Origin: a bacterium | GTDB taxonomy: Bacteria; Zhuqueibacterota; QNDG01; JAFGCO01 | Assembly: GCA_016930535.1 (NCBI GenBank) | Contig: JAFGGN010000085.1 | Span: forward strand, 39,281 to 103,280 | Direction: 5' to 3' | Length of the DNA: 64,000 nt | Part shown: one piece after another, positions 1-64,000 of the stretch | Layout of the letters: the number at the start of each line of letters is the position of its first letter | How positions within the stretch are numbered: position 1 is the first letter of the stretch | Made by a program: the position numbers and the translations under genes | Notes under the pieces: model-generated | What the model was told of the DNA's origin: nothing | The model's database searches: none | Seen by the model: the letters and a program-made list of their open reading frames with translations, nothing else

Positions 1-2162
1 TCGGTTATTGCCCCCACACCTTTATGAATAATCCGTACAGAGACATCATCATTCCCAAGGTCCATCAACGAATCGCTCAACGCTTCGACAGAACCGTCTA
101 CATCCGCTTTTATGATGATCGACAATTCCTTGACTTCGCCTTCAGCAATACGCTGAGATATCTGATCGAGCGTCAATCTGCGATGCTGACGCAGGCTTTG
201 TTCCCTGCGCAGCTGCTGGCGTTTCAAACTGATTTCCCTGGCTTCCTGTTCGGATTCGACGACAACCAGATGATCACCGGCCTGCGGCATGCCGTTGAAG
301 CCGACAATCAGAACCGGTGTGGAGGGCGGTGCCTCTGTGACCGGATGATTTCTTTCATCAAACATGGCGCGTATTCTGCCGCTGAACTGGCCTGCCACAA
401 AGATATCGCCGATTTGCAGGGTCCCGCGCTGAATGATAATGGTACTCACGGTACCGCGGCCCTTTTCCATCTTCGCTTCAATAAGAACCGCCTTGGCATT
501 CGCATCCGGATTTGCCTTCAATTCGAGCATTTCGGCTTCGAGCAGAATCTTATCGAGCAATTCTTCGACACCCTGGCCTGTTTTTGCCGATATTTCTGCG
601 GACTGCACCTTCCCTCCCCAGTCTTCGAGAAGGACATTCTGATCCGCGAGCTGTTTTCGGATCGCATCCGGATTCGCGGCAGGTTTGTCCACTTTATTAA
701 TTGCCACGATCATCGGGACGCCAGCAGCTCTCGCATGGTTGATGGCCTCGATGGTTTGCGGCATGACACTGTCATCGGCAGCAACCACCAGAACCACAAT
801 ATCCGTAACCTGCGCACCCCTGGCCCGCATGGCCGTAAATGCCTCATGACCGGGTGTATCTAAAAATGTGATCTGTTTTTCATGAAAAGCGACTTCATAA
901 GCACCAATATGCTGTGTGATGCCGCCCGCTTCACCCGCGATGATATTGCTCTTTCTGATATAGTCGAGCAGTGATGTTTTTCCATGATCCACATGCCCCA
1001 TTATGGTCACAACCGGCGGCCGGGGAACGAGCTCATCCGGAGAATCCTCATCCTCTTTTTCAATTTCCTCTTCACCGTATTCCGTGATGAATTCAAGTTC
1101 ATAACCGAATTCATCCGCAACCATCAGCAGGGTATCCTTATCGAGTCGCTGATTGATGGAGACCATGAGTCCCAGCGACATGCATGCCCGTATCACCTCA
1201 CTCGATTCCACATCCATCAATCCCGCAAGATCGGCGACAGAGATAAATTCTGCGGTATGAATGACATTCGTGTCTACTTCGACGCTGTCCTCGACTTCAC
1301 GTTCCTTTTTCCTTCGTTTCTTCTTTCCGGTCTCTCCCATTTTTGCGAGGGTTTCGCGGATAGAAGCCTCGATTTCCTTCTCATCAATTTCAACCGCAGG
1401 TTTCTTTTTACGTTTGCGTCTCTTCTTTTTCTTCTTTGCTCCGCCATCATCATCCCTTGAATCTGTTTCGCCGACTTTCCTTTTCTTTCTCTTGTCGAGG
1501 TCATCGCCATGACGGACCCCCTTGGCGGCGACCAGTTCATCATCGTCTTCCTGTATACGCGGTCTCTTTTTGAGATGACGTTTTGGTTTTCCCTTTGATT
1601 TATCGGAACCGGGTTCCTCTTTCAGTTCAATTTTATCGATGATTTTGGGAACCTGGATTTCGGTCAGCACCTTTTTGACAGCCGGCTCTTCCTGTTTTTT
1701 CTTTTCCCTGATCTCGGCTTTCTCTTCAGGAGGCAGTGCTATCTTTCGGAGCTTTTCAGTCTTGGCCGCAGCCGCTTCCTCTTCAACCTTGGATTTCTTC
1801 GGCTTCGCAGGCTTTTCGACAACCTTCTTTTTCTGCGAAATTTTCGGGGCCTTCGTGACCTGTTCGTAAAATTCGACGCTTTTTGAAAGTTCCAGAATTT
1901 CGTCGATTTCCTGTCGAATGGCCTTTTTCCGCTCCTCTTCTTCCTGCTTCTTGGCCTGTATTTTTTTGCGGAAATCGGTTTCCTGACTGACCTCGAGCTC
2001 CACTTTACCGTAATGCTGATGTATCTTTTCCAGCATGATATCGGTCAGTGGCGCCATGTGATTTCTGACCTTGAATCCATGTTCCGTCAGAAAATCGATC
2101 AGCGCTTCATTCGAAATATGAAATTCTTTGGCGACTTGATATATTCGTTGTTTACTACTCAC
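1..2162 (-). CDS. infB: translation initiation factor IF-2, 3' end of the gene runs off the window edge
   Basis: Reverse-complement translation near position 1000 gives [18 protein letters not shown] (G1/P-loop of IF-2). The N-terminus reads [20 protein letters not shown] from a GTG start at 2160-2162, preceded by an AAGG RBS. It lies immediately downstream of nusA in the conserved rimP-nusA-infB order. The low-complexity K/E/R-rich N-terminal region is typical of IF-2. No stop codon occurs before position 1. Confidence 0.9.
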
Positions 2163-2196
2163 GATGACCTTTTTTTATTATTAAAATAAACCCTGA

Positions 2197-3495
2197 TTAT
2201 GATTCTTCTTCCGTCCCCACTTCCTCACCGGCATCGTCCCGCTGATTTTCCTCCGTTTCTTCCTCATAATATGAATTCAGAATGTCAAAAATTCGTTGTA
2301 CGGTTTTTGCGCCGAAACCTTTGAGTGCGGCGATTTCTTCCTGACCGGCATCCAGAATTTCATCTGCTGTTTCATATCCGGCCGCCGCCAGTTTTTCGTA
2401 AATGTTCTTTGACAGCTCTTTCACATCACTCAACAGGAGTTTTTCTTCGGGCTGCTGCGCGGCCAGCCAGTCTGATTCCTTTTCCGTTGTAATTTCGTAT
2501 CCCGTCAGTCTCGAAGCGAGCTGTCTGTTCTGGCCGCCCTTACCGATCGCCAGAGATATCTGATCGTCCGGAATGATGGCCAATGCCGTTTTTTCTTCTT
2601 CATTGATCATGATACGATTCGGTTTTGCAGGACTGAGTGCGCGCTGAATAAATATTTCAGGTTCGCTGCTCCAGTTGATCACATCGATTTTTTCATTGTT
2701 CAATTCCTTGACGATCGACTGAATACGGACCCCTTTCAGACCCACGCATGCGCCAACTGCATCGATGCGCTTATCATTCGAATAAACGGCCACTTTCGCG
2801 CGATCACCGGGAAAACGGGCGACGTTTTTTATTTCGATGATGCCATCGTAAATCTCCGGAACTTCAAGTTCAAAAAGACGGACCAAAAACTGGGGATGTG
2901 TTCTCGAGACGAGCACTTCCGGTCCCCTGCTGGTTTGCGCCACTTCCTTGATGACTGCCCGGATATTGTCTCCGCGATGATATCGCTCATTGTAAATCTG
3001 ATCCTGTTTTTTCAACAGGACTTCCATATTGTCCACCGAAATCAAAATTTCCTCCCGGTTGATCTGGCGGACATCACCGATAATAATTTCTCCCACACGG
3101 TCTTTAAATTCATTGAAAAGCACTTCTTTCTCGGCTTCTCTGATTTTTTGTGTAAGCCCCTGTTTAGCGCTTGTAATCAGCCGGCGTCCGAAACTGGTCG
3201 GATCGACGATTTCTATAAATTCATCACCGACTTCCAGATCAGGCTCGACTTCCTGTGCTCTTTCCAGGGCGATCTCGGTCACCGGATCTTCCACTTCCTT
3301 GACAATGCTCTTCGTCTGATAAATCTCAACTTCGCCCTTATCCATGTTTACGAAAATTTCAAAATTATCAGTGGTTCCATATTTTCGTTTAATCATAGAA
3401 AGGAAGAGACTTTCAATAATCTCACTCAATACTTCACGCTTGATATTGCGTTCTTTTGCGATCTGAGTGACAGCCTCGACGATATCAATATTCAT
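2197..3495 (-). CDS. nusA: transcription termination/antitermination factor NusA
   Basis: The ORF track gives 2197..3567. Translation from the internal MNIDIVEAVTQIAKERNI (start 3495) is preceded by an AAGGAGGAGG RBS. The protein has an S1/KH-like body and an acidic C-terminal tail, and sits between rimP and infB. Confidence 0.9.
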   Translation of the reverse strand: MNIDIVEAVTQIAKERNIKREVLSEIIESLFLSMIKRKYGTTDNFEIFVNMDKGEVEIYQTKSIVKEVEDPVTEIALERAQEVEPDLEVGDEFIEIVDPTSFGRRLITSAKQGLTQKIREAEKEVLFNEFKDRVGEIIIGDVRQINREEILISVDNMEVLLKKQDQIYNERYHRGDNIRAVIKEVAQTSRGPEVLVSRTHPQFLVRLFELEVPEIYDGIIEIKNVARFPGDRAKVAVYSNDKRIDAVGACVGLKGVRIQSIVKELNNEKIDVINWSSEPEIFIQRALSPAKPNRIMINEEEKTALAIIPDDQISLAIGKGGQNRQLASRLTGYEITTEKESDWLAAQQPEEKLLLSDVKELSKNIYEKLAAAGYETADEILDAGQEEIAALKGFGAKTVQRIFDILNSYYEEETEENQRDDAGEEVGTEEES

Positions 3496-3514
3496 TGAAG
3501 GGTTTACCTCCTCC

Positions 3515-3973
3515 TTACCATTGCATTTGAATCCGGGCAATCCTGATCGAGGAGACCGGAACTTCAATCATCTGCTGACCGTACTCAATAATGATTTTAT
3601 CCTGATCAGCGCCGCATAATTTGCCTTCAACCGAACGTTCATGCTCATTTTCAAAAAAATATACGTTCACTGAACGGCCGATGTTTTTCCTGAAATCCCT
3701 GACATCTTTCAGGGGACGATCCGTACCCGGAGAGGAAACTTCAAGACGGTACTGCTGTATTTCGGGAAACTCCGTATCCAGCAGTTCCGTCAGCTGTTTT
3801 GTTACACGTGTACAGTCGTCAATGCTGACACCGGTATCCCGGTCTATAAAGATCTGAAAGGAAGGTTTTGAACCGCCTCCCTTGATTCTGATCTCGACCA
3901 GTTCGCAATTCTCCTCTCTGATAACCGGTTCAATCATCTGTTTTAATGTTTCTCTGTCCAAATTACCTGCCAT
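3515..3973 (-). CDS. rimP: ribosome maturation factor RimP
   Basis: The ORF track gives 3515..4015. MAGNLDRETLKQMIEPVIREENCELVEIRIKGGG resembles the RimP N-terminus and the gene is immediately upstream of nusA. The start is ambiguous between 4015 and 3973; neither has a clear SD. Confidence 0.7.
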   Translation of the reverse strand: MAGNLDRETLKQMIEPVIREENCELVEIRIKGGGSKPSFQIFIDRDTGVSIDDCTRVTKQLTELLDTEFPEIQQYRLEVSSPGTDRPLKDVRDFRKNIGRSVNVYFFENEHERSVEGKLCGADQDKIIIEYGQQMIEVPVSSIRIARIQMQW

Positions 3974-4076
3974 CCATACCAAGAAAAAAAGTGGGTTGAA
4001 GAACCCACTTTTCATCGTTAAATTTAATAAAATAAAATCTCTTATGCAAGAAAAATATACTTATTCACCAATGCCA

Positions 4077-4745
4077 TTATAAAGATTCCATCTGAAAAGT
4101 GATTTCATCCTTGAATGCATATTCCGGATACTGATCGAGCACTTGCTGATAAAGTGCCCTGGCTTTTGCAGGGTCGTTGGCAAGTTCATAACACCGGGCC
4201 GCATTCTTCAGATGAAACGGCCGTGAAAATTGATCACCGGCCAATCCCGCCGCTTTTTCATAGGCTTGAGCAGCTTCCAGGAACAGTTCCTTATTTTCAT
4301 CGCACGCGGCAATACCGGCCTGTGAAGATACCTTAAAATAATCAATCTGTCCGTAATCGCTCAGGTACATCGCATAATAGGTCGATGCATCATCAAACTG
4401 TCCAATCTCATAATATGCATTCGCAAGATAAAATACGGCTCTTCCTGCAGCAGAGGTGCCTGCGTATTCCTGTGTAACGGGCATCAGTTCCTGGATAGCC
4501 CGTTCATAATTTCTGCTCAGGTACACCTGTTCCGGCTGTGCGATTGCTGATTCTGCACTTTTTTCATTGTTTTTTCTGCCCGCATTATCAAAAATGACAA
4601 TTGTGACAATCACGGCAACGGCAACAAGACCGATATTGATTTGCCTGCTGAAACGCTGCAGGACTTTCTGAACACGTACATAGGCTGTTACAAGAGGATC
4701 TTCTTTAATCTCCCGCCTGGATATTTTTTTACGAGCTTTCAGCAT
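4077..4745 (-). CDS. membrane-anchored tetratricopeptide-repeat protein
   Basis: 222 aa with an N-terminal basic stretch followed by a hydrophobic TM segment (IGLVAVAVIVTIVIF). The C-terminal region has TPR-like A/Y/L-periodic helices (AVFYLANAYYEIGQFDDASTYYAMYL...). Confidence 0.55.
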   Translation of the reverse strand: MLKARKKISRREIKEDPLVTAYVRVQKVLQRFSRQINIGLVAVAVIVTIVIFDNAGRKNNEKSAESAIAQPEQVYLSRNYERAIQELMPVTQEYAGTSAAGRAVFYLANAYYEIGQFDDASTYYAMYLSDYGQIDYFKVSSQAGIAACDENKELFLEAAQAYEKAAGLAGDQFSRPFHLKNAARCYELANDPAKARALYQQVLDQYPEYAFKDEITFQMESL

Positions 4746-4773
4746 GGTGTTTCCGACTCCTGATCAAGTTTGA

Positions 4774-5160
4774 TTATTCAATTTCAGATTTGTATGTCCC
4801 GTCCAGGACTTCCTGTACAATTTTGGATACGGTTGTCTGCAGGTCGGCAGGCTTTGTAAAAAACGGATAACCGTGACTTTTCTGCTGTTCGAGCACTTCG
4901 GCCTCATCAGCATAACCGGTCATCAGAATGATCTTTTGATCCGGTTTCTTTTTTCGAATGGTATTGGCCAACTCAAATCCATTCATTTTGGGCATGCGAA
5001 TATCACTGACAATGAGATCCGGCTGATATGTTTCCCAAAGGTCCAAGGCTTCCTGACCGTTAAAAGCGATACGGACTTCGTATCCAAGTCTCTCCAGAAA
5101 CCGTGCATAAACACGGGCAATGGTATCGACATCGTCAACTACCATGATTTTCGCTTTCAT
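4774..5160 (-). CDS. single-domain response regulator (CheY-like receiver)
   Basis: 128 aa: MVVDDVDTIARVY...DLIVSDIRMPKMNGFEL...IILMTGYAD carries the conserved Asp pocket and the phosphoacceptor Asp in the DIRMP context typical of REC domains. Confidence 0.8.
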   Translation of the reverse strand: MKAKIMVVDDVDTIARVYARFLERLGYEVRIAFNGQEALDLWETYQPDLIVSDIRMPKMNGFELANTIRKKKPDQKIILMTGYADEAEVLEQQKSHGYPFFTKPADLQTTVSKIVQEVLDGTYKSEIE

Positions 5161-5206
5161 TCGCCCTCCACTGACGGGTCAATTTGTGATCTGCTTATTC
5201 GCAATG

Positions 5207-5279
5207 TACCCCAGGCAGGAGTTGAACCTGCGACCAACGGTTTAGGAAACCGCTGCTCTATCCACTGAGCTACTGGGGC
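5207..5279 (-). tRNA. tRNA-Arg (anticodon CCT)
   Basis: Minus-strand read: GCCCCAG-TA-GCTC-AGTGGATA-GAGC-A-GCGGT-TTCCTAA-ACCGT-TGGTC-GCAGG-TTCAACT-CCTGC-CTGGGGT-A. It has a canonical U8 A9, a D-arm AGCTCAGTGG, a 7-nt anticodon loop UUCCUAA (anticodon CCU) and a T-loop GGTTCAACTCC. The acceptor stem closes with a G1-U72 wobble. Confidence 0.8.
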
Positions 5280-5427
5280 AATTGATCAGTAAAAAATATT
5301 AAAATGTTCGTGAAAAGGCAAGCCCTTTTTTAAAATCCTCATTTAATATTTTCTTGTATCTCTGCAATAACTTTTGTATCATCGTAAACACATCATCAGC
5401 AATCCGAATCATCACAAGGAGATTTTC

Positions 5428-6663
5428 ATGCAGAAGCCGCTGCGATTGATTTTAGAACGGTTGAATCAATACACGGACGAGGTCATTCGTCTTCAAAAGC
5501 TGCTCACCTGTATTCCGGCAATCGGTCCTGAAAGCGATGGAAAAGGTGAGGCCGAGAAATCCGCTCTGATCAAATCCATACTCACCGATATGCAAATCGA
5601 TGAATTGATCGAAGTCAACGCACCTGACTCACGCGTGCCGTCGGGTTATCGTCCGAATATGCTGATAAAATTAAATGGTTCAGCGAACACGCGTACGCTT
5701 TGGATAATGTCCCATATGGATGTGGTTCCGCCCGGTGAAAGCAGCTTGTGGCATTCGGATCCGTACGAAGCGGTTGTCAGGGATGGCAGGATATATGGCC
5801 GCGGCACCGAAGACAATCAGCAGGGCATCATCTCTTCCCTTTTGCTGATCAAAGCGCTCCGGGAAACAGGGATCACGCCTTGCTTTGACATCGGCCTGGC
5901 CATTGTTTCTGACGAGGAAAATGGTTCGAAATTCGGTATTGAACACGTACTGAAGAAGCATCCGGACCGGTTCCGCAAGGAAGACTGGATCGTGATACCC
6001 GATGCGGGAAACGAGGACGGTACCATGATCGAGGTGGCTGAAAAGTCCATTCTTTGGATCAAATGCGAGATCAGGGGCAAACAAACCCATGGATCCACAC
6101 CCGAAAAAGGGATCAACGCCCATTTTGCCGGTGCAAACCTGATCGTTCAAATGGATGAACTGCACCGTGTTTATGACGCATCCGATCCTGTGTATGATCC
6201 GCCGATTTCAACATTCTCGGTTACCAGGAAAGAATCCAATGTGGATAATATCAACACCATTCCGGGTTCCGATGTCATTTATTTTGACTGCCGCATTCTT
6301 CCGGAATACGACCTGAACAAGGTTAAAAGACAGGTTCAGGCCTATGCCGCACAAATCGAGAACCGGTTCGGCGTGGAAATCAGACTTTCCATGGTTCAGG
6401 ATGTGCCTGCCCCGCCTCCGACACCGCCTGATACACCCGTGGCCATTGCCATTCAAAACGCTGTTCGCGACATTCTCAGCCGTGATGCCGTTTCCATGGG
6501 AATAGGCGGCGGAACTGTAGCCGCGCTTTTCAGATCAGCCGGCCTGCCGGCCGTATGCTGGTGCACCGTGGATGACACACTGCATGGGCCAGATGAGTAT
6601 TCAAAAATTGAAAACACAATCAATGACGCCAAGGTATTTGCATATTTATGCATGCAGCCTTGA
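5428..6663 (+). CDS. M20 family metallopeptidase / metallo-hydrolase (ArgE/DapE-like)
   Basis: The ORF track gives 5374..6663. The chosen start MQKPLRL at 5428 is preceded by GGAG 7 nt upstream. The M20 signature region is LWIMSHMDVVPPGE...WHSDPYEAV...GRGTEDNQQGI. Confidence 0.75.
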   Translation: MQKPLRLILERLNQYTDEVIRLQKLLTCIPAIGPESDGKGEAEKSALIKSILTDMQIDELIEVNAPDSRVPSGYRPNMLIKLNGSANTRTLWIMSHMDVVPPGESSLWHSDPYEAVVRDGRIYGRGTEDNQQGIISSLLLIKALRETGITPCFDIGLAIVSDEENGSKFGIEHVLKKHPDRFRKEDWIVIPDAGNEDGTMIEVAEKSILWIKCEIRGKQTHGSTPEKGINAHFAGANLIVQMDELHRVYDASDPVYDPPISTFSVTRKESNVDNINTIPGSDVIYFDCRILPEYDLNKVKRQVQAYAAQIENRFGVEIRLSMVQDVPAPPPTPPDTPVAIAIQNAVRDILSRDAVSMGIGGGTVAALFRSAGLPAVCWCTVDDTLHGPDEYSKIENTINDAKVFAYLCMQP

Positions 6664-6688
6664 TTCGCATCGATTGAACTGAACATTC

Positions 6689-7726
6689 ATGCCGGAAAAA
6701 CCTGACAACTGGATAAGACTTCGTGACAAGACTCTGGACTGGTCCGTTTTCAGGATCCGCGATCAGGTCATGAAGCGCATCCGCCATTTTTTTTCTGAGC
6801 GGGGATTTCTTGAAATTGAGGCTCCCCTTCTCACCCCCTTTCCAACACTCGACAACAATATCGAATCCATAGGATGCTGTATTCATTACCCTGACGCTTC
6901 CGAACGGATGCATTATCTGCATACGTCTCCCGAACACGCGATGAAAAAACTGCTTGCAGGCGGATCCGGGAACATTTTCTATCTGGGCAAGGTTTTCCGG
7001 AATCGTGAGCTTACAAACCTGCACAATCCCGAGTTTACCATGCTTGAATGGTATCAGGTCCATGCCGGCTATCAGGATCTGATGGATTTGTCGCGCGAAT
7101 TCATACAGGACCTTGCGGAAACGGTCTTCCGGTGCTCCCGCATCAGGTATCAGACGCATTGCATCGATCTGAATGCACCATGGGAGAAAAAAACGCTGGC
7201 GGGCCTGTTTATGGATGTTTATGGTCTGGAAGATGATCGTTTTCTTTGCATCGATTCACTTCGTGAAACCGCAGTGAAGCATGGTGTTTATCACACACCT
7301 GAGGACGACTGGGAAACACTGTTTCACCGCCTCTTTATGGAGAAAATCGAACCCGGACTTGGATCACAGGCGCCTGTTTTCGTCATGGATTATCCGGTTC
7401 AAATGGGATTGATGGCCCGCAGAAAACCTGAGAACGAAGCCTATGTGGAAAGAACCGAGCTGTATATGACCGGTCTTGAAATCGCCAACGGGTATACCGA
7501 ATTGATACAGACTCCTGAACTGACAGGCCGGTTTATGAACCAGCAGACCCTCATTATAAAAACCCGGGGTGAAACGCTTCTCATTGACAATGAACTCCTG
7601 GATGCCCTGCAATCAGGGATTCCGCCCTGCGCGGGAATGGCCATGGGTATCGACCGTCTGATCATGCTTTTTCTGGATAAATCCGACATTCGTGACGTGC
7701 TCCTTTTCCCGCACAGTTCAGATTGA
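6689..7726 (+). CDS. epmA: elongation factor P--(R)-beta-lysine ligase (EpmA/PoxA/GenX, class II LysRS paralog)
   Basis: It shares NPEFTMLEWY with E. coli EpmA, along with YMTGLEIANGYTEL (motif 2-like) and GMAMGIDRLIMLFL (motif 3). The protein is about 345 aa and lacks an anticodon-binding domain, as expected for EpmA. Confidence 0.85.
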   Translation: MPEKPDNWIRLRDKTLDWSVFRIRDQVMKRIRHFFSERGFLEIEAPLLTPFPTLDNNIESIGCCIHYPDASERMHYLHTSPEHAMKKLLAGGSGNIFYLGKVFRNRELTNLHNPEFTMLEWYQVHAGYQDLMDLSREFIQDLAETVFRCSRIRYQTHCIDLNAPWEKKTLAGLFMDVYGLEDDRFLCIDSLRETAVKHGVYHTPEDDWETLFHRLFMEKIEPGLGSQAPVFVMDYPVQMGLMARRKPENEAYVERTELYMTGLEIANGYTELIQTPELTGRFMNQQTLIIKTRGETLLIDNELLDALQSGIPPCAGMAMGIDRLIMLFLDKSDIRDVLLFPHSSD

Positions 7727-7738
7727 AGCTCCCCGCGG

Positions 7739-7758
7739 CATGCCGCGGGGAATGCGTC
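7739..7758. other. perfect GC-rich hairpin (CCCCGCGGCA|TGCCGCGGGG) between convergent genes, without a flanking U-tract
   Basis: A 10-bp perfect inverted repeat centred on GCATGC lies directly after the epmA stop. No T-run follows on either strand. Confidence 0.5.
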
Positions 7759-7800
7759 CGGCGTTCAGTTTCTGCATGACATCTTTCCTTAGCGCTGGCA

Positions 7801-8634
7801 TTATTTCGCTTTCCTGATCAGGATATCGCCGTTGTAGGATGTAAACTGCATCTCTGGCCCGCCTCCGTGAATCGTGCCGTAAAAGGCCCGTTCGATTCTG
7901 ACCTTGTATTTACCATGTGTTTCCGGGGCTTTTTCCTGAATAATTCTCGGCTGATTTTCCGTTTTGACTATTTCAAAATCACTGTAAATATCCCCTTGTT
8001 CGGTTTTCAGTTTCACACTGGCTTTTAAATCAGCCGGAAAAGTGACATCCACATCATGATTGAACGTACTGAATGACATGGCTTTCTCAGGATCCACAGA
8101 GGCAAAGGTGACGATCAGATCGCCGTTATGCGTATTGGCAACCACGGATCCGGAAATCTGGTTTAACCGTATATCACCGTTGATATTGTTCGCTTCCAGA
8201 TTTCCTTTCACATTGGATACCTGAATATCGCCGTTATTGATGGTGCTGAGCTTCAGCGAGGTATTCACGGGGACATTCACGGTCACATCCATGGTCAGTT
8301 TGTGAGAGGCGATATCAATTTCCATGATATTATTCTCCTCCTCGACTTGCAGCTCCGTGGAAACCGAGGGGATATGAAACATGCCATTGGTTTTTTTTGA
8401 AGTTTCCCCTTTCTCCTTCAGTTTTTTCATACGTACCCTGGATTCAATCTCAACAACTTTTCCTTCATAACCGGTTACTGTGATGCTGCCGTTGATCAAT
8501 CCGATTTGTACAATCCCTGGTTTATCGGGTTCACTGAAGGGAACGGATAACCGGTCCGTATCATCTTCCTGTGCCTGGAGAAACAGAGGCATGACAAGAA
8601 CGGCTGCGAGGGCCAGTATCTGTTTGGTTTTCAT
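7801..8634 (-). CDS. DUF4097-family beta-strand-repeat protein (putative adhesin), secreted
   Basis: It has a signal peptide (MKTKQILALAAVLVMPLFLQAQE). Repeated GDIxV/NGDI motifs (GDIQVSNVKGNLEANNINGDIRLNQISGSVVANTHNGDLIVTF) are characteristic of DUF4097. It is the last gene of the ECF sigma operon. Confidence 0.6.
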   Translation of the reverse strand: MKTKQILALAAVLVMPLFLQAQEDDTDRLSVPFSEPDKPGIVQIGLINGSITVTGYEGKVVEIESRVRMKKLKEKGETSKKTNGMFHIPSVSTELQVEEENNIMEIDIASHKLTMDVTVNVPVNTSLKLSTINNGDIQVSNVKGNLEANNINGDIRLNQISGSVVANTHNGDLIVTFASVDPEKAMSFSTFNHDVDVTFPADLKASVKLKTEQGDIYSDFEIVKTENQPRIIQEKAPETHGKYKVRIERAFYGTIHGGGPEMQFTSYNGDILIRKAK

Positions 8635-8668
8635 TGGAGAGCTCCTTTCAAAATCGATATCTCAGCTG

Positions 8669-9514
8669 TTATAATTCCGTGCGGTTTTTTATCAGTAAAT
8701 CGCCATTGAATCCTTTCCAGAAAATCTCGGCTCCTCCCTTTCCGATCCGGAATTTTGTCCGGTGACCGGTTTTATACCGATGCAAACCATGGGACTGTTT
8801 CTCATCATATGTCTCCCCTGCCAGTTTTTTCGCCGGAAAGTCCGAATAAACATCGCCGTTTAATGTCTCGACAATAAAATCTGCCGACAACTCCCTCAGA
8901 AAGTACAGACAAACATCTCCGTTCAGAGAACCGACAATGCAGTCATTTACCGGATTCTGATCAAAGTAGATATGAACCGGCCTGTTCAATGCATAGATTT
9001 CTCCGATTTCATGAATATCCATGGCGTCAATCGGGCCATTGATATTTTTTGCGCTGCATAATCCGCGCATGTGTTCAATCCGGATCGAACCGTCATTGAC
9101 CGTTTCAAGATCCAGCTGTGTCTCATACGGCACCTCCACATCGAAGTGATAGGTCACCGTATACTGCCCCTCGTGCCAATATCTGCCGGATTCCTGATTC
9201 CTGAAAGGACCGTTTACGTAGAGTTCGATGCAATCTTCTTCTTCGCTTTTCTGAAGGGCGACATCCTGACCGGCGCGGTTAAACTGATCTTCGGATCTTG
9301 CCCAGATTTTTTTAATTATTCTGACATTGATACGATCCGTCTCCTGCCCGGTTACCCGGATATCACCCCAAAAATTCTTTATAATCAGTGTATTCCGGGA
9401 TGCCTCCCCTTTGAACAGAAATTGGTGCCCAAAGGTCTCTTCCGATTTTTTTTCAGCTGCAGTCAAGGACTGAAGCACCATGACAACGATCAAAATTCTT
9501 AATAACCTTCGCAT
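8669..9514 (-). CDS. DUF4097-like beta-strand-repeat protein, secreted
   Basis: It has a signal peptide and repeated NGDV/NGSI/NGPI motifs (VNDGSIRIEHM...NINGPIDAM...SLNGDVCLYF...TLNGDVYSDF). Confidence 0.55.
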   Translation of the reverse strand: MRRLLRILIVVMVLQSLTAAEKKSEETFGHQFLFKGEASRNTLIIKNFWGDIRVTGQETDRINVRIIKKIWARSEDQFNRAGQDVALQKSEEEDCIELYVNGPFRNQESGRYWHEGQYTVTYHFDVEVPYETQLDLETVNDGSIRIEHMRGLCSAKNINGPIDAMDIHEIGEIYALNRPVHIYFDQNPVNDCIVGSLNGDVCLYFLRELSADFIVETLNGDVYSDFPAKKLAGETYDEKQSHGLHRYKTGHRTKFRIGKGGAEIFWKGFNGDLLIKNRTEL

Positions 9515-9528
9515 CGTCGATTCTCCTT

Positions 9529-10347
9529 TTACATCATTTCTGCAAGCCGCCGGTTTGTATGTTCCCTGACAATGGGATCTGTTTCACGATTTTCGATAAA
9601 CGCTTTTAAGGATCTGAGCGATCGGGTTTCATTCATTTGAATCAAAATATCGATAATGGCGATTTGAACAGAAGGGGAATCCTGCCGGTTCAACGCATCG
9701 GTCAGCTTTGTCCGGATTTCAGGAAGATCCGAATATAATGCAACCGCATCGACTGCGGCCAGACGGACATTGGTATTCGGATCATGATTGATATGATCGA
9801 TGAGTTCCTCCACCAGAGAAGTTCCGGGATCTGCGATTTGGCCGATGAGCGCGATCCCCTTCAATCGATCCGATGCAGCCTGATTTTGCAGAAGGGACAT
9901 GGATACATTCCGCTTCAATATCTGCATATCCTGCTGCACATGCGACATTTCATGATGCATTGAGGAACGGGTTTGTACAAAACTGACAAAAAATCCCGCC
10001 AGCAGGACGGCTCCGATAAAACAGGCCAGCTGAACGACCGGCTCTCCCGGCCACCAGGTCTGAAGCCAGGCATTCAGCCGGTCCCGCAGGCTCATCCGGG
10101 AACCCGTGCATGCTTTTTCTTTTTCCAGCATCCGGTAAAAATCGGTTTTCATGGAAGGCGCCGGACGCGGCTCTGGCATGGATGCAATTTTCTGCCAGGC
10201 CGGTTTCATTTCCATGTATATTTCCCGGCACCGGCCGCATTCAGACAGATGCTTTTTAAACAAACGCAAATCTTTGCCCTTCAGCTGTCCGGACAGACAG
10301 TCCACAAAATAGGATTCAGGGAATTCACATTTCATGACAGATCCCAT
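9529..10347 (-). CDS. anti-sigma factor with N-terminal zf-HC2, a single TM segment and C-terminal HEAT repeats
   Basis: HLSECGRCREIYMEM is a zf-HC2 Cys/His motif. The TM segment is VVQLACFIGAVLLAGFFVSFV. C-terminal HEAT-like repeats follow (NVRLAAVDAVALYS...PSVQIAIIDILIQM). Its start overlaps the stop of the upstream ECF sigma gene (10325-10347). Confidence 0.65.
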   Translation of the reverse strand: MGSVMKCEFPESYFVDCLSGQLKGKDLRLFKKHLSECGRCREIYMEMKPAWQKIASMPEPRPAPSMKTDFYRMLEKEKACTGSRMSLRDRLNAWLQTWWPGEPVVQLACFIGAVLLAGFFVSFVQTRSSMHHEMSHVQQDMQILKRNVSMSLLQNQAASDRLKGIALIGQIADPGTSLVEELIDHINHDPNTNVRLAAVDAVALYSDLPEIRTKLTDALNRQDSPSVQIAIIDILIQMNETRSLRSLKAFIENRETDPIVREHTNRRLAEMM

Positions 10348-10915
10348 TCATTGATTTGACAATTTTTCCAAGATCGCGTATTGCCCAGAATACACGGGAC
10401 TTAATCGTTCCCACTGAGCAGCCCAGTATCCCGGCTATTTCCTCATATTTATAATTCTGAAGACGGCTCAGGACGAGCACTTCCCTCTTTTCATCGGAAA
10501 GCTGATCCATGGCCCGATACAGCAAATCGATTTCCGACTGCCGTTCGGCCTGCAGCTCCGGATCTGAACCGTCCATGGGTATTTCTTTCGCCTGATCCAG
10601 TGACGTCATTTTCTTCCTGTTTTTTCTGTAATGATCCATTCGAACACTTCTCGCAATGCAGTACATCCATGTTGTGAATTGTCCCTCACCGCGATATGTT
10701 TTATTCGATTTCAGCATGCGCATAAATACTTCCTGTACAAGGTCCTGACTGATTATCGCATTCCGGGTTTGCCAGAGAAACAGTGTGTACAGCTTTTGAT
10801 GATACCTTTCAAAGAGCACGCCCAGTTTATCGAGATCGCCGTCTTTTACGGATATCATCAGATCATGGTCAGAAATGTGTTTCAATCTGTCTCCGGATTC
10901 TTTTATGATCTTCAA
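10325..10915 (-). CDS. RNA polymerase sigma-70 factor, ECF subfamily
   Basis: Region 2 motif DLVQEVFMRMLK and region 4 HTH LSDEKREVLVLSRLQNYKYEEIAGILGCSVGTIKSRVFWAIRDL. It is translationally coupled to the anti-sigma gene. Confidence 0.8.
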   Translation of the reverse strand: MKIIKESGDRLKHISDHDLMISVKDGDLDKLGVLFERYHQKLYTLFLWQTRNAIISQDLVQEVFMRMLKSNKTYRGEGQFTTWMYCIARSVRMDHYRKNRKKMTSLDQAKEIPMDGSDPELQAERQSEIDLLYRAMDQLSDEKREVLVLSRLQNYKYEEIAGILGCSVGTIKSRVFWAIRDLGKIVKSMNGICHEM

Positions 10916-11044
10916 TAGGAATAACGTAAGTTTACAGAAAAAGGTTGAGCAAAAATTTCAACTGCGTTTACAGAACCGCATCAGGATCGGGGCTTGCGGA
11001 TCAGAACACATTCATAAAACTGGCAATAATTGCGGGGAGAATGT

Positions 11045-11086
11045 AAAAAGGCCCTGTCCTGATCCGTTGATTGGATCAGGACAGGG
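11045..11086 (-). terminator. Rho-independent terminator (14-bp GC-rich stem plus U-tract) downstream of the 11091..11519 gene
   Basis: CCCTGTCCTGATCC-GTTGATT-GGATCAGGACAGGG is a perfect 14-bp stem. The plus-strand AAAAAG just upstream gives a T5 run on the minus-strand transcript. It separates the lipoprotein gene from the ECF sigma operon. Confidence 0.65.
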
Positions 11087-11090
11087 AAAT

Positions 11091-11519
11091 TCAGCTTGTC
11101 ACTTTTCTAAAAACAAACACGTATCCGTCAAGCGTCATCATCAGCATATCTGCATCGATTTGATAGATGAAAATGCCTTCATTCAGTATCAGCTGGTTCC
11201 CGTCGGTCGAATATCTGCCTTCATGCAGCATCGGATAATTTTCAATATCGATCTGCATGACATAGGACTGATCGTCGCGGAAGGTGAGATATATGACCGG
11301 GCCGGCCGTATCCTGAACCGATATCCATGATCCGATCAGGGAATCAGCGGATGTTTCCCCTTTACCGGTCTCTTCTTCCTGTTCGGGATGATCCGTATAG
11401 ATATAACCGTCATCACCGCCGCCTGTCAGCCCCACAGGATCCGCATTGCCTCCCTGACCGCAGACGATAAACAGGGGAATGATCAAACTGATTATCAGGC
11501 AGATATGCCGGTTTTTCAC
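11091..11519 (-). CDS. hypothetical secreted/lipoprotein-like protein
   Basis: 142 aa with a signal peptide MKNRHICLIISLIIPLFIVCGQGG. No recognisable domain. It is adjacent to the upstream beta-barrel gene (3-nt gap). Confidence 0.45.
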   Translation of the reverse strand: MKNRHICLIISLIIPLFIVCGQGGNADPVGLTGGGDDGYIYTDHPEQEEETGKGETSADSLIGSWISVQDTAGPVIYLTFRDDQSYVMQIDIENYPMLHEGRYSTDGNQLILNEGIFIYQIDADMLMMTLDGYVFVFRKVTS

Positions 11520-11521
11520 AA

Positions 11522-12667
11522 TTATTTCCCTGGCTTATTAAAGGAATATGTCAGGGATATTCTGTTCGCAAGCGTGTTGTTCTGGCCCGAGATAAAATTG
11601 GGACCGTCGAACAGAATGCCCTCGTTCATCATGGCATCCAGCTGAAGATCGCCCAGAATGATGCCCAGACCGAATGAGACGGCAAATGTCGACTGAGACT
11701 CCATGGTTTCCACTTCTTCGCCCTGTGCCGGTTTTGCGACTTCTTTAATGGATTGGTACACCTGCCTTGCACCCAACCGGCCGATCAGCCAGCTTTTCAG
11801 TTTGGATTCCACACCCAGGTATATACCCGGCAATACGGTGCGGGTGTAAGTATATTCATCGCCATCTTTCACTTCCTCTTTGTCCTGGTTCCTTCCGAAT
11901 GCTTCCACAGCAAGAACCACCAGATTTTTGGGATCCAGCTGATACAGTGCAGCGCCACCGATCGCGATGTTCAGGCGGTTGTATCCGATTTCAGCGTCGC
12001 CGATTTCCCTTGTTGTATTTCCGAAATAGAGATTTCCGATTCCCACGAGTTTTAAAACTGAACTTCTGGTTGAAAAATACCGGCCGTGAATACCGATACC
12101 CGTTCCGCCCCATTTGTCTTCATCGTCGTCCGCTTCCCATTTTGCCGAAGGCAATTCCAGGTTGAATCCAAGATCGTAGTCAGACGTGGATAATCCGGCA
12201 CAAAGGCCGATATAGCGGGCCGATTCTTTCTCCTGTATGCCGAAGGCATCGTCTTCTGTTTTATCCGAGGCATATGAAAGAATCACGCCCCAGTTTTTAT
12301 TGTTCCATTTTCCTCCGTATAAAAGAGAAATGACCCGATCGAGCGTCAGATCCGGCGTAACATCCATGAGAATATCCTGGGGCAAATCAATGGGCCGGTT
12401 CAGATAGACACCGACAATGCTGCCCGGTTTTCTTTCCATTTGCACACCGACCGTGTACAGATTGTCTGCATTCTTGGCCCTGAGCTCGGCGACAGCCTGA
12501 TTGGCATAGTAATGAAGGGTTCCGGGAAAATAAAAGATATTGGAATTGTCATGAATATAATATCCGACGCCTCCCATGGACCCGACCCGCGATTCAGTAG
12601 CAACCAGCGATGCAGCCGTACAGATCATGAGAATCATAATCAGGGTAAAACGATTCCTTTTTTTCAT
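11522..12667 (-). CDS. putative outer-membrane beta-barrel protein (hypothetical)
   Basis: The ORF track gives 11522..13000 but its 5' part overlaps the upstream SLT gene. The internal start MKKRNRFTLIMILMICTAASLVA at 12667 has an AGGAGG RBS and a signal peptide. The protein has alternating hydrophobic beta-strand-like segments rich in G/Y/N. Family unknown. Confidence 0.5.
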   Translation of the reverse strand: MKKRNRFTLIMILMICTAASLVATESRVGSMGGVGYYIHDNSNIFYFPGTLHYYANQAVAELRAKNADNLYTVGVQMERKPGSIVGVYLNRPIDLPQDILMDVTPDLTLDRVISLLYGGKWNNKNWGVILSYASDKTEDDAFGIQEKESARYIGLCAGLSTSDYDLGFNLELPSAKWEADDDEDKWGGTGIGIHGRYFSTRSSVLKLVGIGNLYFGNTTREIGDAEIGYNRLNIAIGGAALYQLDPKNLVVLAVEAFGRNQDKEEVKDGDEYTYTRTVLPGIYLGVESKLKSWLIGRLGARQVYQSIKEVAKPAQGEEVETMESQSTFAVSFGLGIILGDLQLDAMMNEGILFDGPNFISGQNNTLANRISLTYSFNKPGK

Positions 12668-12785
12668 GGTTTCCCTCCTGTTCAATAAGAATTGTTTGAA
12701 ATGATAAAGTGACGATTGCAGCAATGTCTGCTCATGTGAATTAAAATAAAAATATGAAGAAATGCAAACGGTTTCAGTCGATGAA

Positions 12786-12818
12786 TAAAAAAGGCGGAAT
12801 ATGAATTCATATTCCGCC
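12786..12818 (-). terminator. Rho-independent terminator downstream of the lytic transglycosylase gene
   Basis: GGCGGAATATGAATTCATATTCCGCC is a perfect 13-bp palindromic stem. It is preceded on the plus strand by A6, which gives a U6 run after the hairpin on the minus transcript. Confidence 0.65.
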
Positions 12819-12839
12819 TGAACAATCAGCGGGATGTCG

Positions 12840-13604
12840 TCACATACTTTGTGAAATGTAGGAATGGTAAAGATTGATAACCGCCGGGATATATTTTCTT
12901 GTTTCTTCCCAAAGCACCCGATTATCTTTGCCGTTGGCGAGATAGACTGCGGCAATACGCTCACCTCCGTTGTACGCGGCCAGAGCGGCCTCCAGATCAT
13001 ACTCCTGAATGAGCGAAGACAGATAGCGGGAGCCCATACGGATATTGTATACCGGATTGAACAGTACCTCTTCAGGTTCCGTCCATGTGATTTCTTCGTA
13101 TTCGGCCAGAAACATGCCTGTAACGGGCATAATCTGCATCAGTCCCATCGCACCGGCCGGTGATACAATGGCGGGATCCCATGTATTCGCACTCTCATGT
13201 GTAATCACCGCACATAACAAATCAATATCCAGATTCGTATATTTCATGGACATTTCATGAATTGTATTGGCGATATCATAGGCCTGTTCCGATGAAATGC
13301 CATTGTTGTACTGTTTGATGATATTGATGATTTTCTGAAGTTTATGCTGCCTGACGCTGTCCGTGTTCATCGCATATTTCAGATCGATAACTTCATTTTT
13401 TAACCGTTTTACGGTTTGTGCATTGCGGATGATAAACACGGCACCGACTGCGACAAGGATCAGCATCGATGCAATTTTCAGAGTATTCGTGACATAAAAA
13501 AAGATCTGCTTCACAGGGACCGGATCATTTTTCTTTACTGGTGCCGCTGTTTTCTTTCTCACTGTTTTCTGAACGGCTTTTTTTGATTTACTTGCTTCGT
13601 CCAT
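12840..13604 (-). CDS. lytic transglycosylase domain (SLT) protein, membrane-anchored
   Basis: The catalytic SLT motif is ...THESANTWDPAIVSPAGAMGLMQIMPVTG...AYNGG. The N-terminus has a TM segment (IASMLILVAVGAVFII). Confidence 0.75.
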   Translation of the reverse strand: MDEASKSKKAVQKTVRKKTAAPVKKNDPVPVKQIFFYVTNTLKIASMLILVAVGAVFIIRNAQTVKRLKNEVIDLKYAMNTDSVRQHKLQKIINIIKQYNNGISSEQAYDIANTIHEMSMKYTNLDIDLLCAVITHESANTWDPAIVSPAGAMGLMQIMPVTGMFLAEYEEITWTEPEEVLFNPVYNIRMGSRYLSSLIQEYDLEAALAAYNGGERIAAVYLANGKDNRVLWEETRKYIPAVINLYHSYISQSM

Positions 13605-13825
13605 ATAACTCCCTTCTTCTTGTTTTTCAGTACCATAGCGGTTCAGGCAAGAACCATACCATTTTCCGGATGAATTCCGTGATTTTGATCCGAAATTGGC
13701 TGAATATTGTTATATATTTGTTTTTATTATATTTATATTTCCATATAATAATGTTTTTTTGTGTAAACAATGAAAATATTTTACGCCGCTTATTACAGAA
13801 TGTTCACATATTTTTCAAAATTGAA

Positions 13826-14785
13826 TTATCGCTTTTTAGGGTGACCGTTTTCGCGCCACCCGATTTGAGGAATGAAAAAGAGGCCCGTTATGGCAGGAAT
13901 CATCAGATTGATACAAAACAACAAAAAAGCGCTGTTAAAGGCCGTCGTTTTACTGACTGCGTAACTTTTGAAAAAATATACGGCCGCACCTTCCCGAATA
14001 CCCAGATCTCCGATTGAAAACGGAAGCACAATTTTGGTAAACATGGTCGATGTGGTCGAGGTGAGCAATACGTGCACGGGTATTTTTTCGAATGCCAGAG
14101 CAAGCAGACTGAACTGCAGGATGTAAATGAAGTAAAGCAGCACCGAATAAATAATGAACGGCTTCGCTTTATTTTCATCGAAATGATCGAGCCCGTCGAT
14201 AAACAGCTTCATTTTCTCACGAAACGGAAGCAACAATGTCAGATTATAAAAAAATGTGCGCATGTAACGCGGCCTGAACATCAGAATTATTCCGAAAGCG
14301 GAGGCCAGGAGACCAAGCCCGATAAGGGGTGCCAGAAGAAAGATATTGGGCCCCATCTGAAATCCCAGAAATGAAATGACACCCCAAATGCCGAAAATGA
14401 TGAGAACAATGGAAGCATAAAATTTGTCGATGAAAATCAGTCCAAGCGCTTTCACGTAATTCATATGATGCAGGAAAAGTGCCCGTCCGAATTCCCCGAT
14501 GCGGCCGGGTGTGATCAATCCGACCGTGATTCCTCCGAGGAGCGACGTGAAGGATTCCCTGAACCGAATTCCCGGATCAATCAGCCTGAGCAGAAAATGC
14601 CAGCGGATCCACTGTAAGCCAATATTGGGTATCAGCATGATCATGGCCAGACCGATAAAGACCGGTGACCGGGGATTTTGAATCGATTGTACGATGGTAT
14701 GTACCTGAACTTTGTGGATCACCCACAAGAGCACGATCACGGCGAGAATGACCTTCAATGAAAATATTATCTTTTTCTTATGCAA
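13826..14785 (-). CDS. polytopic membrane protein, lysylphosphatidylglycerol-synthase-TM/flippase-like (UPF0104-like)
   Basis: 319 aa with about 8 predicted TM helices, a basic N-terminus (MHKKKIIFSLKVILAVIVLLWVI) and a C-terminal KKR. The assignment rests on overall architecture only. Confidence 0.45.
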   Translation of the reverse strand: MHKKKIIFSLKVILAVIVLLWVIHKVQVHTIVQSIQNPRSPVFIGLAMIMLIPNIGLQWIRWHFLLRLIDPGIRFRESFTSLLGGITVGLITPGRIGEFGRALFLHHMNYVKALGLIFIDKFYASIVLIIFGIWGVISFLGFQMGPNIFLLAPLIGLGLLASAFGIILMFRPRYMRTFFYNLTLLLPFREKMKLFIDGLDHFDENKAKPFIIYSVLLYFIYILQFSLLALAFEKIPVHVLLTSTTSTMFTKIVLPFSIGDLGIREGAAVYFFKSYAVSKTTAFNSAFLLFCINLMIPAITGLFFIPQIGWRENGHPKKR

Positions 14786-14851
14786 TGCAGGATTCCGGTT
14801 AATGTAAAAAAATCAGGCGAAAATATAGTCATAATTCCCTATTTAAGCAAG

Positions 14852-14886
14852 AAAAAAAAAGGTCCGCCTGCGGCGGACCTTTTTTT
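14852..14886. terminator. bidirectional Rho-independent terminator (A9-GGTCCGCC-TGC-GGCGGACC-T7)
   Basis: An 8-bp GC stem is flanked by an A-run on one side and a T-run on the other. It sits directly 3' of the minus-strand DUF4097 gene that ends at 14907. Confidence 0.65.
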
Positions 14887-14906
14887 AAATTATTACGAAA
14901 AACGGA

Positions 14907-15830
14907 TCAATTGGATTTTTTAATTGAAATGCCGCCGCCTGAAGTGCGTAAAAATAACAGGGGGCCGCCGCCGTTGATTTCTCCATTCAGTGTATTATCC
15001 GATATATGGCCCATCATGGTGACAGGGAAGTCGGTATATATCCGCCCACCGCTCGTTTTGGCATCGATATTCAGACGGATGTCCTCGCTGACAATAACAT
15101 TGATGGAACCGCCTGAAGTGGTCAGCTTGCATTCATTCGCGGGCTGTGACGTGATTGTCGCTTTGACCGATCCGCCCGAGGTTCCTGCATCGATCGTCCC
15201 CATGACTTCGTGGACCGTAATGCTTCCTCCTGATGTATGCGCCTCGACATCCCCTTTGACTTCGCCGATTTTTATACTTCCACCGGATGTTTTCACATCG
15301 ACCGGCCCCAGGCATTCATCCAGTGAGATGCTGCCTCCGGATGTTTTCCCAAGAATCGATCCGGTAATTTTACCGAATTTCAGACTGCCTCCGGAAGTTT
15401 TGCTCTTCGCATTTCCATCGAGATCGCCGACTGCAATACTGCCGCCGCTTGTTTTCAGATCGACATTGTATTTTGTGGGTACAATGACATCGAAATGAAC
15501 ATCCATATGTTTCCAAAAATTTGAAAAAAACGAATCGTTTTCGCTTTCCATCACGATATAGACATCCGATCCTTCCGTTTTGAATTTCAGATCCAGGTCG
15601 TCTATCATTTGCTGCAGTTTTTCCTGGCTGCCGGTTTTTCTTTTAAATGTCACTTCCACTTTTACAGCAGGATCATTCTGAGACACCACCTGAATGGTGC
15701 CATAGGAAGCATCGATATACAGTGTGCCGCCCGGTTTGACCTGAAATTCCTTGCTCATGGTTTTTTCCGCTGCAAAGACACAACCCACCCACATCAGGGA
15801 TAAAATCAGCATCACGTTGAATTTTCTCAT
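14907..15830 (-). CDS. DUF4097-family beta-strand-repeat protein (putative adhesin), secreted
   Basis: It has a signal peptide and at least 9 copies of the TSGGSI/TSGGSL motif spaced about 20 aa apart (TSGGSIAVGDL, TSGGSLKFGK, TSGGSISLDE, TSGGSIKIGE, TSGGSITVHE...). Confidence 0.6.
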   Translation of the reverse strand: MRKFNVMLILSLMWVGCVFAAEKTMSKEFQVKPGGTLYIDASYGTIQVVSQNDPAVKVEVTFKRKTGSQEKLQQMIDDLDLKFKTEGSDVYIVMESENDSFFSNFWKHMDVHFDVIVPTKYNVDLKTSGGSIAVGDLDGNAKSKTSGGSLKFGKITGSILGKTSGGSISLDECLGPVDVKTSGGSIKIGEVKGDVEAHTSGGSITVHEVMGTIDAGTSGGSVKATITSQPANECKLTTSGGSINVIVSEDIRLNIDAKTSGGRIYTDFPVTMMGHISDNTLNGEINGGGPLLFLRTSGGGISIKKSN

Positions 15831-15970
15831 TATCGGATCCTCCTGTTTAAAATGCCAGTCTGCCAGTCATATAATTAGACAGACTATTTTAAAAAAAGTT
15901 GGCATTATTTTTCAGTCGATTGATTTTGAAAATGCGTGCCGCCAGTCGGCAACCAGATGAACGGAACAGA

Positions 15971-16963
15971 CTATTGTGCCAGTATCCGTTCAATCCTTCC
16001 GGTTTCACTGTTATCCAGTGATAAATCAGACAGTGCACCGACATTGTTTTCCAGCTGTTTTACTGAAGATGCGCCGATGAGGGCCGATGTCACCTGCCGG
16101 GACCGCAGTACCCATACAAGGGCCAGTTGGGCAAGGCTCTGCTTTCTGTCTGCGGCGATGCCATTGAGATCCCTCACTTTTTCAATCACATCCTGTGTGA
16201 TATGCTCCTTCTTCAAAAAACCATGCGGTTTATTCGCTCTCGAGTTTTTTGGTACACCTTTCAGATACCGGTCCGTAAGCAAACCCTGCGCCAGTGGAGA
16301 AAACACGATACATCCCATGTCCAGTTTTTCAAGGACTGAAAAAAGTCCCGCTTCCGGTGACCGATCGAACATGGAGTATTTGACCTGATGAAGGAGACAC
16401 CTGACGCCCATGGTTCTCAGTATATCATAGGCTTCTTCGGTTTTGTCAGGAGGGTAATTTGAGATACCGGCATAGAGAGCCTTTCCGGTCCTGACCGCAT
16501 GTGCGAGACTTCCCATGGTTTCCTCAAGCGGCGTTTCCGGATCGAAACGGTGTGAATAGAAAATATCCACATAGTCGATTCCGAGTCGTTTCAGGCTCTG
16601 GTCAAGGCTGGCGATCATGTATTTTCTTGATCCCCGATCTCCATAAGGACCGGGCCACATATCATATCCGGCCTTGGTCGAAATAATCAGTTCATCACGG
16701 TACTGTTTGAAGTTATTTCTGAGTATCCTGCCAAAAGTGGATTCTGCAGAACCCGGGGGCGGTCCGTAATTATTGGCCAGATCAAAATGCGTGATACCCA
16801 GATCGAATGCACGGCAAATGACGGAACGGGCGGTCTCATAAGAATCCACGGCACCGAAATTTTGCCATAACCCCAGCGATATTCGCGGCAGTTTCAGTCC
16901 GCTGTTTCCGCACCGTGCATACGGTATATGCTGATACCTTGCCTGTGCCGGTACATAAGCCAT
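15971..16963 (-). CDS. aldo/keto reductase, YghZ-like (L-glyceraldehyde 3-phosphate reductase family)
   Basis: The N-terminus YQHIPYARCGNSGLKLPRISLGLWQNFG...GITHFDLANNYGPPPGSAE closely follows the E. coli YghZ pattern. The protein is 330 aa. Confidence 0.8.
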   Translation of the reverse strand: MAYVPAQARYQHIPYARCGNSGLKLPRISLGLWQNFGAVDSYETARSVICRAFDLGITHFDLANNYGPPPGSAESTFGRILRNNFKQYRDELIISTKAGYDMWPGPYGDRGSRKYMIASLDQSLKRLGIDYVDIFYSHRFDPETPLEETMGSLAHAVRTGKALYAGISNYPPDKTEEAYDILRTMGVRCLLHQVKYSMFDRSPEAGLFSVLEKLDMGCIVFSPLAQGLLTDRYLKGVPKNSRANKPHGFLKKEHITQDVIEKVRDLNGIAADRKQSLAQLALVWVLRSRQVTSALIGASSVKQLENNVGALSDLSLDNSETGRIERILAQ

Positions 16964-16966
16964 TCA

Positions 16967-19039
16967 TTATTTCCCTTCGATTTCTTTCAGCAGTGCGCCG
17001 GCATCGTATAATTTCTTCAGTGCTTCCATTATATAAGCGGCATGAACGGATACAGCGCGATTGACGGAAGGATCAAAATAGAACCTTCCCGCCAGGCTTT
17101 CGATATTGCCATCGAAAATAATTCCTATAAATTCGCCATCGCGATTGACGACGGGTGATCCGGAATTGCCGCCGATAATGTCGCAGTCACAGATAAAATT
17201 GACCGGTGTCGACAAATCGAGTTTCTTCTGCCTTTTCCAGAACCGTTCCGGCAGCACATAGTCGCCCTTCTGATTGAAGCTGAGACTTCTGTCATAAAGG
17301 CCGTAAAGTGTTGTATTGACAGGCGCCTTGGTGCCGTTCATACGGTATTCCTTTACCGATCCATACGTGAGCCGCAGTGTAAAATTGGCATCCGGGTACG
17401 TCGTTTTGCCATAAATTGCAAACCGTGCCTTTGCCAGATTGTTGCTGGCACGATCCATTTTGCTCGTGATCATTTTCCTTTTCATTTCAATATCATTCCG
17501 GATGATGGGTGCCATTTTCCTGGCCCAGACAATCAGGGTATCCCGGCACTGTTCGATTGCCTCAAGATCCGCATTCCATAATTTTTCTCTGAAATCGATT
17601 TGATCCATCGATGTTTTTTCGATCAGTGAAGGTGCAATTTCTGAAGGCTCATGACCGGATAAGGCCGCACCAATAAAAGAATCATCCTTTCCCAGATGTT
17701 TCAGACTGATCGACAAACCGCCTGTAAAATTATGGATCTCGTAATCCTTATACACGGGAGCCCTGGACAAAATCCGATGCTTCAGATTATCAAGTTCCGA
17801 ATCATGATAACCCTCCAGGCGGTCGCTGTCCGGCTTGATCAGTTCCTGATGGCAGATGACCAGATCAACCGCCCAATCGGCAAGCCTGGACCCGATAATT
17901 TTTCTGTAATACCATCTTTCTTCATTCTCGATCTGAAGGCTCCGGACAGCGGCAAGAGAATCCCATGGATTGCCGTATTGAGCCAGATATCCGGGATCCG
18001 AGAAAAAACGGTTCTTGAAGTCTTCTTCCACCCTTTTTTTCCCTTCGATCACCCCCGGCAATGAAAGCCCGAGCAGCATACCTTCATAGGCTTTTTTTGA
18101 ATTATTCAAACCGAATATTGTCGGAAGAGCCTTCCGCTCCTCTTCCCGGCCTTTCTTTGCATACCCATCCAGTATCGCCAGCCGTTCGTCGATATAATTG
18201 AGAATCATGGGCATCGAATAATCTTTGGAATAAACAAGACCGTGTACGGAATACAACCGGGAGGTTCTGCCCGGGTGACCGGACACGAAAACCAGCTCAT
18301 CTTCGGCGGCGCCTTTCCGGTTCCATTTCAGATAATGATCGGCGCGTATCGGCCTGTCGTTTTCATAAATTCTGAAAAACGCAATATCGAGATCATAACG
18401 GGGATATGTAAAGTTATCGTCGTCCCCGCCAAAATAAGCCGCCTGCCGCTCAGGGGCCATAACCAGACGCACGTCCGAGTATTTTTTATACTGATACAGC
18501 CAGTATTCTCCGCCTGCGAACAAGGATACAACGGTGCATTCAAGTCCGGTGGAATCCTGCGCTTTTTTTTCCATGCGTGCGATCAGGGATTCTTTGGCCT
18601 GCAAAGCTTCCATATTGTCCATCGTATCGTGTACGGCTTCTTGAATTTCCTCTGTCACATCCCTGAGACCGACCAGAACATTGACATCGAGATCCGGACA
18701 GCGTATTTCTTCTTCCTCATGTGCGGCGTAGAATCCTGTGGTGACATAATCACGGTCTTTGTTGCTGATTTTCTGAAGAAAATTGACGGCCACATGATGA
18801 TTGGTCAGCACAAGTCCGTTTGCACTGGCAAACGAACCCGAACCGCCATTGTTGAAGCGGACGGATGAAAGTCTCAGATGATCGAGCCATTCAGCGGAGG
18901 GAGAGAATTTGTACTTGCTTTTCAGGGAATCGACAGGAATCGAATCGAATGTCCACATGCCTTCTTCAGCCAGACAACATGAACCCGTTACAAGGACGAA
19001 AAACGTGAACAGGCAGGATTTGACAGATTGACGGATCAT
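16967..19039 (-). CDS. S46 family serine peptidase (dipeptidyl-peptidase 7/11-like)
   Basis: After a signal peptide the mature N-terminus is EEGMWTFDS, the hallmark of S46 peptidases. A chymotrypsin-fold catalytic Ser sits in GGNSGSPVVNRDGEFIGIIFDG. The protein is 690 aa and sits 3 nt upstream of the aldo/keto reductase gene. Confidence 0.8.
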   Translation of the reverse strand: MIRQSVKSCLFTFFVLVTGSCCLAEEGMWTFDSIPVDSLKSKYKFSPSAEWLDHLRLSSVRFNNGGSGSFASANGLVLTNHHVAVNFLQKISNKDRDYVTTGFYAAHEEEEIRCPDLDVNVLVGLRDVTEEIQEAVHDTMDNMEALQAKESLIARMEKKAQDSTGLECTVVSLFAGGEYWLYQYKKYSDVRLVMAPERQAAYFGGDDDNFTYPRYDLDIAFFRIYENDRPIRADHYLKWNRKGAAEDELVFVSGHPGRTSRLYSVHGLVYSKDYSMPMILNYIDERLAILDGYAKKGREEERKALPTIFGLNNSKKAYEGMLLGLSLPGVIEGKKRVEEDFKNRFFSDPGYLAQYGNPWDSLAAVRSLQIENEERWYYRKIIGSRLADWAVDLVICHQELIKPDSDRLEGYHDSELDNLKHRILSRAPVYKDYEIHNFTGGLSISLKHLGKDDSFIGAALSGHEPSEIAPSLIEKTSMDQIDFREKLWNADLEAIEQCRDTLIVWARKMAPIIRNDIEMKRKMITSKMDRASNNLAKARFAIYGKTTYPDANFTLRLTYGSVKEYRMNGTKAPVNTTLYGLYDRSLSFNQKGDYVLPERFWKRQKKLDLSTPVNFICDCDIIGGNSGSPVVNRDGEFIGIIFDGNIESLAGRFYFDPSVNRAVSVHAAYIMEALKKLYDAGALLKEIEGK

Positions 19040-19103
19040 TTTTCCTTCTCCAATTGTTGTTTCAGGTAATTAAGTAATTTCGGAATAAAATGCTAACAAT
19101 TCA

Positions 19104-19147
19104 AGAAAAAAGTCATTTTGATTTCAGTGAAACGATCAAAATGACTT
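19104..19147 (-). terminator. candidate Rho-independent terminator after the outer-membrane gene at 19232
   Basis: AAGTCATTTTGAT-(12 nt)-ATCAAAATGACTT is a perfect 13-bp inverted repeat. On the minus transcript it is followed by TTTTTTCTTG. The stem is AT-rich, so stability is modest. Confidence 0.45.
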
Positions 19148-19231
19148 GTTCGGCCGGTACGGTCAGGCAGATTTAAAACTGAAAGCGTATGGAATGATCA
19201 ACCGGTTCGACGGTCCTGTTTGAAGTGTCGT

Positions 19232-20452
19232 TCAGAATTCATACTTCATTTTGACGGAAATATCCATTCCTTCCACATTCAGTTTGATGTTCCCCTGCTC
19301 ACGCGATCCGGCTAGGTATTTCAGATAAAATTCCATCGTCGTCGAATAGGAAAACCGGTATTCCCCGCCGAATCCGCCTCCCAGTACATGGGTTTTGGCC
19401 TGTCCGGCTTCATTTTCACCGTAAAACCGGCCGTCGACGAGTATATGTATCCCTCCGCCGACGATGGCGAAGGCTTTCCAAATGAGGTTCAGATCCAGCT
19501 CGGGCCGGTTGGTATTGTAGGCTTCCTCCTGAAACTGGATCGCCTGCAAATACCGGTTTTTATTTTTCTGTCTGTAGTTCATCAGAAGCCAGACGTATTG
19601 TTCGTCATATCGGTAAAAAAGACCGGTATTCAGAGTCAGCCGTGTCCCGGATTGATACATTTCTTCGCCATCGACGATATCCCGCTGAAAATAGGTGACG
19701 ATACCGTCCAGCATCCATTTCATATCATCCATCAGCCGCACATCCAACCCCATATGCACGCAGAATTCATCACCGGGATCGAACTTTTTATCATAATTGT
19801 GAAGCAGCGTGTCATTGATCAGATAATTATGCAGCGGAACATATTCACCTCTCAAATGATAACTCAGACCACCGCCCAGGACCAGGTTTTCCATCAGCGG
19901 ATACGACAGAAAAGCGCCTGCTTTGGCGAAAAATCCCTGTCCGTATACAGGCATTTGAAACTGAAAAATATTATTGTAAAGATAATTCGATATGATGTTT
20001 TCCATGTAATTCAATTTCGTCTTGCCGACCGGAAGCCCGAGACCGGCGATACACAGCAACCTGCTGTCCCACATCAGCATGTTCCCCTGTACATAAAAAT
20101 CAGACAATCCGCTGAGATTCCATTTTTCCTGTTTTGGGGAGAACACATACTCGGTATGTTCCGGGTTGGTGAACTGCCTGCGATTGATCAGCGCCGTGTA
20201 ATCGGTGCGTCCGAATGAAAACGATGAATAAATATTCAGGGTACTGCTGAGGGGTATGACCATTTCAACCGGAATGGACAGCTGCATCAGCGGATTTGTC
20301 ATCACCCTTTCCTGACGCCACATTTGCAATCCTGCTCCTGATTTGATGTATCCCTGCGGAGATGTCGGCATGATTTCCTGCTGTGCGGATACCGGCAGCC
20401 AGAGTAACGGAATCAGTAAGCATACACACATTAAATGTCTCATTATGATCAT
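19232..20452 (-). CDS. outer-membrane beta-barrel protein, paralog A (partner of giant protein A)
   Basis: It has a signal peptide, and the C-terminus ends ...KMKYEF (aromatic terminal residue). It is clearly homologous to 29462..30577 through shared YGQG, DPGDE, YRQ-KN, DGRFYxENExG and KYLxG blocks. There is a 36-nt gap after giant gene A. Confidence 0.6.
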   Translation of the reverse strand: MIIMRHLMCVCLLIPLLWLPVSAQQEIMPTSPQGYIKSGAGLQMWRQERVMTNPLMQLSIPVEMVIPLSSTLNIYSSFSFGRTDYTALINRRQFTNPEHTEYVFSPKQEKWNLSGLSDFYVQGNMLMWDSRLLCIAGLGLPVGKTKLNYMENIISNYLYNNIFQFQMPVYGQGFFAKAGAFLSYPLMENLVLGGGLSYHLRGEYVPLHNYLINDTLLHNYDKKFDPGDEFCVHMGLDVRLMDDMKWMLDGIVTYFQRDIVDGEEMYQSGTRLTLNTGLFYRYDEQYVWLLMNYRQKNKNRYLQAIQFQEEAYNTNRPELDLNLIWKAFAIVGGGIHILVDGRFYGENEAGQAKTHVLGGGFGGEYRFSYSTTMEFYLKYLAGSREQGNIKLNVEGMDISVKMKYEF

Positions 20453-20488
20453 CCTCAGTTTGATTTGCGCTTCATGAACGGTCCGGGG

Positions 20489-23400
20489 TTATTTGATCAG
20501 CACCATTTTTCGTACAGCAGTTTTGTTCGCAGCCTTCAGCTGATAGACGTACACTCCGGTGGGTAATTTCATCCCCCGGTCATCCGTTGCGTCCCATTCG
20601 ACCGCATGTTTTCCGGCGTGACAGTCCTTTTCAACCATATACCGAACCCGCTGGCCAAGCGCATTATAAATTGAAATCCGGACATCCGATTTTTGGGGAA
20701 GGGTGAAATTGATCGTGGTAACCGGATTGAACGGATTGGGTGAATTGGGCAGCAATGCGAAATCAACGGGTTCCAGAGAAATGCCCTCCCTGTTTTTCTC
20801 CAGAAACTGTGCGGTACCCGCAATCATTTTAAAGGTTCTGCTCATATTGTCCGGATCGGAATTGAATCCATACAACCGGTCTTTCATCAGATCTACGGCC
20901 ACTTCGCTTTCAAAATCGATGAGATAGGCTTTCCAGTTCTCGGGCAGATCGGAAAGATGATTCCAAGTGATCTGATGCCTGGTCTGCGATTCGCCGCAGA
21001 GGACGGACAGTTTCCAAACCTGCCCATCCGTTTCGGTCGGACGAATATCCGCCGCATAGATGTTCGGTTTCTCCTCCCAGTCCGCATGTTCAAAAGTCAA
21101 CGATACGCCGTTCGCAAAGCCGCGCGGCGGCTCGGGTCTGTCATACAGATCAACCTGCATGGACGCGTGTTCGCGGACACCCGCATAATTGTACTTGTCA
21201 CAGCTGTAATCGTCCGATACAGAGATCTGCATGATCCATGACGTTTCTTCCAGATTATCAAGCAATCCCCTCCCGTTTCCGGCCGTTTTACTCAGAGACG
21301 CGTCTTCGGGATGGATGAAGAGATAACCCGGTTCAGGCGATGCATTGAAAAACCAGTAACCTTTCCAGGGCTCGAGATACGGAGTGTCCGGCCGGTAGCC
21401 GTCTTCCCCTTCCCAACCATAGGGCGGCGTGATCTGGGCCGATGAAAGGGAACAGTCCGACCATTTGATGGTGAAATTGTAGGGATTGCCCACCATATTC
21501 CAGCCGGGCTGCAGTTCCTTCTGAAAGCTGGTATCCGTGCTGACCGTATGACCGCCTCTTAAAGAGAACTGACGCTCGATATTGGAAACAAGCCAGTAGG
21601 CTCTCCCGGGAGGCATCGAGAAGGATCCCTTGTACAGATCCGAGAATTCAACATAGATGATGCCTTCGGGATCGTAATTGTACCAGACCTGACTGCGCGC
21701 CGGATCCCACCAGAACAGGCGCCACTGAAACGGATCGTAGTCTTTTATTGAAATCCCCGTGAAAACGGTATCCGCGCCGATATGATCGAGAAAAAACGGA
21801 ACCGAAAACATGGCGGCGAGCTGATACCTGCCCGTACTCATACGCTGGGGCGTGTAAACCAGCTGCGTTTGCATGGATTCAAACCTGATCGGTATCGATT
21901 TCGGTTTGTTGACGGGATCCATGACCGGATATGTAAACATGTGCTGTGTACTTGAAACCACTTCCACATAATACTCGACACCCCGCAAAGTGACCGCTTC
22001 TGACGGAATCACGGCACGGAATGTCTGGTCATTTTCCGGGAAGGCATTCGCGGTTTGATAGGAGATCCGGCCGCTCTGCCTGTAATACAATGTCATGCTT
22101 GAAGCATTGACAGCCACGGGTACGTTCAATGTGAGGGTGATCTGATCGCCCGCGTAAGGCGTGGCCGGCGTGAGTGCAGTCGGCCGTATACCGGCATCGA
22201 TGACCGGATTCATGCTCCAGATCTCTCTGTTGATCGTGGAGAAACGCAGTTCATCCAGATATCCCTGGAAATAACCGGCATATCCGCCGTTTTTACGCTC
22301 AGCCGCACCGAGAAGAAGCGGACGAACCAGGTCTGCAGTTTCAAGATCCGTATTCCATGTCTCCGACCATATTTCAGTGAAATCGACGAACATCCGCCCT
22401 GTTTTCAACTGATGGTCGTAAACAAAGGCGAGATGATGCCAGGCATTATCGTTGACCCTCGGCCCGACACCGTCGATTCCGTTCACAGTCACACGGCCGA
22501 AATTGTTGATGCCCACGATCAGGTCGCCCTGCATCAGGGAATCCTGAAATCCCTTGCCGATAAGGACCTGGGACACGGTGTCGGTCTTGAAATAGCATTC
22601 CAGTGTCAGGCTCTGGGTATGGAAATCGTTCTGCAGCAGCTCGTCGCCGGGAATCTCAACCCTGTCATTGTATCCGTCGAACCGGATGCAGGCATCGAAA
22701 AATCCTTCATCGTTCACGATCCGTGAACCGTTCCATAAGAATCCGTTCAGACGATTCCCTGAATTGTCAAAAATGGTATCCCCGTGCGATTCGTTGAAAT
22801 GATAGAGCATCACCGTGTATCCGTCCGCAGCATATTCGGCTGAACCCGGGCTCAGATAACCGGTTCCGGTCAGCGTGATCGCGGTCTGGGGTGAATTTTT
22901 GGCATTGCTTTGAATCGTGAGCGTTCTTGCATACGACGAAGTGGCCTGAACCGGTTTGAATGTCACGGGAAGAAATACGGATTGAAGCCGGTTCAATGAA
23001 AATGTCTGCATATTTTCAGGAATGCTGAAAATGGTATCCGCGCCGGATATTTCATGAATCGTCAGAGTCTGATCCCCGGGATTCGTGACAATCAGATTCA
23101 TTGTACGGGTAAATCCGAGCTTGACCTGATCGAACGGCAGCTGATACGCGGACAGGATAATCTGAGGAGGTATGACGTTCAGTTCCCAGGCTTTTCTGTC
23201 GATATTCGATATCCTGATCTCATCCATGAACCCGTAAAATACCCGGGACCCGCCGATATCGGAACCGTAGCGTACGGAGCCGCCTGCCAGGCTCAGTATA
23301 TCCCCGATGAAAGATACGCTGTCCTGAACCAGACCGTTTACCATCAGCCTTGCCCAGGATCCGTCAATGGACAGGGATACATGATACCATTGTTCGAGAT

Positions 23401-26400
23401 TGAAATCATCCGATTCGGGGCCGTGGAGCGTGAATCCCTGATTGAGCTGGTTCCATATGCGTGCCACAATTTCACTGTTTTCACCGCTTGTAAAGGCGAT
23501 TTCGAACTGTTTGGTGTTGTCCCCAAGCGCTCTCTGTACGATCAGGGCACCCGTGTTCGGAAGTGCGGACAACCGGAACCAGTTTTCAACCGTGAAATAG
23601 GCGCTCACCTTGCCCTCCAATGCCTCGGAAGGCAGTTCGAAATATCCGCCGTAAAACCGGAGCCCTCCCCCGAAACGGCCGGTATCTGAAATAGCAACCT
23701 GGTCGTGAAGGGTTCCGTGTTTGCCGTTTCCTGAAAAATCGCCTACCGTGACGCCGTCCACTCCGACTGAATCGAGATGAAACAGGGACAGGGTAAACGG
23801 ATCTGTTGGATAAGGTTCCTGCTCGATCGTGGGAATTCCGCTGCCGGACAGATTCACCTTGCGTTCCGGCCAGAAAGGATCGTTTGTGTAAAAAGTCAGT
23901 GCACCCGGATGCGATCCCAGCGTGAGTGCCTTGAATGTGATACGGATACGCCGGCTCTCCTCCTGAAGAAGATAGAACTGCTGTGTATCCGACTGGTAAT
24001 AGGCATCCAGATCAATGGCGATGCTGTCCACAAAAAGCGTATCCATGCCGAGCATGTTGTTCACCGAAAGTTCGAGTGTCCGGCTGGATCCCAGAAATAC
24101 ATCCCCGAAATTCAGCTGGGACGGGGACACGGATATTCTGGCCATATTGACATTGAATTCCCATGTATCGCGTCCCACACCGGATATGCGCACCTCGTCC
24201 ACGTTGCCTGAGAAGGCATTGGCCGAAAGCCAGTCCCCGCCGACAAGCATGGAAAGGGTGTCCAGGATGGTATGGCTCTGGTCGCTTGCCATGGTTCCGC
24301 CGAAGTACCGTGAATCGACGCTGTTGCCGTTGACATAAAGGTAAAGACTGTCCTCACGCTGTACAAGGGCCGTATGATACCACTGATTCAGCTGCACGGC
24401 CCCCAGTGCCGAACTGTTGACCTCGAACAGATCCTGTTCCGTATTGTACATCCTCCCGATAATCCGTCCGCCGTTATCGATGTACATGTCAAATTGATTG
24501 GCGGCCACGTTCCCCCGCCTGATGATCACGCTCTGCGTAATCGGATAGCGGTCGATCCTGAACCAGGTTTCCACGGTGAATCCGCCCCATACCGGACCGA
24601 ACCGGTCCTCCGAACCGGGTTTCACCAAAATCCGGTCCGCCGTATTTTTGAATTTGACGGAAAATCCTTCATCGAATTTCCGTATGGAGGCATCGTAGGT
24701 GGTGCTGCCCTTGAATGCGCCGTCCATTTCCTGACCGGAGCTGTCAGAAGCGACCAGGGGCGTATTGTCATCGAAGTGATACAGCCCCAGGGTAAACGGA
24801 TCCGCCTCATAACGCCCTGCCCGGAAATTGCTGACCGATCTCCCGCGTATGGGCACATTGTATGTGGGAAAAGTCGGATCTGAATTGACAATCACGAGGG
24901 ATTGACCATCTGCATGGTCATTTTCAGTATCAGGATGGTACGTCATCCAGATGATAGTGGATGATTGCGGCATGAGATTGATCGGAAGCGTGACCTCTTC
25001 GTCGATAAATTCGGACGGCGTATACAGATTGGCAATGGTGAGTATCTGGGAACCCCGGTTGTATATGGTCACCGGAACCCGCCTGGTCTGATCCATGAGC
25101 ACATAACCGAACTCGATGGGAGACGGCTGAATGGATATTCGTGCCCGGTTGACGTGAAACTCCCAGGACTGTCTTGCAATGGAAGAAATGTGAATCTCAT
25201 CGATCAGGCCGTTGAACGGTAAATAGCCCGTGGATGTGGCCCCGATGGCCATGGGTTCTGAGGTCTGAGGCCGCAAATCGTTCGACATGGCGGCCTTGGA
25301 GATGGGATCCCCGTTTAAGTAAAGGACCAGACTGTCCATATCCCATGTAAATGCTGCATGGTACCATTGATTCACATTGAAAATGCCGATGGAGCCGGAA
25401 TATATCGTATGCTGATTTCCGCCTGAATCCCAGACGCTGCCCATCAGGCCCTGACCTGTCTGATTGTCGAGTGCGAGTTCGACCTGCCGGGTCTCATTGT
25501 TGCCGCGCCGCATCAGAACGGCATATCCGGATGGGAGTTCCACGATATTGAACCACAATTCGACCGTGAAGGGTGTTTTCTCGAAATTCAGATGGCTGTG
25601 ATACGGAATCTGCAGGTAATCCGATTCCCCGTCGAGCCGGACGGCCTTATTGAAACCGGATTGTGAATTTTCCTGTGTCGGCTCCCCCTGGACAAAGGCA
25701 TCCTTCTCGAGAATCGAGGCGTCCTGAACGGACGATGCGATGGATTCATCATCCAGATGATACAAACCGATGGTGAATTCGTCACGGGTATAGGGACGCG
25801 TGGCCGGCAAAGACGTATTGAGCGTATCCACATAGGCCTGCAGCGTGAGCTCGATTACCGGCTCATCCGGATCATTTGAATAGATGCTTGCCACATCGAT
25901 CTGGGTCGATTTGCCCGCTGTTACAGGCGGAGAGAATGTCACTTCAACCTGCTGCATTTCTCCGGGCGCCACGGTAAACGAAACGTCATCGAAATGAAAC
26001 CAGGAGTTCAGCCACGTGATATTGTCAACCCGAAGCAGCGTGGTTCCCTCATTGATCACGTTCAGAATACGCGGCCGTGACTGGCCGGGAATGACCGGAC
26101 CGAATTGAAGCGGGCTTTCCGGGTAAATGGCGATATCCGGCTGGATAGAACTGCGGAAAAGATACACACCGTCACTGCCGTCGGCCATTGCGACCACACC
26201 GTTGCTGGCGGAAATATCGAGCGCGAGCGCCTCGCCGTTTGTGTTATAATATCCTGTCTCGGGAAACAGCCCGGGTGTTGAAAAATCAAATACACGCAGG
26301 CCCGATTCCGAATCGGTCAGGTAGATGGTTTTCTCGATGATCTGGATATCCGTAATATTTCCACCCGTAGTAACTCGCTGAACGCCGTTCGTCTGAAGGT

Positions 26401-28033
26401 TCCAGAGCAGGAATCCGTAGCGTCCGTTGGCCACGAACAGCGTGTCGCCTACTATGGCCATGCCGTATGCATCGATATCATTGGTCAGCGCATGTGTCTG
26501 AACCGGAAGCGCGGGAAGATCAATGATGTTGTATACAAAGACACTGCTGGAATCCACCAGAATGGCCCGATTGTCACTGACCAGAATTTTTTTGGATACG
26601 CCCGGCGTATTGATCTGCTGTTTTTTGAAAAATCCGCTGTAATCGAGCACGATGAAGCCGTCCGTACCGCAGGCCAGGAGCGCATAACTGCTGCCCTGCC
26701 TCTGATAAATATCCACATCGTAGCATGCATCCTCGATGTCCGAATACTGACCGATGTCGACCGGATTGGCGGGTGTGATCACATCGAGAACACGCAGACC
26801 CGCCGTGCCGTCTGCCAGGAATGCATATCCCTGCCTGACGGTCACGCCGCGAACCTCGCCCTGCGTATTAAATGAACTGTATACGGGAAGATGGTCCTTG
26901 TCCGACTGACTGTAGCTCAGACTGATAATTTTCAAACCTGCCCGGCCGTCAGCCACATAAAGCATGTTGTTGTCAATAAACGCATCATAGGCGTAATCCG
27001 ACGGGCTGATCGTTTCAGTGACGGAGGATTGCTGTCCTTCTTTGACATCCACCAGCAACAATCCGTTGGGCCCGTCGCAGACGAGGGCCGTCGAATCGTC
27101 CTTTATCCAAACACGGTTCGTATATCCTTCCGTATTCAATGCAGGAAAAATCTGCGACCCGGGAGCTGCGGGATTCGAAATGTCGATCGGACCCACAAGG
27201 CCTTCCTCGCCGCATGCAATAAAAAGCCGGTTGCCGCGATAACGCATATCGACCACATCCAGAGGAAGACTGTCCGTCCAGGATCCCAGCTCAACGAGAT
27301 TTTCAGGATCGGAATAATCGACTGTGCGCAGACCTCCGTATCCCGCGGCCACATAGGCCACAGTTCCGCTGATGATGACGTTTTTGGCCTGCGGATCCGA
27401 TATGGGAAATCCCTGAAATGCCGGCGCAAAACCGAGAGAATCATGCACCACGGGCGTGTCTTTTTTCTTCGTATTGACGGAAAACAAACCGGATTCATGA
27501 ACCGCAAGCAGTGCGAGTGAATCGTTCACGACCCACACGTCCATGGCGGGATTGGAAGTGAGATAATATCCCTCTATTTTCGGCTGATAATAATTATGAA
27601 CACCGTAAATCAGCAGACCGCTGGTTCCGGCTGCGACATAGACGTACTTGTTGAAAAATCCGACACCCGTTGCATCTCCCTGAATCGGCACCGTTGAAAT
27701 AATCTCGAGTGTATTTTCGGCCGTGTTCAATTCAACCAGAATCAGTCCATGATGACCGCATACGGCGTAAATCATGTTCAGGGTCGATTCCACCCATATA
27801 TCCTTGATCGCGCCCGGAAGCAGAATTTCGAGATAGGGATCCAGGGAGCCTGACGCATTGGTCGTATAAACCTGAAGATAGGCACCGTTGCCGATAAATG
27901 TATAGTCGCCGCGCTGAAATACCGCTTCACAGCGTCCTTCGGCCCACTGGGCACTGCGTTCCACATTGAACTGCTGTGCCATTGATCCGAAACTGATGGT
28001 CAGCAAAAGCAGGGTAACGGTTTTTCTTAACAT
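20489..28033 (-). CDS. giant secreted protein A (2514 aa): N-terminal LVIVD-repeat beta-propeller, about 4 alternating choice-of-anchor-D Ig-like and LamG/concanavalin-A-like modules, C-terminal T9SS sorting domain
   Basis: It has a signal peptide. LVIVD-type repeats include YVADGRAGLKIISL, FLADGTAGLRVLDVITPANPV and IYLTDSESGLRVFDFSTPG. Choice-of-anchor-D-like segments include FGPVIPGQSRPRILNVINEGTTLL. LamG_3-like modules include FTLGLYHFDD...WYH...LYVNG and YTVMLYHFNESHGDTIFDNSGN. The C-terminus PNSPNPFNPVTTINFTLPQ...GVYVYQLKA is a Por_Secre_tail-type sorting domain. An RBS GAGGAG precedes the start. Confidence 0.8.
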   Translation of the reverse strand: MLRKTVTLLLLTISFGSMAQQFNVERSAQWAEGRCEAVFQRGDYTFIGNGAYLQVYTTNASGSLDPYLEILLPGAIKDIWVESTLNMIYAVCGHHGLILVELNTAENTLEIISTVPIQGDATGVGFFNKYVYVAAGTSGLLIYGVHNYYQPKIEGYYLTSNPAMDVWVVNDSLALLAVHESGLFSVNTKKKDTPVVHDSLGFAPAFQGFPISDPQAKNVIISGTVAYVAAGYGGLRTVDYSDPENLVELGSWTDSLPLDVVDMRYRGNRLFIACGEEGLVGPIDISNPAAPGSQIFPALNTEGYTNRVWIKDDSTALVCDGPNGLLLVDVKEGQQSSVTETISPSDYAYDAFIDNNMLYVADGRAGLKIISLSYSQSDKDHLPVYSSFNTQGEVRGVTVRQGYAFLADGTAGLRVLDVITPANPVDIGQYSDIEDACYDVDIYQRQGSSYALLACGTDGFIVLDYSGFFKKQQINTPGVSKKILVSDNRAILVDSSSVFVYNIIDLPALPVQTHALTNDIDAYGMAIVGDTLFVANGRYGFLLWNLQTNGVQRVTTGGNITDIQIIEKTIYLTDSESGLRVFDFSTPGLFPETGYYNTNGEALALDISASNGVVAMADGSDGVYLFRSSIQPDIAIYPESPLQFGPVIPGQSRPRILNVINEGTTLLRVDNITWLNSWFHFDDVSFTVAPGEMQQVEVTFSPPVTAGKSTQIDVASIYSNDPDEPVIELTLQAYVDTLNTSLPATRPYTRDEFTIGLYHLDDESIASSVQDASILEKDAFVQGEPTQENSQSGFNKAVRLDGESDYLQIPYHSHLNFEKTPFTVELWFNIVELPSGYAVLMRRGNNETRQVELALDNQTGQGLMGSVWDSGGNQHTIYSGSIGIFNVNQWYHAAFTWDMDSLVLYLNGDPISKAAMSNDLRPQTSEPMAIGATSTGYLPFNGLIDEIHISSIARQSWEFHVNRARISIQPSPIEFGYVLMDQTRRVPVTIYNRGSQILTIANLYTPSEFIDEEVTLPINLMPQSSTIIWMTYHPDTENDHADGQSLVIVNSDPTFPTYNVPIRGRSVSNFRAGRYEADPFTLGLYHFDDNTPLVASDSSGQEMDGAFKGSTTYDASIRKFDEGFSVKFKNTADRILVKPGSEDRFGPVWGGFTVETWFRIDRYPITQSVIIRRGNVAANQFDMYIDNGGRIIGRMYNTEQDLFEVNSSALGAVQLNQWYHTALVQREDSLYLYVNGNSVDSRYFGGTMASDQSHTILDTLSMLVGGDWLSANAFSGNVDEVRISGVGRDTWEFNVNMARISVSPSQLNFGDVFLGSSRTLELSVNNMLGMDTLFVDSIAIDLDAYYQSDTQQFYLLQEESRRIRITFKALTLGSHPGALTFYTNDPFWPERKVNLSGSGIPTIEQEPYPTDPFTLSLFHLDSVGVDGVTVGDFSGNGKHGTLHDQVAISDTGRFGGGLRFYGGYFELPSEALEGKVSAYFTVENWFRLSALPNTGALIVQRALGDNTKQFEIAFTSGENSEIVARIWNQLNQGFTLHGPESDDFNLEQWYHVSLSIDGSWARLMVNGLVQDSVSFIGDILSLAGGSVRYGSDIGGSRVFYGFMDEIRISNIDRKAWELNVIPPQIILSAYQLPFDQVKLGFTRTMNLIVTNPGDQTLTIHEISGADTIFSIPENMQTFSLNRLQSVFLPVTFKPVQATSSYARTLTIQSNAKNSPQTAITLTGTGYLSPGSAEYAADGYTVMLYHFNESHGDTIFDNSGNRLNGFLWNGSRIVNDEGFFDACIRFDGYNDRVEIPGDELLQNDFHTQSLTLECYFKTDTVSQVLIGKGFQDSLMQGDLIVGINNFGRVTVNGIDGVGPRVNDNAWHHLAFVYDHQLKTGRMFVDFTEIWSETWNTDLETADLVRPLLLGAAERKNGGYAGYFQGYLDELRFSTINREIWSMNPVIDAGIRPTALTPATPYAGDQITLTLNVPVAVNASSMTLYYRQSGRISYQTANAFPENDQTFRAVIPSEAVTLRGVEYYVEVVSSTQHMFTYPVMDPVNKPKSIPIRFESMQTQLVYTPQRMSTGRYQLAAMFSVPFFLDHIGADTVFTGISIKDYDPFQWRLFWWDPARSQVWYNYDPEGIIYVEFSDLYKGSFSMPPGRAYWLVSNIERQFSLRGGHTVSTDTSFQKELQPGWNMVGNPYNFTIKWSDCSLSSAQITPPYGWEGEDGYRPDTPYLEPWKGYWFFNASPEPGYLFIHPEDASLSKTAGNGRGLLDNLEETSWIMQISVSDDYSCDKYNYAGVREHASMQVDLYDRPEPPRGFANGVSLTFEHADWEEKPNIYAADIRPTETDGQVWKLSVLCGESQTRHQITWNHLSDLPENWKAYLIDFESEVAVDLMKDRLYGFNSDPDNMSRTFKMIAGTAQFLEKNREGISLEPVDFALLPNSPNPFNPVTTINFTLPQKSDVRISIYNALGQRVRYMVEKDCHAGKHAVEWDATDDRGMKLPTGVYVYQLKAANKTAVRKMVLIK

Positions 28034-28071
28034 GTGTAAGATTCTCCTCTTGATCCGACAGTCGTCATCAT

Positions 28072-29445
28072 TTATCGCTGCGGAGGTCTTGGAGGTTCAG
28101 AAAGCTGAAACGGCAGCACAGGAGCCGGAGAAATACTGGCCTCGACAAAAGGCTCACGGGAATTGTTGCCCGGAAGGATCAGGGCATTATGCTGCAATCC
28201 CATCCACTGCAGCCGGTTGTATGAACTGACGATATCCGGCGGCGGTGAAAACACGAGTCGCGCGCGTCCGCGTGCGGACGTTTCGACGAGATGCCGGACT
28301 TCATACGTCACACGCATCTGATTGTAATTCTGTGTCACTTCCCAAATTTTCGGATTCAGCATATAATCCTGGGCATTGATAAAAGAACCGTCGTATCTCA
28401 GCGCATTGTGAAAATGATTCTGGGCGATCGAGAAATTACCCTGATCGAGCGCATCAAGACCGCGGCAGTAGCTGATAAACGCCAGCATATTTTCCGTGGG
28501 AATTTCGAGCAGCTGATCACGCTGTCTGTCGTTCATAAAAATATCGAAGAAATCCGAAATCCGCATGGCCAGTTCTTTTTCAATTTTAAAAAAGCGGGCC
28601 AGATTGCCGTCGAAATTCATGCTCAGGGCTGTGGCATTCGTTTCAGCGGTAATGATTTCCGAATCCAGCGTCATCTTCAGATCATCCGTAATCAGGTACG
28701 ATCCGTTGATCAGATACCTGGCACCCAGAATACGCGCCACGCGCTGCTGAACACCCGGTTCGCGCATGCTGACCGGATTCAGTCCCAGCTCGGACATCAG
28801 ACGGTTCAGCTTGACACGGTCGATGACCACCAGATTCGGTATAGTGGAAAGGTCCTGGGCGATGATTTCAGCAAGACCTTTCTGCAGGGGATCCCATTCG
28901 ACATTGTCGCTCAGGTTGAGAAAATAGGTCACCACCACGCTGTTTTCCGGAAATTCCTCGAAACGGCGGATATCCTCTTCCTGAATGGCCTTGTTCAGTT
29001 CACGTCCGATTTTCTGCTGCGAGACCCAGTTGAGACGGCCGAACATGAAATAGCGGTAGGGATCGTCATCGGGCAGCACTTTGTAACGCCTGTAAACGGA
29101 CAGGGCCTCGTTTTCCTGATCAAGCGCCTCCCGGGACATCCCGAGAAAAAACAGAGCCTTGCCATGAGCCGGATCCTTTTCCAATACTTTTTCAAATATT
29201 TTGGCCGCGGCCGAGTAGCTCTGCTTGTGCCAGTAGGCCACACCGATTCCTGTCATCGCTTCCTTATCGTAAAGAATGAAGCGCTTCCCGTCACGGATGC
29301 GCGGCCTCAGCATCATCAGATAATTCCGGATGGCCTTGTCATAATCCTTACGATCAAGCTCTTCTTCCGCAGCATGATATTTTGAAGTTGCGCACCCGCT
29401 GAAGAACACAGCGAATATCAAAACTGCAGCAAGTTTCCATTTCAT
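28072..29445 (-). CDS. lipoprotein with N-terminal TPR region, central CsgG/LpoB/FlgO-like alpha/beta domain and Pro-rich C-terminal tail, paralog A
   Basis: The lipobox is FFSGC. It is paralogous to 37015..38442 (KDYDKAIRNYLMML vs NDYERAMQAYIRSL; DGKRFILYDKEAMTGIGVA vs DGKRYIRYQPVAMTRIGIS; LPDDDP vs LPADDP). The central segment VVVTYFLNLSDN...LAEIIAQDLS is weaker than in the paralog. The tail is SEPPRPPQR. Confidence 0.55.
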   Translation of the reverse strand: MKWKLAAVLIFAVFFSGCATSKYHAAEEELDRKDYDKAIRNYLMMLRPRIRDGKRFILYDKEAMTGIGVAYWHKQSYSAAAKIFEKVLEKDPAHGKALFFLGMSREALDQENEALSVYRRYKVLPDDDPYRYFMFGRLNWVSQQKIGRELNKAIQEEDIRRFEEFPENSVVVTYFLNLSDNVEWDPLQKGLAEIIAQDLSTIPNLVVIDRVKLNRLMSELGLNPVSMREPGVQQRVARILGARYLINGSYLITDDLKMTLDSEIITAETNATALSMNFDGNLARFFKIEKELAMRISDFFDIFMNDRQRDQLLEIPTENMLAFISYCRGLDALDQGNFSIAQNHFHNALRYDGSFINAQDYMLNPKIWEVTQNYNQMRVTYEVRHLVETSARGRARLVFSPPPDIVSSYNRLQWMGLQHNALILPGNNSREPFVEASISPAPVLPFQLSEPPRPPQR

Positions 29446-29461
29446 GAAACAACCCCAATGG

Positions 29462-30577
29462 TTATATGGTGATCTTCAGACTTGCGAGAATATCGAACCC
29501 GCTGATATCGATATCCACGACCGATTCGATGGTACCGGTCAGATACTTGAGCTGAATCCGGGAAAGCACCGTCGGGGACAATTTGTGCTGAATTCCCAGG
29601 CCCGCACCATATACGGACGCTTTGCCGAATCCGTCTTCGTTTTCGCTGTAAAAACGGCCGTCCCATAAGAGTGACAATCCGCCTTCCGGCCATTGCGTGA
29701 ATTCCCAGAGTCCGTCCGTTTCGATCTGATCCCCGATGGTCTTTTTGGATATTTTTTCCGAATCGTCCTGGGCATTTCCAGGCAGATACAGATCGTTTTT
29801 CCCTCTCTGCCTGTACCGCAATGAGGCGTACAGAAAACCGGGATTCAATCGATACGCCAGTGTGGATGATATCAGGATCTTGTCGCCGGCCTCGAGCATT
29901 TTTTCATCATTATACAGATCTTCGGTATACATGGTGTACACGAGATCCAGGCTCCATTTTCCCTTATCCTGAACGGGCATGCTCACACCGCCGACAATGT
30001 TGATTTCATCTCCGGGATCATATTCCGAATCCAGTCCGGACCATAACGAATAGGGCTGCTTCAGTATATAATTGGCTCCCAGTCCGAGCACGGTGCCTCC
30101 CTGCATCGGGAATGTCATGCCGGCGCCGACTTTGGCCGACAATCCCTGACCGTAATTGGGAAGCCGGAAACGCAGAATATTTTCACTCAGCTGCCTCGTG
30201 ATCATATATTCCGCGGCCGTCAGTTCCGTTTTTCCGGTGGGAGCGCCCACACCCATATTGATCATCCAGCGTTCATCGGCCGAGACATACGTCACACGCA
30301 GCCAGGTGTCCGAAAGACCGCTGACACTGCTGTCGCCCCAGGAAGCCGTGGCCGGTGTATTGGTCGCTGTCAGAAACCAGTTTGCATTGACAGGATAGAA
30401 GCAGAGCAAGGGAGCGGCTGTCTGGTTCAGGGACGTATCCTGGTCCTCGGCTGTCCATTGCTGGTAGGATACACCGAGATTGACATATCCGCTGCCCTTG
30501 GAGGGCTGCATGTATTCCTGAGCGAAAGCAGAGCCCGCAACCGTGGAAAGCACGATATAAAGAATCCATTTTTTCAT
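29462..30577 (-). CDS. outer-membrane beta-barrel protein, paralog B (partner of giant protein B)
   Basis: The signal peptide is MKKWILYIVLSTVAGSAFAQE. It is homologous to 19232..20452 (NYGQG, DPGDE, YRQRGKN, DGRFYSENEDG, KYLTG). There is a 26-nt gap after giant gene B and a 16-nt gap before lipoprotein A. Confidence 0.6.
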   Translation of the reverse strand: MKKWILYIVLSTVAGSAFAQEYMQPSKGSGYVNLGVSYQQWTAEDQDTSLNQTAAPLLCFYPVNANWFLTATNTPATASWGDSSVSGLSDTWLRVTYVSADERWMINMGVGAPTGKTELTAAEYMITRQLSENILRFRLPNYGQGLSAKVGAGMTFPMQGGTVLGLGANYILKQPYSLWSGLDSEYDPGDEINIVGGVSMPVQDKGKWSLDLVYTMYTEDLYNDEKMLEAGDKILISSTLAYRLNPGFLYASLRYRQRGKNDLYLPGNAQDDSEKISKKTIGDQIETDGLWEFTQWPEGGLSLLWDGRFYSENEDGFGKASVYGAGLGIQHKLSPTVLSRIQLKYLTGTIESVVDIDISGFDILASLKITI

Positions 30578-30603
30578 ATTTTATCCTTCTTCCTGAATCC
30601 GGA

Positions 30604-33600
30604 TTATCTGACGAGCATCATTTTTCGTATGGCCACCCTGCCCGGGAACTCGAGTTTGTAAAAATAAATACCGGAAGACAGGGCCGTCCCGCGGTTCGAG
30701 AGGCCGGACCATCTGATTTCATACTCACCGGACTGCTGTTCCTGATTGATCAGGACGTTCACGCATTCACCCCGCATATTGTACACGCTCAGCTTGACAT
30801 GACCCGTACGGGGCAGCGAGTATTTAATCATTGTTACCGGATTGAATGGATTCGGATAATTCTGATACAGATGGAATTCGCGTGGTGCAACCGCATTCTC
30901 CAGCTGCTTCTGAACGAATTCCGGCGGACCGGCAATGCATTTCAGGAAACGGACATTGGGAACCTCATCCGGGGTTACCATGGCATAATCGTCCATGTCC
31001 GTGACATCGAGGGCAATGCCTTCCCGTTCGTCGACCAGCATGATCTTCCAGGATTCAGGCAGCGTCTGAACCATCTGCCAGGTCAGTTTGATCAGCTTCT
31101 TATTCAGAGAAGATTCCACGGCGATATCCCAGACAAAGCCCTCTTCCTGCGGCGAGCGGATGTCCGCCGCGTAGGTCCCGGGATGTCCGGCCCAGTCTGA
31201 ATGATCGAAGAACACGGAAATATACTCACCGATGGGCGGCGGCTCGACACGGTCCCTCAGATCCCATTCGGCTCTTGCATCCTGCCGTACACCGATATAA
31301 TTGTCGAGATCCTCCGCCGATTCGGCCCGTGCAGACAATTTCCATATCCAGTCGGATTCTGCCAGCGATTCCAGCACGCCTCCGCGTGTGGCCGCACCTT
31401 TTGCGAGCGCTGCGGATTCACGCGGCGGGACAATCAAATCGTTATAGGTTCTCCCGGCATTGTATATCCAGTAGCCGCCCCACGGATCGAGCGTGGGCCA
31501 GTCAAGCCGGTATCCCATGCCGTTATAGTAGTACAGCGTTTCCAATGAATCTGAAGTCAGGGCGCAGTCGTTCCAGTGCACCGTGAACGGGAAAGGCGAA
31601 CCGATCATGCTCCACTGCGGCCTGAGTGAAAAGCGGTAGGGACCGTTTGTGGAAACCGAAGCGCCTGCATTCACGTCCCACAGTTTCCGTGCCGCCGAAA
31701 TGACCCAGAATGCGCGTCCCTGATCGAATGCAAACACGAGGCTGTCCGCATAGGACAGGCTGTCGTCCATTTCCCAGTATGACGTATCCTTCCAGGTCAG
31801 GCAGCGCCATTCATAGGGATCCCAGACATTGTTGAATTCATCCAGCAGCACGGTTCCCGCATTGGCATCGTCCAGATCGGCCGGAACCGAAACCATGACA
31901 TACTTCTTTTTCAGGAACATGGCCGAGGTATCCGCAGTCAGTGAATTGAAACGCACACGCGCGGCCATCGGCCGGTTGATCGGATCGTACAGGGGATGCG
32001 TCGATGTGCGGCCGGATGTGACCATTTCCACATAAAATTCGAGACCCCGTTCCGTCATCTGGTCTGCGGGAACGATCGCCTGATACAGGGTCGGAACAAG
32101 CTGATCAGGCGTCGCTGTTAGTGTCTGATATCCTCTCTGTCCCCCCTGCCTGTAATGGAGATACACTTCTTTATCCGTCGTTGTGACTGGAACCGTGATC
32201 TGAACCGCCTGCTGCACGCCCTTCTGCGGCACGGTTGTATAGGATGCGGAAATACCGGTTCCCTTGAAGATCAGGTCCCAGGGCTGACGGGCGATGCTTG
32301 AAATTCTGATTTCATCCATGGTCCCGTCAAAAAAACCGGTGAGCTGGCCTGTTGCGGTTTCACGGGCCGCAAATACAAGCCTTCCCGGAGAGACGATGTC
32401 CGTATCCCCCGCATGCCACAAGCCCTGCAGTTCCACATTGCCGTCCAGATACAGGGTGGCCTGCTGGACCGTTCCGTCATACACGAATGCCGCGTGATGC
32501 CATACCCCGTCCGCCACGCAGGTGTTCCCCTTGCCGAATCCGTGCAGGGTCAGGAGCCCGTCCGTATCGATGATCAGGCCGTAATTGCTGCGGTTTTCCG
32601 AGCCGGATATATGGGGATCCTTGTGGAACAGCACCTGGTTGAGCGTGTCGGTTTTAAAGAAGCATTCGACCGTGAAACTTTCGGTGGACAAATCGAACTG
32701 AAGACCCGCATCATCCGCCACCCACATGTACTCGTCCACGCCGTTGAAGGACAAACCGCCGGAGAAATAAGCGGGATTTACGCGCGATCCCGTGCCGGCC
32801 ATGGTCCCGTTATGATTTCCGGTCGCATCCGCGACACTCAATCCGGTTTCATCGCAATGCCAGAGCGCCACCGTATACTGATCGAGCCCGTAGGGCACTT
32901 TGGGCCGGTAATCGATTCCCACGGCCAGTATCGGAACGCTGAGCATCGGCGTGTCCGGATCGTTGCTGAAAATCCTCAATGTATCCGTCACGGTTCTGAT
33001 TGTGTCCGGAACGAACTGGACGAACAGGTTGGTCGTTTCTCCTGCGGTCAGCGTGATTTTTGCCGGTGCCATCAGGAAAACGGACTGATTCGTGCGGATC
33101 GTATCGATCACGAGAGGAACGCCGCCTATATTCGACACTTCGATAATGCGGTTCGCGGAACTGCCGACCATGACGGTACCGAATTCGAGACGCTGTGCGG
33201 CCGTATAAATATTGGGAATGCCGACATTGAACTCCTCGGGCTGACGGTCGATATTCGAAAAACGGATTTCATCCAGATACCCGTTGAACCCGTGACCGGT
33301 ACCGTAATCACCGCCCAGAGCCAGATCCGCAACCGAACTGCGCAGCGTTCCGTTAAAAGCAACGGAATCCACGGCCACGCCGTTGACGTACAGCCTGAAT
33401 TTGTTCAGATCCCATGTGAGTGCCATCTGATACCAGGAATCGATGTTCATTTCAGTATCCGGAGGTCCGTACAATGTGTAGATCTGCCCGCCCGAACTGT
33501 ACAGGCGGATCACGAGGCCCTTGCCCGCGGTCAGCGTATCGCCGTACATGACTTCGTACTGCAGACTGGTGCCGCTGCCGCGCCGGAATAATGTGTAGAA

Positions 33601-36600
33601 ATTTTTGCCGGAGGGTTTGGCAGAAAGGCTGAACCAGGTTTCGAGGCTGAACGGAGACGATGCATAATTGAAAACCGGATTGTACGGAACCCGTACCCAG
33701 CCGGAACTGCCGAGAAACCTGAGCGATGACAATCCGAACTTTTTATAAATGTCGGACCAGGACAGGCCGCCGCCTTCAAAATATCCGACAAGGCCTTTGC
33801 CCGAAGCGTCGGGTATCGAATCCATTTCCACGGTTCCGTCCAGATGCCAGAGACCGGATGTATATGTGTCCGTCACGTAGGCGCCCAGATTGATGGTCTC
33901 GAATCCGTTCCCCGAAAGCGGCACGCGGATCAGGGACTGAAACTGATCCTGTGAACGGATAAACAGCGTATCCGTGTATGCCTGGGCATTCGTGGGCCTG
34001 AATCCGACCCAGATCAGTCGCTGGCCGGAGGAATTGATGCTGAATTCGGGTTCCGACACGGTGAAATGCGGATTCTTCGTGTACAGGCTGTCCACATAAA
34101 GGACGCCCGATCCCACATTGCGCACATACATATAGATATACTTTGAACGGTTGACATAGACATTGCCGAATGCGAGGGACCCGTAAGGTACCTGGATGCG
34201 TCCCGTATTGATGTTGAATTCCCACGGCTGACGCGCGATGCCCGAAAGCCGCATTTCGTCGAGTGTTCCGTGAAACGGCTTTGTCAGACCCGGATCGTTC
34301 CCAACCGTCGCTGTCAGCAGGCCAGTGGGCTCCGGCACGTCCGTCTCTTTCTCATCCGCCAAAAAGCCGTTCAGATAGAGCTTCAGATCCTCACCGTACG
34401 TCAGCGCACCGTGGTACCATTGCCCCGTTGTCAACGGGAATTCGGCATCCGACAGCAGGGTGTCGATCGTGACCGCATTTTCGGAGGACAGGCCCATCAG
34501 CCGGTTGTTACGCACGCTGAGCTCGAACACGATCCTGTCTCCTTCAGACAGCCGGAACAGCACGCCGGTGCCTTCCGGAATCTGATCGAGTTTGAACCAG
34601 GTCTCGATACTGAATCCGGGCCACTCTTCCACAGGCAGAAGATCCATGTTGTTCAGCTGCACGTTCACGATATCGTTTTCATTGAATACCAGTCCCTGCC
34701 CGAACCGTCCCATGCCTGTTCCTGAAACAGCCGCTCCGGTGACGGTGCCGTCCATATAACCATACAGGGATTCATCGGGAAGCGTTTCACCTTCGAGGGC
34801 ATTCATATGATACAGCATGAATGTGTAGTAATCAGGCTGGTATGCCGCCACATCGATGGTGTTCACACCCGTGCCGATCACTTTCAGCAGATGCGGACTG
34901 TTCGTCGCATCCGAATAGAATCTCAGTGTGTCCCTCACGGTTCCGGTTGTGGACGGTGCAAAACGAACCTCCATCCAATCCTCGCCCGGACTGATCCACC
35001 TCGGCAGGTTCGCTCCGTAGAACCGTCCCGATGTGGAGGTGGATTCGTTGACATAAACCGATGCAGTGCCCGCATTTACCACGCGTACCCACAGGGATCT
35101 CGACTGCCCGAGCACGACACTGCCGAAATGGACAGAATCCGCATCAATCACCAGCTGGCCCGTAAAATCACCGGAGAAATAATAAACGCCCCCGATGCCG
35201 TCGGCCAGTGCCAGGGTGTCCCCCATCACCTTGATGCCGTAACTCGACCCCGCCGTATGATAGTAACCGACTTCAGAGAATTCCTCCTCGTTGGATGTAT
35301 CGATCAGGCGCATGGTCCCCTGTCCGTCCGCAACAACGGCCACATTGTCATGAAAACTGACGTCATAGGCATACCCATCCGTATTGTACTGTCCTGCCGG
35401 AACGATATTTTCCAGATTTGAGACATTCAATCCGACCAGGCCATTCGGTCCGTCCGCCAGATAGATCCTCTCCGATCCCTCGCCCTGCAGTCCCACGGCC
35501 ATGGTATGACTGCTGCTCTTGTAGGATCCGACAATGGTCTGTGTCGGAATATTCACGACTTTCACGCCATTGGTATCGGCCGATACGTAGAGCCGGTTCG
35601 AACGGGCATCGGCTTCCACACCCACGGCCCGTATGCCGGTGACACCTTCGAGCATGCCCTGATTCAGGGGTTCGAAGGGATTGGTCACATCGATTTTTCG
35701 TACACCGGCGGTTCCCTCTGCCGCATAGGCATAGTCCCCGGCGACCGTGACATCCAAAAATTCACTTGCAGTTTGAAAATGCGTGATATAGGCCGGCTGC
35801 AGAGGATTGCTGACATTATAGAAAAGCAGGCCTCCTGGACCGTCCGCGATGATCAGCACGCTGCCGGCAAGGGCAAGCCCCTGGGCATTCTCCGTGTCCC
35901 AATGGGACCGGAGCGTCACCTGACTATCGTGCAGCTGCGAATTGTCCAGAATCCAGACACCGCTCTGTCCTCCTGCCACATACGTCGTATTGGCGGTCAG
36001 GACCAGGTCCATGGCACTCCCGCCGGTCATAATCTGCTCGTTCTCCTGCGGAGGAGCCACGGCCACGTCGATTTCCCTCAGTCCGTCGTTTCCGTCCGCC
36101 AGATAGGCATAGTCCGGTCCCAGGTAGACGGCGAGCGCTTCTCCGCCTGTATTGAGGGACGTGGCCTGATTCATCGTGGTCAGATCGATGACGCGAAGGC
36201 CGTAACCTTCATCGGATACGTAGGCTTTCTCGGCTCCGACATCCACAGCAATATCGCTCAGCAACGCATTGTCGCCGGCTTCCCACTGATCCGCAATCGC
36301 CATGTTCGACGGATTGGTCACATTGACGGCAAGAACACCGTGTGTTCTGTCCGCGACAAAAGCCTGCGTTCCCCGTACGGACACGCCAAAGGCCTTGTCA
36401 GGGGTTTTGACCGTATCCAGTCTGACAGGAGCCGCCGGATTGGTGATGTTCACGGAAACCAGACCGACTGCATCCACGGCCAGATAAGCTGTATTTCCGC
36501 TGACATAAACATCCTGGACCGGCGACGTGAACTGAAGGACGGCGACCTGGTCAAAATCGGATGTCCGGATCACGGAGAATCCCCAGCTGCCGTTGGCCAC

Positions 36601-36981
36601 GTAGATATAACCGTCCTGATAGGCCAGCCTGCGGACATCTCCGCCCGATGCCCATGTGCCTGCGAGCGTCGGATTGGTGATCAAGCTTCTGTCCAGCACA
36701 TAAACACCGGAATTCTGAACAGCTACGTAAACCTTGAATGACTGATAATAAATATCCTGGATCAGACCCGGAAACGTATACCTGGCGAAACGGTTGTCAT
36801 AATTTTCCGCATCCAGAATATCCAGATAGCTTCCGTTTCCCATGTGAAGCGCGTCGGCCGTGGTGAATATGGCCCGGCAGGGTCCGCTGGCCCAACGCGC
36901 CTGAAGCGACAGATTGTCGCTGTGCTGTGCAGAAACAGCGACGGTCACGGTCATCCATACGGTAAGAATAAGCCTTTTCAT
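30604..36981 (-). CDS. giant secreted protein B (2125 aa): LVIVD-repeat beta-propeller, about 3 choice-of-anchor-D/LamG modules, C-terminal T9SS sorting domain; paralog of giant A
   Basis: It has a signal peptide. LVIVD repeats include YAYLADGNDGLREIDV, LIIADGPGGLLFYNVSNPLQP and YAYAAEGTAGVRKIDVTNPFEP. A choice-of-anchor-D-like segment is VHFGSVVLGQSRSLWVRVVNAGTASV. LamG modules include YTFMLYHMN...WYHGALTY...LYLNG and YTVALWHCDETG...WHHAAFVYDG. The C-terminus QNYPNPFNPVTMIKYSLP...GIYFYKL is a T9SS sorting domain. The N-terminal 100 aa and the C-terminal 500 aa align with giant A. Confidence 0.8.
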   Translation of the reverse strand: MKRLILTVWMTVTVAVSAQHSDNLSLQARWASGPCRAIFTTADALHMGNGSYLDILDAENYDNRFARYTFPGLIQDIYYQSFKVYVAVQNSGVYVLDRSLITNPTLAGTWASGGDVRRLAYQDGYIYVANGSWGFSVIRTSDFDQVAVLQFTSPVQDVYVSGNTAYLAVDAVGLVSVNITNPAAPVRLDTVKTPDKAFGVSVRGTQAFVADRTHGVLAVNVTNPSNMAIADQWEAGDNALLSDIAVDVGAEKAYVSDEGYGLRVIDLTTMNQATSLNTGGEALAVYLGPDYAYLADGNDGLREIDVAVAPPQENEQIMTGGSAMDLVLTANTTYVAGGQSGVWILDNSQLHDSQVTLRSHWDTENAQGLALAGSVLIIADGPGGLLFYNVSNPLQPAYITHFQTASEFLDVTVAGDYAYAAEGTAGVRKIDVTNPFEPLNQGMLEGVTGIRAVGVEADARSNRLYVSADTNGVKVVNIPTQTIVGSYKSSSHTMAVGLQGEGSERIYLADGPNGLVGLNVSNLENIVPAGQYNTDGYAYDVSFHDNVAVVADGQGTMRLIDTSNEEEFSEVGYYHTAGSSYGIKVMGDTLALADGIGGVYYFSGDFTGQLVIDADSVHFGSVVLGQSRSLWVRVVNAGTASVYVNESTSTSGRFYGANLPRWISPGEDWMEVRFAPSTTGTVRDTLRFYSDATNSPHLLKVIGTGVNTIDVAAYQPDYYTFMLYHMNALEGETLPDESLYGYMDGTVTGAAVSGTGMGRFGQGLVFNENDIVNVQLNNMDLLPVEEWPGFSIETWFKLDQIPEGTGVLFRLSEGDRIVFELSVRNNRLMGLSSENAVTIDTLLSDAEFPLTTGQWYHGALTYGEDLKLYLNGFLADEKETDVPEPTGLLTATVGNDPGLTKPFHGTLDEMRLSGIARQPWEFNINTGRIQVPYGSLAFGNVYVNRSKYIYMYVRNVGSGVLYVDSLYTKNPHFTVSEPEFSINSSGQRLIWVGFRPTNAQAYTDTLFIRSQDQFQSLIRVPLSGNGFETINLGAYVTDTYTSGLWHLDGTVEMDSIPDASGKGLVGYFEGGGLSWSDIYKKFGLSSLRFLGSSGWVRVPYNPVFNYASSPFSLETWFSLSAKPSGKNFYTLFRRGSGTSLQYEVMYGDTLTAGKGLVIRLYSSGGQIYTLYGPPDTEMNIDSWYQMALTWDLNKFRLYVNGVAVDSVAFNGTLRSSVADLALGGDYGTGHGFNGYLDEIRFSNIDRQPEEFNVGIPNIYTAAQRLEFGTVMVGSSANRIIEVSNIGGVPLVIDTIRTNQSVFLMAPAKITLTAGETTNLFVQFVPDTIRTVTDTLRIFSNDPDTPMLSVPILAVGIDYRPKVPYGLDQYTVALWHCDETGLSVADATGNHNGTMAGTGSRVNPAYFSGGLSFNGVDEYMWVADDAGLQFDLSTESFTVECFFKTDTLNQVLFHKDPHISGSENRSNYGLIIDTDGLLTLHGFGKGNTCVADGVWHHAAFVYDGTVQQATLYLDGNVELQGLWHAGDTDIVSPGRLVFAARETATGQLTGFFDGTMDEIRISSIARQPWDLIFKGTGISASYTTVPQKGVQQAVQITVPVTTTDKEVYLHYRQGGQRGYQTLTATPDQLVPTLYQAIVPADQMTERGLEFYVEMVTSGRTSTHPLYDPINRPMAARVRFNSLTADTSAMFLKKKYVMVSVPADLDDANAGTVLLDEFNNVWDPYEWRCLTWKDTSYWEMDDSLSYADSLVFAFDQGRAFWVISAARKLWDVNAGASVSTNGPYRFSLRPQWSMIGSPFPFTVHWNDCALTSDSLETLYYYNGMGYRLDWPTLDPWGGYWIYNAGRTYNDLIVPPRESAALAKGAATRGGVLESLAESDWIWKLSARAESAEDLDNYIGVRQDARAEWDLRDRVEPPPIGEYISVFFDHSDWAGHPGTYAADIRSPQEEGFVWDIAVESSLNKKLIKLTWQMVQTLPESWKIMLVDEREGIALDVTDMDDYAMVTPDEVPNVRFLKCIAGPPEFVQKQLENAVAPREFHLYQNYPNPFNPVTMIKYSLPRTGHVKLSVYNMRGECVNVLINQEQQSGEYEIRWSGLSNRGTALSSGIYFYKLEFPGRVAIRKMMLVR

Positions 36982-37014
36982 AGAATGCTCCCTCGAGGAT
37001 TGATCTTTGATTCA

Positions 37015-38442
37015 TTATGGACGATGCGGCGGTGGCGGCGGATCCGGTAAATACCAGGGATCCAGCGGATACGGCGCCGGCGGATCCGGAGGATCCGGCA
37101 GACCATCCGGTAACAAATCGGTAAAGTCATCAAAATCGATACCTTCAAACGGATCTCTTGAATCGCTGCCAGGTATGAAACCCGCATCCAGATACCAGCC
37201 CATTTGCTGCAGCCGGTCTATGGACTGGGCACTGGCCAGGGCATCATAATCGGATTCCGCACCGAAACCGCCCGATTTATATCTCAGCCGTTTCGCCATG
37301 GTTTTACACAACAGGGCGAGATCCGGCGTTTGAACGGCAAGAAAGATATCCGTCGCTGCAAGTATCTGTTCCGCCATGGCGAACGCCGGGTCCTCTTCAA
37401 GCGCTTTGGCCAGATAGAGCTGTGCGGTCTCGTACTGCCCCAGGTCGAGCGCGTGCAGTGCATAGGCGTAATTGAAAAAAGCCCGGACACTGCGTGTGGC
37501 AGGCTCTCTCAAACGGGTTCTCTGCAAATCGGTCAGCCGAATGCCGAGATCCTTCAATAAATTGACCACCATTTTTTTCTCCAGCAGCACAATATCGCTC
37601 AACTGGCCCTGGACATCGGATTCCCTGACACCGCGAATGCCTGAAAACAGGATGGTTCTCTGGTGAAAATTGAGCTGACCGCTTCCGGCCAGCCGCATGT
37701 CCCCCTGCAGCACGGATCCCGCTCCCATCATTCTCTGAATTTTTTCGACATTTTCAATCTGACTGGATTCATTGCTTTGCCAGCCCATATATTTCTGGAG
37801 CTGCATCAGTTTATCCCTGGGAATTACCTGAAATCCACCCATCCGGTCCAGATCGCTGATAATCAGGCTTGCAACGCCTTTTGCGATGATGGTTCCTCTC
37901 AGATCGGATCCTCCGTATCTGAAATCGAGCACGACAATGCGGTCCAGCGGATATTCGGATGCAGGTCCGGGCCCCTTGGCCGCCAGCAGACGTGCCTCCT
38001 TGGAATACATCTGCTCCCGTACCGCATACAGTCTGCCTTTCATGGCATCACGGGACGGATCATCGGCCGGAAGACGGTCATAACCGGCATAGATCTGCTG
38101 GGCTTTTTTGAGGTCTCCCTTTTTTTCATAGCACACACCGAGAAAAAAATGAGCGGGGCCATAGTCGGGTGTTTTCCTGAGAATAAAATTGAACACCTTG
38201 ATGGCACCATCGACCATGTTCAGCTGCATCGCAGAAATGCCGATACGCGTCATAGCGACCGGCTGATACCGGATATACCGTTTTCCGTCCGCGGTCTGTA
38301 CCTGCAGAGACCGGATATAGGCCTGCATGGCTCTTTCGTAATCATTCTGGGCAAAAAAGGCATCACCGTTCTGCGTGGACATACTCGTGCATCCGAGCAT
38401 GAAGGCAAACAGGCCTATTCCTGCCCATCGCCACTTTGTCAT
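37015..38442 (-). CDS. lipoprotein with N-terminal TPR region, central CsgG/LpoB/FlgO-like domain and Pro-rich C-terminal tail, paralog B
   Basis: The lipobox is FMLGC. The central domain matches the AVLxF...ERxxL pattern of the CsgG/LpoB/FlgO lipoprotein fold (IVVLDFRYGGSDLRGTIIAKGVASLIISDLDRMGGFQVIPRDKLMQLQ). The C-terminal tail is DPPDPPAPYPLDPWYLPDPPPPPHRP. There is a 33-nt gap before giant gene B. Confidence 0.6.
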   Translation of the reverse strand: MTKWRWAGIGLFAFMLGCTSMSTQNGDAFFAQNDYERAMQAYIRSLQVQTADGKRYIRYQPVAMTRIGISAMQLNMVDGAIKVFNFILRKTPDYGPAHFFLGVCYEKKGDLKKAQQIYAGYDRLPADDPSRDAMKGRLYAVREQMYSKEARLLAAKGPGPASEYPLDRIVVLDFRYGGSDLRGTIIAKGVASLIISDLDRMGGFQVIPRDKLMQLQKYMGWQSNESSQIENVEKIQRMMGAGSVLQGDMRLAGSGQLNFHQRTILFSGIRGVRESDVQGQLSDIVLLEKKMVVNLLKDLGIRLTDLQRTRLREPATRSVRAFFNYAYALHALDLGQYETAQLYLAKALEEDPAFAMAEQILAATDIFLAVQTPDLALLCKTMAKRLRYKSGGFGAESDYDALASAQSIDRLQQMGWYLDAGFIPGSDSRDPFEGIDFDDFTDLLPDGLPDPPDPPAPYPLDPWYLPDPPPPPHRP

Positions 38443-38576
38443 AGACCCTCCTTAGCTCCAATGACTCCCCCCAAGGCGTAGGTGAAGATCATGGGTTATT
38501 AAGGGGAAGTAAATTTGAAGGTTACTTTGTCATTTATATAAACCTGCTTGTTCGGTATTCCTGAAAACCGGATATC

Positions 38577-39272
38577 TCATTGTTCTTTTTTCATCCTGAC
38601 CAGCCGGGCGATGGCTTGTTTCGCCTGCTCGAACTCAGGTTCGATTTCCAGCGCTTTTTTGTATTCTGCGTATGCGCCGTTGATATCGTTCTGATCCTCC
38701 AGGACGAGCCCCCTGGAAAAGCTCATAACGGCATTTATTTCCAGGGTCCCGGACCGTTCCAGCTGTCCGGCTTCTTCCTTCGTTAAAATCAGTGAAAGGT
38801 CGTTCACAATCTTACCGCTCAGTTTTTTTATCAGGGACAGTATGTCCCTGGTTTTTCCGGTGACTTCGGCGGCTTTCAGATTCTTGCCGGTTTCAACCTC
38901 GACTATTCTGAGATCGATTCGTATTTTATTATCGGAAACCACCATAAAACTGCCAAACACGAGATGCCCGGCACCGCTCATTCTGCCTACCTGCATGGCG
39001 CCGTCTCCGGACGTCATTCCGGACTGCTGCAGTTTCAATTCATCCAGCAGTTCTTTCAGACGTCTTCTTTCCACCATATGCACGGACTGAATCCGGGACA
39101 ATTCGGTGATCATCATCTCGGCCAGCCCCTGGGAAAGCGGGGCATATTTCTCGGCCTGCAGAAAAGTGCGGTTCTCAAAATCAAGAACGGCCAGTGTCAT
39201 CGGACCGGCCGTGGCATTTAAACCGCCAATCAGAACCGATGCACAGAGAATGGACCGGATCAAACGTCGCAT
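38577..39272 (-). CDS. secreted CsgG/LpoB/FlgO-like domain protein with C-terminal TPR pair
   Basis: The ORF track gives 38577..39302. The start was moved to MRRLIRSILCASVLIGG (signal peptide). The core LAVLDFENRTFLQAEKYAPLSQGLAEMMITELSRIQSVHMVERRRLKELLDELKLQQ is a strong match to the AVLPFxN...ERRxLxxL signature. The C-terminus NGAYAEYKKALEIEPEFEQAKQAIARL is a TPR. Confidence 0.6.
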   Translation of the reverse strand: MRRLIRSILCASVLIGGLNATAGPMTLAVLDFENRTFLQAEKYAPLSQGLAEMMITELSRIQSVHMVERRRLKELLDELKLQQSGMTSGDGAMQVGRMSGAGHLVFGSFMVVSDNKIRIDLRIVEVETGKNLKAAEVTGKTRDILSLIKKLSGKIVNDLSLILTKEEAGQLERSGTLEINAVMSFSRGLVLEDQNDINGAYAEYKKALEIEPEFEQAKQAIARLVRMKKEQ

Positions 39273-39540
39273 CAGCACACCTTCAACAGGTTTCAAAGCC
39301 ATGTATCCATTTAGCTTAGATTAATATACAATAATAAAAATTCATCTCATTGTCAAGATATAATTTTGTTCATTATTTTTTTTAACGTGCAACTACCATG
39401 CCCGAATATTTGTTACAAAAAAGAAATATTTTAATTGATTGTTATTTATAGGTTTGATTTTTATGAGTTTTAACCGGTCGCCTGCATTGCACCGTGGCCA
39501 TGGAGGAATTCAATACAGCCATGTGTCCGGATTCGAAAGC

Positions 39541-39556
39541 ACCGGTCATGACCGGT
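39541..39556. promoter_or_regulatory. perfect 16-bp palindrome ACCGGTCATGACCGGT in the 350-nt AT-rich divergent intergenic region
   Basis: The sequence is fully self-complementary. It lies about 270 nt upstream of the minus-strand lipoprotein operon start and about 100 nt upstream of the GWxTD gene start. It is a candidate dimeric regulator site. Confidence 0.35.
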
Positions 39557-39655
39557 TAACCCGTTTTACGAAAAACACATTGATAATAACGGGAGATTAT
39601 AGTATTTTAATCATATATGAGGGACAGGACCAAGGACGATCTGGGAAATATTCAC

Positions 39656-40915
39656 ATGAAATGCATCAGAACGGGGCTGATTTTCTGGCTGATTTTCGTA
39701 TACGCGTCCATTTCGCAATCCGTAATCAGCACACGGAACGCTCACACAGGGTATAAGAACCACAATGCGAAATTCTCGTATCAGTTCCTGATTTTTTCCA
39801 CCGCATCCCCGGACACAAACCGGCTGATGCTTTTTGTCAAACTGGCCAACCCGTCCCTTCAATTCATCAAGGCGGATTCCATTTACGAGGCCCGCTACGA
39901 ACTTTCGGCCGTCGTACTCCGCGAGAACAGGGACATTATCGATTCTCAGATTAAACGGGGGCTTTTGAAATCGAAACATTACAAAATGACACAGTTGGCC
40001 ACCCTCGTTCATTACGAGTATTTTGAATTCCTGCTTGCTCCGGACAAATACATGCTGAATATCGAATTATACGATATTGAAACACGTCAGTCTGTCCGTT
40101 CGGATGTAAACCTGCAGGTCCCTGATTTCAGCGGACAGACCATCGCCTGTACGGATATTGTCTTTTTAAAATCCCTGAACCTTGACAGCCTCGAAACGCT
40201 GGAGCCGCTGATGCCACCGGTACGTTTACCCGAAGATACAAGCTTCTGCGCAAGAATCGATCTCTTTGCCCAGGGCAGGCAGGACATCCGGATTTTTGAA
40301 ACGATTCTGAACGACCGGGGGAAAGCCGTATACCGGGACACGGTCGAAGTGAGAACCTCAGGCGGTCGTCATCCGGTCTTTTTTAAGCTGACCCAGGAAC
40401 TCCCGTTCGGGCAGTATGCACTGCAGCTCGACCTCACCGAAGGATCCATCAAAAAACAGGTGTCATCGAAATTTTACGTACAATGGGAAGGACATCCCAC
40501 TTCAATAGGCGATCTGAAACTAGCCGTTCAATCCCTGATCTATGTAATGGACAGAAAGGATTGGCGGGAACTCGAGGAGGCATCCGGCCAGGAACAGAAA
40601 GACCTGATCGAGGCTTTCTGGCAATCGCGCGATCCCGTTCCGGAAACAGCCATCAACGAGCTCGAGGAAGAATATTATCAAAGGGTCACGATCGCAAACC
40701 GGGAATTTTCCGTGCTGCAGCACAATCAAAACGGCTGGGAAACGGACAGGGGCAGAATCTATATCATCTACGGACCTCCGTCAGAGGTCAATTCCCCCCT
40801 GATTCAGTCGCAGAGCCCTGGAAGATATGAAATCTGGGATTATGGATTGCAGAGAAGATTTGTATTTTATGATAAATACGGAAACGGCAATTACAAACTG
40901 ATTTCTCAGGAGTAA
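39656..40915 (+). CDS. GWxTD domain-containing protein, secreted
   Basis: The C-terminal region contains NGWETDRGRIYIIYGPPSEV (GWxTD motif) and YEIWDY. A signal peptide runs from MKCIRTGLIFWLIFVYASISQ. The ORF track start 39617 was trimmed to the signal-peptide Met. Confidence 0.7.
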   Translation: MKCIRTGLIFWLIFVYASISQSVISTRNAHTGYKNHNAKFSYQFLIFSTASPDTNRLMLFVKLANPSLQFIKADSIYEARYELSAVVLRENRDIIDSQIKRGLLKSKHYKMTQLATLVHYEYFEFLLAPDKYMLNIELYDIETRQSVRSDVNLQVPDFSGQTIACTDIVFLKSLNLDSLETLEPLMPPVRLPEDTSFCARIDLFAQGRQDIRIFETILNDRGKAVYRDTVEVRTSGGRHPVFFKLTQELPFGQYALQLDLTEGSIKKQVSSKFYVQWEGHPTSIGDLKLAVQSLIYVMDRKDWRELEEASGQEQKDLIEAFWQSRDPVPETAINELEEEYYQRVTIANREFSVLQHNQNGWETDRGRIYIIYGPPSEVNSPLIQSQSPGRYEIWDYGLQRRFVFYDKYGNGNYKLISQE

Positions 40916-40919
40916 GCGG

Positions 40920-41213
40920 TTAAAATAACTGCCTGAAGGCATCGAGCACAAGAGGAAAACGTTTGTCAACCAGCTGATAATAGATTTGTGTGCCCTCTCT
41001 CCTGAAATTCAGGTATCCGTGATTTTTTAAATATTTCAACTGCTGTGATACATAGGATTGTTTGGCTCCCAGCAATTCCTGGATCTCACCTACCCTTTTT
41101 TCCCCCTGATTCAGGATACACAATATCTTTAACCGTGTGGTATTGGACACCACTTTGAGAAAAGGTACAATCTGGTCACACTCCTGAATCGCATCACGCA
41201 CCGCAGAATCCAT
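40920..41213 (-). CDS. ArsR/SmtB family transcriptional regulator
   Basis: 97 aa with a winged-HTH LKILCILNQGEKRVGEIQELLGAKQSYVSQQLKYLKNHGYL. Its stop is only 4 nt from the stop of the convergent GWxTD gene. Confidence 0.75.
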   Translation of the reverse strand: MDSAVRDAIQECDQIVPFLKVVSNTTRLKILCILNQGEKRVGEIQELLGAKQSYVSQQLKYLKNHGYLNFRREGTQIYYQLVDKRFPLVLDAFRQLF

Positions 41214-41330
41214 TGAGCCTCCGTGTTCAATATCAGCATCCAGTTATAAAAAGACCTGATCAATATATCATTTTACGTTTTTGAAGTCAAGTAAAAAGTA
41301 CGGTTTAAAACATCATTCCGATCCGTTCAG

Positions 41331-42092
41331 TCAGGCCGTATCCCATCCCTGATTGTCCAGCAGCTGATTCTCGGGCGTATCCATGTAATATTTTGCCGGC
41401 GAGCCCAGCACAATCTGTTTTTCCGTCACATCCCGGGTTACTACGGCACCGGCAGCAACAACGGCATCGGGACCGATGGTCCTGCCGGGGAGAATGGTGG
41501 CATTTGCACCGATGCGCCCGCCGCGCTGCAGTGTAACACCCCGGAAATGCTTGAAACGCTCCTCGGTCCGTCCGAGATAATTGTCATTGGTGGTGGTGAC
41601 CATCGGTGCCACAAAACAGAAATCCCCGATCTCCGAATAGGCGGTGATATAACAACCGGTTTCAAGTTTGCATTTCCTGCCGACCGTTGTGACATTTTCT
41701 ATGGTGACGAGTCTGCCGACAATGGTAAATTCACCGACAGTGACATTTTCACGAATCGCGGCTCCGTCCGCAACAAGTACGCTTTCACCGAGAACCGATC
41801 CGGTATAAATAACGACCTGGGCGCCGATCATGCAATTCCTGGCGATCCGGGCCGGCGGCAGCGGTTTCCGGTCCTGAAAAATGGAACGTTTTGCACGCAT
41901 GGGTTTTTTGCCGATAACCGAATGATCATCGATCCGGACGCCTTCACCGATAACCGACCCTTCATGAATCACGACATGGGATCCGATCTGACAGCCCGGG
42001 CCGATACAGACGTCTTTACCGATCACGGTAAAATACCCGATCGTTGTATCCGGACCGATTTTTGCAGTTTCATCGATCATTTGAATGGACAT
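41331..42092 (-). CDS. hexapeptide-repeat (left-handed beta-helix) acyl/acetyltransferase
   Basis: Imperfect hexapeptide [LIV]-G-x-x-x-x repeats run throughout (IGPDTTIGYFTVIGKDVCIGPGCQIGSHVVIHEGSVIGEGVRI...). The protein is 253 aa. The substrate cannot be assigned. Confidence 0.65.
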   Translation of the reverse strand: MSIQMIDETAKIGPDTTIGYFTVIGKDVCIGPGCQIGSHVVIHEGSVIGEGVRIDDHSVIGKKPMRAKRSIFQDRKPLPPARIARNCMIGAQVVIYTGSVLGESVLVADGAAIRENVTVGEFTIVGRLVTIENVTTVGRKCKLETGCYITAYSEIGDFCFVAPMVTTTNDNYLGRTEERFKHFRGVTLQRGGRIGANATILPGRTIGPDAVVAAGAVVTRDVTEKQIVLGSPAKYYMDTPENQLLDNQGWDTA

Positions 42093-42236
42093 GGATATTC
42101 CCTTTTTGAAATTGATGTAATTATCATTATCTTCAGGAACAACATATTAAATGTTTCGTAAAATGTCAAGAAGGCAAAACAGGGCAGGGAGACGATCCGT
42201 CCATTTCCTGACTGGCACATAAATACGGGGTATACG

Positions 42237-45200
42237 ATGAAATCATTCCCGATATTTCCGGTATCGGCCATGTGGCCGATAAGCCTCATTTTTTCAATCA
42301 CCCTGACGGCACAGCCCGCGCGGCGCGTGCACGATCCTGTCGTGATACAGGGAGCCTCTGTTCCCGCATTTCTGGGAAAATCCGTGGACGCCATCCGGGT
42401 TTACAGTTACAATGCCGGCGAGAACACCTGGCAGCCTGTCCTTTTTCAAATCGACGAGCGGGACGATACGGACAGTTACATCGGACAGAAAGACGGTCTG
42501 CTCAGCGATCAGGATGAAATCGTATTTCTGGCAGGCGACATGGGTCATCAGGCTCCGGATGACAACTGGCCCGGCGACATTCAGGCAAAACAGGGCAAGC
42601 GGCTTCAGCTGCGAATCAACGATCCGCTCGATCCCGGTTCACCGGGATTCGTGTATCTGTTCGATTCGCAATCCCTGGCCCGGCTCGGCACATCCCTGTT
42701 CACCGTATCTCAGGATGAGGACCGGGTCCGTTCATCGACTTATACGGTCACACATGGCGTGCACGGATTTCAAAACGGGCTTTACCTGAATACATCGGCC
42801 GGAGGAGACAGCCTCAACATCATCGAAAGACAGAAATTCAGGGTGATTGGAAAAATTGACTATATCAACGAGGAAATCGGCATCCAGGAAGAGATGAGCG
42901 GTTCGATCAAAATACTGAACGGCATGGAGTCGATCAATACAACCGTTGCTCCGAAATCGATCACGTACATAGCCGATCCAAAAATCCGCGTTCACCGTTA
43001 CCTGGATCTGGAATACCGGTTCAAGGCATCCATCAGTGTTCTCGGATTCTCCTTTAAAGTGGATAAACAGGGGACCTATCAGTTTTTAACCACCTATTAC
43101 CCCACTTACGCCGAGTGGAAATCAGGAACCCTTGAAATCACGGAAATTGACAATGTCAATATACGCGAAATCCGTCTGACCACGGATCTCAGGCCCAATG
43201 CGCTCGGTATGAATTTTTACAATCCCTACAATACGGATCCCATCCGGATCGATCTGACTCAGAACAACTATGATGATACGATCAACTGGCCGGGAGACAG
43301 CTGGCATCTGATCGTGGCCAATCCGGATGATCCCAATGCGTTTTTATCCCATGCGTCGCTGCTGACGATTACACGCATACCGACCATCCCGGACAACAGC
43401 AACGGCCATCTTTATCTGAAAGAAAGCATGACGGCCGTAAAATACGATACAGGCGACAATATGTCCTGGGGAGACTCCGGATGGCAGATGAAGGGCAACA
43501 GCCTCACGGGCATGATCAATTTCAACTCGGCCACATACTATCTTCCAGAGAACCTGACTATCGCCCAGGCGGAAACATTGAGCGCCATGCACCTGAATCC
43601 GCTGTATGCGGACATAACCGAACAGGTCATGACCTACCGTGTCACCCTGGATATACTTCCCTGGGAGGGCGGTACGGTCACCATGCTCCCCCCCATTTCA
43701 AAGCACCCTGCCAATTCGCAGATCAGTATCACGGCCAAACCGAAACCGGGGTACCGCTTCGAAGGATGGACCGGCGACATCGAATCCACGGCCAATCCGC
43801 TTCTGTTCGAGATCACGGACAATGTTCAGATCAACGCGGTCTTTGTTCCGTATATTCATCAGATAGCCGTACATTCCGAACCGCAGGGTCTGAACTTTAC
43901 GGCTGACGGGGACCTGTTTGTCACACCGGCCATATTTTCCTGGGAGGAACTCACATCCCACACGATCGCAATCGACTCCATCATTCAGATCGATGATGCC
44001 AGCAGATGGAAATTCTCGGACTGGGAGCCGCATCAGCCTGTATCATTTGATTATCAGGTGGAAGCCAGAGACACATTATTTTCCGCCCGTTTCAACACAC
44101 AATTCAGACTGCTTGCTGAAACGGAGGATCCTGTGACGGGCACCGTACAGGTCCAGCCGTCCCAGTCATGGTTCGATGAAGGATCCGTTGTGCATTGCAC
44201 CGCGGTTCCCGGCGCGGATTACAGTTTCAGCCACTGGTCCGGAGATACAACAGCAGCCGTGCCCACGCTCATTCTGACAATGGACAGACCGCAATCCGTG
44301 ACCGCCCACTTCAGCAATGCCCCCCCGGTGATATCGGATGCGGATACGGTCATTGCCGAGGATCATACCCTGAAACTGACGACCGGCGATCTTGCCCGAT
44401 GGATTCAGGACGATGCGACCACACTGGAGAACCTTGTCTTTACATTTGCAGGATCGGGCCACCTCACTGCTGATTTCGATGCGGAAAATGACACGCTGAC
44501 CATCACGCCTGAGCCCCAGTGGTCAGGTCTGGACACGGTATGGATCACGGCTGCGGATCCGCTGGGCGCCTTTTCACGTGCACCGCTGGCAGTCACCGTG
44601 ACTCAGGAACCCGATCCTCCCGGCCATTTCTCCCTGCTTTCACCCGACAACCATACCGGTATTACGGATTGGCCCGTGACGATGGAATTTCTTTGGGAAT
44701 CCGCGACCGATCCCGATCCCGGGGATACACTGACCTATATTTTTGAGCTGGATACGTCGAGTACGTTCAGGAGTATCGGTAAAATTCGCATCGATCATCT
44801 GCAATGGACACAGTATATTCTGCTGTGGCCCGGCGAGCTTGGAGATAACCGGTATTACTGGCGTGTGCTGGCACGTGACAGAACCGGTCTCGTCACCGAG
44901 TGCAACGCTGTTTTCTCACTGGAACTCAATACGGATGCGGAATCCGGAAATGACAATGTGCCCAAAGATTTTGTGCTCGAACAGAACTATCCGAATCCAT
45001 TCAACGGAACGACCATTCTGAAATACGGGCTGCCCAGAGATGAGCACGTGACGCTGATCGTCTACAACAGCCACGGTCAGCAGGTCCGGCGCTTATGGGA
45101 CGGCATGCAGAATGCCGGCTATCATCTTGTCCAGTGGAACGGCCTGGATATACAGGGGCAAGCCGTATCCAGCGGTATGTACATGATCGTGCTGCAGTAT

Positions 45201-45242
45201 GGAAATCACCGGCTGGTCAGGAAGGCCCTGCTGCTTCAGTAA
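42237..45242 (+). CDS. 1001-aa secreted protein with divergent InlB-B-repeat-like domains and a C-terminal T9SS sorting domain
   Basis: It has a signal peptide. Internal repeats match the G-x-Y-x-x-G-x-V-x-L-x-A-x-P-x-x-G-Y-x-F-x-x-W-x-G pattern (GGTVTMLPPISKHPANSQISITAKPKPGYRFEGWTGD; GTVQVQPSQSWFDEGSVVHCTAVPGADYSFSHWSGD). The C-terminus is LEQNYPNPFNGTTILKYGLP...GMYMIVLQ. Confidence 0.75.
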   Translation: MKSFPIFPVSAMWPISLIFSITLTAQPARRVHDPVVIQGASVPAFLGKSVDAIRVYSYNAGENTWQPVLFQIDERDDTDSYIGQKDGLLSDQDEIVFLAGDMGHQAPDDNWPGDIQAKQGKRLQLRINDPLDPGSPGFVYLFDSQSLARLGTSLFTVSQDEDRVRSSTYTVTHGVHGFQNGLYLNTSAGGDSLNIIERQKFRVIGKIDYINEEIGIQEEMSGSIKILNGMESINTTVAPKSITYIADPKIRVHRYLDLEYRFKASISVLGFSFKVDKQGTYQFLTTYYPTYAEWKSGTLEITEIDNVNIREIRLTTDLRPNALGMNFYNPYNTDPIRIDLTQNNYDDTINWPGDSWHLIVANPDDPNAFLSHASLLTITRIPTIPDNSNGHLYLKESMTAVKYDTGDNMSWGDSGWQMKGNSLTGMINFNSATYYLPENLTIAQAETLSAMHLNPLYADITEQVMTYRVTLDILPWEGGTVTMLPPISKHPANSQISITAKPKPGYRFEGWTGDIESTANPLLFEITDNVQINAVFVPYIHQIAVHSEPQGLNFTADGDLFVTPAIFSWEELTSHTIAIDSIIQIDDASRWKFSDWEPHQPVSFDYQVEARDTLFSARFNTQFRLLAETEDPVTGTVQVQPSQSWFDEGSVVHCTAVPGADYSFSHWSGDTTAAVPTLILTMDRPQSVTAHFSNAPPVISDADTVIAEDHTLKLTTGDLARWIQDDATTLENLVFTFAGSGHLTADFDAENDTLTITPEPQWSGLDTVWITAADPLGAFSRAPLAVTVTQEPDPPGHFSLLSPDNHTGITDWPVTMEFLWESATDPDPGDTLTYIFELDTSSTFRSIGKIRIDHLQWTQYILLWPGELGDNRYYWRVLARDRTGLVTECNAVFSLELNTDAESGNDNVPKDFVLEQNYPNPFNGTTILKYGLPRDEHVTLIVYNSHGQQVRRLWDGMQNAGYHLVQWNGLDIQGQAVSSGMYMIVLQYGNHRLVRKALLLQ

Positions 45243-45263
45243 CCACGCCCGCCCGGTAAAAAA

Positions 45264-45300
45264 TAAGGCCGGTAAAGTTCATGTCTGAACACCGGCCCTC
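45264..45300. terminator. candidate bidirectional terminator between convergent genes (GGCCGGT-17 nt loop-ACCGGCC)
   Basis: A 7-bp GC stem with a long loop. An A6 run precedes it on the plus strand, giving a U-tract for the minus transcript. A T-rich CTCGCTTTATTTCC follows it, serving the plus transcript. Confidence 0.35.
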
Positions 45301-45398
45301 GCTTTATTTCCTGCGACCGAAAAGCATGGGGATCGGTTCATGGCTGAAATCCGGTCCCGGTATCAATGAATGTCACCCGAACAGCTGAAGCGGGCTAC

Positions 45399-45785
45399 CT
45401 ATTCCGTCTGAAATTTACCCATGGCACTGATGGCACGATTGATTTTTTCCAGCAGTTCTTCCGTCGTGAACGGCTTGGCTATAAAATCCGCCGCTCCCAT
45501 TTCGCGGACAGTAGCTTCCACTTCCTTGCCCGGATAGGCCGTAATAAAAATCACGGGAATCCGTTCCGTGGTGGAATACATCTTCAAACAATCAAAAGCC
45601 TTCACCCCGCCGATTTTGGGCATCCGGATATCCATCAGTATCAGATCCGGCTGTTCTGCATAGGCCATCTTGATCGCCTGATTGCAGTCCGATACTTCGA
45701 CCGTCTCAAATCCATTCGCCCTCAACCTCGAACCGATCAGCATCAAAATATCAGCATCGTCATCGGCAATTAATATTTTTGGCAT
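45399..45785 (-). CDS. response regulator, receiver domain only
   Basis: ILIADDDADILMLI...DLILMDIRMPKIGG...VIFITAY. The start was trimmed to MPKILIA (45785). It is the last gene of a 5-gene operon. Confidence 0.8.
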   Translation of the reverse strand: MPKILIADDDADILMLIGSRLRANGFETVEVSDCNQAIKMAYAEQPDLILMDIRMPKIGGVKAFDCLKMYSTTERIPVIFITAYPGKEVEATVREMGAADFIAKPFTTEELLEKINRAISAMGKFQTE

Positions 45786-45828
45786 AACACACCTCGCAAG
45801 CATTTATGATTTGATTGACCCCTTATGG

Positions 45829-47634
45829 CTACAACAGAAAATACACCATTTTTCGAAGCAGCTCGGGCTGAACCGGTTTGTTCACGGTCATGATGGCCCG
45901 ATGGCTGATATAATCGTACAGCCGGCCGGTTTCAACCTCGTATCCGGACATGATCAGAATAGGCAGGTCCTTGGTCTGATAACTTTCCTTTAATCGACCG
46001 ATCACTTCATAGCCGCTCATCCCCGGCATTTTCATGTCGAGAATGATCAGGTCCGGAATGCGCTGCTGGCGTATATAATCGAATACGGCCTGGCCGCTGT
46101 GGCAGAGATCGATATGCTGATAGCCGAAATGTTCCAGCAGTATCTGCACCTGTTCGGTCAGCTCGACGATATCGTCCACAACCAGTATGTATTTTTCCAT
46201 GCGCTCCCGGGTTTCCGGTATCAGCTGCTCACGGCACGTTTTCCATATCAGGTCGGGAGCCTGTACATTGTCCGGATAATTCACACTGCCATATGAAAAA
46301 TCAAGTTCCGCATCCGCGACCTCGAAGTAGATTTCCTTGATCAGACTGAAAAACTGTTTTTTAAATGCGGGCTGCGTTTCCCGGAAATCTTCGGCAAACG
46401 CGATGATTTCATTCGATTCCACAAACACGGGTGCAATATGTTTTCCCAGATTTCTCAGACGGTCCTCTATTTTCTGTGTGGCTCGCTCGATCGCTTCCCT
46501 GCCGACCATGGTCTGAATCGATTCGAGATCGTTCATGATCACCCGGTACATCCAGAAACTTTCATTGGATTTGGCCAGTCTGTTCTCGATGAAATCTTCC
46601 ACGACCAGGGAAGCGCCGTAAGCCGGAAGGCGGAATGTAAACGTGCTGCCTTTTCCTTCCTCGCTGACCGCCTCGATACGTCCGTGATGCAGCTCGACGA
46701 TCTTCTTCGATATGGCCAGTCCCAGACCGGAGCCCGTTTCCCCGGGCCGCGTGCTTTTCTCGAATTCCTTGAATTTATCGAAAATCAGCGGCAGTTCTTC
46801 AGGAGTAATCCCCTCTCCGGTATCTGAAACCGAACACAGATAATCACCGTTCTCCTCCGCCGTGGCTATTGATATTTTCCCTTCCAGCGTGAACTTGGTC
46901 GCATTGCCGATCAGATTGTTCAATACCTGTATGATGCGGTCCTTATCCGCATACACGGGCAGCTCCGCCTCGGACAGGGCCTGCTCCAGTATCAGGTTCC
47001 GTTTTTCGATGACGGGTAAAAACACATCTGCAGAGGTACGGACAATATCCACCAGATTGTTTTTCCGCTTGTTCATCTGTATCTTGCCGGCTTCGATTTT
47101 TGAAATATCGAGAAGCTCATTGACGATTTTTCTCAGCCGGTCGATGTTTCTGATACAAACGGAAAGGTATTTCTGCTGGGTTTCATTGACTTCACCCAGA
47201 ATGCCTTCATGTACCTGACAGACCGATTCCCGCATGGATGTCAGGGGCGTTCTTAATTCATGGGACACATTGCTCACGAATTCATCTTTCAGCCGGTCAT
47301 AGATCACACGTTCCGTAATGTCCCGTATGGTGATGAGAAACGCATCGATATCTTCCCATCGTATGTTCACGACATGCAGCTCCCCGGTGCCGCGTTCGCC
47401 GTTTTTTCTGAAAATGTCGATTTGTATGATATTGTCAGGCTGTATGGGATAATCAAACGGGCGGTCCAGAAGTGCATCCGGTTTTTTATTCATGAAAGAT
47501 GCGGCAGCCGGATTGACGAACCGGATGGTTCTTTTGCCGTCCACGACGACGATTCCGTCCTTGCTGTTTTCGACAATTGCCTGCAGACCGAGTATATTGC
47601 TGTTTTTATTGGCCATCTTCGGTTCCCGTTTCAA
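45829..47634 (-). CDS. hybrid sensor histidine kinase (PAS, HisKA, HATPase_c, C-terminal receiver)
   Basis: The H-box is VSHELRTPLTSMRE. N/G boxes include NLIGNATKF...DTGEGI...GSGLGLAI. The C-terminal REC is ILVVDDIVELTEQ...DLIILDMKMPGMSGYE. Confidence 0.8.
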   Translation of the reverse strand: MKREPKMANKNSNILGLQAIVENSKDGIVVVDGKRTIRFVNPAAASFMNKKPDALLDRPFDYPIQPDNIIQIDIFRKNGERGTGELHVVNIRWEDIDAFLITIRDITERVIYDRLKDEFVSNVSHELRTPLTSMRESVCQVHEGILGEVNETQQKYLSVCIRNIDRLRKIVNELLDISKIEAGKIQMNKRKNNLVDIVRTSADVFLPVIEKRNLILEQALSEAELPVYADKDRIIQVLNNLIGNATKFTLEGKISIATAEENGDYLCSVSDTGEGITPEELPLIFDKFKEFEKSTRPGETGSGLGLAISKKIVELHHGRIEAVSEEGKGSTFTFRLPAYGASLVVEDFIENRLAKSNESFWMYRVIMNDLESIQTMVGREAIERATQKIEDRLRNLGKHIAPVFVESNEIIAFAEDFRETQPAFKKQFFSLIKEIYFEVADAELDFSYGSVNYPDNVQAPDLIWKTCREQLIPETRERMEKYILVVDDIVELTEQVQILLEHFGYQHIDLCHSGQAVFDYIRQQRIPDLIILDMKMPGMSGYEVIGRLKESYQTKDLPILIMSGYEVETGRLYDYISHRAIMTVNKPVQPELLRKMVYFLL

Positions 47635-47648
47635 TGAACTCAGGGACT

Positions 47649-49433
47649 TTACGACTGTGCAGCAACCGCTGCTTCCGCGGGCAGCAGAATGGTGGCCGTT
47701 GTTCCCTCACCCTTTTTGCTTGAATAGTGAATATCTCCCTGATGGGCCTGAATGATACCGAAACACGCGGACAATCCCAGACCCGTTCCGTTTTCCTTGG
47801 TCGTGAAAAACGGATCAAAAATATGCGTCAGATCTTTTTCATCGATACCCGGGCCGTTATCCGAGATATCGATCTGTACAATATTGTCTCTTGCTGATGT
47901 TTCAATCGTGATCAGTCCGCCGGAAGCCATGGCTTCATAGGCGTTCTGCATCAAATTGACAAATACTTCCTGCATCTGTCTTTCATCGATCATAACCTGC
48001 GGCAAAGATGGGGCCAGTTTTCTGAGTATCTCGACATGCCCCTGAAAAAACTGTTTTTCAACAAGATCGATCACAAAATTCAGCGACTGATTTATATCCA
48101 TTGGCTGAAAATCACCCTTACCGGGCCTTGAAAACTGCAGCAGCCGCTTGACCACATCATTGATCCTCTGGCTCTGGTCGATGATCGTCTGAATATCCGC
48201 CTTGACGTCCTTGGCTTCCTCGAGATGGATTAAAGCGATCTGGGCACGCGTCGAAACGAGCATCAGTTGATTTTTGACCTCGTGTGCAATGTCCGCCGAC
48301 AATCTTCCCAGCTGAGACAGCCTCTGGGCGCTCTCGATTTTCTTCCGTTCGGTCATATCGCGGAACACACCGCGGAATCCCTGAAACAATCCGTGCTCAT
48401 CGAAAATACCCACGGTTTTCATTTCACCCACGATCCGCTTTCTGGTCTTGGTTTCAAGAATCAATTCGTGAATATCTTCACCGGAATCCAGAAGCTGCTG
48501 ACGCCGTTTCTTCGACAATTCAAGACTTTCAGGCGCCATGAGTTCCTGAAACGGCATGCCGATCAGTTCTTTTTTCGAAAATTCCAGTGCACGGATCATG
48601 GATCCGTTGATATAGTTCAGTATGCCGGTTTCGCTGCAGATAAACATCATATCCGTGGCGGTTTCCATGAAGGTGCGGAATTTCTCCTCGGATTCCCGGA
48701 GTATTTTTTCAATTTCCTTGCGTTCCGTAATATTCGTGACCACACTCTGCATGATCCCTTTTTTAAGATCCACGATGCTTGAGCTGATTTCAACCCATAT
48801 GCGTGTTCCGTCCTTCGCAATCAGCCATGATTCGTAACGGAGCGATCCGGTTTTTCTGCTCGTCTGAAAGGCTGCCTTGGATTTGGCCACTTCCTCTTCG
48901 ATCTGAAGATCGAGAAAAGGAATTTTAAGCAGTTCATTCCGGCGGTACCCGAGCAGATCGCACGCTTTTTTGTTCACATTCAGCATCTGACCTTCAAAAT
49001 CATAGATGAATACGGCATCGTTGGCATGTTCAAACAGTTTCCGGTAATAGGATTCCTTCTCCTTCAGATTGGCTTCATTGACCACATGAATCGCATTTTG
49101 ATCCGTGACATTATCGAGCGTTTCTTTGGCCCTGTGCAGCGAGTGCAGCATCTGATCGTTCAGTTTCGACATTTTTTCGATCTCGTCCAGGCCGTCCAGA
49201 TCGATCAGTGTTTCAAAATGCTCCTGATGCTGCAAAGTGAGGTTCCGGATCAGATCGGCAAAAGGGGCGCTGAGCCAATAGGCCGCGGCCAGGCCTGAAA
49301 GAATGAGCACAGCCGCCTGTAATGCAAAAACGGCCCATGCGGCATCCGTAATCAGCTGCATCAGCATGCCGCTGCCGCAGACGAGAACCGCTGTCGCTGC
49401 GAATACGAGCAGAATTTTTTGAAAGAGATTCAT
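47649..49433 (-). CDS. membrane sensor histidine kinase with two PAS domains
   Basis: Two N-terminal TM helices are followed by PAS segments. The HisKA H-box is DIAHEVKNQLMLV. HATPase motifs are NLMQNAYEAM...DNGPGI...GTGLGLS. Confidence 0.8.
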   Translation of the reverse strand: MNLFQKILLVFAATAVLVCGSGMLMQLITDAAWAVFALQAAVLILSGLAAAYWLSAPFADLIRNLTLQHQEHFETLIDLDGLDEIEKMSKLNDQMLHSLHRAKETLDNVTDQNAIHVVNEANLKEKESYYRKLFEHANDAVFIYDFEGQMLNVNKKACDLLGYRRNELLKIPFLDLQIEEEVAKSKAAFQTSRKTGSLRYESWLIAKDGTRIWVEISSSIVDLKKGIMQSVVTNITERKEIEKILRESEEKFRTFMETATDMMFICSETGILNYINGSMIRALEFSKKELIGMPFQELMAPESLELSKKRRQQLLDSGEDIHELILETKTRKRIVGEMKTVGIFDEHGLFQGFRGVFRDMTERKKIESAQRLSQLGRLSADIAHEVKNQLMLVSTRAQIALIHLEEAKDVKADIQTIIDQSQRINDVVKRLLQFSRPGKGDFQPMDINQSLNFVIDLVEKQFFQGHVEILRKLAPSLPQVMIDERQMQEVFVNLMQNAYEAMASGGLITIETSARDNIVQIDISDNGPGIDEKDLTHIFDPFFTTKENGTGLGLSACFGIIQAHQGDIHYSSKKGEGTTATILLPAEAAVAAQS

Positions 49434-50858
49434 CTATATAAAGTTTTCCTGCATTTTCATTTTTTCGAGCGGAGCAATTGAACGGACAATGGACCGTTTG
49501 TACTGCCCGCGTCTGTCCTTTTCCACCAGATTCGCGATCATGGGATTCCGGAAGCGGTTGCCCTGATTGTCATACAGTATTTCAACCTGAGGTCTGCGTA
49601 TGTCAAATACACTGGACTGAATCACCAGCCCTGTTTCGCCCGTATCCAGTTCGACAAGGGTTCCGGGCGGAAAAATACCGATCACACTGAAAAAATTCTC
49701 AAGCAGGTCGGGATGAAATTTCTTGCCCGATTCCTGCATCATCATGTCATATGCTTTTTCCGGTCCGCCTGCCTCATAGAAAAAAGGTTCCTTGCGCAGC
49801 TTGTCATAAAAATCGGAAATGCGGATCATCATGCTGATCAGGTTCAGATCCTTGCCGTATAATTTGGTAAACGATCCGGACTGATCATAATTCATGCCAT
49901 GCTCAAAGGCCGTGATTGCAGCCAACGTATTGATCCCTTCCGTTTCCAGAAGCAGTTTGGCGCCGCGTAAATCCTGATCGAAAGAATCGTCGCCCGTGAG
50001 ACCGGACGAGAAATCGCCGAACGAGAAATCATTCAGGGATTTCGGCGTATCCGCAACAGGGGCCTCATCCGCCATTTTCCCCACATCGTGAAGCAGCGCG
50101 GCCATACCCACATCCACGAGCAGTTTTTTCTCCAGACCGAGCAATTCGCCCTGCATCAGCGTAAAAATCGCGACATTGACACCATGTTCGAATGTATCCT
50201 CATCGTGGATTTTCATAGACGTCATCATGAGAAGCAGATTTTTATTCTTGAATAAATTGTTCATCAGACTGACGGCGATCTGTCTGGCGCTCTGGACGTT
50301 GAGTGTCTGATTTCCCTTCAGCTCCTTGAATGTCTTTGTCAGGTAATCCACGTTTTTCGTATAGTCTTTGCGGACGCGGATATCGAAGAAATGTTCATCG
50401 AATTCAGGTTCTTCGGTTTTCTTGGGAGTGATTGCTATATCGCCAATAGTAATATGTTCCAGTCCGAGGGATTTGAACTGCTGCAGAAGATCCTGCTGTG
50501 GAGTCGCCCCTTCGGCTTTGGATGGCATGATTTCGATGAACCGGGACAGTTCTTCCGCCTTCAGCCCCCTGTAAAAACGCATTTTTTTGACACCGACGGA
50601 TTTCAGGTATTCGATAAAACCCTTCTTTTTGGCACTGAGCTCGTACATCGGTTCCTTATCGAATGCAATTTCATCACCGATAATACCGACCGTAATGACC
50701 TCTTCATGAAACAGGGCCTGGTCAATGCTCTTGTACAGCTGCTGAATGGCCTCCTGCGTCACCTGATGCTCTTTGCCATAGTAGCGGTACAGCTGTATCG
50801 CCCGTGTCAGCAAATTGATCGCCTGTTCAAGAACGGCTTTGTTTGACTTCTCTGTCAT
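49434..50858 (-). CDS. HD-domain signalling protein, degenerate HD-GYP-like
   Basis: The HD motif is AALLHDVGK. The position of the HHExxDGxGYP motif reads AFEHGMNYDQSGSF, so the GYP signature is absent. Its start codon abuts the stop of the upstream kinase gene (49433/49434). Confidence 0.6.
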   Translation of the reverse strand: MTEKSNKAVLEQAINLLTRAIQLYRYYGKEHQVTQEAIQQLYKSIDQALFHEEVITVGIIGDEIAFDKEPMYELSAKKKGFIEYLKSVGVKKMRFYRGLKAEELSRFIEIMPSKAEGATPQQDLLQQFKSLGLEHITIGDIAITPKKTEEPEFDEHFFDIRVRKDYTKNVDYLTKTFKELKGNQTLNVQSARQIAVSLMNNLFKNKNLLLMMTSMKIHDEDTFEHGVNVAIFTLMQGELLGLEKKLLVDVGMAALLHDVGKMADEAPVADTPKSLNDFSFGDFSSGLTGDDSFDQDLRGAKLLLETEGINTLAAITAFEHGMNYDQSGSFTKLYGKDLNLISMMIRISDFYDKLRKEPFFYEAGGPEKAYDMMMQESGKKFHPDLLENFFSVIGIFPPGTLVELDTGETGLVIQSSVFDIRRPQVEILYDNQGNRFRNPMIANLVEKDRRGQYKRSIVRSIAPLEKMKMQENFI

Positions 50859-50910
50859 GACATTTCCTGCAGCTTATTTTCCCTGTTGGTCGACATGCAT
50901 GCACTCAACT

Positions 50911-53133
50911 TTACTCATCTTTCAGTTCCAGAAGCAGCCGACAGGTTTCACGGACCCGTTTGCTTTTATCGTTCAGCCCTTCCTGCACCAGATGCATGGC
51001 CTCTTTTGTATGCAGCCTGGCAATACTGGTAATGGCGGCACATCGCAGCCTGTCCCTTCTTGCCGTATTGAAAAACCCTTTATGCTCGAATATTTTGACC
51101 AGATACTCATACGGAGCCGATGATTTGACATTACCGCAAAGTTCGACAATCTGCTGCAGAAACCTGGGTTTGATAAAACCGCTCTGGCTGTATTTAAAGA
51201 GCCGGGCGGTCAATTCTTCATCGCCGGTTTCCAAGAGAACCAGAGCAGCCTGTTTTTTGACAGCTTCATGTTTTTCTTTTATGAAATGCCTGTAAATATC
51301 GTTCATTTCCTCATCATTTTCCGGTTGAAAATCCCGATAGGATTCCCACCGGATCTGTGGATTTGAATGATTCATCAGCCGTTTGGCGATCAGATGCGCT
51401 TTCTTTTCCGAACAGGTCCTCAGTATCTGAAAAAGATCCTTGGCAAGATGGGGTTCGGTATTTTCGAACCGGTCGATGACCTCTTTCACGATTCCCCGTT
51501 TCAACGGGCCAAACAGCATCCTGTATTTGCTTCGGTTGGCCGGATTCTTTTCTTCGAGATACGTATCCACCAGGAGTTTGACCGATTGCGGTTCCGCTTT
51601 TCGAAGAATATAGGCCACGTTCCTGAGCACGCGATTATCCGCCTGCGGCAGCATGGAAATCAGATGATGCAGGGTCACATTGTCGGTCACGCGTTCCAGT
51701 CCGGCCTGGATTTCCCTGGCCATCCGTTTGTCCCGATGCTGTTCCGGCCGGGTTTTCTCGGAGAAAAATTCGACAATTTCCTTAATGCGTTCCACATCCG
51801 AGTTATTGAGCAGATCCGGAAGAATGGTCTGGATTTTTCTCGAAAATTTATTGAATTCGTCCGCGTTGTTCTCGAGCCATAAAATATTCAGCAGCAGCCA
51901 GAGTTCTTCCTTTTTTAATTCTTCCTCCTCGACGGACTGAACGAATTTATTGATCAGCGGGGTCAGCTTGGCCACATAAACCAGCGTATCGATTTTCTGG
52001 TTCATGACCGCGTCCACCGTGATCTTTTGAAGCTGATTCATGAAATTGCTGTCAGGATGACGCTTAAATATGTCCTGTATGGACATCTGCAGTTTGGAGA
52101 GCGTATTCGGATTGATGATTCGCTTGCTGAAAAGCCGGTCGGCCACCATGTTCATCAAATTGTCGGATTTGTCCGCTTCCGGTGCGAGTTTATCGAATAC
52201 CTTCAGCAGATTCTCGTTGAACGTATCATCGTTGCTGATCAGGGACTCGATAAAATTGGCAATATAGGTTTCGGAAAAATCCTTGGTGATGGTCTCAGCC
52301 AGATCGAAGGTTTCATTTTCATCGACTGTTTTCTCGAAAAGAATATTGATCAGGTCCGGATTCAGCTGGGAAACGACATGCATCAGTTTGATTTTTAAAT
52401 CCTTGGCCTCGCCCTGGGACTTTTCTTCAAAATAGGCGCATATCTGCTGAATCACTTTACGCATTTGCTCGGCCGCTTCTTCATCCGTGGCCGTGGTGAC
52501 CGCTTCATGATAAATGGAATTCAGCGTCTGAACGGACTTGTCGGTATCCGTGAAAAAATCATCCAGAAATTTCATCTTGTTTTCCGGAAGATCCCCCTGC
52601 TTGGTATCCTTGGCGATTTCGATTAAAAACTGCCAGACCTTCACCTCCTCGGTCTCCCCCTCTGCCACGGTGGGAGCCTCCAGCAGTTCCGAATAATCGA
52701 TTTCCTTGATTATAATATGGGGATGTTCGCTCAACTGGCTGAGAATACCCCCGTTTTCACGAATGGTCTTGCGGTCGTTCCGTATCAGCTTGAAAAATGC
52801 AATGAGCTCCTCGGCAAAAACGCCCTGCTGAAAGGCCAGGGAGATCAGGCCGCGGGTATGGAGGTAATTGGCAACCTCTTCGGCAAAACCGCTCTTTTCA
52901 CCGATTTCTTCACCATTGAGAAACAGATCGTCTTTTGAAAATCCGATATCCAGCTGCTTGTGATCGGTCAGCCAGCGATCCAGCGCATTCTTAAAATTAT
53001 TAATGCTGTAATTGAATATGGGATGTTCCGGCGGATAAAATACGCTGTTCTTCAGGGCCAGCCGCAGGTTTTTAATCACGGATTGCGTGATCTTAAGTTC
53101 CTGAAGTTCATCTTGTTTTATGCTCTGTTCCAT
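50911..53133 (-). CDS. large cytoplasmic alpha-helical (possibly HEAT/ARM-like) hypothetical protein, first gene of the signalling operon
   Basis: 740 aa with no signal peptide. It is helix-rich and the C-terminal part has HEAT-like periodicity (NPQIRWESYRDF...DKSKRVRETCRLLLE). No catalytic motif was recognised. Confidence 0.4.
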   Translation of the reverse strand: MEQSIKQDELQELKITQSVIKNLRLALKNSVFYPPEHPIFNYSINNFKNALDRWLTDHKQLDIGFSKDDLFLNGEEIGEKSGFAEEVANYLHTRGLISLAFQQGVFAEELIAFFKLIRNDRKTIRENGGILSQLSEHPHIIIKEIDYSELLEAPTVAEGETEEVKVWQFLIEIAKDTKQGDLPENKMKFLDDFFTDTDKSVQTLNSIYHEAVTTATDEEAAEQMRKVIQQICAYFEEKSQGEAKDLKIKLMHVVSQLNPDLINILFEKTVDENETFDLAETITKDFSETYIANFIESLISNDDTFNENLLKVFDKLAPEADKSDNLMNMVADRLFSKRIINPNTLSKLQMSIQDIFKRHPDSNFMNQLQKITVDAVMNQKIDTLVYVAKLTPLINKFVQSVEEEELKKEELWLLLNILWLENNADEFNKFSRKIQTILPDLLNNSDVERIKEIVEFFSEKTRPEQHRDKRMAREIQAGLERVTDNVTLHHLISMLPQADNRVLRNVAYILRKAEPQSVKLLVDTYLEEKNPANRSKYRMLFGPLKRGIVKEVIDRFENTEPHLAKDLFQILRTCSEKKAHLIAKRLMNHSNPQIRWESYRDFQPENDEEMNDIYRHFIKEKHEAVKKQAALVLLETGDEELTARLFKYSQSGFIKPRFLQQIVELCGNVKSSAPYEYLVKIFEHKGFFNTARRDRLRCAAITSIARLHTKEAMHLVQEGLNDKSKRVRETCRLLLELKDE

Positions 53134-53493
53134 CCACGGTTTTCCGGTTTTATTTGATCAATCAAACCGAAATCAGCACATACTGTGCCAAAATGTCATT
53201 TTTGTTACAATCGTTTCATATTGGAAATTCAGTTCTTATAAAATGGTGAACTTGCAGTGCTTACGGAACGATTTTCAAGGCTAAATGAGGCAATCTGCAG
53301 TATTTGCGGATGTTGAAGTCAGAAGCATGCATCAGAAACGGAATCCATGCATCCGACGGCTGACGCGGGGACCGAGTCAAGGTTTACCAATAATAGGAAA
53401 TTTTTGCCGGATTTAACGATCCCGGCGGTCATGCCTTTCGTTGCACTGTAAACGTTTTTTTTGCACCTGGCCGCGTGATGCAGCCCATACGCG

Positions 53494-54837
53494 TCAAACC
53501 ACGCCCTGATCCATCATGGCGTTCGCGACTTTCAGAAATCCGCCGATATTGGCCCCGTTGACATAATCCACAAAACCGCTGTCCTGTTTTCCATACTTGA
53601 AGCATGTGGCGTGAATGGCCTGCATAATCTCTTTGAGCCGGCTGTCCACTTCCTCTCTTGACCAGTTCATCTTCATGGCATTCTGGGACATCTCAAGTCC
53701 GGATACGGCCACGCCGCCGGCATTGGCCGCTTTGCCGGGTGCGAAGAGCAGTTCCGCTTTCTGAAGCGCATGCACTGCATCCAGTGTACAGGGCATATTG
53801 GCGCCTTCGCAGACGCAAATGCATTTGTTCTCAATGAGACTGGCGGCGTCATCCGCATTCAGTTCATTCTGAATTGCACAGGGGATGGCGATATCGCAGG
53901 GTTGTTCCCACGGCCTTTTACCGGCAAAGAACCGTGCACCGGAATGCGCTTCCGCATAGGGTGCGATGACATCATTGTTGCTGGATCTCAGACGCACCAT
54001 GGTCGTGATCTTGTCTCCGGATACGCCGTCCTCATCGAGGATATACCCATCCGGACCGGACAGTGTGATGACCTTGGCTCCCAACTCGTTCAGTTTGAGT
54101 GCGACACCCCATGCCACATTGCCGAATCCGGACACGGCGACGCGTTTTCCCTTGAGCTGTTCGCCCCGTGTTTTCAGCATTTCCCCTGCAAAATAAACCA
54201 CGCCGAAACCCGTGGCTTCCGGACGGATGAGACTGCCGCCCCATTCAAGCCCTTTCCCGGTCAGAACGCCGGTGAATTCATTCTTCAGCTTTTTATACTG
54301 TCCGAACAGATATCCGATTTCGCGGCCACCGACACCGATATCACCCGCAGGCACATCCGTGTTCGGACCGATATACCGGTACAGCTCGTTCATGAAACTC
54401 TGGCAGAACCGCATGATCTCATGATCGCTCCGGCCCTTCGGATTAAAATCAGCACCGCCCTTGCCCGCTCCGAGAGGCAGATGGGTCAGACTGTTCTTGA
54501 ACGTCTGTTCGAGGGCCAGAAACTTCAGGCTGCTCAGATTCACGGACGGATGGAAGCGCAATCCCCCCTTATACGGGCCGATGGCACTGTTCATTTCAAC
54601 CCGGAATCCGCGGTTGATTCGTATTTCTCCCTGATCATCCATCCAGGGAACTCGAAACATAATGACCCTTTCGGGCTCGATCATCCGTTCAAATATTTTG
54701 GCTGCCTGATATTCGGGATACTGTTCATAAACCAGTGCGACGGATGCAGCGATTTCTTCGACAGCCTGATGAAATTCGACTTCGCCTGGATTGTTCTGAC
54801 GGACACTGGCCATGAGCTCCTTGACATAATCCGGCAT
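53494..54837 (-). CDS. gdhA: NADP-specific glutamate dehydrogenase
   Basis: GGLRFHPSVNLSSLKFLALEQTFKNSLTHLPLGAGKGGADFNPKG carries the catalytic-lysine GGxK motif of the Glu/Leu/Phe/Val dehydrogenase family. The start was trimmed from the track's 54972 to MPDYVKELMASV at 54837, which has an AAGGAGG RBS. Confidence 0.85.
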   Translation of the reverse strand: MPDYVKELMASVRQNNPGEVEFHQAVEEIAASVALVYEQYPEYQAAKIFERMIEPERVIMFRVPWMDDQGEIRINRGFRVEMNSAIGPYKGGLRFHPSVNLSSLKFLALEQTFKNSLTHLPLGAGKGGADFNPKGRSDHEIMRFCQSFMNELYRYIGPNTDVPAGDIGVGGREIGYLFGQYKKLKNEFTGVLTGKGLEWGGSLIRPEATGFGVVYFAGEMLKTRGEQLKGKRVAVSGFGNVAWGVALKLNELGAKVITLSGPDGYILDEDGVSGDKITTMVRLRSSNNDVIAPYAEAHSGARFFAGKRPWEQPCDIAIPCAIQNELNADDAASLIENKCICVCEGANMPCTLDAVHALQKAELLFAPGKAANAGGVAVSGLEMSQNAMKMNWSREEVDSRLKEIMQAIHATCFKYGKQDSGFVDYVNGANIGGFLKVANAMMDQGVV

Positions 54838-55047
54838 AATTGTCCTCCTTAAGGGAAAGGGTCCATCCATATCGAAACAGGTTGATGAGTGCAGCCTCAG
54901 CAAGCCGGGATATCCGGAAACCGGACACGGCCGGCTGATGAGATCGTCCTCATCGGAATATATGATCTGCATTTCAAAAAATCAAAGGAATTATCAGGAG
55001 GATTCATGAGAAATTGTTCTTGATTTTCTGCATTCAAAAATGTAAGT

Positions 55048-55065
55048 TTGTGAAACATTTCACAA
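55048..55065. promoter_or_regulatory. Rex operator TTGTGAA-ACAT-TTCACAA (perfect consensus palindrome)
   Basis: It matches the Rex box consensus TTGTGAAnnnnTTCACAA exactly. It sits 34 nt upstream of the rex start and about 210 nt upstream of the divergent gdhA start. Confidence 0.7.
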
Positions 55066-55098
55066 TAGTTGATCACATTGAACAAACCAGGACAATCC

Positions 55099-55728
55099 AT
55101 GGAACATCACCTGATTTCAGAAAAAACCGTCGAGCGGTTGATTTTATACAGGCGCATACTCCTGACAATCGATCCTGAAAAACAGAAAAACATCGTCTCA
55201 CATCAGCTGGCACTCCTGACCGGTGTAAAATCCCCTCAGGTCCGCAGGGACCTGATGGTGATCGGTTATTCGGGATCCCCTGCACGGGGCTACGATATCA
55301 GCTCCCTGATCGAAAGCATCGGTCATTTTATCGACGCACCTGTCAAACAGGGAATTGCGCTTGCAGGCGTCGGAAACATTGGAAGAGCCATCATCGATTA
55401 TTTCAAAGGCAGGCGGCCGAAGCTGGATATTTCGGCTATTTTCGATATCGATCCGGAAAAAATCAACCGTGTGCTCCATGGATGCAGGTGCTATCATATC
55501 GATCAGATGGAAGCAATTATCCGTGCCGGGAAAATCCATATGGGCATCATTACCGTACCTGCGGATTCCGCGCAGAGCGTTGCGGAGCATATGATCAGGG
55601 CCGGCGTGACCGGCATATTGAACTACGCTCCGGTCAAACTCGTGCATCCGGAAAATATTCATGTGGAAAACCGGGACATCACGCTCGTGATCGAAAAAGT
55701 GGCCTATTTTTCCCGCCAGGTCCGGTGA
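55099..55728 (+). CDS. rex: redox-sensing transcriptional repressor Rex
   Basis: The winged-helix N-terminus is RLILYRRIL. The Rossmann NADH-binding motif is GIALAGVGNIGRAII. The protein is 210 aa. The start MEHHL at 55099 has an AGGA RBS. Confidence 0.8.
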   Translation: MEHHLISEKTVERLILYRRILLTIDPEKQKNIVSHQLALLTGVKSPQVRRDLMVIGYSGSPARGYDISSLIESIGHFIDAPVKQGIALAGVGNIGRAIIDYFKGRRPKLDISAIFDIDPEKINRVLHGCRCYHIDQMEAIIRAGKIHMGIITVPADSAQSVAEHMIRAGVTGILNYAPVKLVHPENIHVENRDITLVIEKVAYFSRQVR

Positions 55729-55919
55729 CTGCTCCGATCGTTCTTGACTTTATGATAAATTTTATGCAAATTAGTAAGATAAGGACCATGGTTTGTCACA
55801 TTCCGTGAATCCTGATGCAATCCGGGGTTCGGAACCGGGTACTTGATCATCCCGGACTTCATCGAACCGTCACCTGAACCGAAGGGCAGTCCCGCTGCCT
55901 GACAGCAAGGGAGGAAAAC

Positions 55920-57977
55920 ATGATCCGCTTTTTCAAAACATGCACCATCATTGCCTTCATCCTGGCTTCCGGATCCGTCCCGGCCAGAGACACCCTCACG
56001 TATGAATTCCCAAGAATCATCGTCACTGCAAACCGGTACGAGAAGCAGCTGTTTGAAACGCATTTGCCTGCCGGCCTGATTCATGAAGCACGGATCTGGA
56101 ACTCGGGATATACCGGTCTGGGAGATATTCTCCGGACAGAAGCAGGCATATCACAGACACAGACCGGTCCCTGGAGCGAAAAACCCGTGATTCGCGGTTT
56201 GTCCGGTGCGCATGTCCTGACACTCGTGGACGGGTTGAAGCTCAACGTGCTCAGGGAATACGGGGACCATGCACCGCTTGTCGACGTGGACCAGATCGAA
56301 CGGATCGAGATTATACGGGGTCCGGCTTCGGTGCTTTACGGCTCGGAAGCGGTCGCCGGTGTCGTGAACATCATAACCAAATCGGTTCATGCTTCGCCGG
56401 AGAGGATGCTGCTGAAAAGTCAGTTCGGAACGCGGATGGCTTCGGTGAATAATCAGTGGAGCCAGTTTCTGCGGGTAGAAGGGAAATATGGAAAATCCGA
56501 CCTGATGCTGAATGTCACGCATCGCAGAGCAGGTGATGTCGAGACACCTTCCGGTCCGCTGAACAACACGGCCTTTTCAGGGATGACGGCCGATCTGAAA
56601 CTGGGTTTTCATATCAAAGCTGAGCAGCGGCTCTCATTGTCCGGTCATCTGACCCGAATGGACAATGTCGGAATTCCGATCAATCCCTACGCCAAAGAAG
56701 CGGCATTCAGCATGTACGATAAAAACCGGCTGCATGCCCGGTACTTCTGGCTGCCCGTGAACAAACGGATCACGCATCTGGAATTCGGAACTTATCATGA
56801 AACCGGTGAGCGCGCGTTCGATGCCCTGATTTATCATGTACCGAAAGGGCCGCTTTACGTGAACAACAAACTGAATGCACACAGGGATGTAATGACCTCG
56901 GGAGGCAATTTTCAGATCACACTGAAACTTTTCGACAGCAACCTCCTGACAGGCGGCATCGACATTTTTCAGGAAAAGGATAAAACAAGACGCATCGCGG
57001 ATGCACAGGTTGTCGATGCCCGTGATCAGGTCAAGGCGGATCCGCCCGCCGATCTGTCCCCGCCGACTCCGAACTCCGGACGTGCGGGTGCGGCCGGGTT
57101 CATGGAAGATGACTGGCAGATCATGTCCTGGCTGTCACTGAATTCCGGATTTCGTTTCGATGCGCTCGTGAGCGAAGCCCGGGGTACGGCCGGCACACTG
57201 ACCGAGTCGGACCTGCAGAAGACGGACCGTGATTTCAGCGGGAATCTCGGAGCCGTCATACGCCTGTCACCCGCTTCCCGGTTCACGATCAATCTGGGCA
57301 GGTCCTTCAGGGCACCTTCGCTGCAGGAACGTTTTTTCAGGGGAACGGCCCAGGTGGGATTTCTTGAAGGCAATCCTGCACTTCAAAGTGAAACCGGTTT
57401 CAGCCTTGATTTTGGCTTTCGCTGGAAGACCAGCCGGCTGGAGTCCTGGCTGAACGTGTTTCAGAACAGCCTGAACAATTTTATCGTCATGAAACCGGCT
57501 TCAGCGGCCAATGATACTTTTTTCTATGACAATGTCGGACATGCCGTACTTCGCGGGATCGAGTGGCAGGCCGCCTGGAGAATCGACACACACTGGTCCG
57601 TTTACGCGAATGCCGCATATACGCGCGGCAGGGACACCGGGCTGTCTGAGGATCTTCCCAAAATTCCTCCTCTGAACGGCCGGTCTGGCGTCCGCTTTGA
57701 GAACACGGCAGGAAACCGTTGGATTTCTATTTCAGGAGAATTTGCTGCCGCACAGAACCGCGTCACGGATAACGAACTGCCCACGGACGGTTACATGCTT
57801 CTGGACCTGGATTCGGGCCTGAACCTGCAATCCCTGATCGATCCGGGATTCCCATTGTTTGTTACTTTCAATATCCATAACCTGATGGATAAAAAGTATC
57901 GGGATCACATGTCCAATGTGACCTGGTGGTCCGCCCCGGGAAGAAATTTCATACTGGGAATACGCGGGAACTTTTAA
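55920..57977 (+). CDS. TonB-dependent outer-membrane receptor
   Basis: It has a signal peptide. A TonB-box-like PRIIVTANR lies near the N-terminus. The plug domain contains VIRGLSG...VLTLVDGLKLN and IEIIRGPASVLYGSEAVAGVVNIITK. The C-terminus is NFILGIRGNF (terminal Phe). The protein is 685 aa. Confidence 0.8.
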   Translation: MIRFFKTCTIIAFILASGSVPARDTLTYEFPRIIVTANRYEKQLFETHLPAGLIHEARIWNSGYTGLGDILRTEAGISQTQTGPWSEKPVIRGLSGAHVLTLVDGLKLNVLREYGDHAPLVDVDQIERIEIIRGPASVLYGSEAVAGVVNIITKSVHASPERMLLKSQFGTRMASVNNQWSQFLRVEGKYGKSDLMLNVTHRRAGDVETPSGPLNNTAFSGMTADLKLGFHIKAEQRLSLSGHLTRMDNVGIPINPYAKEAAFSMYDKNRLHARYFWLPVNKRITHLEFGTYHETGERAFDALIYHVPKGPLYVNNKLNAHRDVMTSGGNFQITLKLFDSNLLTGGIDIFQEKDKTRRIADAQVVDARDQVKADPPADLSPPTPNSGRAGAAGFMEDDWQIMSWLSLNSGFRFDALVSEARGTAGTLTESDLQKTDRDFSGNLGAVIRLSPASRFTINLGRSFRAPSLQERFFRGTAQVGFLEGNPALQSETGFSLDFGFRWKTSRLESWLNVFQNSLNNFIVMKPASAANDTFFYDNVGHAVLRGIEWQAAWRIDTHWSVYANAAYTRGRDTGLSEDLPKIPPLNGRSGVRFENTAGNRWISISGEFAAAQNRVTDNELPTDGYMLLDLDSGLNLQSLIDPGFPLFVTFNIHNLMDKKYRDHMSNVTWWSAPGRNFILGIRGNF

Positions 57978-58172
57978 GGCATAATTATTGTAATATAATA
58001 AGATCGGCCGGGGGCCTGTTACCCACAAATCTCTCCCTCCCACAGGTCCTCGGCCGTTTTTATTCCGGTCATTCCCGAATCATTTCTCCATCGTAAACCG
58101 GTCTCTTCATTGCGGCCGAAACCGGAGCATGTATCCGGCAGCGGACATTTAAAAAAAAGCAGGACCATGCAT

Positions 58173-58700
58173 ATGAAAAATGCCGTTTATATCGCACGCC
58201 TGGGATTGATCATCGCACTGACGCTGGTGGTGCAAATCGCAGGACTTCCCCAGCCTGTCACCGGTCCTCTGATCAATGCACTGCTCTTTCTGACAACGAC
58301 TGTACTGGGATTGTCTGCCGGATTGATACTCGGATCATTCACACCGCTCGCCGCCCTGATCAGGGGCCAGCTCCCGGCCGTGCTTGCACCCATGATTCCG
58401 TTCATCATACTCGGAAACGCAGTGCTTGTATTTGTCTTTGACATGACCCGGAAGATGCTTCGCAGAAGATGGACATCCGGACCTGATTTCTGGGCGGCCG
58501 TGATCCTGTCTGCAGCCGCAAAATTTCTGCTGCTGGCCGCTTCGGTCAAATGGATGGTTCCCCTGATTACCGGGCATGCGCTTCCCGCCAAGCTGGAACT
58601 GGCCATGACTTTTCCGCAGTTCCTGACCGCACTTTCAGGCGGCCTGATCGGTTATTTTCTTATCCGGATATGGAAAAAGGCGGAGTATAAACAGCAGTGA
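58173..58700 (+). CDS. small polytopic membrane protein (ECF-transporter S-component-like, unassigned)
   Basis: About 175 aa from MKNAVYIARLGLIIALTLVV, with about 5-6 TM helices rich in G/A/L/P. Family not resolved. The ORF track start 58110 was trimmed. Confidence 0.4.
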   Translation: MKNAVYIARLGLIIALTLVVQIAGLPQPVTGPLINALLFLTTTVLGLSAGLILGSFTPLAALIRGQLPAVLAPMIPFIILGNAVLVFVFDMTRKMLRRRWTSGPDFWAAVILSAAAKFLLLAASVKWMVPLITGHALPAKLELAMTFPQFLTALSGGLIGYFLIRIWKKAEYKQQ

Positions 58701-58778
58701 ATGGGTGTATGGGTAAAAGTGTTGAAGCGTATATGGGTATATGGGTATATGAGTAAATGGGTATATGTGTAAATGGGG
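58701..58778. repeat. degenerate tandem ATGGGTAT 8-mer repeat (about 7 copies)
   Basis: atgggtgt atgggtaa ... atgggtat atgggtat atgagtaa atgggtat atgtgtaa atgggg, directly after the stop of the membrane-protein gene. Confidence 0.7.
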
Positions 58779-58800
58779 CCCTGCAACCCAGCTCCTGTTA

Positions 58801-58943
58801 TTGACCGCAGACAGCAGGACCGCTGACCGCAAATGCGCCGGAGAACCGGAGACGCGGTGAAACGGAGATACTGTCTTTGACCGTGGACGGCAGACCGCTG
58901 ACCGCAAATGCGCCGGAGAACCGGAGATGCGGTGAAACGGAGA
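58801..58943. repeat. two tandem copies of a 67-68 nt direct repeat (58801-58868 and 58877-58943)
   Basis: The copies share ...GACCGCTGACCGCAAATGCGCCGGAGAACCGGAGA[C/T]GCGGTGAAACGGAGA and are about 90% identical. An inverted partner of the 3' end (GTCTCTCCGTTTC, 58967-58979) and a 10-bp palindrome AAACCGGTTT (58948-58957) follow. Confidence 0.7.
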
Positions 58944-59007
58944 CTGAAAACCGGTTTCGCCTTTTCCTCCGTCTCTCCGTTTCTCAGCCCACCGTTTCAC
59001 GTTCCGG

Positions 59008-59136
59008 CCCAACGACACGACGACCCAACGACCCAAAGACCCGACGACCCGATGACCCGATGACCCAAAGACCCGACGACCCGATGACCCGATGACCCAA
59101 CGACCCAAAGACCCGACGACCCGATGACCCGACGAC
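59008..59136. repeat. tandem 8-nt microsatellite GACCC[GA]A[TCA] (about 15 copies); the minus strand reads (NNNGGGTC)n, a G3N5 array with G-quadruplex potential
   Basis: gacccaac gacccaaa gacccgac gacccgat gacccgat gacccaaa gacccgac gacccgat gacccgat gacccaac gacccaaa gacccgac gacccgat gacccgac, with a 32-nt super-period. It sits in the 3' flank of the minus-strand 1101-aa gene. Confidence 0.75.
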
Positions 59137-59170
59137 TTCTTTGTTCTTCGTTCTTTAATCTTTAATCTTT

Positions 59171-62100
59171 TTAATAACTCCCCCCCACCCTGAATCCGAA
59201 ATACATGCGGAAATCGCCGCGGTCTATATCCAGCCGGGGCACGGATACCCTGGGCCAGGCCATGATAAAATAGACCGTGGAAGGAATTCTGTAAAAATGA
59301 GCGACAGACAGGCGCAGCTCGAATCCCACATCCTGCAGCCACCGGGCATTCTCGAGTACGGTCAGGCTGATGTCGTTGGAATTCCAGGCAGTGCCGGTTT
59401 CATAAAAAACGGATCCGTACAGCCTGTCCAGATAGAGATGAAAAATCTGTTTTCCGATTGGCCGCATGAGCGGAAGCGTGTATTTGATGCGGTGTGAAAG
59501 CAGTTTGCTGCCCGTCTGTGTGAAATACGGATATCCGCGCAGCGTTTCCATGCCGCCCAGGTACAGGCGAAGCGGGAAATATCCGTCTATATCGATCAGT
59601 TCCTCTCTTGCAGGAATTCTCTGGTCCATGAAAATGCCCATGGTTTCCAGACCGAGCGTATGGCGGCGCAGTGGCAGGCTGATCAGTTCGATCCAGTTGA
59701 ACATCAGCTGATTGACCGGGAATTTCCGTAACGAAGGTATATTCGGCGGTCCGGAACCGGGACCGCTGTTTTCAATATAAATCAGGGAATCCGTGATCGT
59801 GGTCTGGAGCCGTGAATAGGCGGCATATAAAAGTCTCGCGCCGCGGGGATTGATCATGGCATCGGCCGTGGGTTTCAGCTTTGAATACTGCCAGTACAAT
59901 GACAGTTCATCACTCTTGAAAAACCGTGTGTCGAACAGGGTCATCCTGCTTTCGAGATGATACGGCATCCCCTCGAACATCAGCTCCTGTCCCTCGTAAA
60001 AAAACCGTGTCCGGTCATCCACGATCACATCTTCAGCCACGCGCCATGCATAATCACGGTGCATGAACTGAGCGCCAGCCGTCTGCCTCTGGCTGACAGG
60101 CACATCCAGACCGGCGCCGATATACGTGAAATCATAGGTGGATTTATATCCGCCCTTCACCTCCTGATCCAGTTCGACGCGCACATTGGCCAGGGTATCC
60201 ACACTTTCATCCGGATAAAATACGATAAGATCGCTTCTGAAGGAATCCTGCACATGCTGCGACTGATCGTCAAAATCGTTGATCACGCGTTTTGCATAGA
60301 ATCCGTATCCCCTGGGTGCCAGTGTCCTGTCCTGCGTCAGCAGCGCCGGAAGGCGCCGTTCATAGTACCCGCTGACCGTGTAGTTCAGATCCACGTACTC
60401 GGAATGTTTCAGTGCACGCCCGGCAAGCAGAGTGCCCGCAAAATAATCCCGGTCGAACAGGTCCCCGACCGCTGCCTGTACACCCAGATTGATCGTATTG
60501 ATCGTAAACCGGTTACCGACAAAATTCGGACTGAGACTGATAATCGGGGTCACTCCGAGCAGAGCCCACCGTTTTCCCGCTTTCCCGGTCGTGTACAGTT
60601 CCCTGACCGGTTTTCCTGTGTAAATGCGCACATAATCCCGGTGAACGGTTTCATAGGGCACGGCGGTTCCCCCGGTTTTCCAGGGCATGGCGTAAATGTT
60701 GTAATTCGCCGCATGATACCCCGAATAAACCAGGGTTTTCCCGTCCGAAGACAAAGACGGACGGAAGGCCCCGCCGATAACGGATGTGTGCCTGGATATC
60801 CGTGCGGTCGCCATGTCATATGAATAGATATTGAAAATGCCGTCCCAGTCCGAAGCGAATACAATCGCGGATCCGTCCGGCATCCAGACCGGATCCCGTT
60901 CATCCGCAGCGGAATGAACCAGTATCTGCACGGCGGATGGATCCAGAAACGCCGCACTGTCCGGAGCTTCGGCTTTTTTCGTATAGGACGGCATGTCAGC
61001 CGGGACCATCGCGATGTCCCGGTCCGCTTCTCTATAAACACTGAAAACGACAGTCTGACCATCCGGGGACCAGGAGGGGCTGTAAACCTGCGTACCGTCG
61101 TTGTAGGCAGTCAGATAGCGGATATTCGTACCGTCTGTATTCATCAGTCCCAGATTGGTCGAACCATCCTGATTCCGGACAAAAACGATACGGTTTCCGT
61201 CCGGAGAAACCGCGGGATCCCTCGCCCGCAGATTCCGGCTGATCCGGCGTGATTTTTTCTTGTCCATGTCGTAAATATAGAGATCGTTATAATTTTCTTT
61301 TCTCTTCACGTAGACGATCTTTCGGCTGTCGGGTGTCCAGGCCAGGCGGCTGTCCACCTCCTCCTCCAGTTTTTCAACGCGGCCGGTTCCGGGATCATAG
61401 ATCCTGAGATCGGTCAGTGCGAATTCGCATCCTTCGTTGGAAACATAGGCGATCCGCGACCCGTCAGGCGACAGGACAGGATAGTAATCCAGAAATCCGC
61501 CATCCACGATCAGGGTTCCCTCATCGAACTGTTCGGTCAGCGTGGACATGCGCACCGCATCCGGATTGCATTTGTAGGGGATCCAGGTTCCTGCAAGGAC
61601 CGGAGCCGGACCTGAATCCGCTTCGGACTGACGTTTGCCCGCCATATCCCAGTAACTTTCATATATGGCATATACCCAATCCTCGTACAGTTGGTCTGCC
61701 TTGATCCCCAGTACTTTTTCAATGGTTTTTTCGAAAGAAAACAGACCGATATGATGCGTGAGTGCTTCCGCCTTGTCTTCGCCGTAGGCCTGATGAATGT
61801 AATTGACCAGTGCGTAACCCTGATTGTAAATCATTTCCGAATGAAGTCCGTCTCCGGCGAACACACCCATTTCATCGTACCCGAGCAGATCCGATTCCAG
61901 CACCGCCATTCTCAGCAGCATGTCCCGGTGCGTATCCCATGAATCATAACCGTTCTGCTGGGACTCGAACTGGGCGATGCCTTCCGCATACCAGCCAGGC
62001 ACGTTCAAATGGTACATGGGCAGAGAAAAATAATAGTCGGGATTGACATTGTACCGGCCGAAATTCAGCTGAAAATAAGAAAACCATTTGTTGCGCGCCG

Positions 62101-62476
62101 CTTTCAGGGAAAATATATGCGCGAGCTCATGCGTGATCACGTTCCGGATCCAGTTGTGGGACCCCCGCAGCTCGAATTCCAGATCGGAAGCCCAGATTTC
62201 GATCTTATTCTGAGCATAACTGGCATATCCGTTTGAAAAATCCGTTTCATCATGCACCTGTACATAAATTCTGCCCACCTCGTCGAATGCATCGAATGCG
62301 GCAGCCAGGGGCGTATAGACCTCCTCCGCAACGTCCGCGACACGGCGGGCCGTATTTTCCGATCCCGGATAATAAAAAATGTGAAAATGATCCGTAAGAA
62401 TCACCGACTGTGCCCACAGCGCCTGGCCAAGGATTAAAAACAGGACAACTGAACGCATCAATTGACGGGTATTCAT
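59171..62476 (-). CDS. 1101-aa secreted protein: N-terminal HExxH (peptidase-MA-like) region, central PD40/TolB-like beta-propeller repeats, C-terminal putative beta-barrel/unknown domain
   Basis: Signal peptide MNTRQLMRSVVLFLILGQALWAQ, with the start at 62476 and an AAGGAG RBS. ITHELAHIF is an HExxH motif. At least 6 PD40-like repeats are present (YPVLSPDGSRIAYVS, WTPDSRKIVYVKR, PAVSPDGNRIVFVRN, SPSWSPDGQTVVFSV, PVWMPDGSAIVFAS, RPSLSSDGKTLVYSG). A C-terminal 450 aa region rich in Y/G/R/F ends ...YFGFRVGGSY. Confidence 0.6.
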   Translation of the reverse strand: MNTRQLMRSVVLFLILGQALWAQSVILTDHFHIFYYPGSENTARRVADVAEEVYTPLAAAFDAFDEVGRIYVQVHDETDFSNGYASYAQNKIEIWASDLEFELRGSHNWIRNVITHELAHIFSLKAARNKWFSYFQLNFGRYNVNPDYYFSLPMYHLNVPGWYAEGIAQFESQQNGYDSWDTHRDMLLRMAVLESDLLGYDEMGVFAGDGLHSEMIYNQGYALVNYIHQAYGEDKAEALTHHIGLFSFEKTIEKVLGIKADQLYEDWVYAIYESYWDMAGKRQSEADSGPAPVLAGTWIPYKCNPDAVRMSTLTEQFDEGTLIVDGGFLDYYPVLSPDGSRIAYVSNEGCEFALTDLRIYDPGTGRVEKLEEEVDSRLAWTPDSRKIVYVKRKENYNDLYIYDMDKKKSRRISRNLRARDPAVSPDGNRIVFVRNQDGSTNLGLMNTDGTNIRYLTAYNDGTQVYSPSWSPDGQTVVFSVYREADRDIAMVPADMPSYTKKAEAPDSAAFLDPSAVQILVHSAADERDPVWMPDGSAIVFASDWDGIFNIYSYDMATARISRHTSVIGGAFRPSLSSDGKTLVYSGYHAANYNIYAMPWKTGGTAVPYETVHRDYVRIYTGKPVRELYTTGKAGKRWALLGVTPIISLSPNFVGNRFTINTINLGVQAAVGDLFDRDYFAGTLLAGRALKHSEYVDLNYTVSGYYERRLPALLTQDRTLAPRGYGFYAKRVINDFDDQSQHVQDSFRSDLIVFYPDESVDTLANVRVELDQEVKGGYKSTYDFTYIGAGLDVPVSQRQTAGAQFMHRDYAWRVAEDVIVDDRTRFFYEGQELMFEGMPYHLESRMTLFDTRFFKSDELSLYWQYSKLKPTADAMINPRGARLLYAAYSRLQTTITDSLIYIENSGPGSGPPNIPSLRKFPVNQLMFNWIELISLPLRRHTLGLETMGIFMDQRIPAREELIDIDGYFPLRLYLGGMETLRGYPYFTQTGSKLLSHRIKYTLPLMRPIGKQIFHLYLDRLYGSVFYETGTAWNSNDISLTVLENARWLQDVGFELRLSVAHFYRIPSTVYFIMAWPRVSVPRLDIDRGDFRMYFGFRVGGSY

Positions 62477-62508
62477 GAAGGGCTCCTTAATCATGTACAA
62501 ATCAAACG

Positions 62509-64000
62509 TTATTCGCCCAGCTGCACATGAACCGATATATTCCCGGCGGATTTCCCTGGAAGCGGGACAACATCCCCTTCGACCGGTTCGCCGTTCACCG
62601 TAAGCCGGGTTCTGCTGCCTTTTCCGATCCGCTTTACGGTAATGCGGTATGTCCTGTCCCTGAAAATCCGCTCGGCCTCGAATCCCTGCCAGCTTTCAGG
62701 AATAACCGGATCGATTTTCAATCCGCTGTAGGTGGGCCGGATGCCCAGAATCCATTGCGTTCCGGCCACATAGGTCCAGGAAGACGTGCCTGTCAGCCAG
62801 GTATTCCGCCCCATACCGTAATTGGGGTGCTCGGGACTGCATATATTCTGGCAGTAAACATAGGGCTCCGCCATATAGACATCCGCATCCTTTCTCGCGA
62901 GCGGGGAAATCTGTGTATAATACTGATATGCGAGGTCCGCTTTTCCCAGCATGGCCGCTGCGACGATGGCCCAGGTATTGGCATGGCAGAATATGCCGCC
63001 GTTTTCCTTGGCTCCGGGCGGAAACGTGGTGGTTCCCTGAATCCGCCGGGAATACACGGAATAAGGCGGCGTCATGAGTTTCAATCCATAGGGCGTGTTC
63101 AGATGCGTATGGGCGCTTTGCATGGCCCGGATCGTTTTTTCCCGGTCGTTCAGCCCGGCCATCACGGACCAGGTCTGAGTATTCAGCGATATCTGATTGA
63201 AGGGCTCCGAATGAATCCCGATGGGCTTTCCCTCGTCATCATAAGCCCTGGCGTACCATTCTCCGTCCCACGCCTCTTTTTCGATGATACCGGCCATCTC
63301 ACGGTGAAGCGCTCCGAACCTTTCCGCATCAGCATCCTTTTTCAGATACCGGCAGAGATCCGCCAGTTCGAGAAGCGCATAACAGAACTGTTCCCCTGTC
63401 CACACACTCTCCGCCTTGCCGCTGCCATGATCGATGTTCATGGTGTCGTTCCAGTCGGAAAATCCGATTCTCGGCAGGCCCCTGGGACCACGGTGAGCGA
63501 GCGTAAAATCCACGGCCTTCATCATATGATTCCAGACGGATTCCGCTTCGCCGTCATAATATTTGACGGATTCCTCCAGATAAGCCATGTCACCCGTTTC
63601 CTTCAAATATCCGCAGGTGCCGATGATGAGCCACAAATGGTCGTCGCTGAACCACTGGGGCCAGTCCGGAATTTCCTCGGCAAGTCCGGCACCGCCCTCA
63701 CCCGTGAGCGGAAACACCTGATGCCAGGCATGGCCGTCCCTGTACTGAAGTTTCCACAGCATGTTCAGCGTCGATTTGGCATGTCCTGGAAGATTGTGCA
63801 CCGTTCCCAGTGTATCCTGTGCGGAATCCCGGGTTCCCATACCCCTGCCGAGGCCCGTATCATAACCGGAAACGAACCGCGACCAGTACAGGTTGGCGCG
63901 GCACTGAACCGCGTTCCAGAAATTCAGCATGACATTCAGTTCCATGTCGGGTGTATTCACCGTAAATTTGCCGAGATAGGCTTTCCAGTCCGCTTTCAGG
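62509..64000 (-). CDS. glycoside hydrolase family 94 phosphorylase (cellobiose/chitobiose phosphorylase-like), 5' end runs off the window edge
   Basis: The reading frame is open to position 64000 (...LKADWKAYLGKFTVNTPDMELNVMLNFWNAVQCRANLYWSRFVSGYDTGLGRGMGTRDSAQD), matching the conserved GH94 central region of cellobiose phosphorylase. The C-terminal catalytic (alpha/alpha)6 region and a beta-sandwich tail are present. Confidence 0.75.
   Translation of the reverse strand, partial: LKADWKAYLGKFTVNTPDMELNVMLNFWNAVQCRANLYWSRFVSGYDTGLGRGMGTRDSAQDTLGTVHNLPGHAKSTLNMLWKLQYRDGHAWHQVFPLTGEGGAGLAEEIPDWPQWFSDDHLWLIIGTCGYLKETGDMAYLEESVKYYDGEAESVWNHMMKAVDFTLAHRGPRGLPRIGFSDWNDTMNIDHGSGKAESVWTGEQFCYALLELADLCRYLKKDADAERFGALHREMAGIIEKEAWDGEWYARAYDDEGKPIGIHSEPFNQISLNTQTWSVMAGLNDREKTIRAMQSAHTHLNTPYGLKLMTPPYSVYSRRIQGTTTFPPGAKENGGIFCHANTWAIVAAAMLGKADLAYQYYTQISPLARKDADVYMAEPYVYCQNICSPEHPNYGMGRNTWLTGTSSWTYVAGTQWILGIRPTYSGLKIDPVIPESWQGFEAERIFRDRTYRITVKRIGKGSRTRLTVNGEPVEGDVVPLPGKSAGNISVHVQLGE

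Follow-up and report, generated by a model that had tools for sequence, protein, structure and literature searches.

Two genes stand back to back in the DNA of an uncultured KSB1-like bacterium that we analysed over 64,000 nt (the window): gdhA, for a glutamate dehydrogenase (GDH), and rex, for a redox-sensing repressor. Between them lies an inverted repeat, which raises the question of what it controls: the repressor gene, the dehydrogenase gene on the other side, or the transport genes that follow rex. Our analysis indicates that the repeat is very probably the operator by which Rex represses its own gene. The features that frame the question are the following.

55048 to 55065, no strand assigned: predicted Rex operator, an 18-bp inverted repeat (TTGTGAAACATTTCACAA) that matches the Rex consensus perfectly
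53494 to 54837, minus strand: gdhA, hexameric glutamate dehydrogenase of 447 aa (NCBI MBN1782137.1; Pfam ELFV_dehydrog_N and ELFV_dehydrog)
55099 to 55728, plus strand: rex, redox-sensing repressor of 209 aa, an exact match to NCBI MBN1782138.1 ("Rex [bacterium]")

The repeat agrees with the general Rex consensus, TTGTGAA-N4-TTCACAA (TTGTGAANNNNTTCACAA), at each of its 14 specified positions, so that the match at every half-site position reported by the first-pass annotation is borne out. Its arms are perfect 7-nt inverted repeats around a central ACAT that is not self-complementary. With up to one mismatch allowed, the consensus occurs once in the whole 64 kb, at this place, and not at all in 100 dinucleotide-preserving shuffles of the window; the simple expectation for a perfect 14-position match is 64000/4^14, or about 2.4e-4. 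Matches with three mismatches occur at three other places (40294, 48466 and 61824), all within long ORFs, against a chance expectation of 3.76. The consensus scan found no further Rex site above chance in the 64-kb window, nor is there a convincing weaker second Rex-like repeat beside the first in this DNA. Because the perfect match is unique, the shuffles yield none and the three-mismatch matches stay at chance level, the repeat is far beyond what chance would be expected to produce. It sits in the 261-bp intergenic region shared by the divergent gdhA and rex, 33 nt before the ATG of rex and 210 nt before that of gdhA; the first-pass annotation had its position upstream of rex right, and its gap of 34 nt differs trivially from our count. 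By its sequence, the repeat is a real Rex operator of the textbook type, an instance of a well-known regulator-operator pair.

The protein encoded downstream of the operator passes the NCBIfam model for Rex (NF003995, 198.7 bits against a cutoff of 126) and carries the Pfam domains Put_DNA-bind_N (PF06971, 44.9 bits) and CoA_binding (PF02629, 66.2 bits), which gives it the N-terminal winged-helix DNA-binding domain and the C-terminal Rossmann NAD(H) domain that characterize the family. Residues 6-200 align to the Thermus Rex of the DNA complex 3IKT (E 9e-32). The DNA-contact residues of Thermotoga Rex (R12, K43, Q46, R48, K49, G58 and Y64; PMC8836258) have plausible counterparts in R13, K44, Q47, R49, R50, G59 and Y65, a correspondence drawn by eye through the Thermus alignment rather than from a direct alignment; K44, Q47, R49 and R50 are the recognition-helix residues of the window Rex. 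The NAD(H) features are also kept, with GxGxxG present as GVGNIG, the Asp and Lys of FDIDPEK, and the Tyr of IIDYF. In the wing, SPARGY stands where the Thermus protein has TRGVGY, and the minor-groove Arg-Gly is displaced by two positions. Judged by these models and motifs, the gene is a bona fide rex. An earlier start at TTG 55069 was rejected since the family models and the NCBI protein begin at 55099. The named relatives of Rex, and those of the receptor described below, belong to candidate division KSB1 or Zhuqueibacterota.

If Rex represses its own gene from this repeat, the repeat should stand in a meaningful relation to the rex promoter, for which we propose the following position.

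55020 to 55048, plus strand: predicted rex promoter, with a -35 TTGATT at 55020-55025, a 17-nt spacer and a TG-extended -10 TAAGTT at 55043-55048

The operator begins on the final T of this -10 hexamer. We read the promoter from the window sequence together with an alignment of relatives; TTGATT and TAAGTT are too weak to be called by a consensus promoter scan, and the start site of rex, at about 55055, is therefore an inferred one. In the relatives' loci L076, L077, L079, L162, L165 and L166, a TTGnnn-17-TAnAnT promoter with a sigma-70-type -10 hexamer is followed by the repeat after 1-3 nt. A Rex-like repeat stands before rex in most relatives: of 79 rex loci taken from genomes and metagenomes, 49 have a Rex site with up to three mismatches within 150 nt upstream of the gene, compared with 0.9% of the control windows drawn from the same 79 loci (n=1490). 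These sites lie mostly about 21-56 nt from the start codon, and the loci that carry them include Planctomycetota, Thermoleophilia and Myxococcota besides KSB1-like bacteria. In the close relatives L075, L076, L077, L079, L162, L165 and L166, the distance to the rex ATG is 21-44 nt, and in the closest four (Rex identity 61-73%) it narrows to 28-36 nt.

L075, Rex 73% identity: rex-upstream repeat TTGTGAAATGTTTAACAT
L076, Rex 68% identity: rex-upstream repeat TTGTGAATTTTTTCACAC
L077, Rex 63% identity: rex-upstream repeat TTGTGAAAAAATAAACAA
L079, Rex 61-62% identity: rex-upstream repeat CTGTGAAAATATTAACAA

The locus L161, whose rex has a shorter N-terminus, has no recognisable Rex site upstream. 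In L076 (626-643), L077, L079 and L165, a second, weaker Rex-like repeat abuts the first operator (for example CGTTAATTAAATCACAA), which suggests that these loci have tandem operators.

As far as alignment can tell, this promoter-operator architecture is common across the KSB1-like group. The conserved placement of the repeat before rex, and directly after the -10 in close relatives, lends good support to rex autorepression, as do the Rex family models that the protein passes and the conservation of the site's position in several phyla; the autoregulation that the first-pass annotation had taken the operator to imply thus gains in strength. In the mechanism that we propose, dimeric Rex carrying NAD+ would bind both TTGTGAA arms; since the operator overlaps the predicted -10 by one base, the bound dimer would cover the transcription start of rex and block RNA polymerase, as is usual for a repressor. 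At a higher NADH/NAD+ ratio, bound NADH would close the dimer and release Rex from the DNA, so that rex would be transcribed along with anything reached downstream by read-through.

Comparable arrangements have been described in other bacteria. A Rex site has been predicted, in the same geometry, 38 bp upstream of the rex-hydrogenase operon of Caldithrix abyssi (PMC5317091), and gel shifts have demonstrated that rex of Caldicellulosiruptor bescii is autoregulated (PMC6391272). With these the window shares an 18-bp TTGTGAA-N4-TTCACAA operator 30-40 bp before rex, a repressor built from a winged helix and a Rossmann domain, and predicted repression at low NADH/NAD+. In place of hydCBA, the genes after rex in the window encode a TonB-dependent receptor and an ECF S-like protein; the host is an uncultured KSB1-like bacterium, and its operator is a prediction from sequence. 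The Rex boxes of Staphylococcus aureus and Bacillus, TTGTGAAW4TTCACAA (PMC2883068), have half-sites identical to ours, but the spacer ACAT contains a C and departs from the W4 refinement; their targets are genes for fermentation and anaerobic respiration, whereas the operator of the window is followed by rex plus the receptor. For an uncultured KSB1-like bacterium, the repeat provides a Rex autoregulatory site that could seed a Rex weight matrix in a phylum without genetics.

Regulators of the CRP/FNR family recognize the core consensus TGTGA-N6-TCACA, and the repeat contains such a core (TGTGA-AACATT-TCACA), so that it might be read as a site for one of them. However, the repeat also agrees with the Rex consensus at its flanking T and A, the site travels with rex over KSB1-like, Planctomycetota, Thermoleophilia and Myxococcota loci, and the variant right arms found in relatives, TTAACAA and TAAACAA, break the CRP core while fitting Rex variants. 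Moreover, no CRP-type domain occurs among the 15 neighboring proteins that we scanned, and we consider a CRP/FNR site highly improbable. Least credible of all is a palindrome that arose by chance and has no function: the AT-rich intergenic setting is the one point in its favor, and the shuffle statistics (no match in 100, with an expectation of about 2e-4), together with the positional conservation in relatives, exclude it for practical purposes.

Beyond autoregulation, the first-pass annotation had placed gdhA under redox control through the shared intergenic region, which would tie nitrogen assimilation to NADH/NAD+, and had labelled its product an NADP-glutamate dehydrogenase. The label deserves separate attention. 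The enzyme scores 748.9 bits with NCBIfam NF010633 and 705.8 bits with NF006929; it passes the NADP-specific NCBIfam model, and NCBI names it NADP-specific. Compared along the full sequence, solved enzymes of the NADP type (535-538 bits) and of the NAD type (519 bits) are equally close to it. Its coenzyme-domain segment is closest to the NAD+-specific GDH of Clostridium symbiosum (119.8 bits vs 97-99 for NADP types), and at the equivalents of F238, A242, P262 and D263 of that enzyme it has F, A, P and D (GFGNVA...SGPDG). Changing F238, P262 and D263 of the C. symbiosum enzyme toward their Escherichia coli counterparts increased NADPH use by a factor of more than 100, and replacing A242 had a negligible effect on coenzyme use (PMC3157743). 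The NADP-type E. coli enzyme has Ser at the equivalents of both F238 and P262, where the window enzyme has F and P. The window GDH is thus like the C. symbiosum enzyme (1BGV/1HRD) in having the same residues at coenzyme positions tested by mutagenesis, and unlike it in being as close overall to NADP-type enzymes and in its NCBI name. Since its coenzyme fingerprint is that of the NAD+-specific C. symbiosum type, the NADP label is doubtful; the NADP-specific annotation is probably a mislabel, and the coenzyme may well be NAD(H).

That fingerprint would suit a bidirectional operator, at which Rex would also control the divergent gdhA and couple GDH expression to the NADH/NAD+ ratio, in that the enzyme may use the very nucleotide sensed by Rex. 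The two genes share one intergenic region, and their divergent arrangement recurs in L076 and, with a remnant of rex, in L162. Against such control stands a promoter that gdhA appears to have for itself.

54957 to 54985, minus strand: predicted gdhA promoter, TTGATT-17-TATATT (promoter scan, 9 of 12 positions)

The same block is kept in L081, L076 and L162. The operator lies 62 nt beyond its -35, and the centre of the operator falls about 107 nt upstream of the gdhA start predicted near 54950, a position from which a repressor does not block polymerase; no weaker Rex-like site lies nearer to gdhA, the best candidate having five mismatches. L081, which holds the closest gdhA relative (82% identity), has the receptor directly divergent from gdhA and keeps the same gdhA promoter but lacks both rex and a Rex site. 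In the 80 gdhA loci from metagenomes that are closest to ours (65-82% identity, together 420 kb), we found no Rex site at up to two mismatches and no rex gene within 2.5 kb; most of these loci come from unknown organisms that may be distant, so the weight on this point falls mainly on L081, L076 and L162. A Rex site occurs near gdhA only where rex or its remnant adjoins (L076, L162), which argues that the site belongs to rex. Among the papers that we searched, which did not include the main comparative study of Rex regulons, none names GDH as a direct target of Rex. With the operator outside the gdhA promoter and the site not conserved before gdhA, membership of gdhA in the Rex regulon finds no support, and we consider a bidirectional operator very unlikely. 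The redox control of gdhA put forward in the first-pass annotation was not upheld, and the operator reveals no new link between redox sensing and nitrogen assimilation.

As to the gdhA transcript itself, the ATG at 54837 is preceded by AGGAGG, and a longer ORF start at 54972 was rejected because the family models and the NCBI protein begin at 54837. The predicted leader is about 113 nt long and contains, within 54870-54950 on the minus strand, a GC-rich hairpin insertion of about 60 nt that is absent from L081, L076 and L162. The folding z-score of the leader (-1.78) is not significant.

On the other side of the operator, autorepression of rex leaves room for effects further downstream, where the following features lie.

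55744 to 55772, plus strand: promoter-like block before the receptor, TTGACT-17-CAAATT, conserved in L075, L081 and L161
55871 to 55914, plus strand: conserved leader of about 44 nt before the receptor ATG, CACCTGAACCGAAGGGCAG-TCCCG-CTGCCTGACAGCAAGGGAGG, with a hairpin at 55884-55900
55920 to 57977, plus strand: TonB-dependent receptor of 685 aa (NCBI MBN1782139.1; Pfam Plug and TonB_dep_Rec_b-barrel)
58110 to 58700, plus strand (bounds of the ORF; the gene itself probably starts further downstream): ECF-transporter S-component-like membrane protein (Pfam ECF_trnsprt, 29.2 bits, under the cutoff of 30.7)

The receptor scores below the cutoff of every specific NCBIfam receptor family. In L161-L167, the ECF S-like family comes after it, with at most one small gene in the gap. 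In the window, rex and the receptor gene lie on the same strand, 191 nt apart, with no predicted terminator-like site from 55729 to 55919, so read-through from rex into the receptor gene is possible. The operator might then govern a rex-receptor-ECF S-like operon and place uptake under Rex control. Consistent with this, rex is linked to this receptor family in many relatives and directly adjacent to it in L075 and L161. In L165 and L166, rex comes first and the receptor next to last in a tight one-strand cluster (rex-hydCBA-sensor-regulator-receptor-ECF S-like gene); in L163 and L164, the receptor closes the same hydrogenase and signaling genes, with rex on those contigs inferred; and in L162, no separate receptor promoter is seen after the rex remnant. 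However, the 191-nt gap of the window holds both the promoter-like block, with a receptor start predicted at about 55779, and the leader, and their retention in L081, which has no rex, points to a receptor that is an independently expressed unit. Of the co-transcription that had been suggested for the receptor and rex, the shared strand and the lack of a predicted terminator stand, and the conserved promoter-like block and leader in the gap weigh against it; co-transcription is possible and not required. We regard Rex control of uptake through such an operon as a tentative and rather doubtful reading.

The leader merits a description of its own. Copies occur in the window (55871-55914), L075 (980-1023), L081 (2290-2247, minus strand), L161 and L162 (3952-3995), all of them members of one receptor subclade, and across these five loci the alignment has a mean column identity of 83%. 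The shared pattern is CACCTGAAC..GGGC-hairpin-GCCTGACAGCAAGGGAGG, in which one stem pair covaries as AU, GC and UA. It is possible that CCU:GGG pairing masks the ribosome-binding site, and the leader could be an undescribed cis-regulatory RNA. Comparison of the leader with Rfam gave no relevant match even at E up to 10, permissive Rfam searches with the rex-receptor gap and the gdhA-rex region returned matches at chance level only, and the whole window at gathering thresholds yielded only a tRNA. The folding z-score of the rex-receptor gap (-1.08) is not significant.

How a repressor gene and a receptor gene came to be neighbors may be explained by the more distant relatives. The arrangement in the window resembles the front part of an [FeFe]-hydrogenase cluster led by rex, of the type found in KSB1/Zhuqueibacterota and in Caldithrix, minus the hydrogenase genes. 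The full rex-headed cluster occupies one strand in L165 (969-12634) and L166 (1583-12680), in the order rex, hydC, hydB, hydA, a HydS-like sensory hydrogenase-kinase, response regulators, the receptor family and the ECF S-like gene; some clusters have a TM1266-like gene between the response regulators and the receptor, and L163 and L164 show the distal part of the cluster. Between its rex and receptor genes, the window has none of the hydrogenase and signaling genes. Its Rex (56-60% identity) and receptor (41-50%) are of the same families as those of the clusters, and its operator lies directly after the -10 of the predicted rex promoter, as in L165 and L166. What sets the window apart from the clusters, besides the missing genes, is that its receptor has gained or kept a promoter-like block and leader of its own.

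The locus L162 (GCA_016932575.1) may represent a further stage. It has a gene order in common with the window, namely a HEAT-repeat gene, gdhA, rex (here degraded), the receptor and the ECF S-like gene. Within 3646-3950, the rex promoter is intact and is followed by a near-perfect operator (TTGTGAAAATATTCACAT) at 3675-3692, and rex itself is an in-frame remnant that matches residues 1-30 and 110-156, without the DNA-binding helix and without the GxGxxG motif; the receptor comes directly after it. Five to nine loci underlie the simplest reading, in which rex and the receptor would remain from a former rex-hydrogenase-receptor cluster that lost its hydrogenase genes in the subclade and, in some members, later lost rex as well. 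The company kept by the receptor and the ECF S-like protein suggests that the pair is an uptake system functionally tied to [FeFe] hydrogenase.

This history invites a more far-reaching proposal, in which the operator would be the surviving head of the cluster and Rex would still gate the receptor and ECF S-like pair by read-through, possibly in coupling with the NAD-type GDH as well. We consider it unlikely; were it true, redox state would be coupled to the uptake of some cofactor or metal that the hydrogenase needs. Possibly worth more than the operator itself are the findings made around it: the association of the receptor and ECF S-like pair with rex-hydrogenase clusters, the unclassified leader and the GDH that is probably mislabelled NADP-specific.

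Other genes of the window may be recorded here. Just beyond gdhA on the minus strand, the stretches 45829-49433 and 50911-53133 encode two PAS-domain histidine kinases, of which one is a hybrid that includes a receiver domain, as well as an HD-domain protein and a 740-aa HEAT-repeat protein, the gene for the latter being syntenic with L162. Two giant ORFs, at 20489-28033 (2514 aa) and 30604-36981 (2125 aa), belong to one minus-strand gene row, and a protein neighboring the rex locus carries a type IX secretion sorting domain.

Follow-up and report, generated by a model that had tools for sequence, protein, structure and literature searches.

The 470-nt spacer that separates two convergent genes at positions 58701-59170 of the window (the whole stretch of 64,000 nt analysed here) has the appearance of simple-sequence DNA which evolves fast and at most aids the ending of transcription, and not of a conserved new element. 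In the reading that we favour, at a probability of roughly 45%, it is a real, lineage-specific simple-sequence cluster lodged in a spacer that contains 3' ends only and that is likely to be a two-way transcript-end zone. Repeats account for ~94% of the spacer (443 of 470 bases), with TRF scores of 70-251 that lie far above chance, the best score elsewhere in the 64 kb being 51. The window is ordinary chromosome, containing rimP-nusA-infB, surface proteins with T9SS sorting tails and two-component systems. On the left, the spacer is bordered by the TGA stop (58698-58700) of the gene that closes a run of Rex, TonB-dependent receptor and ECF-S genes, and on the right by the stop of a gene for a PD40 protein, which is preceded by a gene for a GH94 glycoside hydrolase, as is also the case in relatives. 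The features of the locus are:

58173..58700, plus strand: ECF-transporter S-component-like membrane protein of 175 aa, MBN1782140.1 (Pfam ECF_trnsprt, E 1e-6)
58701-58780, plus strand: array A, ~10 degenerate ATGGGTAT octamers (TRF period 8 with 82% matches, also period 32; repeat family D2)
58801-58868, plus strand: 68-nt direct repeat, copy 1 (TRF; families D3/D4)
58876-58943, plus strand: 68-nt direct repeat, copy 2 (TRF; families D3/D4)
58909-58991, both strands: long imperfect hairpin of 83 nt (RNA fold; inverted repeats I1/I2)
58917-58943, plus strand: the 27-mer AGAACCGGAGATGCGGTGAAACGGAGA within repeat copy 2, which also occurs unchanged in metagenome contig L018
58958..59007, plus strand: inverted partner segment CTCCGTCT CTCCGTTT CTCAGCC CACCGTTTCACG (TRF 58967-58985, period 8; inverted repeats I1/I2)
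59008-59136, minus strand: array D, 16 GACCCRAN octamers, of GTCGGGTC type on the minus strand (TRF periods 8, 32 and 40)
59137-59170, plus strand: 7-mer arrays (TTCTTYG)~3 and (TCTTTAA)~3, abutting the stop of the minus-strand gene (TRF)
59171..62476, minus strand: PD40 / Tricorn-like / Peptidase_MA protein of 1101 aa (Pfam; 100% match to MBN1782141.1)

A first-pass annotation had described a convergent, non-coding spacer built of repeats between a membrane-protein gene and the 1101-aa gene, and this description is borne out, as is its stacking of four elements, namely a degenerate octamer array, two longer direct repeats, inverted partners with a palindrome and the GACCCRAN array, all of which were found where it had placed them. 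Its two tandem repeats of 67-68 nt are both present; they are separated by 7 nt and hence not strictly head-to-tail. Left out of that description were the short GACCGCW heptamer and CCGGAGAA-type octamer sub-arrays inside the 68-nt unit, the 7-mer arrays at the right edge and the mirror orientation of arrays A and D, with array A likewise a G3N5 array, though decayed and on the opposite strand. Such a mirror orientation of two arrays is expected by chance in 50% of cases. A large-scale perfect palindrome was considered and rejected, as the left arm compared with the reverse-complemented right arm reaches only z ~2.5-3; the mirror order is a qualitative one. Coding within the spacer was likewise rejected: the only ORFs that cross it, one of 235 aa on the minus strand (58635-59342) and one of 72 aa on the plus strand, are artefacts of composition, namely low-complexity read-throughs overlapping the two flanking genes, and gave no Pfam hit. 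Rfam 15 covariance models gave no match with E <= 1 in 57500-60000 and only a tRNA-Arg in the whole window. The other wide apparent convergent gaps of the window (40916-41330, 45243-45828 and 7727-7800) do not contain comparable repeats, and a further apparent gap at 1461-2196 is coding sequence of infB and no spacer at all.

How could such a spacer have arisen? The anatomy suggests amplification of units of 7-8 nt by replication slippage and duplication of larger blocks, namely the 68-nt unit and, within the GACCCRAN array, blocks of 32-72 nt, with one inverted copy among the duplications giving rise to the central hairpin. Array A starts directly after the TGA stop of the plus-strand gene and holds six G3 tracts on the plus strand with spacers of 5, 21, 5, 13 and 13 nt. 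The two 68-nt repeats start 75 nt apart (TRF period 75, 1.9 copies, 92% matches, score 251) and share a 51-nt core that is 98% identical between the copies. Array D comprises 16.1 units according to TRF (83% matches, score 153) with higher-order periods of 32 and 40 nt at 89-90%, and contains two exact internal duplications of 39 nt at offsets of 32 and 72 nt as well as 15 C3 runs, 14 of which follow each other with spacers of exactly 5 nt. The exact 39-nt duplications together with the 32/40-nt periods point to recent block amplification. With its short head-to-tail units of high identity array D has one property of bacterial VNTR loci, and the spacer resembles these also in its block duplications and in the rapid turnover between relatives. 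A phage array, (TGACCCAA)n, has 6 copies in one contig and 12 in a related one. VNTR loci typically consist of a single array, whereas this spacer is filled by six or more different arrays, one of which has an inverted partner. Repeat DNA may survive at this site because a convergent spacer has neither promoter nor coding sequence that could be damaged. The phase variation that had been proposed for the arrays lacks a target, since they are located downstream of both genes.

Is the spacer real? The independent Logan assembly of SRR13394437 matches 54623-58852 and 59140-63745 exactly and breaks on both sides, so that array A is confirmed by one Logan contig (L017) and 59140-59170 by another (L016). 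For the join and for the interior 58853-59139, in which the G3N5 array lies entirely, the deposited MAG contig is the only source. An assembly artefact, in which the flanks were misjoined via low-complexity reads or copy numbers were collapsed or expanded, would account for an interior that is never bridged. Moreover, exact repeats at k=31 would put the right break 37 nt further inward than it is, which may hint at low coverage or heterogeneity, and contigs of other assemblies likewise end at such spacers (L035, L043). Against an artefact, the end of the left contig at 58852 coincides with the C/T position at which the two 68-nt copies differ, as predicted for a branch between them. The hairpin pairs the confirmed left part with the interior, the higher-order structure of the array is orderly and the contig runs through without an N gap. 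In addition, the tetranucleotide signature is the same on the two flanks (r 0.88 with the neighbouring chunk as compared to 0.82 +/- 0.09 within the window), which makes a join of two different organisms unlikely. Taken together, we consider an artefact very improbable. Should the spacer be slippage debris only, it would also serve as a practical warning, as four contigs of independent assemblies end at such spacers, two at the locus described here (L016, L017) and two at a PrsW locus (L035, L043).

The element at the centre of the spacer is the hairpin, which the first-pass annotation had missed and which is significantly more stable than shuffled sequences. Its stem is formed by the end of repeat copy 2 pairing with inverted CTCCGTYT-type units, the inverted partners of the repeat end lying at 58971-58988 and the loop at the palindrome AAACCGGTTT (58948-58957). 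On the plus strand the predicted folding energy is -35.1 kcal/mol (z -3.5, none of 200 shuffles being as stable) and on the minus strand -38.0 kcal/mol (z -2.7). A U-tract after the long hairpin is absent on either strand. A search for intrinsic terminators, in which a GC-rich hairpin leads straight into a U-tract, yielded no more than a stem of 7 bp at 58940-58958 (tail GCCTTTTCCT), and the 3 sites in the spacer compare with 2.2 expected; across this genome, canonical hairpin-plus-U terminators show no enrichment. With bidirectional terminator hairpins the structure shares that a single hairpin, readable from both strands, is located midway between two stop codons, but it differs from them in having no U or A tract on either side and a long, imperfect stem made of repeated units. 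A compact example of a bidirectional terminator is found at the same position in a relative (L005), AAAAAGACCTTGCGAAGG...CCTTCGCAAGGTC. Hairpins made from mirrored short tandem units also occur in viral contigs and, with -32.8 kcal/mol and z -4.3, in the convergent spacer of L036, which is unrelated. L027 was considered as homologue of the central hairpin and dismissed, as agreement at 5 of the 9 positions that the search pattern left unfixed is not significant.

A second property with a bearing on transcript ends is strand composition. Rho utilisation sites are characterized by an excess of C over G over at least 70-80 nt, by the absence of structure and by a preference for A and C (PMC6407284; PMC12360218). 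On the minus strand of array A, 58701-58778 has 29 C and 1 G over its 78 nt and ranks first in C>G within the 64 kb; on the plus strand 58965-59042, with 36 C and 12 G, is the second-highest 78-nt window. These two windows were ranked among 128 kb of strand sequence; there is one per strand, and the transcript concerned reaches it only after the hairpin. That the C-rich strands of the arrays are the strongest C>G tracts had also been overlooked before. The minus-strand RNA of array A is C-rich, nearly free of G and unstructured (minimum free energy -2.1 kcal/mol), and the plus-strand RNA of array D (43% C, 20% G, 33% A) is unstructured as well, with -7.7 kcal/mol for 141 nt; the C-rich tracts of both arrays fold worse than shuffles. 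Unstructured RNA with C>G over at least 70-80 nt, as described for Rho-dependent termination (PMC6407284), is thus found downstream of the gene. The extreme values arise because the amplified units hold CCC and little G, and they are not independent evidence of function. The C-run spacing of 8 nt does not match the roughly 9-10 nt given for Rho footprint plus linker (PMC12360218). Compared with Rho-dependent terminators, in which a rut site is combined with a pause, the likeness consists in A/C-rich, unstructured C>G tracts of at least 78 nt past the gene end with a hairpin nearby, and the difference in that natural rut sites are not tandem octamers and that the assignment is made here from composition only. 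A rho gene is not encoded in the 64-kb window.

From these two properties a likely mode of action can be sketched. Each transcript would first cross its own G-rich array and then the 83-nt hairpin, and read-through would expose a C-rich, G-poor, unstructured tract of 80-130 nt with a composition suited for Rho loading, which would be reached before the transcript turns antisense to the opposite gene. Hairpin and C-rich tracts could plausibly stop transcription from both directions in this way, as far as composition can tell. Formation of G-quadruplexes (G4) by (GUCGGGUC)n RNA or DNA would be possible in such a scheme and is not required by it.

Could G-quadruplexes be the actual purpose of the locus? 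In this alternative (GUCGGGUC)n RNA or G-rich non-template DNA would fold into several predicted G4s that protect the 3' end of the mRNA, block the polymerase or terminate transcription in an R-loop-type manner. A canonical G4 motif (at least four G3+ tracts with loops of 1-7 nt) is found at 59024-59130 on the minus strand, with 14 perfectly phased G3N5 tracts and 5-nt loops, and is the sole match to the canonical expression in the 64 kb with both strands scanned. At both arrays the nearest gene has the G-rich strand as its sense (non-template) strand, and Watson-Crick structure that could compete is scarce in the array RNA (z -0.6). The array had been placed in the 3' UTR of the 1101-aa gene, and indeed a minus-strand transcript of array D would start 34 nt past its stop. 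However, the G4Hunter score of array D is ~0.93-1.0 (mean 0.93 over 59008-59136) and so below the usual threshold of 1.2, because each unit also has two C on the G-rich strand; the earlier label of a textbook multi-G4 motif is correct as to the 14-15 G3 tracts with 5-nt loops and overstated given such scores of ~0.9-1.0. Array A reaches a mean of 0.80 and lacks the canonical motif owing to its loops (5, 21, 5, 13 and 13 nt), the spacers of 13-21 nt being too long, and no 25-nt window within the arrays attains 1.2. Furthermore, G4s with 5-nt loops and just three tetrads are of moderate stability, and the array is not conserved. RNA G4s are also reported to be generally depleted in bacteria, at least as Guo and Bartel (2016) are cited in PMC10801317. 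The closest precedent are the REP/BIME-associated G4/hairpin motifs HPG1 and HPG2 of E. coli, all of which are intergenic, often between convergent genes (Kaplan et al., 2016, PMC5100583). The likeness lies in the position near gene 3' ends, the potential for G4 and hairpin and the pairing on opposite strands, and the difference in that those are units of ~30-40 nt at dozens of loci that are conserved across bacteria (PMC5100583), whereas here tandem octamers occur at one locus with no second copy in the 64 kb or in relatives. On balance we regard a dedicated G4 element as improbable.

Does the spacer belong to a dispersed family? A REP/BIME- or MITE-like element, with the 68-nt unit or the GGTGAAACGGAGA arm as its signature, would fit the convergent-gene position and the partly palindromic unit, and the hairpin between two stop codons is an imperfect palindromic unit at gene 3' ends as is typical of REP/BIMEs. 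The many dispersed copies of that class are not seen within the 64 kb. No 11-mers beyond chance and no match to GGTGAAACGGRGA (0 mismatches) are shared between the spacer units and the other 63.5 kb, a second copy of the repeat unit is absent from 42 other loci, no spacer unit has a significant match in viral contigs, plasmids or phages, and there is no transposase or RAYT-type gene near the spacer. The earlier proposal of a genome-specific REP-like element finds no support, given the lack of any recurring unit in the other 63.5 kb, and its statement that such arrays are rare agrees with our finding none elsewhere in the window or in ~88 kb of relatives' DNA. What remains in favour of a family is the exact match of the 27-mer to the analogous convergent PrsW/pyrC spacer of a WOR-3-like contig (L018), 22 of the 27 positions being kept in the L018 orthologues L036-L041; yet the likeness ends at 27 nt. 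Such a family is therefore rated as a very unlikely explanation, and the 27-nt match is an oddity of the sequence. A derivation of the 68-nt unit from the 3' end of PrsW seemed suggested by DNA alignment (z 8.3 for L018, 3.0-3.7 for L036), and was rejected because an HMM of 16 PrsW C-terminal tails, run against the window in 2486 six-frame pieces, does not hit the unit. A bolder idea takes in the 27-nt match as well, namely that the spacer is a purpose-built two-way insulator, a hairpin flanked by strand-asymmetric octamer arrays in mirror orientation, with CGGAGAYNNGGTGAAACGGRGA, the exact 27-nt share with the WOR-3-like convergent spacer, as 3'-end signal for a factor that several FCB (Fibrobacterota-Chlorobiota-Bacteroidota) phyla have in common. 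The sense strand of each array, taken with respect to the nearest gene, would be G-rich and prone to G4s or R-loops, and for read-through from the opposite side the array would be C-rich and Rho-loading; we give this idea little credence.

Two further comparisons concern protein-binding sites and genomic repeat families. Omega and ParG bind arrays of heptads or tetramer boxes, and ribbon-helix-helix partition proteins read contiguous iterons of 7-8 bp, an arrangement that the sixteen contiguous 8-bp direct repeats of array D resemble, so that a candidate centromere-like site for such a partition protein or a nucleoid-protein site could be envisaged. But the window contains no par, rep, integrase or other mobile-element genes, the neighbours encode the TonB receptor, ECF-S, PD40 and GH94 proteins in place of an adjacent parA/parB-type or ribbon-helix-helix gene, and the array is not conserved in relatives, which leaves this the least credible of the alternatives. 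The heptamer arrays of cyanobacteria are similar in being non-coding intergenic tandem arrays of 7-8-nt units. These families are restricted to heterocystous cyanobacteria, with many loci per genome, whereas here a KSB1-like organism has one locus in 64 kb with mostly 8-nt units. The term STRR (short tandemly repeated repetitive) for these families is attested in PMC4748335 and PMC2670836.

The comparison with relatives finally brings in the strongest competitor of the favoured reading, that the spacer is neutral simple-sequence debris, i.e. slippage and duplication products at a rearrangement junction without a role in termination or anything else. At 66-70% protein identity relatives keep the order GH94 followed by PD40 (L002, L003 and L005 have it in common); their spacer is short and ordinary and the genes downstream are others, so that gene order breaks exactly at a spacer that is absent from all of them, a point that the earlier description had not included. 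A protein look-up across a genome collection yielded no more than one relative, at 23%. Debris would also agree with the lack of other copies and with the orthologous PrsW/pyrC spacers of another lineage, in which the array type is swapped between 88%-identical relatives. Similarly, octamer patterns were found at 16 and 10 loci in viral contigs and shuffled-core controls at 14 and 17, so that four arbitrary patterns are about equally frequent and constitute background. On the other hand, two convergent genes must end their transcripts within 470 nt that offer no other terminator-like feature, and the hairpin is significantly more stable than shuffles. Neutral debris differs from the lineage-specific cluster at a transcript-end zone solely in denying an incidental role, and we consider it possible though rather unlikely. 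What counts against the favoured reading is that the spacer is unique to this contig and shows no conservation indicative of selection.

If the spacer is slippage debris only, it is of modest use, as a clear instance of simple-sequence DNA gathering in the terminator-only spacers of uncultivated bacteria and as a candidate marker for strain typing (VNTR). If the proposed function holds true, bacteria can make two-way transcription insulators from amplified octamers, and the locus would be a natural test case for the cooperation of Rho loading, hairpins and G-rich non-template DNA at convergent gene ends.

The region between window positions 58701 and 59170 is the entire gap between two stop codons. 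Every element that the first-pass annotation had listed there from the sequence was recovered with Tandem Repeats Finder (TRF) and a repeat finder, and two small 7-mer arrays and sub-arrays within the 68-nt unit can be added to that list:

58173-58700, + strand: gene of the ECF-S-like membrane protein, whose TGA stop borders the region
58701-58780: array A, ~10 degenerate ATGGGTAT units
58801-58868 and 58876-58943: two 68-nt direct repeats, 75-nt spacing, 92% overall, 98% in a 51-nt core
58948-58957: palindrome AAACCGGTTT
58958-59007: inverted partners of the repeat end, surrounding the palindrome
59008-59136: GACCCRAN array, 16 units
59137-59170: the two 7-mer arrays
59171-62476, - strand: gene of the 1101-aa PD40/Tricorn-like protein, whose stop is the other border

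Repeats cover 443 of the 470 bases, and TRF scores are 70-251 as compared to at most 51 elsewhere across the 64 kb; the repeats are therefore not a product of chance. By definition the region is a tandem-repeat (VNTR-type) locus. The GACCCRAN array has higher-order periods of 32 and 40 nt and two exact internal duplications of 39 nt each, the mark of recent block amplification. Our preferred reading, to which we assign a rough probability of 0.45, is a lineage-specific cluster of simple-sequence DNA that slippage and duplication would have generated in a spacer likely to hold transcript ends only, and that plausibly serves as a two-way termination or insulation zone. Its origin is deduced from the anatomy, its function purely from composition and structure prediction.

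That the repeats are an assembly artefact is a weaker explanation. The exact flanking proteins are present in the Logan assembly of run SRR13394437, in which contig L017 is identical to 54623-58852 and contig L016 to 59140-63745; both edges, including array A and the first 68-nt copy, are therefore independently confirmed. L017 ends exactly at the lone C/T difference between the 68-nt copies, where a de Bruijn graph would break if both copies exist. Positions 58853-59139, with the whole GACCCRAN array, and the join are attested by the deposited MAG contig only. The right-hand break lies 37 nt farther out than predicted from exact repeats at k=31, which in our view would fit low coverage or heterogeneity at the array. 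The tetranucleotide composition of the right flank agrees with the adjacent chunk (r 0.88; within-window 0.82 +/- 0.09) and much more poorly with relatives (0.40-0.56), so that the two flanks are unlikely to come from different organisms.

The host is an uncultivated FCB-group bacterium with a NusA closest to named KSB1 proteins (74-77% identity), and the window is ordinary chromosome encoding rimP-nusA-infB, T9SS surface proteins and two-component systems. The infB frame (1-2190, - strand, more than 724 codons) runs past the window edge and completes the operon with nusA (2197-3567) and rimP (3515-4015); the + strand ORFs 24-863 and 984-1460 are shadow ORFs. Two giant surface proteins on the - strand (20489-28033, 2514 aa; 30604-36981, 2125 aa) share one domain set (LVIVD, Laminin_G_3, ASH/HYDIN Ig, FlgD_ig and a Por_Secre_tail T9SS sorting domain), and a TPR protein gene (28072-29445; 37015-38442) comes before each of the two genes in transcription order, which suggests that the module was duplicated. 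On the + strand, the genes at 55069-58700 form an uncommon series: a Rex-like redox repressor, a TonB-dependent receptor and the ECF-transporter S-component, with no ECF A or T genes nearby and no Rfam riboswitch upstream.

Contigs L002, L003/L004 and L005 encode the PD40 protein's nearest relatives (66-70% identity); there the order GH94 to PD40 is kept and is followed by an ordinary spacer of 80-180 nt and then by different genes, B3_4 and thereafter BlaR/BlaI and EF-G. No tandem arrays occur at this spacer in these relatives, and L005 has a compact hairpin at the corresponding position. As the relatives have other downstream genes and lack the arrays, the cluster sits exactly at a gene-order break and is, by this sequence comparison, lineage-specific. 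The NusA of L002, L003 and L005 is ~90% identical, and the GC content of these closest relatives, 41-44% against 53% in the window, marks a large within-lineage shift.

RNA folding places an 83-nt imperfect hairpin at the centre of the region (58909-58991), with -35.1 kcal/mol on the + strand (z -3.5; 0/200 shuffles equally stable) and -38.0 kcal/mol on the - strand (z -2.7). No U-tract follows it on either strand, as intrinsic terminators would have, and hairpin-plus-U terminators are not enriched in the genome. Beyond the hairpin, each direction of transcription would meet a C-rich tract. When all 128 kb (both strands) are scanned in 78-nt windows, the two with the strongest C>G bias fall on the C-rich strands of the arrays (C=29/G=1; C=36/G=12), although amplification of any CCC-containing unit yields extreme C skew automatically. 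As RNA, these tracts are essentially unstructured and fold less stably than shuffles do (-2.1 and -7.7 kcal/mol), matching the published description of Rho utilisation sites, which are C>G, at least 70-80 nt long and unstructured, with A and C preferred (PMC6407284; PMC12360218). Hairpin and distal C-rich tracts together may thus form the two-way termination or insulation zone. The main rival, a purely neutral cluster of the same origin, is in our view somewhat less likely than this; the absence of the cluster from relatives speaks for it, the hairpin's stability relative to shuffles against it. The arrays are mirrored, the left one carrying its G3 tracts on the + strand and the right one on the - strand, and GGGU pairs with ACCC in the whole-region fold, but such an orientation of two arrays is a coin flip, and the arm-to-arm alignment is weak (z ~2.5-3).

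A function based on G-quadruplexes (G4) is less probable than these. The only (G3+N1-7)x4 motif on either strand of the window lies at 59024-59130 on the - strand, with 14 consecutive G3 tracts, every spacer being 5 nt, and a fifteenth tract 13 nt away; in array A, + strand spacers reach 21 nt and the motif is absent. The - strand motif begins 34 nt past the PD40 stop codon with no hairpin between, and so would fall in the 3' untranslated region, as had been proposed. The canonical motif is thus real, but to call it textbook was too strong, since the G4Hunter mean of ~0.93 stays below threshold because every unit also has two C.

Among described systems, the nearest parallel is found in the intergenic G4/hairpin motifs of E. 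coli REP/BIME elements, which sit at the 3' ends of genes, in many cases where two genes converge, and are paired on opposite strands (PMC5100583). These motifs are dispersed and conserved, whereas the region is neither. Membership in a dispersed REP-like family, which the first-pass annotation had considered, is likewise weaker: REP/STRR families are multi-copy, no unit of the region recurs elsewhere in the window, and the 68-nt core has no matches in plasmids, phages or viral contigs. An array of protein-binding sites also ranks lower; the gene context is not that of partition sites. Scans over 2.9 million viral contigs provided a base rate, with 10 loci for (GACCCRAN)4 and 16 for (CGGAGANN)4 versus 14 and 17 for two shuffled-core controls; whatever their sequence, octamer arrays are thus about equally scarce, and nothing sets the units of the region apart. 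Some of these loci behave like the region itself. Related phage contigs carry an (TGACCCAA)n array, flanked by one and the same gene pair, in 6 or 12 copies (L007, L010 and L012 versus L008, 1538-1632), a clear copy-number variation. Some viral loci are nests of several different short arrays, and mirrored (CGGAGACG)n/(CGTCTCCG)n octamer arrays form hairpins of -47 to -79 kcal/mol:

L024, 5430-5545: mirrored-octamer hairpin
L026, 1410-1500: mirrored-octamer hairpin
L027, 7615-7715: mirrored-octamer hairpin

One 30-nt array, CGGAGACACGGAGACGCGGAGACGCGGAGA, occurs in four viral contigs with differing flanks (L020, L024, L026, L029).

A metagenome scan with CCGGAGAYGCGGTGAAACGGAGA returned a single contig, L018, which is WOR-3-like by its PrsW matches, the window organism being KSB1-like. 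The two share 27 identical nucleotides, AGAACCGGAGATGCGGTGAAACGGAGA (window 58917-58943, L018 1278-1304); for a 23-mer, the chance expectation is roughly estimated at 0.02-0.2. The L018 copy overlaps the stop codon of a gene for a PrsW protease, in what is likewise a convergent spacer (PrsW facing pyrC); further CGGAGA-type units and an octamer array, (TTACTCAA)6, come after it. Its 88% orthologues L036-L041 retain 22 of the 27 nt (L036 2046-2072), the remaining spacer being replaced by a hairpin of mirrored TTTAGTCTG-type units (-32.8 kcal/mol, z -4.3). The 74% orthologue L042 has neither the 27-mer, the TTACTCAA array nor the TTTAGTCTG hairpin, and the orthologous contigs L035 and L043, from two assemblies, end no more than 13 nt from the stop codon of PrsW. 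In this WOR-3-like lineage the PrsW/pyrC spacer trades short-repeat architectures among close relatives (L018 1290-1415, L036 2040-2235, L042 10738-10813). A derivation of the 68-nt unit from the degraded end of a PrsW gene was rejected, as an HMM of 16 PrsW tails did not match it. The repeat cluster of the window is a genuine and locally striking feature that is not conserved and is built from known kinds of parts.
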